Notes under the pieces: model-generated | What the model saw: only the letters and a program-made list of their open reading frames with translations | The model's database searches: none | What the model was told of the DNA's origin: nothing | In this document: piece by piece, positions 1-44,586 of the stretch | Layout: every line of letters starts with the position of its first letter | Numbering within the stretch: position 1 is the first letter of the stretch | Virus record (IMG/VR): IMGVR_UViG_3300031673_000122 | Source of the DNA: a virus | Length of the DNA: 44,586 nucleotides | Reading direction: 5' to 3' (one strand) | Position numbers and translations under genes: made by a program

Positions 1-127
1 CGGGTCTGGTTGAGGATAATGTTCTGATTGCCGATACAGTGCTCAAAATCCTCGATGCAGGCTCTATGTTTGAGTCACGAAACACCCTGTCTACGACTGC
101 CGATACAGATGGTCTGCCTAACTGGGT
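1..127. repeat. Terminal overlap copy 1. Nt 1-127 are identical to nt 44460-44586, so the contig closes into a 44,459-bp circle or is terminally redundant.
   Basis: Both ends were read base by base (cgggtctggttgaggataatgttctgattgcc...gatggtctgcctaactgggt). There is no mismatch over 127 nt, and an ORF crosses the junction in frame. Confidence 0.95.
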
Positions 128-797
128 TATCGAAGGTGGTTTAATAGACTCTATTGGTGCTCAGGATGCCAACATCCAACAGATAGAAGATTTTCTGGCT
201 CTGAATGACGCTAACTCCAAAACACTGGTAACGGCTGCCGGATTGCACGATGCAAACTTTACGCTCATAACAACCTGGCGAGGTTTGCAGGATGCTAACA
301 TCGGACAGTTGGAAGCTGCGGCCCTGCCTTCTTATAGTCATCCGAACTACTTCACGATTGACGCCAATATGACGAGTGTAACGTGGAACTCAGTAGCTGC
401 TCACGAGATAGCTGATGTAACGGGTAATGTCAGGATGACGATAATGGCGGAGTGTACCCACGAGAACCTCGTGTCAGCGGGAACCAATGCGACTATTGTG
501 TTGGGAGTTGCTGGTAATACGTCTGCTATCTGGGCTTCGGCAAACGTAGATGACTGGGATTTAGGTGAGGTTGCTTCGGCGGTTTATGCCGGTGCTCCGA
601 CATACCCTCTTGGTGTAGGCGAGGCCCATTCCTCTCTTACGCATGTATTGACGGACGTTGTGATTGTTGGAGGTCTTGATGTCGGGTATACCATTGGAAC
701 AAGTGCCGGAACATTGGGCACAATTAAATGGCATGTCTGGTGGACCCCTTTGGATTCAACGGGTGCTGTAACTGCCGGAGCAGGCGGCGGATTCTAA
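1..797 (+). CDS. C-terminal ~264 aa of the junction-spanning tailspike/depolymerase-like protein. Same gene as 43607..44586; 549 aa when joined.
   Basis: The frame of track ORF 39..797 has its first full codon at nt 3. This is the same phase as the open frame from ATG 43607 once 44460 is equated with 1. The stop is TAA at 795-797. The region holds four xDAN repeats spaced ~14 aa apart. Confidence 0.8.
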   Translation, partial: GLVEDNVLIADTVLKILDAGSMFESRNTLSTTADTDGLPNWVIEGGLIDSIGAQDANIQQIEDFLALNDANSKTLVTAAGLHDANFTLITTWRGLQDANIGQLEAAALPSYSHPNYFTIDANMTSVTWNSVAAHEIADVTGNVRMTIMAECTHENLVSAGTNATIVLGVAGNTSAIWASANVDDWDLGEVASAVYAGAPTYPLGVGEAHSSLTHVLTDVVIVGGLDVGYTIGTSAGTLGTIKWHVWWTPLDSTGAVTAGAGGGF

Positions 798-804
798 TTT
801 TAAC

Positions 805-833
805 GGGGGCAGGAAACTGCCCCCTGTATTTTC
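805..833 (+). terminator. Intrinsic terminator after the tailspike gene
   Basis: Perfect 8-bp stem GGGGGCAG/CTGCCCCC with a GAAA tetraloop, followed by TGTATTTTC. Confidence 0.8.
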
Positions 834-843
834 ATGGTGATGT

Positions 844-1695
844 ATGGCAAATGCAGATGAAAAGGCGGCGATTACCAATATAGCTTTACTGGCTGTGGGC
901 CAAAAACTGATTACTTTGCTGACTGACGGTACACCTCATGTCAATAAAATCGCTGCCATCTTCGAGGATATCGTCAAGGAATTGCTGTCTAAAGACTGGA
1001 TCTTCAGTCGCAGAAGGATCCACACGGACGATATGACGGCCATTAACAAGCTGACGGTCGATACGGCACCTACGGTGGCAGTGTGGGCGGTTGGGGCAAC
1101 CTTAACAGGGGCAACGAGTCTGAAAACCTGCGTAGTAGTCGCCAGGTTAAACGACACTACTTACCTTGTGACCGAGCCGAGCGGAGACTTTACCGATGGC
1201 GAGATTATCAGCGATGGCGTCAATAGTGTGGACTGCGCTACTGGTTATCCTGTTGTCGATGAGGCCCTTGATATTGGCGGGAACGATTACGGATACTTAA
1301 TGCCGACCGACCAGCTCTTTATAAGAGGTCTTGGGGCAGCGAATTATGATGATGTCAAATATCGGTATCACAGGGAAGGCAAAATCATCTTTACAAATTA
1401 CTATGACTGCTACTGGCACTATAACAGATGGATGGGTGAGGCTGAGAGCACGACTGTAAGCGATGTAACTATAATGCCGAACTGGTTCCACAGGTTAATT
1501 TCGGCAAGACTGGCCGATATCCTGTCCCCTAATATCACAGAGAATCAGAGAGTGCGCTCAAAGGTGTCTTATGAATTAGAGGCAGCGTGGCTTTTCGCAA
1601 GAGAGGCCAACGGGGACGAAACTTTCAACGAAAATGAACAGGGAAATACCGATTGGCGGGATGGTGCCAATAACGAACTTCAAGCATTAGGATAA
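844..1695 (+). CDS. Tail tubular protein A / adaptor-like protein (T7 gp11-like)
   Basis: 283-aa ORF. The N-terminus ITNIALLAVGQKLITLLTDGTP...VKELLSKDWIFSRRR parallels the T7 gp11 N-terminal pattern as I recall it (VNDILASIGEPPVSTLE...SRGWTFN). It sits in the tail module. Confidence 0.55.
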   Translation: MANADEKAAITNIALLAVGQKLITLLTDGTPHVNKIAAIFEDIVKELLSKDWIFSRRRIHTDDMTAINKLTVDTAPTVAVWAVGATLTGATSLKTCVVVARLNDTTYLVTEPSGDFTDGEIISDGVNSVDCATGYPVVDEALDIGGNDYGYLMPTDQLFIRGLGAANYDDVKYRYHREGKIIFTNYYDCYWHYNRWMGEAESTTVSDVTIMPNWFHRLISARLADILSPNITENQRVRSKVSYELEAAWLFAREANGDETFNENEQGNTDWRDGANNELQALG

Positions 1696-1708
1696 GGAGA
1701 TTTTTGAA

Positions 1709-2305
1709 ATGAAAAAGATACTGTTTCTCATACTTGTTTTGATTATGGCCGGTTCGGCCCGGGCAGACGAGATTTATACGCCACAGATGACGGCAGTGCT
1801 GATATCGGCTGTCGAGGCCAACGATACGGCACTTGACGTTAATACTGCAAGCTGGGCTTACGCTAAAAGCTGGACACAGATACCTGCGACATGGAGCACG
1901 TTAAAGGTCATGTTCTACGCTACCGAGCCGAATGACCCTAACGGAGAATCACTGACCACAGATGGCGAGACGTTTAGTTTCAAGTTTTATATCGCTGATT
2001 ATGGAAATAACGGTCAGGTGGTTGCTGATTGCAATGCGACTGTAGGTGCAATGCTTTTATCTCACAATCCCATAACGCTTGCTGAACTTGCCAGTGGTTC
2101 CGGCGACCCCAATACTAATTGGGTGGATACTATCTCTACCCCTGTAGAGGCATGGAATGGCACTGTTGCCGCACAAAATAACGCAGGTGAGGACGGTGCG
2201 GCATCTCTTGTAATTGGCCGAGAGAGTGGGAAAACGGCAAAATGTATAATAACCAACAGGTCATCGGGCTATCTGCACGTTAATTGTATCGCTTACGGGT
2301 ACTAA
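1709..2305 (+). CDS. Tail-module protein of unknown function with a signal-peptide-like N-terminus
   Basis: Strong RBS AAGGAGA lies 8 nt upstream. The N-terminus is MKKILFLILVLIMAGSARA|DE (basic residues, a hydrophobic core, then an AxA-like site). Confidence 0.6.
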   Translation: MKKILFLILVLIMAGSARADEIYTPQMTAVLISAVEANDTALDVNTASWAYAKSWTQIPATWSTLKVMFYATEPNDPNGESLTTDGETFSFKFYIADYGNNGQVVADCNATVGAMLLSHNPITLAELASGSGDPNTNWVDTISTPVEAWNGTVAAQNNAGEDGAASLVIGRESGKTAKCIITNRSSGYLHVNCIAYGY

Positions 2306-4024
2306 ATGAAAAAAACAGTTTTATTACTACTGATTGTCCTGACAGGTTCTCTGTTTGCGGATACCTCCGGCGAAAATTATACGCTGGTAAGCGACACAAA
2401 AAGAGAAATTACGGTAACAGGCTCGAGGCCGTTTACCGGCGATGCCAATCTCGGCGGCCATTTCTTTTTGAATACCGGACACGGTAAGGGAGAGGTGCTG
2501 TTCGCTAATTCTGTTGGAGATATCATTTCAGATGCGAATTTATACTGGGATGATGTTAACAGCGTTCTCGTGGGGGTGGACCACGGCGGTCTTACCGGCC
2601 TTGATGATGCAAACGACCATACATGGGCGCTTTTAATCGATGCGACAAGGGATTTGATTAACGACTGGGTTATTTCAGCCAATAGTATCACCCTGACCGC
2701 AGGCACTTTGACCGCTGAGCAGATAACTTCGACTGATGATATGAATGTTACCAACGACCTTCTGGTCGGCGGCCACGCAGCCTTTGGTTCTGATGCCACA
2801 ATTCACGAACACTGGCCGTTCAGAATAATGGATACCTATACCGGCACGACAACTATTTATTTCGGGCAAGACCTAGCCATAATACACAATCCTTCGGCAA
2901 ATAGGACAATTTCTGGCGGTCTGAATTTCAGTCATACTTGGAAACCTTCAGGTTCGTATAGAATTACCAACATGTTCGGCAACAGGGGGTTGATAATAGT
3001 AAAATCTGTAGACGCCTCTGCCGACAATCCCTACGCAACCACCGCATCTTGTATGTATTCCGGTTTTGCAGTAGCACCAGGTGCTACTGCCACAGGTGCA
3101 CCGTATATTACCCAAGCTAATCATTTTTCGACAGGTGCGGTAACAGTAACCGCCCCGGCCTATATAACAACGCTCTGTGGTTATTATGATGCAGGACAAA
3201 CCGCAGGCGTTACCAACTGGGGCTTTTATGGCCTAAGTGCCAACAACTATCTATCAGGCAATCTGTATTTAGGCCAGACGGACGGCACGATAAAGATTTG
3301 GTCTGGTGCAGATGGGTATTTGGATTTGGCCGCCGATGTGGGGATTCGGCTTGCAGGCCACGCTACAGCTACGGGTATCATCAAGAGCACCCACAGTTAT
3401 ACTTCAGGTCTGGCGGATGCCGCCTTTTACGCCCGTTCTGCAAGTCCAAGAATTTCCCTGTTAGACACGGATTCTGGTACAGGTTGGTCGATAAGTACAG
3501 ATGATTCTGGTAATTTTGGTTTTTCAACCGATACCGAAGCTGGAGCGCCATCTACAAAGGCCTATTTCAATAACAGTGGCGACCTGCTTATGTACGGCGA
3601 CGGCGACCTCGTGATGTATAGCGGGGTTATCACTGTTGAGCCAGCAGGCGACCTTAATTTACAAGGCGGTGGTCTTGTCGGTGGCCCACAAAAAGGTGCT
3701 GATGTCCATATCACAGCAGGCCCTGCTGTGACCGCTGGCCCCGGACAAGACGGCGGCAGTATCACTCTAACCCCCACAGTCGCAGCAGGCGGCACGGACG
3801 GCTCGGTCAAGATAGGCGACGGCGGAACGACAGATTATACGAATATAGCTCTTAATGGCACGACTTCTTTTGTCGGGGCTGCCGAACTTATTATACCAAG
3901 CAGTACGACTTTGCCAGGAACGGCAAACGTGGGTTCGTTGTACCTTGATACCGATGCCGGTGCGAATGGCACTGTGTATATGTACGCTAACGGGGCATGG
4001 AGAGTTTTAGTTGCTTTGCCTTGA
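2306..4024 (+). CDS. Tail fibre-like protein with a signal-peptide-like N-terminus
   Basis: 572 aa, rich in Gly/Thr/Ala/Asp. The N-terminus is MKKTVLLLLIVLTGSLFA|DT. The start is coupled to the upstream stop (TAAATG). It lies between the adaptor and nozzle genes. Confidence 0.55.
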   Translation: MKKTVLLLLIVLTGSLFADTSGENYTLVSDTKREITVTGSRPFTGDANLGGHFFLNTGHGKGEVLFANSVGDIISDANLYWDDVNSVLVGVDHGGLTGLDDANDHTWALLIDATRDLINDWVISANSITLTAGTLTAEQITSTDDMNVTNDLLVGGHAAFGSDATIHEHWPFRIMDTYTGTTTIYFGQDLAIIHNPSANRTISGGLNFSHTWKPSGSYRITNMFGNRGLIIVKSVDASADNPYATTASCMYSGFAVAPGATATGAPYITQANHFSTGAVTVTAPAYITTLCGYYDAGQTAGVTNWGFYGLSANNYLSGNLYLGQTDGTIKIWSGADGYLDLAADVGIRLAGHATATGIIKSTHSYTSGLADAAFYARSASPRISLLDTDSGTGWSISTDDSGNFGFSTDTEAGAPSTKAYFNNSGDLLMYGDGDLVMYSGVITVEPAGDLNLQGGGLVGGPQKGADVHITAGPAVTAGPGQDGGSITLTPTVAAGGTDGSVKIGDGGTTDYTNIALNGTTSFVGAAELIIPSSTTLPGTANVGSLYLDTDAGANGTVYMYANGAWRVLVALP

Positions 4025-4033
4025 GTTTAAACT

Positions 4034-4366
4034 ATGAAAAAGGCGGTATTTTTTTCGATTATTATATTTTGCTCAATGGTTGTGGCGGCTCCGCTATTTA
4101 ATTCGTTCAATTCCGGCGCTTTGACCCCGCTACTGAAGTACCGTGTCGATTTGCAAAAGAGGCAGATGGGTTCTGAGACTATGGAGAATATGCTGGTAAA
4201 GGTACAAGGGGCTGTTTTCCGCAGGCCCGGGACCGAGTATATCGGCGATGTCAACGATTCCAATACGCCATCGAGACTGCTGCCGTTCGAGTATTCGGAT
4301 ACGGACGCATACGTCCTTGATTTTAGTCATAATAGTATAGGATTTTATCGAACCGTTGGAGATTAG
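4034..4366 (+). CDS. Small tail-module protein. It is the short paralogue of 4368..6065: N-module plus C-strand only.
   Basis: 110 aa. A hydrophobic leader MKKAVFFSIIIFCSMVVAAP is followed by FNSFNSGALTPLLKYRVDLQKR...RRPGTEYIGDV and LLPFEYSDTDAYVLDFSHNSIGFYRT. Both segments are shared with the next ORF. Confidence 0.6.
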   Translation: MKKAVFFSIIIFCSMVVAAPLFNSFNSGALTPLLKYRVDLQKRQMGSETMENMLVKVQGAVFRRPGTEYIGDVNDSNTPSRLLPFEYSDTDAYVLDFSHNSIGFYRTVGD

Positions 4367-4367
4367 A

Positions 4368-6065
4368 ATGAAGTTGAGAACAATTTTATTGCTGCTGCTG
4401 ATGGCCTCAACCGCCTTTTCAGGTGAGCTGGAAAGCTCTTTTAACGCCGGTGAGCTGAGTCCGCTTGTGAAATATCGGGTAGATATTGAAAAACGCAATA
4501 GCGGCGTTGAGGAGATGGAGAACATGCTGGTCAAACCGCAGGGTGCGGCGGCAAGAAGGCCGGGGACGGAGTACATCGGACAAATATCAGGAATAATCTA
4601 TCCGAGTTACACCCCATACAATCCGACTGTGCCGGAAAATGTAACCTGTATTATGAAAGAGACCAATAACATTCGCTTATTGTTGAGTGATGGTGATATT
4701 AAATTAACTGCCGGCGGAGTTGCCCGTAGTCTTGGTGGCAGTATTGTAGGCTTGCCGTGCGTAGGTAATCCATTCGTGGCAGGTCAAAGAGTCCAGTTCG
4801 GCGGCACAACGAGTTATAGCGGTACCACTGGTTTTGTTGTCCAAGCTGGAAATACAATAAATGAGATTGTTATAGACAGAGGTTTTCCTTTTGCCGCCGA
4901 AACTTTTGACGGTGATGAATCAGTCATCCGAATTTTATTAAATGTGATTGATACCAGTGCCGGTTATCCATGTGTGATTGATGATTATAATATCTACTTT
5001 CCGACTGTTTATGTAGCGGGTGGTTCGCAGACTTGCCTTTTCCGAATGGACGGTACGGATTTTAGTCTTGACGGTACTTGGGCGGATGCACCACCTGCCG
5101 GATGGGGTGCGGCAGAATATGGCCGGAGTGCAAACCCGACCAGTGACGGTGCATATATTTATCTGCTTACAATCGACAATCCGAGTCTGGCTTCGGATAT
5201 TTACAAATACCAGGTTTCGGATGGTTCATGTGTCTGGAAATCCGCCGATTCTCACGGCAGCCGAACATACGGCAGATTAGGTGTTGATAGTGATGACAAT
5301 GTTTACGGTGGGTATGTTCTAAAAGCAACGCCGACTGTTGGATATTGGCCGGCAAAATTTGACGAGGATGGTAATTTGCTTCTGCATTTCATAAAAGAAG
5401 ATGCCAGTGGAAACAACGAGGTAATGAATGCAGATGTTGCAATACACGAAAAATTAGGTCTGGTAGCTTTTGGATGCGGGCAATACTACGGCGGGGGAAT
5501 GGACACGCATTTAATTAACATATTCGATTTATCTGGAACTTGGCAATCTCAATTCGGAACACAGGAAAACGGCAAAGGTTGTATTCAGTTACAATGGGTA
5601 GGCAATTATTTATATGCCCTAATGGGAGAAGTAACTTATGACGGCGACACTGTAAATATCTTCAAATTCGACTCAGACCTGAATGTCCTTGCCAGTAGCT
5701 ATATACAATATGGTGCAACAATGTGGCGGGGTACTGATGGTAATATGTGGTTCGCAAGAGATGATTATTATTATGATGGTGACGAGCATGTTGTTGTCCT
5801 TGATATTGACAATTTGAGCGAGATAAAAATTGTAAAAACTAATCAGGTTCAATCCAATAGTAATTATATTCTCAATCCTGACGGCTTCGTTCTCAGCCCT
5901 TCGATGGATACCTACTGGAGCCAATTAGCTTCTGATGAAGCGGCTGCCGTAACCGTAGAACCCAACGACCCGATTCGTCTTATCCCCTTCGAGTACTCGA
6001 CAGACGATTCTTACGTTTTAGCTTTTGGCCATCAATACATAGGTTTTTACAGGACAACAGATTAG
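4368..6065 (+). CDS. Receptor-binding-type tail protein. It is the long paralogue of 4034..4366, with a ~450-aa beta-propeller-like insertion.
   Basis: ATG 4368 lies 2 nt after the upstream stop, with GGAG just upstream; the track start 4356 is a TTG. The leader is MKLRTILLLLLMASTAFS|GE. The shared N-module is FNAGELSPLVKYRVDIEKR...RRPGTEYIGQI and the shared C-strand is LIPFEYSTDDSYVLAFGHQYIGFYRT. The middle has repeated D-x-D/G-N-hydrophobic turns (VDSDDNVYG, FDEDGNLL, TDGNMWF). Confidence 0.6.
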   Translation: MKLRTILLLLLMASTAFSGELESSFNAGELSPLVKYRVDIEKRNSGVEEMENMLVKPQGAAARRPGTEYIGQISGIIYPSYTPYNPTVPENVTCIMKETNNIRLLLSDGDIKLTAGGVARSLGGSIVGLPCVGNPFVAGQRVQFGGTTSYSGTTGFVVQAGNTINEIVIDRGFPFAAETFDGDESVIRILLNVIDTSAGYPCVIDDYNIYFPTVYVAGGSQTCLFRMDGTDFSLDGTWADAPPAGWGAAEYGRSANPTSDGAYIYLLTIDNPSLASDIYKYQVSDGSCVWKSADSHGSRTYGRLGVDSDDNVYGGYVLKATPTVGYWPAKFDEDGNLLLHFIKEDASGNNEVMNADVAIHEKLGLVAFGCGQYYGGGMDTHLINIFDLSGTWQSQFGTQENGKGCIQLQWVGNYLYALMGEVTYDGDTVNIFKFDSDLNVLASSYIQYGATMWRGTDGNMWFARDDYYYDGDEHVVVLDIDNLSEIKIVKTNQVQSNSNYILNPDGFVLSPSMDTYWSQLASDEAAAVTVEPNDPIRLIPFEYSTDDSYVLAFGHQYIGFYRTTD

Positions 6066-6097
6066 TGAATAGTCGTTAGTGAATAGTGAGTAGAAAA

Positions 6098-8185
6098 ATG
6101 AATAAACGACTTAAAATGTTAAAAATTATGGTACTGTTTGCTTGTTGTTTTTTATGCAGAACCGGCTGGGCTGCAAGCGGTCAAATACTCGATGCAAACG
6201 ACCCGAACTACGCCTATTATATAACCAGTCCTTATGACGGTAACGACCTGAGAGGGATACAATACGTCCAAATCCACGATGTGATGTATCTTGTCCACCC
6301 GGACTATCCGGTCCAGAAATTATGCCGTTACAATCACGCCGACTGGACAATCGCCGATGTCAACTGGCAGTGGGGGCCATTCCTCACTGATAATATCACG
6401 ACAACAACAATAACACCGTCAGATACCAACGGTGCAATTACTCTGATTGCAGATGCGAATATCTTTGACGGTAACCATGTCGGGGCACTGTGGAAAATCA
6501 CCGAAAAAGCGGACAATACGACCACAAGCGGGACACTTGACGCCAACGAATCCAGTAGTGAGGTAGCAATCGAGGGCGATGCTTTATTGACGCTCGAAGA
6601 AACGTGGATAGGTCTGGTAACACTTGAAAAAAGCGATAACGGCGGTACGAGCTGGGACCCTGTGTACCCGAAACTCAACGGCGATGCAGCCAATATCCAA
6701 TATAGCTTTAACGAAGGTTCGCCCGGCTACTCTTATCGCCTGACTATGAGTGCCTATAGTAGTGGAAGCTGTAAATATACCATTGTGGCCTATAATACCG
6801 ATGTGGCCGGATACGTTGAGATAACGGCCTTTATCGATGCAAATGAGGTTAATGCCACTGTCTATAGCGAACTGGCCGGCATAGCAGCTACTACAAAATG
6901 GGCCGAGGGTGCCTGGAGTGCCTACAGGGGTTATCCGAGGGCGATATGTGTGTACCAGAACCGGCTATGCCTTGCAGGGACGTCATACATACCGAACGGG
7001 TTCTGGACATCGGTTTCCGGCGGCGATTACGATAATATGCGAAATTCATCGCTGGACGATGGGGCTATCGTCTATGAGGCAAGCTCAGCGAAACAAAACC
7101 CTATACTCTGGCTACAGGATAAAAGCGGGGTTATAGCCGGTACTTCAGGCTCGGCGATCCGGATTTTCAGTCAATCGTCGAACTCCACACTTACACCGGC
7201 TTCTATCGGTTCGGAACGTCAATCGCAATCGGGAAGCTGTAGTATGCAGGCCCAGCTCATAGGCGACTCAATCGTCTTTGTCGATAGGAACCGCCGCAAG
7301 GTCAAGGATATACTCTACGACCTGCAAAGTGATAGTTTCGTATCGCCGGAACTGACGATATTCGCCGAACACATAACCGACCCCTGCCTTGTGGAAGTGG
7401 CCGTGCAACACAGACCTGACCCGATATTGTGGTATATCAAAGGCGATGGCAACGCCGTATCACTGACGTATAACAGGGACCAGGCCGTTGTAGCCTGGAC
7501 GGAGCATGTAACGGACGGAAACTTCGAGTCCGTTACCGTGATTCCCGGCCTGACCGAAGATGATGTCTGGTTCGTTGTGCAAAGAGAGATTAACAGTGTT
7601 AATCTTAGGTATATCGAAAAACTCAAAGAGCAGGACTGGGGTACAGATGCCAACGACTGCTGGTACGTTGATTCAGGATTGGATTATGACTCTAACGAAA
7701 CGGCTATTATAACCGGACTCAGCCACTTGGAAGGTAAGTTAGTACAGGTCTTTTACGGCGGTAACTCGGTCCAGACCGCGACTGTAAGCGATGGTAATAT
7801 TGCACTCGACCCGAATGTAGCTTATGCGACTGTGGGACTGCCGTTTACATCGACATTGATAACTTTCCCGATTGAGCTGCCTATGCAGACCGGATATACG
7901 GTTGGCTATAAAAAGAAAATATACGAGGTTGTCGGCTGTTTCTATAAGACGATGTACGGGCGGTACGGCCTTGTCGGGCAGTTTACGGACCCGACAATGT
8001 ACGATATTCCGTTCAGGGCGTGGCCGGATACCACTTTGGGTTCGGATGCCCCGTTCACCGGGGAAATCAGGTTGGAAATAGACGGCGGATGGGACGATGA
8101 ACTCCGCCTGAAATTCGACCAGAACGAACCCTACCCGCTCAATCTGACGGCGTTATCAATAAAAATTGAGGTTAGTGAGAATTAA
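6098..8185 (+). CDS. Nozzle / tail tubular protein B-like protein (T7 gp12 slot) with a hydrophobic signal-like N-terminus
   Basis: ~695 aa from ATG 6098; GTG 6086 is an alternative start. The segment YRGYPRAICVYQNRLCLAGTSYIPNGFWTSVSGGDYDNM and the position directly upstream of the internal virion genes fit podovirus nozzle proteins. The N-terminus is MNKRLKMLKIMVLFACCFLCRTGWAAS. Confidence 0.55.
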   Translation: MNKRLKMLKIMVLFACCFLCRTGWAASGQILDANDPNYAYYITSPYDGNDLRGIQYVQIHDVMYLVHPDYPVQKLCRYNHADWTIADVNWQWGPFLTDNITTTTITPSDTNGAITLIADANIFDGNHVGALWKITEKADNTTTSGTLDANESSSEVAIEGDALLTLEETWIGLVTLEKSDNGGTSWDPVYPKLNGDAANIQYSFNEGSPGYSYRLTMSAYSSGSCKYTIVAYNTDVAGYVEITAFIDANEVNATVYSELAGIAATTKWAEGAWSAYRGYPRAICVYQNRLCLAGTSYIPNGFWTSVSGGDYDNMRNSSLDDGAIVYEASSAKQNPILWLQDKSGVIAGTSGSAIRIFSQSSNSTLTPASIGSERQSQSGSCSMQAQLIGDSIVFVDRNRRKVKDILYDLQSDSFVSPELTIFAEHITDPCLVEVAVQHRPDPILWYIKGDGNAVSLTYNRDQAVVAWTEHVTDGNFESVTVIPGLTEDDVWFVVQREINSVNLRYIEKLKEQDWGTDANDCWYVDSGLDYDSNETAIITGLSHLEGKLVQVFYGGNSVQTATVSDGNIALDPNVAYATVGLPFTSTLITFPIELPMQTGYTVGYKKKIYEVVGCFYKTMYGRYGLVGQFTDPTMYDIPFRAWPDTTLGSDAPFTGEIRLEIDGGWDDELRLKFDQNEPYPLNLTALSIKIEVSEN

Positions 8186-8611
8186 ATGATGAGTGTTCGG
8201 AAAATGACTATAGCCGATATAGCGGTCCTTAAACTTCCAGAACAGTGGATGCGGGATAGATACGAGATGTATCTCGATGCCGGAACGGGGCCGGCCTGGA
8301 TTATGGAGGATAACGGCAGGCCGCTTTGTGCGTTCGGAGCGGCTTTCCTGTGGGATGGTGTGTGCGAGGTCTGGTTTAACCTGATTGAAAAGACAAATAC
8401 TATAGGCCAGATACGGGCGGCAAAAAGATACCTGCTCGAACAGGGCAAAAAGTACAAAGTTCGCAGATTCCATGCGACTATCAAATGCGACTCTAAAATC
8501 AGCAGTAGATTCGTTGAGGCTTTAGGTTTCAAGTGTGAAACACCCAACGGGATGAAAAATTATAACCCTGACGGCTCGACGGCATATTTGTATTCGAGGA
8601 TAATTGAATGA
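8186..8611 (+). CDS. Small GNAT-fold-like virion protein in the T7 gp13 / phiKMV internal-virion-protein-A slot
   Basis: 141 aa. The pattern EDNGRPLCAFGAAF..GVCEVWFNL...KYKVRRFHATI...SSRFVEALGF matches my recollection of the DUF2833 / internal virion protein A family. Synteny also fits. Confidence 0.45.
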   Translation: MMSVRKMTIADIAVLKLPEQWMRDRYEMYLDAGTGPAWIMEDNGRPLCAFGAAFLWDGVCEVWFNLIEKTNTIGQIRAAKRYLLEQGKKYKVRRFHATIKCDSKISSRFVEALGFKCETPNGMKNYNPDGSTAYLYSRIIE

Positions 8612-17629: not shown

Positions 17630-17642
17630 TTTGACAAGTTAA
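17629..17642. repeat. 14-nt direct repeat TTTTGACAAGTTAA, copy 2, starting at the discriminator position of the tRNA-like gene
   Basis: Exact match to 17133-17146. Confidence 0.6.
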
Positions 17643-17671
17643 AACCGGCGGCGGCATAGGTTAAACCGCCC
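17636..17671 (+). promoter_or_regulatory. Intergenic GC hairpin carrying two repeated motifs: AAGTTAAAACCGGCGGCGGC plus ATAGGTTAAACCGCCC
   Basis: GGCGG (17650-54) pairs with CCGCC (17666-70), and the loop is CATAGGTTAAA. The first motif recurs at 18301-18320 with 1 mismatch. The second recurs exactly at 17826-17841. It is followed by CTTTT and the RBS of a small ORF. Confidence 0.5.
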
Positions 17672-17689
17672 TTTTGAAAGGATTGAAAA

Positions 17690-17824
17690 ATGGATGAAGA
17701 TAAAGCGAGTGAAATATACTGGCAAGCGGTGCATCTTCTACAAGAAGTAATTGATAGCGGCCATAGAGGTAGTGAAGAGGACATTTTGGAAGAACTTGAA
17801 GAAGATTTAAAGCGGCGGCGATGA
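17690..17824 (+). CDS. 44-aa acidic helical protein, below the ORF-track cutoff
   Basis: Translated by hand: MDEDKASEIYWQAVHLLQEVIDSGHRGSEEDILEELEEDLKRRR*. The RBS is AAAGGATTGA. Confidence 0.45.
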   Translation: MDEDKASEIYWQAVHLLQEVIDSGHRGSEEDILEELEEDLKRRR

Positions 17825-17841
17825 TATAGGTTAAACCGCCC
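17812..17841 (+). promoter_or_regulatory. Second copy of the GGCGG...ATAGGTTAAACCGCCC hairpin motif
   Basis: GGCGG/CCGCC stem with ATAGGTTAAA again in the loop. It overlaps the stop of 17690..17824 and precedes the next small ORF. Confidence 0.45.
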
Positions 17842-17875
17842 AGCAATAATAACTTTTTAAGGAAAGGATTGAGTA

Positions 17876-18055
17876 ATGATTACATTAAAGGATTTTTTAC
17901 CAAGCAACAGACCAGTAGAAAATCAGGTGGGCGATTTAGGTCAATTTCTTATTGAAAATTTCGAGGACGACATGGGCGGAAGCGAGAAAGCCGCTGGCGA
18001 AGGCGCGATAGAAATGGCGGTTAGACTGTTGATGGAATACAAAAAGATAAGGTAA
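17876..18055 (+). CDS. 59-aa acidic protein, below the ORF-track cutoff
   Basis: Translated by hand: MITLKDFLPSNRPVENQVGDLGQFLIENFEDDMGGSEKAAGEGAIEMAVRLLMEYKKIR*. The RBS is GGAAAGGATTGAG. Confidence 0.45.
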   Translation: MITLKDFLPSNRPVENQVGDLGQFLIENFEDDMGGSEKAAGEGAIEMAVRLLMEYKKIR

Positions 18056-18092
18056 ACGGCTTGGCGGCAAGGACTTTGAAAAGGAGATTGAA

Positions 18093-18299
18093 ATGAGTCA
18101 GAATTTGGTTGAACGATTACAAGAGGTAATAAATGAAGCCAAAGATGCTTTACGCATTAGTCTTGAAATGGATTCTCGACCAAATGCTGGCTTGGCTATG
18201 ATGAAACTTTATATTCTTGAGGCCGAAAAAGCACAGGTTGGTGGTGATGTGGTTGCTATGTTACGAGCAGTAAAAAACCTTGAAAGTTATGGTTTTTGA
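18093..18299 (+). CDS. 68-aa helical protein, possibly a paralogue of 17690..17824
   Basis: The RBS is AAAGGAGATTGAA. ERLQEVINEA resembles HLLQEVIDSG of the first small ORF. Confidence 0.5.
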   Translation: MSQNLVERLQEVINEAKDALRISLEMDSRPNAGLAMMKLYILEAEKAQVGGDVVAMLRAVKNLESYGF

Positions 18300-18300
18300 A

Positions 18301-18320
18301 AAGTTAAGACCGGCGGCGGC
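18301..18320 (+). repeat. Repeat of the AAGTTAA(A/G)ACCGGCGGCGGC motif
   Basis: 19/20 identical to 17636-17655. CGGCGGC pairs with GCCGCCG at ~18388-18394, which is followed by ATTTTT. Confidence 0.5.
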
Positions 18321-18467
18321 TTGCAAAAATGAAAAAACGAAAAAGGGTTGGAATAGCGCTGCTGAACAAGGCTTGTAGCCTATAACTGCCGCCGATTTTT
18401 AGATGCGTAAAAGAGTATTTTTTAAGAGAAGGCTAAAATCTCAATAACATTGTGGTCAGGATTAAAA

Positions 18468-18983
18468 ATGCGAATCATAAAAACAATAATTAGTTGTATT
18501 GGCGTATTATTCGGATTTGTGCCGGACTGCGGCGGTGCAGTGCAAACTGAACATGATTGTTGGTTCGGTTTGGACAAGGAAATCTCGACTATCTATTCGG
18601 CAGCGATGCGTAACGGTTGCAAAGGCGTTGATTTTCTGCTGCTCTGTGCAATCAGAAAAGCTGAGAACGGCGACAAGTTCCGTGAATTCGGGATTATCCA
18701 CCCGGCCTGCGAAGCGGCGATGGAAGCTGAACCGAACCGAACGATTGATATACAGGCAGGCAGGGCTGCGGCAACGATTATGAAAAATAGAAAGCGGTGG
18801 GCCGAGGCAGGGATGCCGGGTACGTTCATCGAATTTCTGGCCGATAAATATTGCCCAAAGGAGTGCGATACTGTCGGCAATTTGAATTGGAAAAGGAATG
18901 TAAAATTCTGGTTTAAGAAATTTAGTCTGCAACATCACCGAGAACCCCGAATTGCTGGAACAAAAAAAGTAATCAATGCCTGA
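18468..18983 (+). CDS. Signal-anchored protein with a possible lysozyme/transglycosylase-like domain; candidate SAR-type endolysin (tentative)
   Basis: ATG 18468; the track start 18450 is a TTG. The N-terminal hydrophobic segment is IIKTIISCIGVLFGFV. LLLCAIRKAENGDKFREFGI resembles the catalytic-Glu helix of SLT-like enzymes, but this is recollection only. Confidence 0.35.
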   Translation: MRIIKTIISCIGVLFGFVPDCGGAVQTEHDCWFGLDKEISTIYSAAMRNGCKGVDFLLLCAIRKAENGDKFREFGIIHPACEAAMEAEPNRTIDIQAGRAAATIMKNRKRWAEAGMPGTFIEFLADKYCPKECDTVGNLNWKRNVKFWFKKFSLQHHREPRIAGTKKVINA

Positions 18984-19293
18984 TAGAACAGGACAGCTTG
19001 TTATCGACTTTATGGCAACGGCCCGAAGGGAACATCCCATCCAATCTTTTATGGCGGCTGATAAGAAGAATAAAAGCGATACCTTATCGGCTGACCGGCT
19101 GGATGTTTTAAAGGCTGTGTATTGGCATCCTGGCAGAACGGCCAAGCTGCTTGATACCCTCTACAGATTGAACGGCAAGGCACACCGCAGAGCGCCGGAG
19201 CTTGCGAATATGGGCCTGATATATCGCGATAAATCGGGTAGCGAGATGAGATTGTACATAACAGAAGAAGGACACAGAAAACTGAATCGGTAA
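18976..19293 (+). CDS. Winged-helix DNA-binding protein (MarR-like)
   Basis: 105 aa. LDVLKAVYWHPGRTAKLLDT...RRAPELANMGLIYRDKSG has the look of a wHTH recognition helix plus wing. Confidence 0.45.
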   Translation: MPDRTGQLVIDFMATARREHPIQSFMAADKKNKSDTLSADRLDVLKAVYWHPGRTAKLLDTLYRLNGKAHRRAPELANMGLIYRDKSGSEMRLYITEEGHRKLNR

Positions 19294-19392
19294 GGGATGA
19301 ACTATGAAAGTTTTATTTAAACTGTCTATGCCTAACTGTGGTCAGTCGGCAAGACAATAAAGTATCTATTTTAACGAGAAAGGAATGGCAAC

Positions 19393-19821
19393 ATGGAACA
19401 TACAGACGGAAAAATGGAACTTGTAGATAGTGGTATTGGCACAATCACTTGTATCAAAGTAGGCGAAGTACATATTGCACAGCTTGCCTCTTGCAATTAC
19501 AAAACCAAAACCGAAGAGTTGTTCATGCACAAATTACAAATTGCAAATGCCCGCCGAATTTGCCAATGCTGGAATAATCACGATGCTTTGCTGGCAGCGT
19601 GCAAAGAACAGAACAACATTATCCACCAAGTTTGTTTGCAATTATTGAGATGGGCGGCTGAGTTTCAATCCAAAGAAGGCTGGTCAACATATCGAATTGC
19701 ACCAATAGCAAAGTTAGCGACACAATTGGCGGCAGCAGAAACAAAATTTGAACCCGCCATCGCCGAAGCAGAGAGAAAGGAAAACCATGAACGGGCTTTT
19801 AGAAAGAGTGGAAACTGCTGA
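19393..19821 (+). CDS. Hypothetical protein
   Basis: 142-aa ORF with an ATG start in a compact + strand array. Confidence 0.5.
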   Translation: MEHTDGKMELVDSGIGTITCIKVGEVHIAQLASCNYKTKTEELFMHKLQIANARRICQCWNNHDALLAACKEQNNIIHQVCLQLLRWAAEFQSKEGWSTYRIAPIAKLATQLAAAETKFEPAIAEAERKENHERAFRKSGNC

Positions 19822-20020
19822 AGCTGTGATGTTCCAGATAAACAAGTGGCCTCGGTATCGGCGACTGAGGGACCACAAAAAGCTATTGGCGAAAACTTTA
19901 CATAGATTCAATCTTGAAACTCAATGTCGTGATTGCGGTGCTGTGATGCCGACAGCGATAAACCATGTAAATTGTATCGACTGCAACTCAAGTAATACAT
20001 GCTCGCCATATTACTGCTGA
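19787..20020 (+). CDS. Small Cys-rich (zinc-ribbon-like) protein
   Basis: ATG 19787 follows the RBS GAGAGAAAGGAAAA. CRDCG...CIDC motifs are present. Confidence 0.45.
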   Translation: MNGLLERVETAEAVMFQINKWPRYRRLRDHKKLLAKTLHRFNLETQCRDCGAVMPTAINHVNCIDCNSSNTCSPYYC

Positions 20021-20042
20021 AAAACATAGAAAGGAAAGGAAA

Positions 20043-20966
20043 ATGGAAACAAAAACACAACCTGAACAAGTAGAAGCAACACCAGTAGAAGGCCCATCAA
20101 CTGAAATCGCAAGGGTACTAAACGAAGGCGACCCGGATATGCAACTTGCGATTCTTGAAAAGAAGGCGACATTAGCCATTCGATTTTCACAGGCTATAAA
20201 CACAATCCTGATAACGCAGACCTATCCTGAAGATTGGAAACAATTCGGGGAAGGCGATAAGGCAACAGTCTGCCTGTCGTCTGCTGGTGCTGAAAGAGTG
20301 GCCCGACATTTCGGTATCAAGATATTCGAGGTGACGAATCGCAAAGAGGAGTTCACGGATACTCTTGGTAAAGGCTATCGCTATATCTTTGAGGGTAAGG
20401 CTGCTATGGGGGACAGACTCACCTATGCACAGGGAACATACAGCACCCGTGACAAATTCCTCGGCTACAAAGGCAATAGTTACAGGGCTGTCGAGGACAT
20501 CAACGAAAACGATATCAGGGACGCTGCCTACCACATTTTTACAGGCAATGCCATAAAAGGCTTGCTCGGCCTGCGTGGAATACCGGCTGCACGATTTGCG
20601 GAGATTATGGGCAGAGCCGGTGAAAACGCAGACAAATCGACAAAGGTTTCGCACGGTGCAGGTACGCAGGGCGGAACATCTGCCGATGACACAAAAAATC
20701 AGCAGGAGTTATCAAAAATCCTGATTGATATGGCAAATGCCAGCCAGATGATTGTTGTCGATGACATAGGCAAATACAGTACCGAGGGAACATCCGAAAT
20801 TGCCGATTCAATAGAGGTTGCAAAAGCATCCTGCAAAGCCCTTACTTCGTTCTACAGCAAAAAAGACAGTAAGATGGTTTCCGGTATCGAAAGCATCAAG
20901 GCGTTAAAAGGAAAAAGGCTTTCGATAGCCCTGGAAAATGCAAAGAACTTGCAGCAAGGGGGATAA
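20043..20966 (+). CDS. Single-strand annealing protein (RecT/Rad52-superfamily-like recombinase)
   Basis: 307 aa. The segment CLSSAGAERVARHFGIKI...GYRYIFEGKA...AYHIFTGNAIKGLLGLRGI resembles phage SSAPs as I recall them. It lies directly upstream of an exonuclease gene. Confidence 0.5.
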   Translation: METKTQPEQVEATPVEGPSTEIARVLNEGDPDMQLAILEKKATLAIRFSQAINTILITQTYPEDWKQFGEGDKATVCLSSAGAERVARHFGIKIFEVTNRKEEFTDTLGKGYRYIFEGKAAMGDRLTYAQGTYSTRDKFLGYKGNSYRAVEDINENDIRDAAYHIFTGNAIKGLLGLRGIPAARFAEIMGRAGENADKSTKVSHGAGTQGGTSADDTKNQQELSKILIDMANASQMIVVDDIGKYSTEGTSEIADSIEVAKASCKALTSFYSKKDSKMVSGIESIKALKGKRLSIALENAKNLQQGG

Positions 20967-20967
20967 A

Positions 20968-21972
20968 ATGGAAACAATCAGTAATATGACAATAGATATA
21001 CAAAGCGGAATCAGGGCAGTTTTACACCGCAAGAAAAAAGTTTTTCAACAGCACGTCAATCGCATCAGTGGGATGGACGACCCGTGCTTGCGAAGTCTGT
21101 ATTATGCTCGGCACGACTGGGACAAGGCATCTGCGATTGATGATGGTTTGCAGGGCATATTCGAGACAGGTAATGTCTTAGAGCCAGTTATCGAGCGAAT
21201 CGTTTCGGAAGTGGGTTTGGAATCTACTCCGCAATGGCGGATTGTCGGAACACAGACAAGCACAAACGATAATCTTCTGAAAGAGTACCAGATAAGCGGA
21301 ACGATTGACGGGTTTTTGCAAATCAAAGACCCTGAAAGAATAAAAGATAATAACAGTGGTTGGGTAACTTTAGGCGTTGTTGACATAAAAACAATGTCAC
21401 CAAACATTTATCCTCGCATTAACGACTTTGAATCTCTGGGCCGTTTCCCCTGGACACGCAGGTATAGAGGTCAGTTGATGCTCTATGCACTGGCCCATAA
21501 TCTCGAAATGTGCTATCTGCTTTTAGACAACAAGCAAAATCTTTTCGAGATGAAATTGATCAGCTTTCCCGTTGATATGGCATATTGCGATAACCTACTG
21601 GAAAAAGCAAAGATTGTCAATGAGGCGATTGAGACAGAAACCCCGCCCGTAGGCATAAGCGATCCTGATACCTGCCCCAAATGCAAATTCTTTTCGTTCT
21701 GCTGTCCGGACATTGTTACCGGTAAAGATTTGCAGGTTATCGATAATGATGAATTGGCGGCTGTTCTCGACCGAATGGCTGAACTTGAACCTGTTGAAAA
21801 GGAATATTGTGAACTTGAAAAACAACGGGATGCCTTACTAATTAAAGGTCAGGACGTTGCCTGTGGTAATTGGCTTGTTATCTGGAAAAAAATCATAAAG
21901 AACTTTGGGGCATCACCAGCAAAAGAGGCTTTCACAAGAGAGGAATGGCGTAAATCAATTACAAGGACATAG
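20968..21972 (+). CDS. PD-(D/E)XK exonuclease of the Cas4/RecB type with a four-Cys cluster
   Basis: ATG 20968 follows AAGGGGGATAAA. Motifs are GTIDGF, VVDIKT and RGQLMLYA. There is an N-terminal Cys (DDPCLRSLYY) plus a C-terminal CPKCKFFSFCC. Confidence 0.7.
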   Translation: METISNMTIDIQSGIRAVLHRKKKVFQQHVNRISGMDDPCLRSLYYARHDWDKASAIDDGLQGIFETGNVLEPVIERIVSEVGLESTPQWRIVGTQTSTNDNLLKEYQISGTIDGFLQIKDPERIKDNNSGWVTLGVVDIKTMSPNIYPRINDFESLGRFPWTRRYRGQLMLYALAHNLEMCYLLLDNKQNLFEMKLISFPVDMAYCDNLLEKAKIVNEAIETETPPVGISDPDTCPKCKFFSFCCPDIVTGKDLQVIDNDELAAVLDRMAELEPVEKEYCELEKQRDALLIKGQDVACGNWLVIWKKIIKNFGASPAKEAFTREEWRKSITRT

Positions 21973-21976
21973 CCAA

Positions 21977-22135
21977 ATGAGAATTATCGGAAAAATACGC
22001 TGCTTTGTATCGGGACACAAGACCCGATATTTCGATGAGCAGTACGATTACTGTTGGCAATGTGGGCACATGAGAAAAAGGATTGACGGAGATAAAGACA
22101 CGGATGTCAACGCATCAAGTCCAGCAAATAATTGA
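21977..22135 (+). CDS. 52-aa Cys-containing small protein, below the ORF-track cutoff
   Basis: Translated by hand: MRIIGKIRCFVSGHKTRYFDEQYDYCWQCGHMRKRIDGDKDTDVNASSPANN*. It overlaps the next gene's start region. Confidence 0.3.
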   Translation: MRIIGKIRCFVSGHKTRYFDEQYDYCWQCGHMRKRIDGDKDTDVNASSPANN

Positions 22136-22559
22136 CGGCCAGTTGACTTTCAAGCAGCCGCTAACCGAGATACTTGCAGAATTGCAGGCCGGCGGAGCCT
22201 TGCAAACTCTATCAGCCCTCGAATACCACACAGACAGGCAGAGGCGATGGTACAAAGGTATCTGTCTGAAAGGTCTGTCCGACTGGTCAGGCGATACCCA
22301 AGACGAATGGGATTTGAAACTGAAGGCTTTCTGCAACGGCACTGAACTACTCAAGAAGGAAATCATCTATCTCGGCTTCGGCCAGACCTGCACACGATTA
22401 ACAATCGTAGGCGTTGGCAAAAAGAATATGACCGCCTATATCAAAAACATCCTAAGCAAATCAATCGAAATGGATTGGCCGGTAACGCCGCCGGATGAAA
22501 CTTTAACCGGAACTAAGAGGAAACAAGGAAGGTTCCTTTCTCGTGGACGGGCAGGTTAA
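22083..22559 (+). CDS. Hypothetical protein; alternative start at ATG 22104
   Basis: 158-aa ORF followed immediately by a terminator. Confidence 0.55.
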   Translation: MTEIKTRMSTHQVQQIIDGQLTFKQPLTEILAELQAGGALQTLSALEYHTDRQRRWYKGICLKGLSDWSGDTQDEWDLKLKAFCNGTELLKKEIIYLGFGQTCTRLTIVGVGKKNMTAYIKNILSKSIEMDWPVTPPDETLTGTKRKQGRFLSRGRAG

Positions 22560-22594
22560 AGCAGGCTCATAGTTTGCTACCTGCTCGTTTTTTT
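22560..22594 (+). terminator. Intrinsic terminator
   Basis: AGCAGG (22560-65) pairs with CCTGCT (22580-85) and is followed by CGTTTTTTT. Confidence 0.65.
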
Positions 22595-22604
22595 GGAAGA
22601 CAAA

Positions 22605-22889
22605 ATGAAAAAATATAATTATCTTCAAGTTATACCAAACCAGACAGGCACGTTCTTTAAGGTGTTCTGGCGGTATAACGTTCTAAGAACCGACAAAGGC
22701 AAGTTAATCAACCAGCACTATGATAGGCTTGCCTTTGTAGCGAATAATCCGAAACAAGTCTCTCAACGAATTAAAAAATTCATCGAAAATCATCCTGACT
22801 GTACAGGAATAGATTTTGAGAAAACTGAAACAAACTGCCCCGCAGGCAGGGAGGCTGAAATATGGCTTATGCCTCACAAACAAACGTAA
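22605..22889 (+). CDS. Hypothetical protein
   Basis: ATG 22605; the track start 22593 is a TTG inside the terminator T-tract. 94 aa. Confidence 0.5.
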   Translation: MKKYNYLQVIPNQTGTFFKVFWRYNVLRTDKGKLINQHYDRLAFVANNPKQVSQRIKKFIENHPDCTGIDFEKTETNCPAGREAEIWLMPHKQT

Positions 22890-23326
22890 ACATTGACAGG
22901 TCAAAATCTGAAATTGAGCACTTATTAAGAAAATACGGGGCGACTAAATATGGGTATATGTCGGATTCGGCACAAAGAGCAGTTGTCGTGTTTGAATTGG
23001 GCAGACGACCTTATCGTTTAGGCTTAGAGATGCCTGGTAAACGAGATTATGAGACAACACCCACAGGCCGAGAAAGAAGCCAAAGCGAAACACAACGTAT
23101 CTACGACCAAGCCTGCCGACAAAAATGGAGAGCATTGTTTCTTTTGATTAAAGCAAAGTTGGTCGGCATTGATGAGAAGCTGGTCAGCTTTGAAAAGGAA
23201 TTTTTACCCTGGGCAATGTTGCCAAACGGACAGAATGTGGCTGATTATGTCACGCCGCAGTTGGACGAGTTAATCGAAAACAAAAAACTGACTTTGCAAT
23301 TACCTGGCACAATAGAAAAAGAATGA
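22862..23326 (+). CDS. Hypothetical conserved-looking phage protein
   Basis: 154-aa ORF. No family was recognised with confidence. Confidence 0.55.
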   Translation: MAYASQTNVNIDRSKSEIEHLLRKYGATKYGYMSDSAQRAVVVFELGRRPYRLGLEMPGKRDYETTPTGRERSQSETQRIYDQACRQKWRALFLLIKAKLVGIDEKLVSFEKEFLPWAMLPNGQNVADYVTPQLDELIENKKLTLQLPGTIEKE

Positions 23327-23335
23327 GGTCGACAG

Positions 23336-23818
23336 ATGATGCCAGTAAAAGAAAATAAATTGGTTGTGGGGAGTTCACCTTGGGCAGAATCTTTACCCGA
23401 ATGGCTTTTGGATGAGATAAAAAATGAGAGGTTAATATTGGGATTGATTAGTGTAGTAACCTCCGATGTCCCCAAAGTAGGTGATGCAGAGATTATTGCT
23501 TATCTTATGACATCCTGCTTAGTTGCCCCATTGCCCAGCACTGAAGCAAAAATTTATTTTTATTTGACAACGAAAATCTTACGGAAAAGAAAACGAGCGG
23601 TGCCTATTGAGATTTGTGTTGAGGAAATTTCCGAATACGAACAACGCCAGTTGGAAAAATTACGAACTATGATTTACGACAAGCGAGGCGGCGAAATTCA
23701 ACATCCTCTTCTCAATATGATGCGAATATTTAAGAAAGAGATAAATAAAAACAATAGAAGCAAGTGGCCAAAAAAATCAAATCAGCTATCGTTATTTCCA
23801 AACGAGGCCAACAGATGA
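23336..23818 (+). CDS. Hypothetical protein; N-terminus MMPVKENK
   Basis: 160-aa ORF. Its start region is GAGGTCGACAGATGATGCCAGTAAA, repeated at the next gene. Confidence 0.55.
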   Translation: MMPVKENKLVVGSSPWAESLPEWLLDEIKNERLILGLISVVTSDVPKVGDAEIIAYLMTSCLVAPLPSTEAKIYFYLTTKILRKRKRAVPIEICVEEISEYEQRQLEKLRTMIYDKRGGEIQHPLLNMMRIFKKEINKNNRSKWPKKSNQLSLFPNEANR

Positions 23819-24075
23819 TGCCGGTAAACAAAATTGAGAACACGGAACTAACCGAGGCTGATATAGGCCGTTGGGTAGAATACTGGCCAACCGGAGAAAA
23901 AGGTCGCATAAAATCCTGGAATAAGCACTTCATTTTTGTCGTGTATAGATGTAGCAATAATTGGGATGATTATCAAAACTATACAGCTGCTTCAACACAT
24001 CCTAAAGCCTTAAAATTTATTGAGACTCCGCAACTTTCCGGCCAGAAGGGACTGTTTGAGAAAGGCAGAATATGA
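23815..24075 (+). CDS. Hypothetical protein; N-terminus MMPVNKIEN
   Basis: ATG 23815 overlaps the upstream stop (ATGA); the track start 23764 is a GTG. The start region GAGGCCAACAGATGATGCCGGTAAA is near-identical to that of 23336. Confidence 0.5.
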   Translation: MMPVNKIENTELTEADIGRWVEYWPTGEKGRIKSWNKHFIFVVYRCSNNWDDYQNYTAASTHPKALKFIETPQLSGQKGLFEKGRI

Positions 24076-24308
24076 ATGAAATGGCTTATGTAGCTAAATG
24101 TGTTTGCGGTGGTCTTATAATGGCTTGTGTGGATTTACCCGAACGTAAAAACGATACAGCAAAAGAAGTTGCCTCTTGTTTGCGTGCTGGTTACGAAATT
24201 AGCCGTATGACAGTAGAAGAAGTTAGGGCACATAAATGGTGTGATAATTGTGGCAAATGTGCTATCCAGAAAGGTCTGTTTGGAATACAAAAGGCAGGTG
24301 AATTATGA
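24072..24308 (+). CDS. Small Cys-rich protein
   Basis: 78 aa with CVCGG...CDNCGKC. It ends in KAGEL*, which is encoded by the junction motif. Confidence 0.5.
   Translation: MNEMAYVAKCVCGGLIMACVDLPERKNDTAKEVASCLRAGYEISRMTVEEVRAHKWCDNCGKCAIQKGLFGIQKAGEL
24289..24307 (+). promoter_or_regulatory. Junction motif copy 1: AAAGGCAGGTGAA, then 2 nt, then ATG
   Basis: The exact 13-mer is shared by five consecutive gene junctions and includes a Shine-Dalgarno-like AGGTGA. Confidence 0.7.
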
Positions 24309-24583
24309 TTATTGAAGAAGAAGAAAGAAACGAAAAAATTATTACTCATTGTCGATGGTTCAAAAATGAAATCGGAGACCACATTGGCATTTTGTTTTGT
24401 CAGTTCGGCATAATTTATTTGGGTTTATATTCGGATACAGGCGGAGAGATTTATGAAGGCGGCGAGGCTCAGATAATCCACAAAAATAAACTCCATACTC
24501 TTCTTCGTGACAACAATCTGACAAAAAGAGGGTGGATTAGAATAGCGAAAAAATGGGCGATTGATATTTGGAGCCCTGAGTGA
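24305..24583 (+). CDS. Hypothetical protein
   Basis: 92-aa ORF with an ATGA overlap with the upstream gene. Confidence 0.5.
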   Translation: MIIEEEERNEKIITHCRWFKNEIGDHIGILFCQFGIIYLGLYSDTGGEIYEGGEAQIIHKNKLHTLLRDNNLTKRGWIRIAKKWAIDIWSPE

Positions 24584-24646
24584 CAAGAATCAGGATTGCG
24601 AAATTACGTATACGAACGGCAAGACTTATTATCACCGATACAGCAA

Positions 24647-24667
24647 GAAAGGCAGGTGAATGATATG
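24647..24667 (+). promoter_or_regulatory. Junction motif copy 2
   Basis: AGAAAGGCAGGTGAATGATATG. Confidence 0.7.
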
Positions 24668-24907
24668 AGTAAGGAAATAAAAGACTTTTGTCTTAGTGGC
24701 ACTTGTGAAAAATTAGAGCAGCTTCAGGCCGAGCTTGAGAAAACTTGTAAGTGGACACCCGTCGAATCATATGATGGAGAATACTATTGGGAAACAGAAT
24801 GTGGCAAATCTTTTTTTGTTGATGAAGGAACTCCAGCAGACAATGAGATGAACTTTTGTGCTTATTGTGGCGGGAAACTTATAGTTCAAGCCCTGAAAGG
24901 CAGGTGA
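24665..24907 (+). CDS. Small zinc-ribbon-like protein
   Basis: ATG 24665 follows the motif; the track start 24596 is a TTG. It has CAYCGG and a coiled segment EQLQAELE encoded by a 23-nt repeat. Confidence 0.5.
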   Translation: MSKEIKDFCLSGTCEKLEQLQAELEKTCKWTPVESYDGEYYWETECGKSFFVDEGTPADNEMNFCAYCGGKLIVQALKGR

Positions 24908-24913
24908 ATGATG
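24894..24913 (+). promoter_or_regulatory. Junction motif copy 3
   Basis: TGAAAGGCAGGTGAATGATG. Confidence 0.7.
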
Positions 24914-25411
24914 GCGGTGATTGGACGAAGAGGCAAATACGCAGGGGAAATACCAGAGATAAGCCACAAAGAGCTGGTTGATAAGGCATTTCATTATTTG
25001 AGGTTGAGTTACACAGTAGTTTTCAGGGAACGGGTCGATTCAACATCTGAAAATCCAGATGCTATTGGTTTCAAGAGAGGCTTTAGCTGTTTGATTGAGT
25101 GCAAAGCTTCAAGAGCGGATTTTTTATTAGATAAAGAAAAGCTGTTTAGAAAACGTCCGCAGGACGGCATGGGATACGAGCGTTATTTTATGGCTCCGAT
25201 TGGCTTGCTCGAACCATCGGAAATGCCTGATGGATGGGGACTCCTTGAGGTGGGAGAGGTTGCGAGAAAATACAGGCCCGTGACTATGGCCCATGACAGC
25301 GAAAGATTTTTTGAAAGAAACCTGCAGGCTGAGGTTGCATATTTGACCTCCTCGATAAGGCGTATCAATATATCAATGGCTGTATTTGTTGAAAAGGCAG
25401 GTGAAGGATGA
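24908..25411 (+). CDS. PD-(D/E)XK-fold nuclease-like protein (resolvase or MmcB-like)
   Basis: 167 aa. ENPDAIGF...SCLIECKASRADF fits a D...ExK nuclease core. Confidence 0.5.
   Translation: MMAVIGRRGKYAGEIPEISHKELVDKAFHYLRLSYTVVFRERVDSTSENPDAIGFKRGFSCLIECKASRADFLLDKEKLFRKRPQDGMGYERYFMAPIGLLEPSEMPDGWGLLEVGEVARKYRPVTMAHDSERFFERNLQAEVAYLTSSIRRINISMAVFVEKAGEG
25391..25410 (+). promoter_or_regulatory. Junction motif copy 4
   Basis: GAAAAGGCAGGTGAAGGATG. Confidence 0.7.
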
Positions 25412-25587
25412 GTGATGCTATGAAAGCCCTGAGTGATGTACGGCATCAATTAACTTACAGCACAGGATATAGCGGCAAACAATGTTACGAGATGGCAACA
25501 CAGCTTGGCCGCGTTGAGAAATATATTGAGCAGCTTCGGGTTGAGAATAAGCTGCTCAAAAAACAACGAAAGGCAGGTGAATTATGA
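25408..25587 (+). CDS. 59-aa coiled-coil protein, below the ORF-track cutoff
   Basis: Translated by hand: MSDAMKALSDVRHQLTYSTGYSGKQCYEMATQLGRVEKYIEQLRVENKLLKKQRKAGEL*. It has ATGA overlaps at both ends. Confidence 0.45.
   Translation: MSDAMKALSDVRHQLTYSTGYSGKQCYEMATQLGRVEKYIEQLRVENKLLKKQRKAGEL
25568..25586 (+). promoter_or_regulatory. Junction motif copy 5
   Basis: CGAAAGGCAGGTGAATTATG. Confidence 0.7.
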
Positions 25588-25880
25588 AAAAGACATTAAC
25601 CGTAGAATTTGAAGTTGCGGACGAAAATAGTATTAGGATTGTTGGGACAGCACAGCAGCAGTTTGAGCAGGCTATTGAGCTGGTTATAAACGAGAACAAG
25701 CAGCTTCAGGCCGAGCTTGAGCAGTTGAAAAATAGACAAAAAAAAGCAATACCTCTTATAAAAAAAGCATTATTGCTCATTTATGACACTATGCATCCTA
25801 TGCCCAAAGCGGCTATATCTTCCTTATTAACCCAAATTGAGCAAACCCTGAAAAGAGAACCCTATGCCGACAAAAATTGA
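25584..25880 (+). CDS. Coiled-coil protein
   Basis: 98 aa. It contains the same 23-nt stretch, encoding QLQAELE, as 24665..24907. Confidence 0.5.
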   Translation: MKKTLTVEFEVADENSIRIVGTAQQQFEQAIELVINENKQLQAELEQLKNRQKKAIPLIKKALLLIYDTMHPMPKAAISSLLTQIEQTLKREPYADKN

Positions 25881-26613
25881 AACAAAAGAACGTCCGATTT
25901 TATTTACAAGCGAGATGGTTCGGGCAGTCCTTGAAGGCCGCAAAACACAAACCAGACGAGTTTGCAAAGACCAAACAGCTACAGGGTATGAATGGTTAGA
26001 AAATTGCGAAATGTACCCTTCGACTTTAGGCGAAACATATACAGGGTGGGCCAAAAATTGTGGGCACTCTTTTCTGCTGCCGACAAAATGTCCTTACGGT
26101 GGAGTCGGCGACAGGCTGTGGGTGCGGGAAACTCATTATAGATATGGTAAATGGGTCAAGAATGGTATATCGAAAACAGGACGACAAAAATGGAGATTCA
26201 AAGGTAGTCTAACAAAAATACGATACATAGACGAAGGCGTAAGAGGGCGGATACGCAAAAACATTTATCGCAAAGAGGGATGGTACAAACGGCCTTCAAT
26301 CTTTATGCCTAAATGGGCTGCCCGCATCTGGCTTGAGATAACCAATATCAGGGTAGAAAAATTGCAGAATATGCGTTTTTCTGATTGGTTAGCTGATTTT
26401 TGTCCTAATACAAATCAACAAAACAAGGCATTACAAACCTTTATAGGCATGCAAAATCAAAAGGAAATGTCTCAGGAATTTTGGGATACCATTAACGCCA
26501 AGCATGGCTATTCGTGGGAATCCAATCCTTATGTTTGGGTAATTGAATTTAAGCAAATAAGGAGTAAATTATGCCGACAAAAATCGAGTGGACAGATGAA
26601 GTCTTGGAAGTAA
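25864..26613 (+). CDS. ASCH/PUA-like domain protein
   Basis: The N-terminus RPILFTSEMVRAVLEGRKTQTRR...LWVRETH matches the ASCH-type phage proteins I recall. Confidence 0.55.
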   Translation: MPTKIETKERPILFTSEMVRAVLEGRKTQTRRVCKDQTATGYEWLENCEMYPSTLGETYTGWAKNCGHSFLLPTKCPYGGVGDRLWVRETHYRYGKWVKNGISKTGRQKWRFKGSLTKIRYIDEGVRGRIRKNIYRKEGWYKRPSIFMPKWAARIWLEITNIRVEKLQNMRFSDWLADFCPNTNQQNKALQTFIGMQNQKEMSQEFWDTINAKHGYSWESNPYVWVIEFKQIRSKLCRQKSSGQMKSWK

Positions 26614-27422
26614 CGGGCGGCTGTACGAAATGTTCAGTAGGTTGCGAGCACTGCTGGGCGATTAAAGAGGTCTGGAGAATGGCTCATAATCCACGACTGG
26701 GCGATAAATGGAAGGGCCTTGTCGAAAAGAAAAACGGTGTCCTTAACTGGACGGGCGGAATAAAGCTGTTTGAAGATGCCCGCGAAATTCCCCTCAAACG
26801 AAAAAAGCCGACAACCTATTTTATCGTCAGCAAAGCAGATTTGTTCCATCCAAAAGTTCCGTTTGAATTTATAGATAAGGTTATATCTATAATAGCGCTT
26901 TGTCCACAACATACGTTTCAGGTATTAACAAAGCGCCCCGAAATAATGTGTAGATATTTTGGAAAAGATTACCAAAGAACGAGAAGCGACAACATTAACA
27001 AGCTGATGCAAATTATAAAAAGGAGTCCATATTATTTCATACAGGATTGCTGTAAAGGCAGTATGACTTTGCCAAATCTCTGGCTCGGCGTAACAGTTGA
27101 GCATCCCGATTACAAAAACCGTGCTGATATTTTGAGACAGATACCGGCAGCGAAAAGATTTATCAGCTTTGAACCTCTTTTGGCTGATATGGGCGAAGTG
27201 AATCTTGAAGGAATTGACTGGGTAATCATCGGCTGCGAATCCGGCCCGCACAGGCGGCCTTGCAAGTTGGAATGGGTACGAAATTTGGTTAGGCAAGGAC
27301 AGGCGGCAGGGGCAGCAGTTTTTGTGAAACAATTAAATATCAACGGCAGGGTCAGTCACAGTATGGCCGAGTGGCCGGTAGATTTGAGAGTAAGGGAGTA
27401 TCCATTGAAGGATAAGCAATAA
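26571..27422 (+). CDS. Gp37/Gp68-family protein (DUF5131)
   Basis: The N-terminus MPTKIEWTDEVLEVTGGCTKCSVGCEHCWA is the hallmark start of this family (IEWTD...GC...S.GC..C[WY]A). Confidence 0.75.
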   Translation: MPTKIEWTDEVLEVTGGCTKCSVGCEHCWAIKEVWRMAHNPRLGDKWKGLVEKKNGVLNWTGGIKLFEDAREIPLKRKKPTTYFIVSKADLFHPKVPFEFIDKVISIIALCPQHTFQVLTKRPEIMCRYFGKDYQRTRSDNINKLMQIIKRSPYYFIQDCCKGSMTLPNLWLGVTVEHPDYKNRADILRQIPAAKRFISFEPLLADMGEVNLEGIDWVIIGCESGPHRRPCKLEWVRNLVRQGQAAGAAVFVKQLNINGRVSHSMAEWPVDLRVREYPLKDKQ

Positions 27423-28144
27423 TGGCCGAAGGAAGGATGCTCAGAAAGGACATAGCTAACAGCGAAAAGCTGGGGTTATGCTCAGACAAAGCAAGAGTCT
27501 TGTATTTTATGCTACTCCCGCATCTGGATGTCAGGGGACGACTCTATGCCAATCCTAAAATAATCAAAGGCCAATACACGACTATGCTTAATTATTCAGT
27601 AAGCACAATCCAGAGATGCTTAGAAGAACTACACAAAGTCCGAGGCAAAGAAGTTAACGGGGCAGGTCTGGTGGTTTTATACACCGTTGCTGGCAAACAA
27701 TACCTGCAATACACAAGGTTTGAGGATTTTCAATCCCTGAAGCCTGAAAGAGAGGCAAAATCAAAGATTCCTGACCCTACTCCTGCGAACTCCTGCGAAC
27801 TCCTGCGAACTCCCCTTAAGTTAAGTAAAGATAAGTTAAGTAAAGATAACTATAGCGTGATTTTTTTGGATTTCTGGAAACGATACCCATCACGATGGAT
27901 TCAGGAGTCCGACAGGAGGGTAAAAGTTGGTAAATACTTAGCTTGGGAACAATGGCAAAAGTTAAACGAAGAACAGCAAATCTCAGCCTTGCTTGCAACC
28001 AAGTCGATGGTCAGTGGTAAAGCTGTGCCGGATGCATGGAGGTGGCTGAGAGATAAAAAGTTTGATGATGCCGAAATCAAACCAGAATTATTAAACGGTT
28101 GGCGAAAGTTAATTATAGACAAGTATTTCACATGCAATATCTGA
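27422..28144 (+). CDS. Replication-initiator / replisome-organiser-like protein
   Basis: 240 aa. The N-terminus is RMLRKDIANSEKLGLCSDKARVLYFMLLPHLDVRGRLYANPKIIKG. The C-terminal pattern is FLDFWKRYP...AWEQW...PDAWRWLRDKKFDD, typical of phage replication proteins as I recall. Tandem repeats lie in the inter-domain linker. Confidence 0.5.
   Translation: MAEGRMLRKDIANSEKLGLCSDKARVLYFMLLPHLDVRGRLYANPKIIKGQYTTMLNYSVSTIQRCLEELHKVRGKEVNGAGLVVLYTVAGKQYLQYTRFEDFQSLKPEREAKSKIPDPTPANSCELLRTPLKLSKDKLSKDNYSVIFLDFWKRYPSRWIQESDRRVKVGKYLAWEQWQKLNEEQQISALLATKSMVSGKAVPDAWRWLRDKKFDDAEIKPELLNGWRKLIIDKYFTCNI
27781..27847. repeat. Iteron-like tandem repeats: 3 x TCCTGCGAAC (27781-27810) followed by 2 x AAGTTAAGTAAAGAT (27818-27847, AT-rich)
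   Basis: Exact tandem copies read directly. They lie inside the replication-initiator-like gene, a layout analogous to lambda ori within gene O. Confidence 0.8.
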
Positions 28145-28161
28145 AAAAGTGAAAGCAAGAT

Positions 28162-28335
28162 ATGAATGAAGAGACGAAACAGCGAATTATCAAGTCTATG
28201 GAATGGATGATAGCTGATATGAAGTGGAGACACGATGAAAACCGGGGCAATCTTGAAGAGGGGAGTCAAGGTGGGTATAGCCCAGATTTGCAGGAAGCGG
28301 TAAGTGTTTTAGCAGAACTTGAGCAGGAAGGATAA
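28162..28335 (+). CDS. 57-aa protein, below the ORF-track cutoff
   Basis: Translated by hand: MNEETKQRIIKSMEWMIADMKWRHDENRGNLEEGSQGGYSPDLQEAVSVLAELEQEG*. It fills the gap between flanking genes. Confidence 0.4.
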   Translation: MNEETKQRIIKSMEWMIADMKWRHDENRGNLEEGSQGGYSPDLQEAVSVLAELEQEG

Positions 28336-28338
28336 GCT

Positions 28339-28731
28339 ATGGCAGTTAGTAAAAAACTTTCTTATACACAAAGGACTTTACGTGAATGCAGAGCACGTGG
28401 GTATATTTGCGATAAGGCAGAAAAATTCAACGCCTATGCAGGACCATTCGGCCGGCGGGAAGATTTATTTGGTTTTATAGATATTATAATTCTCGACCCC
28501 CAGAAAGGTATTGTGGCGATTCAATCAACCGGCCCCAGTGGACACGCTCAGCACCGTAAAGCTATTCTTGAAAATGAATTTGCTTTAGAATGGCTCAAGT
28601 GTGGAGGGAAAATTGAAATATGGTCATGGCGGAAACTGCTTAAACACAAAGGCGGAAAATTACGGTTGTGGATTCCGAGAATTGAACCAATAACGGCAAA
28701 TATGTTTGGAAAAGAAGATACGAAATTTTAG
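28339..28731 (+). CDS. Small nuclease-like protein (PD-(D/E)XK / resolvase-like; tentative)
   Basis: 130 aa. REDLFGFIDIIILDPQKGIVAIQST resembles restriction-endonuclease-fold cores. Confidence 0.35.
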   Translation: MAVSKKLSYTQRTLRECRARGYICDKAEKFNAYAGPFGRREDLFGFIDIIILDPQKGIVAIQSTGPSGHAQHRKAILENEFALEWLKCGGKIEIWSWRKLLKHKGGKLRLWIPRIEPITANMFGKEDTKF

Positions 28732-28747
28732 ACGAAAGGAAAACAGA

Positions 28748-30847
28748 ATGAGCAAAAAAACAAAAGAGAACAATCTTATTCACACAACCCACGAGCCGCA
28801 CAAATTACCGTGCAAGATGTATAAATTTCTTTTATCAGCAGGTGTTTTTTGCTGGCCTGTTTTATATTTATTTAATCATGTTTTTACCATAAATGGCAAA
28901 TATACAACTATTGGTAACGATTTCATTGGACTGTACTACAAATACAAGATTTATTTATTAGCCCATCTTGCCAATTTCAATTTCCCGCTCTGGTCGCCGT
29001 CAGAAGGTGCTGGTTATCCCTTTTATGCCAATCCATTTACCCAAGCATTTTATCCTCTCAATCTGCTGCTGGTTGTCTGGTACAAAATCTCCGGCAGCTA
29101 TAGTCCTCTGGACCATCAAGTCTTTACGATTCTTGGACTCTCGATATTTGCACTTGGTCTTTTTATGTGGCTGCGGCTACTTAATAACAACATCAGGGCA
29201 GTTGTTTTTGCAGTTTTGGTTATGTCAATTAGTTTCAAGATGACAGAAATACTGAGATTTCCCAACGCCGTTCACACCGCTGCCTGGTATCCCTGGATTC
29301 TTTATACACTGACGAAAATAATGCTGAACCGGTCCCTGAAAAATACTGCAATGTGGGGAATACTCCTGACCGTTTTTATGATGTGTTTTTTCACCGGCGG
29401 TTATCCGTATTACATTTACTATGGCCTGTTTCTTTTCGGGCCGTATATACTCATCTTTTTCATCCGTAAGCTGCGTTTGCAATTTTTCGGCAACAGGCAG
29501 ATTCATTGGAGACGTGCGTTCACAATGCTAACAGTGGCGGTGGGGGTGGCATTATTGCTATGCGGTCCGTATTTTCTGGCGATAGGTCGTCTTATGGCTG
29601 AGACGGCTAATCGGGCCGGCAGGGATTTTTCTCATTCAACTTTGCATCTATTCACTCTTACAGATACCATCGGCTCACTTGTATATCCGCCCGCAGCTCA
29701 GGCCGAAGGCTGGTATTTCTTCAGCATAACAGCGCTTTTGATAATTGTATTGTATATGTTAAGCGGCAGAACAACACTGGGGGTTAAACTTTTCTTTGTT
29801 ATCTGGCTCGGCGTAATCACTTACATCAGCTACGGTCGCAATTCATATTTATTTATCCTGCTGTGGAAATTCATGCCAGGTTTTTCCTCTCTTCGTACCT
29901 GGCCGAGATTGAACATCATTCTTGTGCCGATTTTTGCCTGGATGTTGTCATTGGCCTGGGTGCATTTTGAATCCGCAGGGACACGGAAACGGCTCTCAAC
30001 AATTTTGATTATCGCAATGACCTATGCAGCTATTCTCGGTACTCAGCTTTATTTCTATCTCAACAAAATCCAGGATGCCTACTGGCCGACATACTTCAGG
30101 AACGTATTATCTCAGGACACAAAATTTATCTACTTCGGGGCAGTAGGATTTGTCGTTGTTTTGCTGTTTGTAATCTTTGGCCGAAAGTATACCCGATTCT
30201 TACCGGCTATGGTTGTGGTTGTGGTGCTTGCAGCAGCTATCGAGATGTGGCCTGTAGGTTCGCAGCAGTGGGCGGTCCCGGGCAAGAGGAATCATCAGCG
30301 TTTTCATCTTGATGCAGCAAGGCTAAACGAGGCTTCATTCAGCTTTCGCCGGACGGATTTTGAAAACACAATTGCACTGGGCCCGAGTTTCAGTGTCGGC
30401 GTGATAGATGATTGGTATCTCAGCCGATATATCAAATTCCTCAAGGAAACAGAAGGCCAGTTAGAAGCAAGAAGAATGTTGCTCGGTATCGAGGACGGGA
30501 CAAAGGTTTTCTTTTCCGCGTCCATAGAACATCCTACGATTGAATCATTCCTGGCCGATGCTCTGCGATACCGAAGTCTGGGTCGTATGCTGTCTTACAC
30601 CGGTGACGAGCTTCTATGGGAAATCCAGATACCGGTTGAGGGTTACTTGAGTTTCATTGATAATTGGTATCGGGGCTGGAAGGTCTTTGTTGACGACAAA
30701 GAAACTGAGATGGAATTGCTTTTTGGAACTTTCAAATCTGTTCACCTTGCGACAGGCCGGCACTGCATAAGATTCTCATATCAACCAACAATGTTCGCGG
30801 GGCGGGAACGGATGCCTGCCCTGCTTAAATATAAACGTAATTTTTGA
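28748..30847 (+). CDS. YfhO-type GT-C membrane glycosyltransferase
   Basis: ATG 28748; the track start 28706 is a TTG. 699 aa with many TM helices. It has the loop motif LWSPSEGAGYPFYANPFTQAFYPLNLL and the C-terminal domain DNWYRGWKVFVDDKE...GRHCIRFSYQP. Both are characteristic of YfhO-family proteins. Confidence 0.7.
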   Translation: MSKKTKENNLIHTTHEPHKLPCKMYKFLLSAGVFCWPVLYLFNHVFTINGKYTTIGNDFIGLYYKYKIYLLAHLANFNFPLWSPSEGAGYPFYANPFTQAFYPLNLLLVVWYKISGSYSPLDHQVFTILGLSIFALGLFMWLRLLNNNIRAVVFAVLVMSISFKMTEILRFPNAVHTAAWYPWILYTLTKIMLNRSLKNTAMWGILLTVFMMCFFTGGYPYYIYYGLFLFGPYILIFFIRKLRLQFFGNRQIHWRRAFTMLTVAVGVALLLCGPYFLAIGRLMAETANRAGRDFSHSTLHLFTLTDTIGSLVYPPAAQAEGWYFFSITALLIIVLYMLSGRTTLGVKLFFVIWLGVITYISYGRNSYLFILLWKFMPGFSSLRTWPRLNIILVPIFAWMLSLAWVHFESAGTRKRLSTILIIAMTYAAILGTQLYFYLNKIQDAYWPTYFRNVLSQDTKFIYFGAVGFVVVLLFVIFGRKYTRFLPAMVVVVVLAAAIEMWPVGSQQWAVPGKRNHQRFHLDAARLNEASFSFRRTDFENTIALGPSFSVGVIDDWYLSRYIKFLKETEGQLEARRMLLGIEDGTKVFFSASIEHPTIESFLADALRYRSLGRMLSYTGDELLWEIQIPVEGYLSFIDNWYRGWKVFVDDKETEMELLFGTFKSVHLATGRHCIRFSYQPTMFAGRERMPALLKYKRNF

Positions 30848-30869
30848 GAACAGAAAGGAGTAAAAAAGT

Positions 30870-31085
30870 ATGAGTAAATTATTACTGGAAGTACTGAAAG
30901 GGTTAATAGTGGCTATGTCGGCTTTGCTATCGCCCGAAAACGTCAGGAATGTTATCGACAAGGCTTTCGATTATGTAGAGAAAAAAGTTCTTGCCAGCGA
31001 CCCAACTTGGGACGAAGACATCCTCCTGCCGGTGCTCGCTGCTTTGCGGAAAGCGCTGGGTGTGCCGGATAATGATGTTACTTAA
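30870..31085 (+). CDS. Hypothetical small helical protein
   Basis: 71-aa ORF with RBS AAAGGAG. Confidence 0.5.
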   Translation: MSKLLLEVLKGLIVAMSALLSPENVRNVIDKAFDYVEKKVLASDPTWDEDILLPVLAALRKALGVPDNDVT

Positions 31086-31129
31086 GGAGTTGGAGCTACA
31101 ACAGAAGGCTCGCCAGATTAACGCGGTTC

Positions 31130-31168
31130 GGCCCCGTCTGGTACGGAAGCTGGGCGGGGCCTGTTTTT
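31130..31168 (+). terminator. Intrinsic terminator inside the envelope island
   Basis: GGCCCCG (31130-36) pairs with CGGGGCC (31155-61) and is followed by TGTTTTT. Confidence 0.6.
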
Positions 31169-31180
31169 GTGAAAGCAAAA

Positions 31181-31489
31181 ATGATTGACTTCTTAATTGA
31201 TATTTTCAAAGACAGCGTTGTTGATGACTGGCGATGGGCCTTAGTTGCCCTGACCGGCAACGTATTCTTTTTTCTGAGGTTCTTTGTACAATGGCTCTAC
31301 AGTGAGCGAAAAGGCAAATCCTGTGTTCCCGGAGCCTTCTGGATTCTGTCGCTAATCGGCAGCTCTTTCATAATCGCTTACGCAATCCATATTCGCAACT
31401 TTATGATACTTTTTGCCATCTTACTGGCAGTACCGATTTATGCGAGAAACTTATTTTTAATGAGAGAAAAAAATAATGTGGGAATATAA
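31181..31489 (+). CDS. Lipid-A-biosynthesis N-terminal (LAB_N) domain membrane protein
   Basis: ATG 31181; the track start is a GTG. FFLRFFVQWLYSERKGKSCVPGAFWILSLIGSSFIIAYAI matches the LAB_N consensus (RF..QW..SE+..+S..P..FW..S..G). Confidence 0.7.
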   Translation: MIDFLIDIFKDSVVDDWRWALVALTGNVFFFLRFFVQWLYSERKGKSCVPGAFWILSLIGSSFIIAYAIHIRNFMILFAILLAVPIYARNLFLMREKNNVGI

Positions 31490-32144
31490 ACAATACCATC
31501 AGCACAAAAGCATAGGCAGACTTGACCGATTTATCCTGAAGCGGAGAGACCGAGCCACGTTCAATATGATAGCCAAATTCATCGTCTGCAAGTCAGTCCT
31601 TGAGATTGGACCGGGCAGATGTACTTACGGTCTGTTGTGCAAAGATAAAAGCATCGCTTACACTGCAATAGAGGCCAGCAGCATAGGTATAGAATGTGCC
31701 AGAAAACTCGGTCTTAATGTATACAAGGCAGTATTTCCCGATTGGGAAAGGCTCCGACTTCTAAGAGGGTTTGATGTATTTATGGCCCGGTCTGTTTTGG
31801 AGCACGTAAGAGATACGGTCCATGCAAACGACTTTATCGAAACTGCCAAACGATGTTTGAGACCCGGCGGAGTCATGTTCATCGAGGCCCCGGACATTCG
31901 TTTCTGGAAGTGGTTGTACTGGGGTTCGGACTATGGCCACAACTACGTATGCAGTCTGGAGCGGATGAAACAATTGATGCAGGAGTACGACCTTGAGATA
32001 TTACAGTGTGGTATGCGGTCACAGTTTATCAATAATCCGTTCGACAGGATATGTTACTGGCTGAGTTTTCTGCCTTTTAGTTCAAAGATTAAGACCAGTC
32101 TGCTGCCAGGTGCCTATGTAATAGCCCGAAAGAATATCTCATAA
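31476..32144 (+). CDS. Class I SAM-dependent methyltransferase
   Basis: Motif I is VLEIGPGRCTYG. GGVMFIEAPD lies downstream. Confidence 0.65.
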   Translation: MWEYKQYHQHKSIGRLDRFILKRRDRATFNMIAKFIVCKSVLEIGPGRCTYGLLCKDKSIAYTAIEASSIGIECARKLGLNVYKAVFPDWERLRLLRGFDVFMARSVLEHVRDTVHANDFIETAKRCLRPGGVMFIEAPDIRFWKWLYWGSDYGHNYVCSLERMKQLMQEYDLEILQCGMRSQFINNPFDRICYWLSFLPFSSKIKTSLLPGAYVIARKNIS

Positions 32145-32162
32145 TAGATTTGAGGTGAAATT

Positions 32163-32405
32163 ATGAAACATAAAAAAGGTGATTGGGTTATTGTTCAGTC
32201 ATTCGCTCGATTATTATCTATCAAAAAACCAGAACATTATACCTGCTGTCTGGAAATGGCATCGGTCCTAAGCGAACGTAAAGTCAAGATAAAGGTTGTC
32301 GGGCCAGATTATTACTTTGTCCGTTTACCCTGGCATTTGAGATTGTGCAGGTCGGAAAAAACAGGATTTCCATATTATTTAACAGATAATATGCTCGAAG
32401 ATTGA
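32163..32405 (+). CDS. Hypothetical small basic protein
   Basis: 80-aa ORF with RBS GAGGTGA. Confidence 0.5.
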   Translation: MKHKKGDWVIVQSFARLLSIKKPEHYTCCLEMASVLSERKVKIKVVGPDYYFVRLPWHLRLCRSEKTGFPYYLTDNMLED

Positions 32406-32413
32406 GGTGAGTT

Positions 32414-32620
32414 ATGGCCATTGGTGGATTAGCGTGGTGGGAAGTTTTCAAAAACTTTTTCAAGGGTGTGTGGGAAAGTTGGCTGGACTACAGACGCAGA
32501 CAGGCTTTGCGAAAAGAAAAAGAACAGGAAGCAAAAACAGAGTACGAAGAAGCCAAGAAAAAGGGCGATGCCTCTGATTTGCTGAATAGCTTCGAAAAAG
32601 GCAAAGATAATAGGGAGTAA
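32414..32620 (+). CDS. Small protein with a hydrophobic/amphipathic N-terminus and a Lys/Glu-rich tail (i-spanin-like architecture; tentative)
   Basis: 68 aa. AIGGLAWWEVFKNFFKGVW is followed by RRRQALRKEKEQEAKTEYEEAKKK. The RBS is GAGGTGAG. Confidence 0.45.
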   Translation: MAIGGLAWWEVFKNFFKGVWESWLDYRRRQALRKEKEQEAKTEYEEAKKKGDASDLLNSFEKGKDNRE

Positions 32621-32624
32621 GAAA

Positions 32625-32978
32625 ATGCGGAAACATATCATAATATCAATTCTGCTGCTTTTTTGTGCTGGCTGCGGCAGGCCGACAGTAAAATTATACA
32701 ATCTCAATCCTGACAGGCTCTTTTATCTACCTGCCGGAACTTTGATTGACTGGCGTAATGTGCCGGATAAAGACTTGCCAAATGACCTGAAACAATATGC
32801 CAAACGAATCCTCGATGTTGACCCGAATGCAGCTGAACTCGAAACAAAGACAAGGATTTTGCAATATCGAGGTCCCTTTATATGTGATGAATTGATGGAT
32901 ATTATTAATACCAAAGTAACAGAGGAAAATCTGACATTAACATTAACAGAAAAGATATTTAAGAAGGTAGGACTATGA
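32625..32978 (+). CDS. Lipoprotein (o-spanin-like position; tentative)
   Basis: The signal peptide plus lipobox is MRKHIIISILLLFCAG|C. Confidence 0.6.
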   Translation: MRKHIIISILLLFCAGCGRPTVKLYNLNPDRLFYLPAGTLIDWRNVPDKDLPNDLKQYAKRILDVDPNAAELETKTRILQYRGPFICDELMDIINTKVTEENLTLTLTEKIFKKVGL

Positions 32979-33334
32979 AAAAAGCACTTATTATTTTGGC
33001 GATAACGGCAGTGGCCTGGATCGGCTTCGATATTTACCTGGCCTGTTCGGGCGATGGCACTATCAGTCAGGCTATGAAGTATCTCGGCCAGCGATGCTCG
33101 ACTTTCCCGATGATTATGGGGATTCTAATCGGCCACTTTTTCTTCACGATTCCGGTCGTGTTGTTTCGCAGTATCAGGAATATTTTGCTTATCTGCTTTT
33201 TCGTTTGGTTCGGCTGGGACTTGTTCAACGGGATTATCGGTAACTGGTCAGTGGCCGGCTCGGGTTCACCGAGCTGGATAATGGCGTTAATCGGAATAGG
33301 CGTTGGTCGGCTGCTATGGCCGCAAGGAGAGTAA
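32975..33334 (+). CDS. Four-TM small membrane protein (GtrA-sized or holin-like)
   Basis: 119 aa with four hydrophobic stretches and an ATGA overlap with the upstream gene. Confidence 0.5.
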   Translation: MKKALIILAITAVAWIGFDIYLACSGDGTISQAMKYLGQRCSTFPMIMGILIGHFFFTIPVVLFRSIRNILLICFFVWFGWDLFNGIIGNWSVAGSGSPSWIMALIGIGVGRLLWPQGE

Positions 33335-33337
33335 AAA

Positions 33338-34054
33338 ATGAAATGGAAATCTTATTGTGTTTTGTTGTGGATAATCATTGTTTTGGGCGGTCTGTATATA
33401 GCTGCCTTTTTAGGTAAAGCCAAACAGACACGGAGCATAGGCACTCTTACTAATGTTGAGGCTATTGGTACGATAGAAGAACCCATAGATTTTACTGTTC
33501 CGCTCTGCGTAGCATACAGTATTTCGATTGATTCTAATCAAGTTAGTGACTTTCGTAATGGATGTCAGAGTAATTGTGATTATTACACTGATATTAGAAT
33601 CATACTTGACGGCGTAACAAGAGATTTCACCCTTGACGATTTCAAACAGAAGTTGGGATTCGAAGAGGTGGATTGCAATATGATATGCAGAACCGAGATT
33701 ATCATAGACCCAAATTCTGAACTCGTTAGAAGTCTAAATTTACTTTATGACCCCAATTTCTATGAAGTATCTTACGATTTGGAGGACGACTTGGCGGACA
33801 TAGCAATTACAATTGACGATAGTCACAAGATAGCATTCTCCACAGAGGCCGTAAGCTGTGAAATGACTGTTTGGGTAAGTGATTTTAGCGTGATACTTGA
33901 CCTGACGAAGATGTTGTTATTGACAAAGGACGAGATGCGGGACTTTGCTTTATTCGTATCGGCAGTGAGTTATGGTGGGATGTGTGATGAGTATTACAAG
34001 GCCGTATTGACCTTAGTTTCACCAAAACTATTTAAGAATGGGCAGGGTGATTAA
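33338..34054 (+). CDS. N-terminally membrane-anchored acidic protein
   Basis: 238 aa. The TM is YCVLLWIIIVLGGLYIAAFL. The remainder is Asp/Glu-rich. Confidence 0.5.
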   Translation: MKWKSYCVLLWIIIVLGGLYIAAFLGKAKQTRSIGTLTNVEAIGTIEEPIDFTVPLCVAYSISIDSNQVSDFRNGCQSNCDYYTDIRIILDGVTRDFTLDDFKQKLGFEEVDCNMICRTEIIIDPNSELVRSLNLLYDPNFYEVSYDLEDDLADIAITIDDSHKIAFSTEAVSCEMTVWVSDFSVILDLTKMLLLTKDEMRDFALFVSAVSYGGMCDEYYKAVLTLVSPKLFKNGQGD

Positions 34055-34732
34055 ATGAGAAACGGATTACTCAAAAAAGTGTATCTTGGTTGGTATCGGC
34101 AGATGCGGGATTGTCTCTATGCAAGTGATAATTATAGCAGTCCTCTTTCTCGATTACGGAAACACCGTGATGAAGTCATAGTCGAGCTGGGCGAAGGCGG
34201 TAACGGCTGGGTCAAAGAGATTATGCCCCTTGTTTTTACCTCAGACGTTCAGGAAGTCGGGACGGATATGTGCTTTTCAGCGATGGATATGATATTCGGG
34301 GCAGAGACGATAGATGCGTTCCTTCTGATAAATGTCCTGCATCATTTAAGACCGGAAACATTTTTTAACGAGGCTCTACGCTGCCTGAAGCCGGGCGGCA
34401 AAATCCTGATAATAGAACCGGCCAATACACGATGGTCAAGATTGATTTATAGATTCCACTTCGAATCCTTCAGGCCGGATTTGTACTGGGAGCCGGTCAA
34501 TAATGCGATGGCCTGGATACTCTTTTTCCGGGATGTTAAGTATTTCAAAAAACTATACCCGCAGCTTGAAATAATCAACATTAAAACTCATACATCGCTG
34601 GCATATCTGCTGGCAGGCGGGCATAGCTATCCTCAACTTGTGCCAACTTTCCTGTATCCTGTCATAAAGTGGCTTGAAAAAATCTTGCCGTTAGGCGGAA
34701 TGTTCTATACGATAGTTTTGGAGAAGGAATGA
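34055..34732 (+). CDS. SAM-dependent methyltransferase (type 11/23-like)
   Basis: VIVELGEGGNG, LINVLHHL and LKPGGKILIIEP. Confidence 0.6.
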   Translation: MRNGLLKKVYLGWYRQMRDCLYASDNYSSPLSRLRKHRDEVIVELGEGGNGWVKEIMPLVFTSDVQEVGTDMCFSAMDMIFGAETIDAFLLINVLHHLRPETFFNEALRCLKPGGKILIIEPANTRWSRLIYRFHFESFRPDLYWEPVNNAMAWILFFRDVKYFKKLYPQLEIINIKTHTSLAYLLAGGHSYPQLVPTFLYPVIKWLEKILPLGGMFYTIVLEKE

Positions 34733-34848
34733 CTAACCGCATGGCCCTGATTATCGCTTTTGGGATAGTTGCTATGTGGCTGGTTCTTATAGCGATGGGA
34801 ATTGCGATTGTCGTTCTGGACGATTATCTTTTGAATACTGGTTTTTAA
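34729..34848 (+). CDS. 39-aa single-TM peptide, below the ORF-track cutoff
   Basis: Translated by hand: MTNRMALIIAFGIVAMWLVLIAMGIAIVVLDDYLLNTGF*. The start is an ATGA overlap. Confidence 0.4.
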   Translation: MTNRMALIIAFGIVAMWLVLIAMGIAIVVLDDYLLNTGF

Positions 34849-34866
34849 CAAAAGGAGTTAGGTACT

Positions 34867-35109
34867 ATGGAAATTTTTGAAGCAATCTATGTAATAAGTG
34901 TAATAAGTGCAATGATTTTACCAATATTTCTGGGAATTTTGGATGAAATTGCTCAGAGGCGTGGTGTAGTAGCCGGGGGTGGGGATATTGTTTATTTTTA
35001 TTGCCTCTTTTTCTGGGTTACTGGTCCAATCGCTGTAATTGTGTACTTATGTTGTATAGCTTGGGTAGTAACGAAACTCATTAAGGGAAAGAAATTGCAA
35101 GATGACTGA
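34867..35109 (+). CDS. Two-TM small membrane protein
   Basis: 80 aa with RBS AAAGGAG. Confidence 0.5.
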   Translation: MEIFEAIYVISVISAMILPIFLGILDEIAQRRGVVAGGGDIVYFYCLFFWVTGPIAVIVYLCCIAWVVTKLIKGKKLQDD

Positions 35110-35146
35110 CCGAATAGCCCTTTGAAGCCAAAAGGAGTAGGCAGGG

Positions 35147-35404
35147 ATGCCAGAAGAGTTGATAAAACCAAGTAAAGACCACTGGATAGTTATATCTGCC
35201 GTCCTTATCGTCGAACGGGAAAAAGCAGGATTTTTGTCACAAGATGCTTTTGCTACCGCCTGTGGCTGGTCTCAGCAGTTTCAAAGTCAAATCGAGGACA
35301 TTAGCAAACCAATCGAACATCCAGGGGAACATAAAATACGCATTACGATTGCCGAAAAAATCTGTGAAGTGCTATATGGACTCAACAATAAAATTACGGG
35401 ATAA
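35147..35404 (+). CDS. XRE/Cro-type helix-turn-helix protein
   Basis: LSQDAFATACGWSQQFQSQIE fits the HTH_XRE pattern. Confidence 0.5.
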   Translation: MPEELIKPSKDHWIVISAVLIVEREKAGFLSQDAFATACGWSQQFQSQIEDISKPIEHPGEHKIRITIAEKICEVLYGLNNKITG

Positions 35405-35666
35405 ATATACAGAAGCCGATGAAATAAGCAGACAGTTCGAATCACGAAAGAATTTTGAAAGAGGAAAACTTTTTGGCCGACTTGCAAATGAACATGAACA
35501 GCGGATAAAGGCCCATATAAAACGGATAAAGGCCGAAGAAAGATTTATGGAAGCTCGTGGCATAAAACCCTGGATGGCAGGTTCGGCAGAGAAATTCGAT
35601 AAACTTATGCTCCGGCGGCCAGCCCACAAGGAGGCCAGCCGCAATTGGACGGACGAAGAACACTAA
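35376..35666 (+). CDS. Hypothetical basic helical protein
   Basis: ATG 35376 is in frame within track ORF 35244..35666. The longer form would overlap most of the HTH gene. Confidence 0.4.
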   Translation: MDSTIKLRDKYTEADEISRQFESRKNFERGKLFGRLANEHEQRIKAHIKRIKAEERFMEARGIKPWMAGSAEKFDKLMLRRPAHKEASRNWTDEEH

Positions 35667-35675
35667 GGTCAGGGC

Positions 35676-35882
35676 TTAATCTGGGCCGCTTTCTGCCCGG
35701 GCGTCGCCGCCCAGCCCTTGCCCTTCATCAATTTCGGGTCTCCATTTGTCGGCTCTGTCCAAAAAACCATCACATCTTTTAATTGGTTGACAAGAAGACT
35801 CGTCATAAAAGCCGCACCTCGTTTTTTTTGCTTGGGTGCAACGTTCAAGGATTGGCAAATTTCGGCTTGCAGTTTCCATCAT
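35676..35882 (-). CDS. Small Cys-containing protein on the minus strand
   Basis: 68 aa with RBS GGAAGGG 5-6 nt upstream of the ATGATG. It is convergent with the + strand genes and competes with + strand ORF 35718..35957. Confidence 0.35.
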   Translation of the reverse strand: MMETASRNLPILERCTQAKKTRCGFYDESSCQPIKRCDGFLDRADKWRPEIDEGQGLGGDARAESGPD

Positions 35883-36123
35883 TTTACCCTTCCAGTGAAA
35901 AAGCCGGCCAAGACCTGCAACGCTTGCCAGCGTGATACGCAGACCCTAACCGGCTGAGTGATTATGTTTCGGATTGTGCTGGCAAGCATTTTCATACTGT
36001 TATAATTATCGGCTATTGCTTTTCAAAAGTCAAATAAAAACCAAAAAAGGACATTAAGTTATTGGGACAAAGTCAAGCGGCATAAGTGCTGTATTTGCAA
36101 GAGATTAGGGGAGAATAAATTTT

Positions 36124-36139
36124 ACAAGTAATCACTTGT
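36124..36139. promoter_or_regulatory. 16-bp palindrome ACAAGT-aatc-ACTTGT upstream of terS
   Basis: Perfect 6-bp inverted repeat, 38 nt before ATG 36177, in a ~290-nt non-coding region. Confidence 0.3.
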
Positions 36140-36176
36140 TAGACATTTCTTGAGCTATTGCCGTAATATAAAGGTA

Positions 36177-36605
36177 ATGGCTAAGAAAGCTAAAGCGAAA
36201 AAGAAGGCCAGGGGCGTTGGCAGACCAAAAAAAACACTGGACGGTTTACCTAAGAACTGGAAAGAAGAAGTATTAAAACTCGCCAAAAACGGGGGTAGCG
36301 ATGTCGAGATAAGAGTTGCTTTAGGCTGTATATCACAGGACTTATGGGAAAGATTTATTGCTGAAGAGGAAGAATTTTCCCTAACCATAAAAAAGGCTCA
36401 TTTGCTTTGCCAGTGCTGGTGGGAGTCACAAGGCAGAAAAGGAATAAGGTCGAAAGTTTTCCAGACCGGCTTATGGACTATGAATATGAAAAATCGGTTT
36501 GGTTGGACAGATAAAACAGATGTCCAGCATGATGTAACCGATGCTTTGGCTGGATTGATGAGAGAAATAAGTGGTAGCAATAAAGGATTGCCAATTAAAG
36601 AGTGA
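36177..36605 (+). CDS. terS: Terminase small subunit
   Basis: ATG 36177; the track start is a TTG. The protein has a Lys-rich N-terminus, then a helix-turn-helix-like LAKNGGSDVEIRVALGCISQDLWERF. It lies directly upstream of and overlaps terL. Confidence 0.65.
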   Translation: MAKKAKAKKKARGVGRPKKTLDGLPKNWKEEVLKLAKNGGSDVEIRVALGCISQDLWERFIAEEEEFSLTIKKAHLLCQCWWESQGRKGIRSKVFQTGLWTMNMKNRFGWTDKTDVQHDVTDALAGLMREISGSNKGLPIKE

Positions 36606-38151
36606 GTTAGAGCCTAAGCTCAAAGACCCCTTGTGGCGGCTCAATAACCTGTATTGGATTATTGATGAGCATAGCAATCGGGTTAAGTTCAAGATGCGTC
36701 CTGTACAGCGTGAGCTGTGGGATGATATGTGGTTTTGGAATGTTATCCTGAAAAGCCGACAGCATGGTTTTACTACAGAAATTGACTTGATAGGCTTGGA
36801 TTTAGCCTTATGGAATGACAATATCGAAGCTGCAATCATAGCACATACCCTCAAAGACGTTCAGCACATATTCGCAACGAAAATCAAATATCCATACGAT
36901 AATCTACCGCAAGCCATCAAGGAACGCTGCCCTGCCCTTAAAAGTGATGGTAATGTTCTACATCTTGCAAACAATAGCTGGATTAGAGTAGCACTGTCTT
37001 TGCGGTCAAGTACGCTTAATTTCCTGCATGTATCAGAACACGGAAAGTTATGTGCTAAATACCCCCTTAAAGCAGAAGAACTTAAAACAGGCACGATGCC
37101 AGCTTTGCATGAAGGCAGCTACTTATTTGTTGAAAGCACTGCCGAAGGTGGAGCTGGTGATTTCTATGAGTTATGTACGCACTCACAATCGGACACGGCC
37201 AGAGAAAAACAGGGCAAAAAACTAAGCAAAATGCAAGCTCGTTTCCACTTTTTCCCCTGGTTCGAGGATGACAAAAATCAGACAAACCCAACAGGAGTCG
37301 AGACATCAGATGAACTTAACCGCTATTTCGAAGAACTAAGGGAAAAGCACGACATAACACTTAATGAACGGCAAAAAGCCTGGTACGCTCTGAAAAAATA
37401 CGGCCCTATGGGTTTAGGTTCCAAGATGAAGCGGGAACATCCGAGCTTTTCGGCAGAGGCTTTCGAGCAATCTGTTGAAGGTGCGGTTTATGCTGACGAG
37501 ATGGAGAAGGTACGAAACGAGGGCAGGATTCGGTTTGTGCCACATATTGAAGGTGCACCCGTTTACACTTTTTGGGATATTGGTATCGGTAATCATACTG
37601 CTATTGTTTTTGCACAATTCACCGACAACAAGAAAAATGTAATTGACTATCTTGAAGATTCAGGCCGAGGGGTTACTTACTATGCTAAAATTCTGTCAGA
37701 GAAGGAGTATATTTACGAGACACACTATTTACCTCACGATGTCCAGCAACGTGAAAAAAGCGATGGCATAGTGCTTTTAGATAAAATTGAGTCATTGCTG
37801 GGACTGCACAAAGTTAAAAAAGTACCCCGACCGGACCAGAAAGTTGATGGCCTCGAAGCGGTTAGAGAAATTTTCAAATCCTGTTTCTTCGATGCCAAAA
37901 AGACCAAGAGACTCATAGATTGCCTGAGTTATTATCGTTATGAATGGGATGAACATACTACAAGGTATAGCGATAAGCCTGTCCATGATTGGTCAAGTGA
38001 TGGGGCAGATGCGTTTCAGACTATGGCTTTGGCTTGTAGGTTTATGAAGATTGGCGGCAAGTACATCGGCTTCACTGAGCCTGAAGATAACAATCCTTAC
38101 GATAGATATGACAAGCAAGCCTATGAACCTATGAGTTTAGGGAGATTGTGA
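36571..38151 (+). CDS. terL: Terminase large subunit
   Basis: 526 aa. The Walker-A-like segment is NVILKSRQHGFTT, in an ATPase-plus-nuclease-sized protein. The start is GTG 36571; no in-frame ATG lies upstream of the conserved N-terminus. Confidence 0.8.
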   Translation: MVAIKDCQLKSELEPKLKDPLWRLNNLYWIIDEHSNRVKFKMRPVQRELWDDMWFWNVILKSRQHGFTTEIDLIGLDLALWNDNIEAAIIAHTLKDVQHIFATKIKYPYDNLPQAIKERCPALKSDGNVLHLANNSWIRVALSLRSSTLNFLHVSEHGKLCAKYPLKAEELKTGTMPALHEGSYLFVESTAEGGAGDFYELCTHSQSDTAREKQGKKLSKMQARFHFFPWFEDDKNQTNPTGVETSDELNRYFEELREKHDITLNERQKAWYALKKYGPMGLGSKMKREHPSFSAEAFEQSVEGAVYADEMEKVRNEGRIRFVPHIEGAPVYTFWDIGIGNHTAIVFAQFTDNKKNVIDYLEDSGRGVTYYAKILSEKEYIYETHYLPHDVQQREKSDGIVLLDKIESLLGLHKVKKVPRPDQKVDGLEAVREIFKSCFFDAKKTKRLIDCLSYYRYEWDEHTTRYSDKPVHDWSSDGADAFQTMALACRFMKIGGKYIGFTEPEDNNPYDRYDKQAYEPMSLGRL

Positions 38152-38152
38152 T

Positions 38153-38362
38153 ATGAGTGATGTCCTAAGCAGCTTATTCGGAGGCAAGCCCAAAAAGCCA
38201 CCACTGGTTACTCAAACACAGCCAATTGAGAAAGTCCTGCAGGGCGATGTCGAAAAGGACAAGATACTAAGAGACTTTGCCAAGCGGAGAAAAGCTACAA
38301 TGCTCAATCAGGTGTCTGGCGAACCTGCTATCAAGACGCAGAAGCTGGGAGCGGGGATATGA
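38153..38362 (+). CDS. Hypothetical small protein
   Basis: 69-aa ORF that starts 2 nt after the terL stop. Confidence 0.45.
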   Translation: MSDVLSSLFGGKPKKPPLVTQTQPIEKVLQGDVEKDKILRDFAKRRKATMLNQVSGEPAIKTQKLGAGI

Positions 38363-38462
38363 AAAAATTACCTATAAAGCTAAAAATCATCTTTTGGTAC
38401 TTAAACCGCTATAACAGGAAAACCGGCAGTAGGTTGGAAATTACAGTTAAGGAGCGGTTTGG

Positions 38463-40160
38463 ATGACTAAGACCCCCAAAAACATCATAGATGAACAGGG
38501 CAGGCTCGAAACGATACGCAAGCCGTATGAAGCCCTGAAGCAAATATCTACCGCTTTGAGCTACCCGGGCCGGTCTGACCAGTGGGATTATCGAGATTCC
38601 GTCCTCGGCAGCCAGGCAGGAAAGAGCAATACCAAAGTCCGTAAAGTGTACGATGCTACCGCTTTTCGCGGGCTGGATATATGGTCAAACGGACTTATCG
38701 GCCATTATATGCCGAAAGAGATAAACTGGTTCGCCTTGCAGATGGCAGAACGAAAACTAAGAGATTCAAAGAATGTCCGCAGATGGCTGCAGGAGACGGA
38801 CGAACACCTCAGATACGTTCTCAATCAAAGCAATTATTACGAGCAGAAACTTGTAACTATCAAAGACGCAGCAGCCCCGGGCGATGCGTACCTGTTCATC
38901 GATGAAGATTCGGATAGTGGCAAGTTAATGACAATGGCACCACATCCGAGGGAGTTCTGGGTCAGGCGGGACTGGTGGGGCCGTGTCGTAGGTATACACC
39001 ACAAGTTCAGTAGCCGAACAGTAAGGGATGTTGTGGACGAGTTCGGTAAACAGGCTTTGAGTCAGACCCAGATTCAAAGTTTGGAAAATAGCCCTGATAC
39101 CCCAGTCGATATAATTCACGGCATATACAAGAACAAGGATTACGAGCCGGACAAAATCGGCGTAAAGAACATGCCCTGGCAGCATTACTATGTCAATGTT
39201 ACCTCTTCTGGTGATAATGTCAGCGGCATTATGATGAGGGAGACGGGGACACCGACCTTGAATCCTATACCCTGGGCACTTGGCCGGCCATCACACGAGG
39301 CTTACGGCAGGGGTATGGTATCCCAGATGCTGATTGAGATACTGACCTGCAATTTGATGTCAAAAGATATGCTGTTGGCTTCACAGTTAGGGGCAAGACC
39401 GCCAATGGCAATGTCATCGGCTCTCAAACACAAATTGGATATGGGAGCTGGTGCGGTTAATTTCGTTGGTACTCGTGAGATGCAGGGCGTAAAGATGGGC
39501 GACCTGATAGCACGGTTGATAGATAGTAGCGGCTATCCGTTCGGGATTGATAATCATCAACGCTGGCAGGCGATGGTAGAGGAGCGGTTCGGAGTTCCGT
39601 TATTCTTGGGTCTAAATGCCGATTCGACATCAAAGACACTCGGCGAAGCTCGTATGAGACAGGCTGAAAGGGCGACCTTGATGGCTCCGTTTTTGGGGAC
39701 GTTAGGCACTACGACAGACCTTGAGTTCGACAGGATATACTCAATCGAATTAGATGCTGGCAGGGCACCGGAACCGCCACAAGAGGTTTTGGAGGCCCAG
39801 AACGGCAGAATAGATATCCAGTACATAGGCCCGCTTTCGCAAATGCTGAAGCAATACTATGAGACAGGAAACCTGCTGACTACGATTGCATATATCAGGG
39901 AGGCTTTAGCGGTGGCACCTGATTCTAATGTCGTTATCGAAGGCGATGAACTGATGCGAAAGATACTGCAATCAGGCAATACTCCTGAAGATATTATCCT
40001 GTCGAAAGATGAAGTATTGGAGATTAGGGCTATAGCAGCACAGCAGCAGGCAGAGGACAGGCAGATGGCTATTATGGCTCAGGCTGCGAAGGCAGTCCCT
40101 GATTTGAGTAAGAAAATCGAAGCAGACAGCGTTTTGAGTAATATGAGGGATGCGGCGTAA
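38463..40160 (+). CDS. Portal protein (podovirus head-to-tail connector type)
   Basis: 565 aa. It is the first large gene after terL, with RBS AAGGAG. Size and position fit a portal. Confidence 0.7.
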   Translation: MTKTPKNIIDEQGRLETIRKPYEALKQISTALSYPGRSDQWDYRDSVLGSQAGKSNTKVRKVYDATAFRGLDIWSNGLIGHYMPKEINWFALQMAERKLRDSKNVRRWLQETDEHLRYVLNQSNYYEQKLVTIKDAAAPGDAYLFIDEDSDSGKLMTMAPHPREFWVRRDWWGRVVGIHHKFSSRTVRDVVDEFGKQALSQTQIQSLENSPDTPVDIIHGIYKNKDYEPDKIGVKNMPWQHYYVNVTSSGDNVSGIMMRETGTPTLNPIPWALGRPSHEAYGRGMVSQMLIEILTCNLMSKDMLLASQLGARPPMAMSSALKHKLDMGAGAVNFVGTREMQGVKMGDLIARLIDSSGYPFGIDNHQRWQAMVEERFGVPLFLGLNADSTSKTLGEARMRQAERATLMAPFLGTLGTTTDLEFDRIYSIELDAGRAPEPPQEVLEAQNGRIDIQYIGPLSQMLKQYYETGNLLTTIAYIREALAVAPDSNVVIEGDELMRKILQSGNTPEDIILSKDEVLEIRAIAAQQQAEDRQMAIMAQAAKAVPDLSKKIEADSVLSNMRDAA

Positions 40161-40205
40161 TGAATATAGCCGTTAAACAGAACATAAATTTTGAGAGGAC
40201 AAAAG

Positions 40206-40385
40206 ATGGCAAAGAAAAAAGCAGTTGAAACAATAGCAGAAGTCAAAGAGCCGGTCGTAATCGAGCCGCCGGTAGTCGCACCAGTGAAAGAAGAATCTCC
40301 GCCGGATGTTAAGCTCGGTGTCGTGGCGATTAACGACCATGAAATAAGGCTCTGGGCTATCGAGAAGAAATTGGGATTGAGATAA
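40206..40385 (+). CDS. Hypothetical small head-module protein
   Basis: ATG 40206 follows GAGAGGA; the track start is a TTG. 59 aa. Confidence 0.4.
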   Translation: MAKKKAVETIAEVKEPVVIEPPVVAPVKEESPPDVKLGVVAINDHEIRLWAIEKKLGLR

Positions 40386-40546
40386 TGCCGACTCCGAACC
40401 CAAACGAGTCTGAAAAAGATTATGTTGCCCGTTGTATTCCGGTAGTGATGAAGGAAGGCAAAACTCAGGAGCAGGCAGCAGGGCAATGTTACGGTATGTA
40501 CCGGAGTCATCGCAAGGCGGCAAGGAAAAGGGCAAGTTCAAAATGA
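40385..40546 (+). CDS. 53-aa conserved-looking small phage protein, below the ORF-track cutoff
   Basis: Translated by hand: MPTPNPNESEKDYVARCIPVVMKEGKTQEQAAGQCYGMYRSHRKAARKRASSK*. The P.P..ES..D[FY]..RC....EG...QA...C pattern recurs near head genes in many phages, by recollection. Confidence 0.5.
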   Translation: MPTPNPNESEKDYVARCIPVVMKEGKTQEQAAGQCYGMYRSHRKAARKRASSK

Positions 40547-40567
40547 CTGTAAAAAGTGGAGTAGACA

Positions 40568-40756
40568 ATGAAGGTTAACAAAAGCGATATAATCATATTT
40601 CGGCAGGATACTGGCGGGCAGAGAGAAGGTATCGTTGTCGATGTGAGTATGGGAATAGTTACGGTCATGACAAAAGAAGGCAACTTCGAGGTACGTAACT
40701 CCGAAGTCGTAGCTAACAAGGGCAGTGCCTTTGAGGTTATAGAAAAGAATGGATGA
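40568..40756 (+). CDS. Hypothetical small protein
   Basis: 62-aa ORF. Confidence 0.45.
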   Translation: MKVNKSDIIIFRQDTGGQREGIVVDVSMGIVTVMTKEGNFEVRNSEVVANKGSAFEVIEKNG

Positions 40757-41039
40757 CATATTCGCCAACTGGTTAAAACAAGATGATGAAGGCAAAAGAG
40801 TGGCCCACACTTTTCGCTCTGTTTTTAGTACGGAAGAGGGCAAATTCGTTCTGCAAATTATGCTCAACGAGCTAAAGTTTCTCGAACAGTGTAAAAACGA
40901 GCAGGATATGGCCTTGAATAACTTCGCCAAGACTCTGGTGATGACTGTTTTCTGGAACGAAGAAACTGGAACCGTAGATAACAATAGGCTATTTAACTTT
41001 ATCAGAAAAATGATAGCGAAATACAGGAGAACAAAATGA
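40749..41039 (+). CDS. Hypothetical head-module protein
   Basis: 96-aa ORF overlapping both neighbours. Confidence 0.5.
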   Translation: MDDIFANWLKQDDEGKRVAHTFRSVFSTEEGKFVLQIMLNELKFLEQCKNEQDMALNNFAKTLVMTVFWNEETGTVDNNRLFNFIRKMIAKYRRTK

Positions 41040-41809
41040 TTGACGAAAATGGAGCTTTTACAGAAAAGTTTACGACAAAACTGCCGGAGATGTTAGGGGA
41101 TAACTTCTACAACGACCCCGACACAAAACAGCAGCCAACGAAGATGTTCGATAATATCAAGGACATGAAAACGCTGGTAAACGCCGTTGCAAACGGCCAG
41201 CGTACCATCAGTAAGGGCGAAGCCGCTTTCGCTGAAAAGACCAAAGGCATGGTCAAGATACCCAGCGAAAAGGCGACACCAGAAGAAATCGCCACCTATC
41301 GCAAGGCTATGAACGTGCCGGAAACGGTGGATGGCTACGAGCTGTCTGTACCTGACGGCGATGATGCCGCAGGGTATAAGGCTGTAGCTGATGTGGTCAG
41401 GACGGCGGCACTTCAGGCCGGAGTCCCGAAAAACGCTCTTTCAACTGTCTGGGATACTGTCATAACGGCTTTAGACAAACAGGCTAAAGACCTTGAGGCT
41501 AAAGGTCTGGAAATGATGAAGACCGATGAAGAGGCCCAAAAAGCAATACACAAGGAAAACTATCCGGCCTTCGTTAAGGCCGGTGATGATACCTTGGCCA
41601 AATTGAAAGCCGGACCAGAGCTTACAAAGATTCTCGAAACATTCGGTATCAAAAATCATCCTGCCATAAGAAATATACTGCACGAGATTTCACCTTTGAT
41701 TCTGGCAGGTAAGACCTTCGGCGGCGATGCACCCGCCGGCGGACAAACTGGCGAGGGCTGGCCTATGACGTATAAGTATGACCCAAACACAGGAAAGCCA
41801 ATCGAGTAG
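41036..41809 (+). CDS. Scaffolding protein
   Basis: 257 aa, acidic and helical. It is the last gene before the major capsid gene. Confidence 0.55.
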   Translation: MIDENGAFTEKFTTKLPEMLGDNFYNDPDTKQQPTKMFDNIKDMKTLVNAVANGQRTISKGEAAFAEKTKGMVKIPSEKATPEEIATYRKAMNVPETVDGYELSVPDGDDAAGYKAVADVVRTAALQAGVPKNALSTVWDTVITALDKQAKDLEAKGLEMMKTDEEAQKAIHKENYPAFVKAGDDTLAKLKAGPELTKILETFGIKNHPAIRNILHEISPLILAGKTFGGDAPAGGQTGEGWPMTYKYDPNTGKPIE

Positions 41810-41818
41810 AAAATAACA

Positions 41819-41944
41819 CCGGAGCCCGCAAGGGACGATCCGGCTTATGATATCAGCTAACCCCGCAAGGGAACTGATGCTCAGCCTGTAAAGTGCAGGC
41901 CGGTCTAAACAGCCGTTGAGTGTCAGGGAAGCCGCAAAGTGCGG
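41819..41944 (+). promoter_or_regulatory. Hairpin-rich leader upstream of the major capsid gene
   Basis: Four hairpins: CCGG..CCC-GCAA-GGG..CCGG (41819-43), CCC-GCAA-GGG (41862-71), GCCTG-taaagtg-CAGGC (41884-900) and CCGCA-AAG-TGCGG (41932-44). They sit in a 190-nt intergenic gap, which is unusually long for this genome. Confidence 0.5.
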
Positions 41945-41999
41945 ATAACTCCCGAAAGTAAAAATTGAGTTTAACATTTTTATTTAAGGAGTTATTCGA

Positions 42000-43031
42000 A
42001 TGGGTACACAATATATCAACACCAAGTATACCTTGCTGGACAGGGCGAAAGAGACCTCTGACGGTAAAACCGTCCTGCCCCTAATCAAGGTGATGAATCA
42101 GCTTGTGGACGATTTCTTCAACGATATACCATTCGTTGAAGCAAACATGGGCCTGAAACACAGGCTTGTCCGTGATACGGGAATGGTAGCAAGCACAAAC
42201 CGTACATTCTACAAGGGCGTAGTTTCCTCGAAGCTCAATAAGCAGGTCATTTATGAAGATGTCATGCTCAAAGAGCGGAGACGTGAAATTGACGAAGATG
42301 AAATCGATACCCTCGCCAACCCGGGCGTAAAGTTACGCCAGGAAGACGAAGCACATGCCCGCAAACTCGGCGAAGATGTAGTCAGTTCCTTTATCAATGG
42401 TACACAAGCTGACGGCGGCGAGCACATTAACGGTTTACTCCAAAGATTGGATGCCCTGAATCCCACCGGATTAAACAATGTTCGGTCAAACGGGTATACC
42501 GGTGCTGGCTCTGTGACTACGTCAATACTTCTTGTCGAATGGAACACGGACGAAACAGGCGGAGCCTACGGCATCTATCCGCCCGGCTGGATGAAGAATA
42601 CCGCACTGGGTGTCGCGATACACGACAAGGGCAAAGAGCCTTGTCTTGAAGTTGAAACAGATGTGAACGCCAAGTATTACGCCTATGTCGCTCAGTTCAA
42701 GGCGTGGCTGGGCCTTGCTGTCGGCAATAACAGGAAGATTGGCCGTCTTGCCAATATCAACCCTACTATGAACGGGACAAATTCCTTCAGTGATGGCGCT
42801 GTTGAAAACATAATCCAGCTTATCAACGACGGCTCCTTTGATGTGTCCCGAACGAGAATGTATGTCAACAGGTCTATCGCTTCCCAGATGGACGTCTACG
42901 CCCTGAAGAAAAACAATATCCTGTGGCCGACAACGGAAATTTTCGGCAGACGGGTAAAGGTTTTCCAGGACATTCCTGTCCGCGTAATTGATACGACCGT
43001 TCTCACAAATACCCAAGCCGTTGTAGCTTAA
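42000..43031 (+). CDS. Major capsid protein
   Basis: 343 aa with strong RBS AAGGAG. It follows the scaffold gene and is preceded by a long structured leader. Confidence 0.75.
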   Translation: MGTQYINTKYTLLDRAKETSDGKTVLPLIKVMNQLVDDFFNDIPFVEANMGLKHRLVRDTGMVASTNRTFYKGVVSSKLNKQVIYEDVMLKERRREIDEDEIDTLANPGVKLRQEDEAHARKLGEDVVSSFINGTQADGGEHINGLLQRLDALNPTGLNNVRSNGYTGAGSVTTSILLVEWNTDETGGAYGIYPPGWMKNTALGVAIHDKGKEPCLEVETDVNAKYYAYVAQFKAWLGLAVGNNRKIGRLANINPTMNGTNSFSDGAVENIIQLINDGSFDVSRTRMYVNRSIASQMDVYALKKNNILWPTTEIFGRRVKVFQDIPVRVIDTTVLTNTQAVVA

Positions 43032-43067
43032 CAAGTAAAAACAAACTCTTTTTAGGGAGTAATAGTA

Positions 43068-43523
43068 ATGAGAGATTATAGTTTTAGTGATGCTCAGCCG
43101 TTAGGTGCTCTTACCAATACCGGAGTCGTCAGCACGCATGTTTTCGATATGGAACTTACTGCTTCTGGCGGTTCAACCATACTCACCAACGACCAGCTTG
43201 TCGGGGTAGTGAATATAATCATTCCCGCAAATGCCGATGCCGGTAGTGGTGGTGCGGCAGGTATGAACATTTATCTGCGGTCCTGCGACAATGCCAATAT
43301 GACGAGTTCCTGTATCGACCTCGGAAGTTGCTTTGTTTCAATGGCTGAACTGGTATCTGGATGCGTGAAGAACATCCAAGTTTGTGTCCCGCTGACACAA
43401 TGTTTCGTGGGTCTGTTCTATGACCCAGTCAGTGATACATTGACAACTGGAAGCACTGTCGATGCCTATTTCCACATTGCACCAATAACGCTAAACGATG
43501 CGATTCAGAAAGTACCGAGTTAA
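43068..43523 (+). CDS. Capsid-associated protein (decoration/cement-like; tentative)
   Basis: 151 aa, beta-rich and Cys-containing. It lies immediately after the capsid gene, with RBS AGGGAG. Confidence 0.35.
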   Translation: MRDYSFSDAQPLGALTNTGVVSTHVFDMELTASGGSTILTNDQLVGVVNIIIPANADAGSGGAAGMNIYLRSCDNANMTSSCIDLGSCFVSMAELVSGCVKNIQVCVPLTQCFVGLFYDPVSDTLTTGSTVDAYFHIAPITLNDAIQKVPS

Positions 43524-43532
43524 TGCAGTTAC

Positions 43533-43570
43533 GGGGTGGCCGGAGGCATTTTGTCCTCTCCGGCTGCCCC
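43533..43570 (+). terminator. Imperfect long GC hairpin after the capsid genes; possible terminator or attenuator with no clear T-tract
   Basis: GGGGTGGCCGGAGG-cattttgt-CCTCTCCGGCTGCCCC. Confidence 0.4.
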
Positions 43571-43606
43571 ACTATTAGAAACAATTGATTTGAAAGGTAT
43601 AAAGAA

Positions 43607-44586
43607 ATGAAAAAGTTAATTTTTCTCTTGATAATGCTGATTATGGCTACTTCGGCTTTCGGCTACACCTCGGCATTTGATATTAGATGGGGGGAGACGG
43701 ATACTTATTCCGATTTTCCGAGTAACACGCTCCGAAAGTGCCTTGAAGGTATGGAAGGCAGGTTAGGCGGTCAGATTGGCACGGGTAATATCTACTATGT
43801 CGATAGTAGTGCGACTCAAGGCGATGGTACGAGCTGGGACAAGGCTAAAATCACTCTCCAGGCGGCCATTGACCTCTGTACTGCCGATAACGGCGATGTG
43901 ATTCTTGTCGCTCAGGGACACGCCGAATCCGACTACACTGGTGGTGCTGCTATGTGGAATGCTGATTGTAACGGGATTGTGATTTGGGGTTGTGGCGAAG
44001 GCACACTTGCTCCGACATTTACATACGGTATCGCCGATGCAAATGTAATTGCAAGTGCTGACAATGTAACGATATCCAACCTTAGATTACTGGCAGGCGT
44101 AACGGAGGTGACGACAGGTATATATGTCACGGGCAATAACTTTACAATGATTGACTGCGTTGCACCTGAGCCGAATACCTCAACTTATGAATTTGACAAG
44201 TTCATCGTTACGTCAGCCGGTGCTGATGACCCTGCAATAAAAGGCTGCACAATTTACAGCAGGCTTGCAACAGGAGCTACCTCGGCAATCGACTTTGCAG
44301 ATGTCAACAGACCTGTTGTTTACGGCTGTACGATTGTCGGTGAGTATTCCTCGGCCCCTGTATGGAGCGACAATGTCAGTCTGGGTGCCTTAATCAAAGG
44401 AAACACTATCCAAAACCTTACCTCGGGCGAGTTTGCAGTCGAGTTTACAGCGGCTACAACGGGTCTGGTTGAGGATAATGTTCTGATTGCCGATACAGTG
44501 CTCAAAATCCTCGATGCAGGCTCTATGTTTGAGTCACGAAACACCCTGTCTACGACTGCCGATACAGATGGTCTGCCTAACTGGGT
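43607..44586 (+). CDS. Tailspike/depolymerase-like right-handed beta-helix protein, N-terminal part. It continues through the junction to nt 797.
   Basis: ATG 43607; I translated the frame codon by codon and it is open to the window end. The signal-like N-terminus is MKKLIFLLIMLIMATSAFG|YT. GNIYYVDSSATQGDGTSWDKAKITLQAAIDLCTADNGDVILVAQGH is a pectate-lyase-fold cap pattern. Confidence 0.75.
   Translation, partial: MKKLIFLLIMLIMATSAFGYTSAFDIRWGETDTYSDFPSNTLRKCLEGMEGRLGGQIGTGNIYYVDSSATQGDGTSWDKAKITLQAAIDLCTADNGDVILVAQGHAESDYTGGAAMWNADCNGIVIWGCGEGTLAPTFTYGIADANVIASADNVTISNLRLLAGVTEVTTGIYVTGNNFTMIDCVAPEPNTSTYEFDKFIVTSAGADDPAIKGCTIYSRLATGATSAIDFADVNRPVVYGCTIVGEYSSAPVWSDNVSLGALIKGNTIQNLTSGEFAVEFTAATTGLVEDNVLIADTVLKILDAGSMFESRNTLSTTADTDGLPNW
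44460..44586. repeat. Terminal overlap copy 2, identical to nt 1-127
   Basis: Same exact 127-nt string as the window start. Confidence 0.95.

What the first reader, a model, noticed from the sequence alone, without database searches (positions are those of the whole stretch)
1709..8185. Sec-type signal-peptide-like N-termini on six tail-module proteins, including the nozzle homologue and the tailspike
Five consecutive tail ORFs, plus the junction-spanning tailspike at 43607, all begin with a short basic stretch, 13-18 hydrophobic residues, and a small-x-small site:
- MKKILFLILVLIMAGSARA|DE
- MKKTVLLLLIVLTGSLFA|DT
- MKKAVFFSIIIFCSMVVAAP
- MKLRTILLLLLMASTAFS|GE
- M(N)KRLKMLKIMVLFACCFLCRTGWAAS|GQ
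- MKKLIFLLIMLIMATSAFG|YT

The starts are supported by RBSs or stop-start coupling. No alternative downstream ATG would remove the leaders.

Tailed-phage virions assemble in the cytoplasm. Exported or membrane-anchored tail fibres, tailspikes and especially a gp12-like nozzle are therefore not expected.

Possible explanations:
- transient membrane tethering of tail components
- secreted free depolymerase and receptor-binding proteins
- an N-terminal hydrophobic helix used for tail attachment
- assembly tied to an unusual host cell plan
Basis: partly seen in the sequence, partly recalled or inferred. Interest (0 to 1): 0.75.

Follow-up and report, generated by a model that had tools for sequence, protein, structure and literature searches.

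The report
Export signals on phage tail proteins
In this short-tailed phage and a deep clade of uncultured relatives, every tail protein beyond the head-tail adaptor, including the core nozzle, starts with a textbook secretion signal; this suggests that part of the tail is made outside the cytoplasm, which I found described for no tailed phage.

Summary
The window is a circular 44.5-kb BPP-1/T7-like podovirus genome. The tailspike, two fibre-like proteins and three nozzle pieces each begin with a basic stretch, a hydrophobic core of about 15 residues and a small-x-small site.

- **Split nozzle.** p4034 and p4368 are two versions of its first ~100 residues, and p6098 is the rest. Each piece has its own leader.
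- **Conservation.** In the window plus six related contigs (nozzle identity 38-70%), 40 of 42 distal-tail proteins carry a leader. Only 1 of 57 head, adaptor and internal proteins does (p = 4e-24).
- **Nozzle homologues.** Seventy of 120 carry a leader, placed before four different entry points into the fold. The site obeys the signal peptidase I rule at a fixed distance from the mature domain, and the early mature region lacks positive charge.
- **Outgroups.** More distant relatives and all cultured relatives found have no leader. Two relatives have one on the tailspike only.

Best reading: these are genuine Sec signal peptides. The distal tail is exported and joins adaptor-capped heads once the inner membrane is breached. 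Export itself is untested and the host is unknown. I found no precedent.

The parts
43607..44586 (+). Tailspike, N-terminal part of a 549-aa protein. It continues at window 128-797 across the circular junction. The leader is at 43607-43663 (MKKLIFLLIMLIMATSAFG). A ~45-aa conserved attachment region follows, then a right-handed beta-helix.
   Evidence: Homologues P0124-P0126, P0131, P0132 and P0134-P0138 keep a leader directly before the conserved SAFDI.W... start.
1..797 (+). C-terminal part of the same tailspike. Bases 1-127 repeat the window end.
844..1695 (+). Adaptor (tail tubular protein A / gp11-like), 283 aa, with NO leader. It marks the proximal boundary of the leader-bearing set.
   Evidence: phrog_394, E = 2e-15. 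Its orthologues in L004-L009 are also leaderless.
1709..2305 (+). 198-aa tail protein of unknown fold. The leader is at 1709-1765 (MKKILFLILVLIMAGSARA/DE).
   Evidence: Orthologues L004_5222 and L009_7281 also carry leaders. No Pfam or PHROG match.
2306..4024 (+). 572-aa fibre-like tail protein. The leader is at 2306-2359 (MKKTVLLLLIVLTGSLFA/DT).
   Evidence: Orthologues L004_5821, L005_8620 and L009_7834 have leaders followed by a conserved DT.G..Y.L start.
4034..4366 (+). Nozzle N-terminal piece (fold residues ~1-100), 110 aa, with its own leader at 4034-4090.
   Evidence: phrog_376 positions 4-92, E = 5e-25. tblastn hits fall in the N-termini of cultured-phage tail tubular B genes from residue ~15-24 onward. 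Counterparts are L004_7821 and L006_9687.
4368..6065 (+). Second nozzle N-terminal piece, 565 aa, carrying a ~460-aa inserted domain of unknown fold. The leader is at 4368-4421 (MKLRTILLLLLMASTAFS/GE).
   Evidence: Residues 18-69 match residues 10-61 of the PDB 8CK1 nozzle, and residues 533-562 match residues 69-98. phrog_376 also matches. Counterparts are L004_8180 and L006_7999.
6098..8185 (+). Nozzle C-terminal piece (fold residues ~100 to the end), 695 aa. The leader is at 6098-6172, with the likely cut at GWA/ASGQ.
   Evidence: phrog_376 positions 101-711, E = 1e-150. Matches 8CK1 residues 103-820, E = 3e-64. The (-3,-1) site is conserved at a fixed distance from G(Q/R)ILD in 25 homologues.
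8186..15849 (+). Internal virion / ejection proteins: a 141-aa protein, a gp14-like protein (159 aa), a protein in the gp15 position (557 aa) and a protein in the gp16 position (1696 aa). None has a leader. They mark the distal boundary of the leader-bearing set.
   Evidence: phrog_308/4177, phrog_418 and PF24072 T7_gp14 for the first two. The 557-aa and 1696-aa proteins have no family match and are assigned by position and size only. N-termini are; orthologues are.

Best explanation
**What they are.** The leaders are genuine cleavable Sec (signal peptidase I type) signal peptides. Their very hydrophobic cores suggest co-translational, SRP-type targeting.

**Proposed pathway.**
1. Every tail protein distal to the adaptor is exported across the inner membrane and loses its leader. 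This covers the nozzle (here in three pieces), the fibres and the tailspike.
2. These proteins fold, and probably pre-assemble, in the periplasm of a diderm host.
3. Heads are assembled, filled and capped by the leaderless adaptor in the cytoplasm.
4. The two halves meet and join only when the inner membrane is breached late in infection.

**Shown:** the sequence features, their conservation, their restriction to distal tail proteins, and their independence of fold position.

**Inferred:** actual export and cleavage, the periplasmic site of folding, and the timing of head-tail joining.
For: 1. **Canonical three-part leader.** In 70 nozzle leaders the n-region is net positive in 68/70, the h-core has a median of 15 aa, and only 7 are 19 aa or longer.
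2. **Cleavage site.** At a fixed distance from the conserved mature start G(Q/R)ILD, position -3 of the cut is C/A/V/G/T in 23/25. Position -1 is A/G/S in 23/25, with an aromatic residue or Leu at -2.
3. **Early mature region avoids K/R.** K/R occurs there in 5/41 leader-bearing nozzles against 25/33 leaderless ones (p = 4e-8). Sec substrates require this.
4. **Position independence.** Leaders precede the fold at ~residue 1 (40 proteins), ~70 (3), ~100 (24) and ~112 (3). Each separately translated nozzle piece has its own leader. That is what a targeting signal needs and what a structural element would not show.
5. **Compartment logic.**
   - 40/42 distal-tail proteins carry a leader, against 1/57 head, adaptor and internal proteins, across the window and six relatives.
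   - The trait is phylogenetically coherent over deep divergence.
   - It is absent from the outgroup L010 and from all cultured relatives found.
6. **Graded states.** L013 and L016 have a leader on the tailspike only, with a leaderless nozzle. The tailspike is taken to join last, by analogy with P22 (my own knowledge).
7. **Precedent in principle.** Phage late proteins are known to be pre-exported by host Sec: signal-peptide endolysin Lys44 and SAR endolysins (PMC6116005).
8. **Diderm host (inferred).** A gp14-like protein (PF24072, phrog_418) is followed by large leaderless proteins in the gp15 and gp16 positions.
Against: - No export, cleavage or localisation data exist, and no SignalP/DeepTMHMM run was possible here.
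- The nozzle must bind the cytoplasmic adaptor-portal complex. Joining only after membrane breach is unprecedented for a nozzle and leaves a short time window.
- DNA-filled heads would have to be stable without a nozzle.
- Cys content and even-Cys bias do not differ between leader-bearing and leaderless nozzles, so there is no sign of periplasmic disulfide dependence.
- No endolysin or holin could be identified to support the lysis-timing step.
- The host is unknown.
Confidence: 0.45

Rival explanations
1. Uncleaved signal anchors. The leaders insert into the inner membrane and keep the tail proteins tethered there. The membrane then acts as a two-dimensional assembly platform or holding site, with release at membrane depolarisation, analogous to SAR endolysins.
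For: - The hydrophobic cores are at the long end for signal peptides: median 15 aa, with 7/70 of 19 aa or more.
- A few leaders, such as L007_5392 and L017_1584, look like true transmembrane anchors.
- SAR endolysins are a precedent for tether-and-release (PMC6116005).
Against: - The (-3,-1) small-residue site is conserved at a fixed distance from the mature domain. An anchor that is never cut does not need this.
- The cores are Leu/Ile/Phe-rich, not the weakly hydrophobic Gly/Ala-rich type that SAR domains show (sequences; the SAR composition is my own knowledge).
- With a positive n-region the bulk of the protein would still be periplasmic, so the topological problem with the adaptor remains.
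Confidence: 0.15
2. The hydrophobic N-terminal helix stays on the protein in the virion and has a structural role. It could bundle at the adaptor-nozzle junction for tail attachment, or insert into the host membrane during infection. Assembly would be cytoplasmic, as in other phages.
For: - N-termini of podovirus fibres and spikes are the usual attachment ends (established knowledge of T7 gp17 and P22 gp9).
- L013 and L016 show that a leader-bearing tailspike coexists with a leaderless, presumably cytoplasmic, nozzle.
- AlphaFold models residues 2-24 of p6098 as a helix. This is also expected for any signal peptide.
Against: - The leader precedes four different positions of the nozzle fold, which cannot all lie at one structural site.
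- Leaders are conserved only in physico-chemical pattern, whereas the residues just after them are well conserved.
- Leaderless nozzle and spike homologues work without such a helix. The solved nozzle 8CK1 has only 9 residues before the core.
- Six to several dozen exposed 15-residue Leu/Ile helices per tail would be aggregation-prone.
Confidence: 0.12
3. Dual products. The leader-bearing forms are secreted, non-virion copies, for example a free depolymerase or receptor-blocking proteins. Leaderless cytoplasmic isoforms made from internal starts build the virion.
For: - Five of the six window leaders contain an internal Met near the end of the hydrophobic core.
- A secreted soluble spike is plausible for the phages in which only the beta-helix spike has a leader (L013, L016, L017).
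Against: - Internal Mets occur in only 14/70 homologous leaders. No Shine-Dalgarno-like sequence is evident before the p1709 internal ATG; the other four were not checked.
- There is no obvious use for a secreted nozzle core or nozzle fragments.
- The rule holds for every distal tail protein, not only for enzymes.
Confidence: 0.08
4. Annotation artefact or chance: the true starts lie downstream and the hydrophobic stretches are untranslated.
For: Some starts have weak ribosome-binding sites.
Against: - In-frame leaders with the same three-part pattern are preserved in more than 70 divergent nozzle homologues and in about 40 other tail proteins.
- Gene spacing is tight, and no Met lies between leader and conserved core in most of them.
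Confidence: 0.02

Closest known systems
T7 gp12 / BPP-1-like podovirus nozzle (tail tubular protein B; phrog_376; solved nozzle PDB 8CK1)
   Same: Clear sequence homology over the whole fold: p4034/p4368 match residues ~10-98 and p6098 matches residues 103-820 of 8CK1. Gene order is the same: adaptor, nozzle, then the internal proteins, with a gp14-like match and large proteins in the gp15 and gp16 positions.
   Different: Known nozzles start 5-12 residues before the FN.GE core and have no leader. Here each nozzle polypeptide has a Sec-type leader. The gene is also split at fold residue ~100, and the N-piece is duplicated, with one copy carrying a ~460-aa insertion.
Sec-exported phage endolysins (signal-peptide endolysin Lys44 of phage fOg44; SAR endolysins of P1, 21 and phiKMV)
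   Same: These are phage late proteins carrying an N-terminal Sec signal. They are placed outside the cytoplasm ahead of lysis and become effective when the membrane is compromised (PMC6116005).
   Different: They are lysis enzymes, not virion parts. SAR domains are weakly hydrophobic and uncleaved, whereas the leaders here are strongly hydrophobic and have a conserved signal peptidase I site.
Filamentous phage (Ff) coat proteins pIII/pVIII
   Same: They are virion structural proteins made with signal peptides and assembled at or beyond the inner membrane (established knowledge).
   Different: That is an entirely different virion architecture with extrusion-type assembly. No capsid is filled in the cytoplasm and no tail machine is involved.
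P22 tailspike gp9, added last and able to complete heads in vitro
   Same: It shows that a distal tail component can join finished heads after the fact (established knowledge). This fits the relatives in which only the spike has a leader (L013, L016).
   Different: P22 gp9 is cytoplasmic and has no signal peptide. In P22 the channel-closing proteins are cytoplasmic as well.

Membership tests
Sec / signal peptidase I signal peptide | Short, positively charged n-region | tested here: met
   Net charge is +1 or more in 68/70 nozzle leaders, median +2. All six window leaders start MKK, MKL-R or MNKRLK.
Sec / signal peptidase I signal peptide | Uninterrupted hydrophobic h-region, shorter than a transmembrane span | tested here: met
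   The h-core has a median of 15 aa (IQR 14-17), and only 7/70 reach 19 aa. This comes from my own heuristic, not from SignalP.
Sec / signal peptidase I signal peptide | c-region with small residues at -3 and -1 | tested here: met
   At a fixed distance from G(Q/R)ILD, position -1 is A/G/S in 23/25 and position -3 is C/A/V/G/T in 23/25. The pattern is the same before FN.GE-type starts.
Sec / signal peptidase I signal peptide | No positive charge in the early mature region | tested here: met
   K/R occurs in the 8 aa before the core in 5/41 leader-bearing nozzles against 25/33 leaderless ones, p = 4e-8.
Sec / signal peptidase I signal peptide | Actual translocation and cleavage | not testable with these tools
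   This needs PhoA/Bla fusions, N-terminal proteomics, or at least SignalP 6/DeepTMHMM. None was available.
Lipoprotein (signal peptidase II) signal | Lipobox [LVI][ASTVI][GAS]C with Cys at +1 | tested here: not met
   Where Cys is present it sits at -3 of the predicted cut (CFA/DS, CYG/SS). The residues before it (for example ASVC, TATC, PALC) do not form a lipobox.
Tat signal peptide | Twin-arginine motif S/T-R-R-x-F-L-K in the n-region | tested here: not met
   None of the six window leaders has an RR motif, and it is absent from the great majority of the homologue leaders listed. The n-regions are mostly Lys-based.
SAR (signal-anchor-release) domain | Weakly hydrophobic, Gly/Ala/Ser-rich N-terminal transmembrane domain that is not cleaved | tested here: not met
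   The cores are Leu/Ile/Phe/Val-rich, with a best 10-residue Kyte-Doolittle mean of 2.6-3.8. They are followed by a conserved cleavage motif.
T7 gp12-like nozzle (phrog_376) | Sequence homology across the nozzle fold | tested here: met
   phrog_376 E = 1e-150 for p6098, 5e-25 for p4034 and 1e-21 for p4368. 8CK1 E = 3e-64.
T7 gp12-like nozzle (phrog_376) | Single polypeptide starting a few residues before the FN.GE motif | tested here: not met
   In the window the fold is split into p4034/p4368 (residues ~1-100) and p6098 (residues ~100 to the end), each with a leader. The same split occurs in L004 and L006.

The most novel reading that the evidence does not exclude
A whole clade of podoviruses builds its virion in two compartments. 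Heads with portal, adaptor and ejection proteins form in the cytoplasm. The complete distal tail (nozzle, fibres, spikes) is exported through Sec and folds in the periplasm. The two halves join only after the inner membrane is opened. This would be the first compartmentalised assembly pathway for a tailed phage. It may be linked to a host with an enlarged periplasm (Planctomycetota).
Probability: 0.35. Interest if true: 0.92.

Novelty: new variant of a known kind. Interest (0 to 1): 0.8.

Why it matters
Tailed-phage morphogenesis is treated as a purely cytoplasmic process. Here a conserved, clade-wide set of secretion signals sits on exactly the proteins distal to the adaptor, including the DNA-channel nozzle.

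This would mean one of two things. Either head and tail are made on opposite sides of the inner membrane and join at lysis, or signal-peptide-like sequences have an unrecognised role in tail assembly.

Both are directly testable with leader-reporter fusions and virion N-terminal proteomics. A result either way would affect several areas:
- how tail genes are annotated in metagenomes;
- how receptor-binding proteins and depolymerases are expressed for biotechnology, where the mature start matters;
- models of the timing of head-tail joining.

The graded states (spike only, then all distal proteins) also give an evolutionary series to study.

Tried and rejected
- **Close relatives in IMG/VR.** None found.
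- **DNA similarity to cultured phages.** None. tblastn found only leaderless relatives below 50% identity. An apparent match to the leader in Pseudomonas phage Shamal lies upstream of the annotated CDS and is spurious.
- **Host identification.**
  - The genome-contig scan returned one binned phage contig labelled Anaerolineales.
  - Other MAG labels are Phycisphaerae, Planctomycetota (twice) and Pacearchaeota.
  - The Planctomycetota contig I fetched (L013, carrying P0135) is itself a phage fragment. The contigs carrying P0049 (44.7 kb, phage-genome size) and P0130 (2.1 kb) could not be read.
  - The window has no tRNA genes.
  - The host therefore stays unknown.
- **Disulfide hypothesis.** Cys content (0.72% against 0.69%, p = 0.13) and even-Cys bias do not differ between leader-bearing and leaderless nozzles.
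- **Leaders as DNA repeats or recent copies.** Pairwise identity is 48-70%, not clearly above what these short T-rich segments would give; I ran no shuffled control.
- **AlphaFold model of p6098.** Mean pLDDT was 55.6, too poor for a fold search. Only the leader helix (residues 2-24) is notable.
- **Lysis genes.** Pfam and PHROG searches of the lysis region and early genes found no holin, endolysin, signal peptidase or chaperone that could link to the leaders.
- **Literature.** Eight full-text searches found no report of signal peptides on nozzle, fibre or spike proteins of tailed phages.
- **Conserved internal start codons.** Rejected.

Full report
**What the window is.** The first and last 127 bases are identical, so the window is a circular genome of 44,459 bp with all genes on the + strand. 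The structural block runs in this order:
- terminase, portal, scaffold, major capsid protein (PF20911 in the identical contig L001) and a decoration-like protein (PF21190 Bbp16 on its counterparts in relatives L006 and L007);
- the tailspike, which wraps the junction (43607..797);
- the adaptor (844-1695, phrog_394);
- five further tail genes (1709-8185);
- internal proteins: a gp14-like one (phrog_418, PF24072) and large ones in the gp15 and gp16 positions, which have no family match.

The nearest cultured relatives are BPP-1-like and Pelagibacter-type podoviruses, at 35% nozzle identity or less. No DNA-level relative exists in the phage collection.

**Checking the observation.** Each has 2-4 basic residues, an uncharged Leu/Ile/Phe-rich core and a small-x-small site followed by acidic or neutral residues. 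Five leaders contain internal Met codons that could in principle give leaderless products. Such Mets are present in only 14 of 70 homologous leaders, so no second start is conserved.

- PHROG family 376 (the nozzle, 712 positions) matches p4034 at positions 4-92.
- It matches p4368 at positions 9-60, with a second stretch after an insertion.
- It matches p6098 at positions 101-711.
- Against the solved nozzle 8CK1, p4368 residues 18-69 and 533-562 align to residues 10-61 and 69-98. p6098 aligns to residues 103-820.

The canonical single nozzle polypeptide is therefore encoded here as a C-terminal piece plus two alternative N-terminal pieces. One N-piece carries a ~460-aa inserted domain. Each piece has its own leader. 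The same three-gene arrangement occurs in relatives L004 and L006. L005, L007, L008 and L009 have a one-piece nozzle with a single leader.

**Conservation across relatives.** A search with p6098 returned 221 homologues. Among the best 120:
- 40 have a leader directly before the FN.GE core start;
- 24 have one directly before G(Q/R)ILD (fold residue ~100);
- 3 have one before LIPFE (~70);
- 3 have one before TPYD (~112);
- 33 are canonical and leaderless, with a median of 9 residues before the core;
- the rest are truncated ORFs.

On a neighbour-joining tree the leader-bearing proteins form coherent deep clades. The few 'leaderless' members inside those clades are almost all truncated ORFs or leaders that fell just under the scoring threshold.

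In six related contigs (nozzle identity 38-70%) the same rule holds gene by gene. Tailspike, fibres and nozzle or nozzle pieces carry leaders. Scaffold, capsid, decoration protein, adaptor and the internal virion proteins do not. Pooled with the window, that is 40/42 against 1/57 (Fisher p = 4e-24). In an outgroup contig with a leaderless nozzle (L010), no tail protein has a leader.

**Are they signal peptides?** By every sequence criterion I could compute, yes.
- The n-region is net positive in 68/70 leaders. The hydrophobic core has a median of 15 residues, and few are long enough for a membrane anchor.
- At a fixed distance from the conserved mature start, the -1 position is A/G/S in 23/25 and the -3 position is C/A/V/G/T in 23/25, with an aromatic residue or Leu between them.
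- The residues just before the conserved core avoid Lys/Arg in leader-bearing nozzles (5/41) but not in leaderless ones (25/33, p = 4e-8). This is the known requirement for Sec substrates.
- There is no lipobox, no twin-arginine motif and no SAR-like weak hydrophobicity.
- The leaders are conserved in pattern only, while the residues immediately after them are well conserved.
- They are not DNA copies of one another.

I could not run SignalP or DeepTMHMM, and nothing here shows actual export.

**Why a targeting signal is the best reading.** The decisive argument is position independence. Wherever the nozzle fold is broken into separate polypeptides, the downstream piece acquires its own leader. 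The leader therefore sits before four different points of the fold. A targeting signal is needed by every separately translated chain. A structural helix would be tied to one place in the structure.

The set of proteins that carry leaders is also exactly the set distal to the adaptor. Everything that must be inside or on the DNA-filled head lacks one.

**Graded states.**
- Two relatives (L013, L016) have a leader on the tailspike only, and their nozzle is canonical and leaderless.
- An unrelated SU10-like podovirus (L017) also has leaders on its beta-helix spikes.
- Beta-helix homologues with other N-terminal adaptor domains have no leader.

The trait therefore appears first on what is normally the last component to join. 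In the clade of this window it extends proximally up to, but never including, the adaptor.

**Proposed mechanism.**
1. The distal tail proteins are targeted to Sec. This is probably co-translational given the very hydrophobic cores, which would also keep fast-folding beta-helix trimers from folding in the cytoplasm.
2. They are cleaved by host signal peptidase I and fold in the periplasm.
3. Heads are filled and capped by the adaptor in the cytoplasm.
4. Joining happens when the inner membrane is opened late in infection.

Steps 1-2 are inferred from sequence. Steps 3-4 are inference only. Exported endolysins show that phages do pre-position late proteins through Sec (PMC6116005). P22 tailspike addition in vitro (my own knowledge) shows that late joining is feasible for a spike.

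The weak points are these:
- a nozzle joining after membrane breach is unprecedented;
- the stability of nozzle-less full heads is unknown;
- no holin or endolysin could be recognised;
- no disulfide signature distinguishes the leader clade.

**Rivals.** The alternatives are an uncleaved membrane tether, a retained structural or membrane-active helix, dual secreted and cytoplasmic isoforms, and artefact. They are weighed in the rival section. The conserved cleavage motif, the position independence and the lack of conserved internal starts argue against them, but only experiments can exclude them.

**Host.** The gp14-like protein and the large proteins in the gp15/gp16 positions, plus a possible lipoprotein next to membrane proteins at 32625-34054, suggest a diderm host. 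MAG labels on related contigs are Phycisphaerae or Planctomycetota (three), Anaerolineales and Pacearchaeota. The one Planctomycetota-labelled contig I could read (L013) is a phage fragment, and the Anaerolineales, Pacearchaeota and Phycisphaerae contigs are about 45 kb, the size of a whole phage genome. The labels are therefore only a weak hint.

**Novelty.** Eight full-text searches found no report of signal peptides on nozzle, fibre or spike proteins of tailed phages. No cultured relative has them. The tail module and the signal type are both known kinds, but their systematic combination is new. I rate it a new variant of a known kind. If the two-compartment assembly is real, it would be categorically new biology.

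Noticed in passing
window 4034-8185: The nozzle gene is split at fold residue ~100. Its N-terminal piece is duplicated: p4034 is plain, and p4368 carries a ~460-aa insertion of unknown fold with very few homologues. The same three-gene layout occurs in L004 and L006, whereas L005 and L007-L009 have a one-piece nozzle.
   Followed up: partly
window 1-127 and 44460-44586: An exact 127-bp terminal direct repeat, typical of an assembler overlap on a circular or terminally redundant genome. The unique length is 44,459 bp.
   Followed up: yes
L001 2733-4700 versus window tailspike: A sibling contig with an identical nozzle protein (P0001) carries a 655-aa tailspike (P0122, 82% identical) instead of the 549-aa one. 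This is strain-level variation in the spike.
   Followed up: no
window ~140-340 (tailspike residues ~335-400): A repeated motif QDANIQQIE.F.ALNDANSK.LVT sits in the tailspike neck. The number of copies differs among homologues, with 2-5 copies in P0124 and P0125. It looks like an expandable trimeric stalk repeat.
   Followed up: no
L013 7597-13221; L016 9598-14995: These relatives have a leader on the beta-helix tailspike only. Their nozzles start canonically (MPRSQKLLQSFNKGEISP, MDLLHNTFDAGELSE) and the neighbouring tail proteins lack leaders.
   Followed up: partly
L017 1584-11896: An unrelated SU10-like podovirus (PF23899 portal, PF24175 adaptors) also has hydrophobic leaders on two beta-helix spike proteins. 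Leader-bearing spikes are therefore not confined to one phage lineage.
   Followed up: no
L006 4046-4735 and 15113-20278: A radical SAM protein is encoded inside the tail module of a relative. That relative's gp16-like internal protein carries PARP / ART-PolyVal ADP-ribosyltransferase hits.
   Followed up: no
window 31169-35109: This is a cluster of small membrane proteins: a probable lipoprotein (32625, MRKHIIISILLLFCAGC...), a multi-TM protein (32975) and an N-terminally anchored 238-aa protein (33338). Two SAM-dependent methyltransferases flank it (31476, 34055). No endolysin or holin family was recognised anywhere in the genome.
   Followed up: partly
window 16147-31000: Most early and middle genes have no Pfam or PHROG match. 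This includes the 713-aa protein at 28706-30847. Only a Cas4-like exonuclease (20938), a replication-initiator-like protein (27422) and two conserved unknowns (25864, 26571) were recognised.
   Followed up: no

Follow-up and report, generated by a model that had tools for sequence, protein, structure and literature searches.

A podovirus-like phage genome, complete and circular, carries a block of twelve genes, four of them related to a planctomycete gene cluster for surface-sugar modification, and with these the phage probably redecorates the surface of the cell it infects from the host's own supply of lipid-linked donors. We lean, with modest confidence, towards the view that auxiliary genes in this block rework a surface glycan with a polyprenyl-phosphate-sugar made by the host, four of them matching one cellular pathway within a block that is mosaic. 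According to sequence comparison, the block is made up of at least three units rather than one cassette: a GT-C glycosyltransferase gene from a host cassette, a phage-mobile pair encoding a LAB_N protein and a methyltransferase, and the accessory methyltransferase of the host cassette, with eight small ORFs interleaved among them.

Layout of the block

The window, by which we mean the whole 44,586-nt stretch of viral DNA that was analysed, begins and ends with the same 127 nt. This terminal repeat shows the contig to be a closed circle, about 44,459 bp long, and gene absences thus apply to a complete genome. As the first-pass annotation had stated, no GT2 partner is encoded, a GT2 domain being absent from every phage ORF of sufficient length, and no integrase was found in Pfam and PHROGs scans of the complete genome. 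The setting is therefore not obviously one of prophage-style serotype conversion, and a benefit during the lytic cycle is speculative. The features of the block are as follows.

28748..30847, + strand: 699-aa polytopic GT-C-fold glycosyltransferase, YfhO-like, host-derived (Foldseek, homology)
30870..31085, + strand: 71-aa ORF with a weak N-terminal hydrophobic stretch, a called gene on public contigs
31130..31171, + strand: GC-rich hairpin and T-run resembling an intrinsic terminator, bordering the GT-C and LAB_N units
31181..31489, + strand: 102-aa LAB_N-domain membrane protein, an N-terminal helix plus three long helices (Pfam)
31476..32144, + strand: 222-aa class I SAM methyltransferase (Pfam), overlapping the LAB_N gene by 14 nt
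32163..32405, + strand: 80-aa soluble ORF, no hydrophobic segment
32414..32620, + strand: 68-aa ORF, amphipathic at its N-terminus and charged in its tail (from its sequence)
32625..32978, + strand: 117-aa protein with a signal peptide (N-terminal hydrophobic segment) and lipobox-like LLFCAG|C
32975..33334, + strand: 119-aa multi-pass membrane protein, 3-4 TM (hydropathy)
33338..34054, + strand: 238-aa orphan (HMMER), anchored in the membrane at its N-terminus and bearing an acidic domain that contains Cys
34055..34732, + strand: 225-aa class I SAM methyltransferase (Pfam), homologue of the companion methyltransferase of the host GT-C
34729..34848, + strand: 39-aa single-TM mini-protein, hydropathy 2.83, called as a gene
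34867..35109, + strand: 80-aa two-TM protein, holin-sized (two hydrophobic segments)

All twelve consecutive ORFs originally reported between 28748 and 35109 were recovered on the + strand, and every peptide motif quoted for them is present in the translations. The same twelve are called as genes, in unchanged order, on three independent public contigs from several samples; they are intact, co-oriented and tightly packed, and immediately downstream of them come the genes for the small and large terminase. The enrichment in membrane proteins also holds, with a hydrophobic window (19 residues, Kyte-Doolittle mean of at least 1.6) in 8 of 12 block ORFs as against 9 of the 53 ORFs in the rest of the genome (Fisher p = 0.0013), the initial figure of at least nine membrane or lipobox ORFs having been slightly generous. 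The 71-aa ORF is a borderline member of these eight, and the 68-aa ORF is merely amphipathic. The GC content of the block (0.43; phage average 0.45, host loci 0.47-0.49) neither supports nor excludes recent capture.

The GT-C protein and the cellular cassette

The 699-aa protein combines at least 11 hydrophobic segments, in a polytopic N-terminal domain, with a C-terminal beta domain (hydropathy and model). When its model was compared with the PDB using Foldseek, the best 17 matches were all GT-C enzymes (ArnT, STT3, EmbC, AglB, DPY19, PglB, Pmt4 and EmbB), led by ArnT 5f15 (E = 1.1e-4); model confidence is moderate (pLDDT 64.9), with TM-scores to ArnT of 0.37-0.49. The modelled protein thus has a GT-C fold, which bears out half of its early description as a YfhO-type GT-C. 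The YfhO label itself falls below threshold in Pfam (21.9 bits against a cut-off of 28.5), the match being confined to the last 42 aligned residues at the C-terminal end.

The protein has 471 homologues, those aligned being 54-74% identical and encoded on chromosomal contigs of up to 617 kb in Planctomycetota/Sedimentisphaerales MAGs. Its closest cellular relatives (74% and 72% identity) are flanked by a GT2-methyltransferase gene and housekeeping genes. All 148 residues invariant in the family alignment are kept by the phage protein, including N57-D58-F59 directly after TM1, and since gene order is kept on independent contigs as well, the phage GT-C is likely functional. One could instead suppose that these genes are neutral host DNA, recently captured by illegitimate recombination and without a role in infection, as might fit the failure to find the GT-C gene in any related phage in IMG/VR or GenBank. 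We regard this as very improbable, however: identity to the closest cellular relative is just 74% with every invariant residue retained, which argues for long residence under purifying selection, the ORFs show no sign of decay in integrity, orientation or packing, and the LAB_N-methyltransferase pair is kept in three otherwise unrelated phages.

In the cellular cassette, a methyltransferase-GT2 fusion, a GT2-methyltransferase fusion, the YfhO-like GT-C and a 265-aa methyltransferase follow one another in that order. The first-pass annotation had proposed searching candidate host genomes for a partner GT2, and one is indeed found there: a gene for a GT2 fused to a methyltransferase, in either order, ends directly upstream of the YfhO-like gene in 37 of 43 loci (those with at least 48% identity and enough upstream flank). 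The cassette GT2s are of the polyprenyl-phosphate type: in sequence comparison with the PDB they matched dolichol-phosphate mannose synthase 5mlz best (E = 6e-16 and 9e-9), with ArnC and GtrB coming next. Methyltransferase domains and genes are regular components of the cellular cassette, so that their interleaving in the phage block is not the oddity it was first taken for. The 225-aa phage methyltransferase (Methyltransf_11, 34.9 bits; cut-off 21.2) is 40-50% identical to the ~265-aa enzyme of 25 host cassette loci, the gene for which usually lies directly 3' of the YfhO-like gene. Judged from auxiliary-gene similarity only, the phage probably infects a member of the Phycisphaerae/Sedimentisphaerales (Planctomycetota).

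The LAB_N-methyltransferase pair

The internal terminator described earlier is present as a hairpin at 31130-31161 (13-bp stem, 9 G-C pairs) followed by TGTTTTTGTG, and in phage contig L099 an unrelated 12-bp hairpin occupies the equivalent site, directly ahead of the LAB_N start. The LAB_N assignment of the next protein was confirmed by Pfam (80.1 bits, cut-off 26.7, E = 1.3e-22), and its length of 102 aa follows from a start at the ATG at 31181 (MIDFLID) that is conserved in the homologues of contigs L099, L100 and L102. LAB_N belongs to the same group as SWEETs, PQ-loop proteins and MPDU1, a protein required in all Dol-P-sugar-dependent GT-C reactions (PMC3281891). Searches with the AF2 model (pLDDT 81.5) gave no significant structural match and did not confirm a SemiSWEET-like fold. 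The 222-aa protein is matched by Methyltransf_23 (52.9 bits, cut-off 27), so both proteins first read as class I SAM methyltransferases are such enzymes, of small-molecule type; its PDB matches are weak and fall on small-molecule methyltransferases, including NodS, and it lacks significant similarity to the methyltransferase domain of the host fusion.

Only three homologues of the 222-aa protein were found (58-62% identity), and all three adjoin a LAB_N gene, those of L099, L100 and L102 (56-61% identity). The pair recurs in two phage contigs, L099 and L100 (56-62% identity), that have nothing else in common, and sequence comparison identifies it (31181-32144) as a separate two-gene module moving between unrelated phages. 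The block as a single island was rejected on this recurrence.

The pair could conceivably act outside glycan synthesis altogether, as a membrane-tethered methyltransferase working on lipid, quinone or nucleic acid in host takeover or counter-defence, with the glycan link incidental. It does travel in L099 and L100 without any glycosyltransferase, the LAB_N fold search was uninformative, and besides a weak match to UbiG the 222-aa protein has one to the mad2 methyltransferase model of PADLOC (E = 3.8e-9). The mad2 match, however, is limited to the generic methyltransferase core, and the neighbourhoods point elsewhere. In the sole cell-like contig, L102, a DPMS-like GT2 that shares 72% identity with the GT2 domain of the host cassette precedes the pair, and a further cassette gene has its homologue (51%) on the other side, giving the cassette variant GT2, LAB_N, methyltransferase. 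In L098, a LAB_N gene whose product is 60% identical to that of the phage overlaps the end of a cassette-type GT2 gene (74% identical). A DPMS/GtrB-type, polyprenyl-phosphate GT2 adjoins LAB_N in all six non-phage neighbourhoods examined (L008-10, L092, L098, L102, L103 and L104), with a PMT_2 GT-C directly downstream in one of them (L104), and the pair of L100 is followed by a CapK-like gene that has homologues in host YfhO-like loci. We therefore consider a non-glycan role for the pair quite improbable. No LAB_N gene occurs within 10 kb of any of 84 cellular YfhO-like loci, so the juxtaposition of LAB_N and GT-C in the phage has no cellular counterpart in that sample. In L091 a lone LAB_N gene is surrounded by small phage ORFs, and no glycan gene lies nearby. 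Both observations count against the glycan reading.

The small ORFs and a proposed route

Profile searches gave no family match for the 71-aa, soluble 80-aa, 68-aa, 117-aa and 39-aa ORFs, nor did Pfam and PHROGs for the two-TM 80-aa protein. For the 238-aa protein, HMMER was run exhaustively against 1.84 billion representatives and returned only a fragment of the protein itself and 13 weak partial matches. The 117-aa protein, initially called a lipoprotein, has the signal peptide, and LLFCAG|C reads as lipobox-like but departs from the strict PROSITE pattern. The 119-aa protein has three hydrophobic segments by hydropathy and a fourth by reading of the sequence. First described as GtrA-sized, it matched neither GtrA nor any other credible Pfam family at E <= 0.1. 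Searches with the eight small ORFs found no informative homologues and no homology link to glycans, and the host glycan loci contain no homologue of any of them. The original proposal of a surface-glycan module thus finds support in the four genes, lying within 6 kb, that tie to one cellular cassette, and not in the block as a whole.

Among the eight there may be some unrelated morons, or membrane proteins concerned with lysis. Extending this idea, the small membrane proteins (32414-34054, 34729-35109) could be lysis or membrane-remodelling gear, and the glycan genes unrelated morons at the same permissive site upstream of terminase. In T7-like podoviruses, holin and spanin genes sit upstream of the terminase genes, the position of the block here; holin-sized proteins with one, two and three to four TM segments are present, the charged 68-aa ORF precedes the lipobox-like protein, a membrane-anchored 238-aa protein follows, and the mosaic make-up and the lack of host glycan homologues also speak for it. 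Nevertheless, endolysin, holin and spanin families were not detected in the block with Pfam, PHROGs or NCBIfam, the 238-aa protein is an orphan, and candidates for lysis lie elsewhere (a 2-TM 101-aa ORF at 16147-16452 and a 177-aa ORF with a hydrophobic N-terminus at 18450-18983). Because it also leaves the clustering of four one-pathway host genes unexplained, we think this arrangement unlikely, if the most credible of the alternatives.

We thus return to glycan remodelling as the preferred reading. The donor-making enzyme is missing from the phage, which therefore probably uses the host donor: on the cytoplasmic side of the membrane, a host GT2 of the DPMS/ArnC/GtrB type would attach the sugar to polyprenyl phosphate, and the phage, without a GT2, would depend on the host for this step. 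SAM is unavailable in the periplasm, and for this reason we place the two phage methyltransferases in the cytoplasm, where their substrate may be the lipid-linked sugar or an intermediate related to it. The LAB_N protein, a small three-helix member of the PQ-loop/SWEET/MPDU1 clan, may handle the lipid-linked donor at the membrane, either as a GtrA-equivalent flippase or escort or by partnering the GT2 and methyltransferase in the membrane. The phage GT-C would then move the sugar onto a glycan at the outer face of the cytoplasmic membrane, leaving infected cells with a chemically altered surface glycan. The most likely benefit would be the masking of a glycan receptor, so that other phages are excluded and fewer progeny are wasted by adsorption to infected cells and debris. 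Precedent for this mode of action comes from phage gtrABC and the CsbB/GtcA/YfhO systems (PMC11194591, PMC5836110, PMC7389260, PMC8035078). Unlike these gtr-type systems, the phage described here carries no GT2 and no detectable GtrA.

The phage genome and the block before its packaging genes

The first and last 127 nt of the window are identical (1-127 and 44460-44586), and the contig is therefore a closed circle and a complete genome of about 44,459 bp. All of its genes lie on the + strand, and they include the following.

8608-9087, +, T7 gp14-like internal virion protein (E = 1e-3, below the Pfam cut-off)
about 20-28 kb, +, replication and recombination genes
36150-36605, +, small terminase
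36571-38151, +, large terminase
38463-40160, +, T7-type portal
41036-41809, +, protease
42000-43031, +, major capsid protein

The genes next after the gp14-like gene encode proteins of 557 and 1696 aa, the whole stretch spanning 8608-15849, and this arrangement in a phage with a T7-type portal suggests a T7-like ejection apparatus. The closest large terminases among GenBank phages are only about 42% identical, the DNA of the block at 28748-35109 has no match among 50,697 GenBank phage records, and tRNA and Rfam scans of the window returned nothing. In agreement with the first-pass annotation, Pfam and PHROGs scans of the closed genome's ORFs (which took in some but not all of the small ORFs) revealed no integrase or recombinase, nor did the precomputed Pfam hits of the public copy of the contig, and a temperate lifestyle is not obvious. 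About 1 kb between the virion-protein genes and the early or replication genes (16630-17690) lacks ORFs of more than 68 aa on both strands; the genome ends or regulatory sequences may lie there. In the gap that separates the block from the terminase genes, an 85-aa protein with a weak HTH signal (35147-35404) overlaps a 140-aa ORF in another frame (35244-35666); public gene calls for 35147-35666 keep the 85-aa ORF and shorten the second to 96 aa.

The block had been described as an envelope-directed island of twelve ORFs, at least nine of them with a membrane or export signal. The twelve are indeed tightly packed and co-oriented, contigs from three separate samples carry gene calls for them in an identical order, and every peptide motif quoted for them is present. 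The block is also membrane-rich, with a count slightly below the one proposed: a strongly hydrophobic 19-residue window occurs in 8 of the 12 ORFs versus 9 of the genome's 53 remaining ORFs (Fisher p = 0.0013). Four of the genes can be linked to glycan metabolism.

28748-30847, +, 699-aa GT-C protein
31181-31489, +, LAB_N protein
31476-32144, +, 222-aa methyltransferase (MT)
34055-34732, +, 225-aa MT

The other eight ORFs are small, with no informative match in Pfam, PHROGs or NCBIfam, none in PADLOC for the six that were scanned, and no homologue in any host locus. Their largest product, of 238 aa, proved to be an orphan when 1.84 billion representatives were searched exhaustively, which disposes of it as a known enzyme. 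A 119-aa protein with four predicted TM segments had been likened in size to GtrA, and this likeness did not hold up: neither it nor nine other island proteins matched the Pfam GtrA family (PF04138) at E ≤ 0.1, and the two smallest ORFs gave no such match at E ≤ 0.01. These eight ORFs may be lysis-related or unrelated morons. That they form a lysis cassette plus morons is an explanation that we consider unlikely, and one that would be compatible with a glycan role for the remaining four genes. Small holin-like proteins may escape sequence-only tests; no lysozyme, amidase, peptidase, holin or spanin was detected in the block with Pfam, PHROGs or NCBIfam, and two candidate lysis genes without a Pfam or PHROGs match lie elsewhere in the genome.

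16147-16452, +, 101-aa holin-like candidate with two N-terminal hydrophobic helices and a charged tail
18450-18983, +, 177-aa candidate lysis gene with a hydrophobic N-terminus and a lysozyme-like '...RKAENGD...' stretch

The 699-aa GT-C protein and its planctomycete cassette

The 699-aa protein had been called a YfhO-type GT-C enzyme, and the two halves of that label fared differently. When its AlphaFold2 model, of only moderate quality (pLDDT 64.9, pTM 0.69), was compared with the PDB by Foldseek, the top 17 matches were all GT-C enzymes, led by ArnT (5f15/5ezm; E = 1e-4 to 2e-4, probability 1.00, TM 0.37-0.49) and continuing with STT3, EmbC, AglB, DPY19, PglB, Pmt4 and EmbB. Hydropathy and the model show at least 11 hydrophobic segments between residues 22 and 505, followed by a C-terminal beta-rich domain at 587-678. 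Membership of the YfhO family, on the other hand, did not stand: the Pfam YfhO model (PF09586) scores 21.9 bits against a gathering cut-off of 28.5, and the match is limited to 42 aligned residues at the C-terminus (642-683; model positions 787-828 of 835), leaving the N-terminal membrane domain unmatched. Weak YfhO matches of this kind occur in 27 of 29 family members, namely the phage protein and 26 of its 28 relatives (best E = 4.9e-7), and one relative carries the NCBI name 'YfhO family protein'. Because of the structural matches and these weak but family-wide YfhO matches, the protein is best described as a GT-C-fold enzyme with a YfhO-like C-terminal domain rather than as a certified YfhO family member. 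A search of the PDB by sequence with the family profile found nothing, as did a search of the model against the BFVD viral structures at E ≤ 0.001. All 148 invariant columns of the 29-member alignment are kept in the phage copy. They include N57-D58-F59, just after TM1, which may belong to the active site as the conserved acidic residue of the first extracytoplasmic loop; we can only infer this placement, since the pLDDT of the region is below 50.

A homology search returned 471 relatives of the GT-C protein, aligned examples being 54-74% identical, and many of them belong to chromosomal contigs (100-600 kb) that carry the label Planctomycetota, Phycisphaerae or Sedimentisphaerales. The pattern was the same when one genome per GTDB species was scanned, with more distant members (33-45%) found in Anaerolineae (Leptolinea), Acidobacteriota and others. 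No GT-C relative was found in IMG/VR, scanned with both the single protein and the family alignment, and tblastn of the GT-C, LAB_N and 222-aa MT proteins against the same 50,697 GenBank phage records gave no match.

In Sedimentisphaerales-type genomes the GT-C gene lies inside a large surface-polysaccharide cluster that also contains a GtrB-like GT2 (the donor-making type of glycosyltransferase), a PMT_2 GT-C, GT4 enzymes, an asparagine synthase-like gene, several MTs and a Wzx flippase. The core order is MT-GT2 (473 aa), GT2-MT (513 aa), YfhO-like protein, MT (265 aa). A GT2 fusion gene ends directly upstream of the GT-C gene in 37 of 43 loci, the count being of loci with at least 48% identity and enough upstream sequence. 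In 14 of 38 loci the 265-aa MT comes immediately downstream, and in 22 of 47 it lies somewhere in the flank. A GT2-MT gene precedes the two nearest relatives of the phage protein (74% and 72% identical), which lie beside housekeeping genes. Both cassette GT2 domains are closest to dolichol-phosphate mannose synthase (DPMS; 5mlz, E = 6e-16 and 9e-9), and one of them also matches ArnC and GtrB; enzymes of these three kinds load sugar onto polyprenyl phosphate. Synteny with these fusions is an indirect hint that the GT-C enzyme may use a polyprenyl-phosphate-linked sugar donor. The phage itself has no such partner, just as the first-pass annotation had reported: Pfam and PHROGs scans of the complete genome, like the precomputed Pfam hits of the public copy, show no GT2 domain in any ORF of sufficient length.

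One branch of YfhO-like loci looks different. In two loci (L095 7393-12073 and L096) the gene is accompanied by an upstream MT, a 198-aa protein and a UbiA-family prenyltransferase, with no GT2 fusion, an arrangement that hints at a different lipid-linked donor such as a polyprenyl-phosphate pentose.

The LAB_N protein and the methyltransferases

Both predicted class I SAM MTs of the block were recovered by Pfam, the 222-aa protein with Methyltransf_23 (52.9 bits, cut-off 27; glycine-rich SAM motif EIGPGRCTYG) and the 225-aa protein with Methyltransf_11 (34.9 bits, cut-off 21.2; glycine-rich SAM motif ELGEGGNG). The two differ in origin, and the block is mosaic. The 225-aa MT is 40-50% identical to the 265-aa MT of the host cassette in 25 loci and is therefore the usual partner of the GT-C enzyme, the two genes being separated in the phage by about 3.2 kb of other genes. 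The 222-aa MT has only three detectable homologues (58-62% identity), all of which adjoin a LAB_N gene whose product is 56-61% identical to that of the phage. A scan of IMG/VR for this MT returned nothing, and a metagenome scan returned only two SDBT01 contigs, one being a phage contig already found (L099) and the other a short contig (L102). Descent of the 222-aa MT from the MT domain of the host MT-GT2 fusion was considered and dropped, the BLASTP value (E = 1) offering no sequence support.

The LAB_N assignment was confirmed by Pfam (PF07578; 80.1 bits against a cut-off of 26.7, E = 1.3e-22, model positions 3-70 of 71), and so was the length of 102 aa, the ATG at 31181 being the start conserved among homologues. 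Its model (pLDDT 81.5) has an N-terminal helix and three long helices. LAB_N has been placed with MPDU1 in the PQ-loop/SWEET superfamily, and every lumenal GT-C reaction dependent on a dolichol-phosphate monosaccharide requires MPDU1 (PMC3281891). Foldseek with the LAB_N model gave a best E-value of 2.7 and no SemiSWEET among 30 weak matches, and the fold class is thus not confirmed by our analysis. LAB_N is no part of the cellular YfhO-like cassette: none of 84 loci has it within 10 kb of the YfhO-like gene, and its proximity to a GT-C gene of this family is therefore specific to the phage. All six readable non-phage LAB_N neighbourhoods contain an adjacent GT2 of the DPMS/GtrB type, as follows.

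L008-10, L092, L102, L104: short helix-less GT2s of 225-261 aa, directly upstream of LAB_N
L098: end of a fusion-type GT2 with a C-terminal hydrophobic tail, adjoining LAB_N
L103: full-length GtrB-like GT2 with two helices of its own, adjoining LAB_N

In L104 a PMT_2 GT-C gene directly follows LAB_N to give the order GT2, LAB_N, GT-C, and in classical three-component systems the slot between GT2 and GT-C is held by GtrA. We therefore regard LAB_N as a concrete candidate for the handling of polyprenyl-phosphate sugars.

Two further loci broaden the picture of the domain. In L092, an IMG/VR-listed viral contig, a tandem LAB_N protein of 212 aa with two domain matches (1297-1935) lies between the short GT2 and an NAD-dependent epimerase/dehydratase, and would represent the domain in its full-length, SWEET-like form. 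In L091, an IMG/VR phage contig, a lone LAB_N gene (3296-3565) lies about 1.1 kb upstream of the large terminase gene with no glycan gene nearby, so that LAB_N stands just before the packaging genes both there and in the window.

Adjacent LAB_N and MT homologues recur in separate contigs, which makes the pair a small mobile unit. In L099, a 40-kb phage contig with a P22-type portal and a capsid protein, it lies between a 620-aa protein and an adaptor gene; in L100, a 20.9-kb phage contig with a T7-type portal, the order is MT, LAB_N and a CapK-like gene. Neither contig shares any other protein with the window at E < 1e-4. The 2.6-kb contig L102 reads GT2, LAB_N, MT and a fourth gene; its GT2 shares 72% identity with the GT2 domain of the host 473-aa fusion, and its fourth gene 51% with a 309-aa gene from that host cluster. 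In L098 a LAB_N 60% identical to that of the phage overlaps the end of the same type of GT2 (74% identical). The CapK-like adenylate-forming gene of L100 (11047-12369) has homologues (35-36%) in three Planctomycetota loci, in each case no more than 10 kb from the YfhO-like gene, from which it follows that a second phage has sampled the same host cluster. Sequence relationships thus indicate that the pair originated in a variant form of this host pathway and that at least three unrelated phages have acquired it. This movement points to a selectable function during infection. That the genes of the block are neutral passengers we consider very improbable.

The 222-aa MT matches mad2 of a methylation-associated defence system in PADLOC (E = 3.8e-9) over the MT core, a match that probably reflects generic class I similarity. 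It is the only one that the defence-system library produced for the proteins scanned, and PHROGs and NCBIfam likewise gave only generic MT and LAB_N/LpxB matches. A role for the LAB_N and MT pair outside glycan metabolism strikes us as distinctly improbable.

An internal terminator had been predicted in the block, and a strong hairpin with a T-run is present.

31130-31161, +, hairpin of 13 bp (9 G-C pairs) with T-run, left edge of the LAB_N unit

When the two phages with the order LAB_N then MT (the window and L099) are compared, this hairpin and that of L099 (9690-9724) are both GC-rich and, with their T-run, end 7-20 nt before the LAB_N start, and their sequences are unrelated. Each may serve to terminate transcription of the gene before it or to regulate the module.

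A proposed role in periplasmic glycosylation and known systems

The best-supported reading, to which we give somewhat better than even chances, is that the phage carries an auxiliary gene set acting after donor synthesis in a periplasmic glycosylation pathway. A host GT2 would make the polyprenyl-phosphate sugar, the phage MTs would modify this lipid-linked sugar or a related intermediate in the cytoplasm, LAB_N would handle it at the membrane, and the phage GT-C enzyme would transfer the sugar to a surface glycan. Homology, fold, gene order, the mosaic make-up and the lack of a GT2 are established by the analysis. The donor, the acceptor and the part played by LAB_N are proposed by analogy with gtrABC and CsbB/GtcA/YfhO, as is the benefit, which may be receptor masking or exclusion (PMC11194591, PMC5836110, PMC7389260, PMC8035078). 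One extension, possible rather than probable in our view, is that LAB_N is the hitherto overlooked third component in a widespread type of bacterial periplasmic glycosylation system, serving like MPDU1 as a flippase or escort for polyprenyl-phosphate monosaccharides, and that phages have repeatedly captured the LAB_N and MT pair, here with a GT-C enzyme, to hijack the host lipid-linked sugar pool and alter the surface glycan without a donor-forming glycosyltransferase.

Among known systems, the phage gtrABC cassettes (P22, Shigella SfV/SfX) likewise pair a polytopic transferase with a polyprenyl-phosphate donor and an outer-face glycan, and a block to re-adsorption is presumed (PMC11194591, PMC10883804). 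Unlike them, the present phage lacks a GtrB-type GT2, a GtrA-family protein and an integrase, carries two MTs and LAB_N, and has a transferase of a different, YfhO-like GT-C family that is Planctomycetota-derived. The CsbB/GtcA/YfhO (GtlA/GtlB) systems of lipoteichoic-acid glycosylation in Bacillus and Listeria combine a GT2, a small membrane protein and a YfhO-type GT-C (PMC5836110, PMC7389260, PMC8035078). The logic is the same and the C-terminal YfhO resemblance is shared, weakly, by the phage protein and most of its relatives, but the phage protein stays below the YfhO threshold with its N-terminal membrane domain unmatched, and the host GT2 partners are fused to MT domains; since the organism is a planctomycete, a teichoic acid acceptor cannot be assumed.

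The ArnC/ArnE-ArnF/ArnT pathway of lipid A aminoarabinose modification provides the best structural match of the 699-aa protein (ArnT) and one of the best matches of the cassette GT2 domains (ArnC), and in both cases the donor would be an undecaprenyl-phosphate sugar modified in the cytoplasm before flipping. The phage enzyme is, however, only about 14% identical to ArnT, and the phage has no ArnE/F-type (EamA/SMR) flippase. MPDU1 (Lec35), the eukaryotic factor for Dol-P-Man and Dol-P-Glc utilisation, belongs to the same superfamily as LAB_N (PMC3281891), whose genes lie beside DPMS-like GT2 or GT-C genes, but it has seven helices against the single three-helix unit of LAB_N. In the pentofuranose systems, which combine a polyprenyl-phosphoribose synthase, a MATE flippase and a GT-C (Kelly et al. 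2024), donor enzyme and flippase are interchangeable modules (PMC11194591). The YfhO-like branch beside a UbiA-family prenyltransferase and an MT, with no GT2, recalls this arrangement, whereas UbiA-type and phosphoribosyltransferase enzymes are missing from the phage, as is a MATE flippase.

We found no description in the searchable literature of a GT-C without GT2 or GtrA together with two MTs and LAB_N, of its host lineage or of the recurring LAB_N and MT pair, which bears out the earlier impression that the composition was undescribed. Redecoration of host surface glycans by phage genes is a familiar trait of temperate enterobacterial phages, where it is, to our knowledge, always encoded by cassettes of the gtr or acetyltransferase type. 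The logic reappears here at a great distance, in a probable planctomycete phage that has no integrase and no near relative in GenBank or IMG/VR, and with a different parts list, in which a GT-C without a GT2 stands with two sugar-pathway MTs and a LAB_N protein. As far as we know, the protein that handles polyprenyl-phosphate sugars is still unclear for many GT-C systems and for eukaryotic MPDU1, and the neighbourhoods described here, beside DPMS/GtrB-type GT2 genes and once between GT2 and GT-C, give the misleadingly named LAB_N domain its first functional context. Thus, while the alteration of host surface glycans by phage genes is known, the composition of this gene set, its host lineage and the recurrence of the LAB_N and MT pair in unrelated phages are new.
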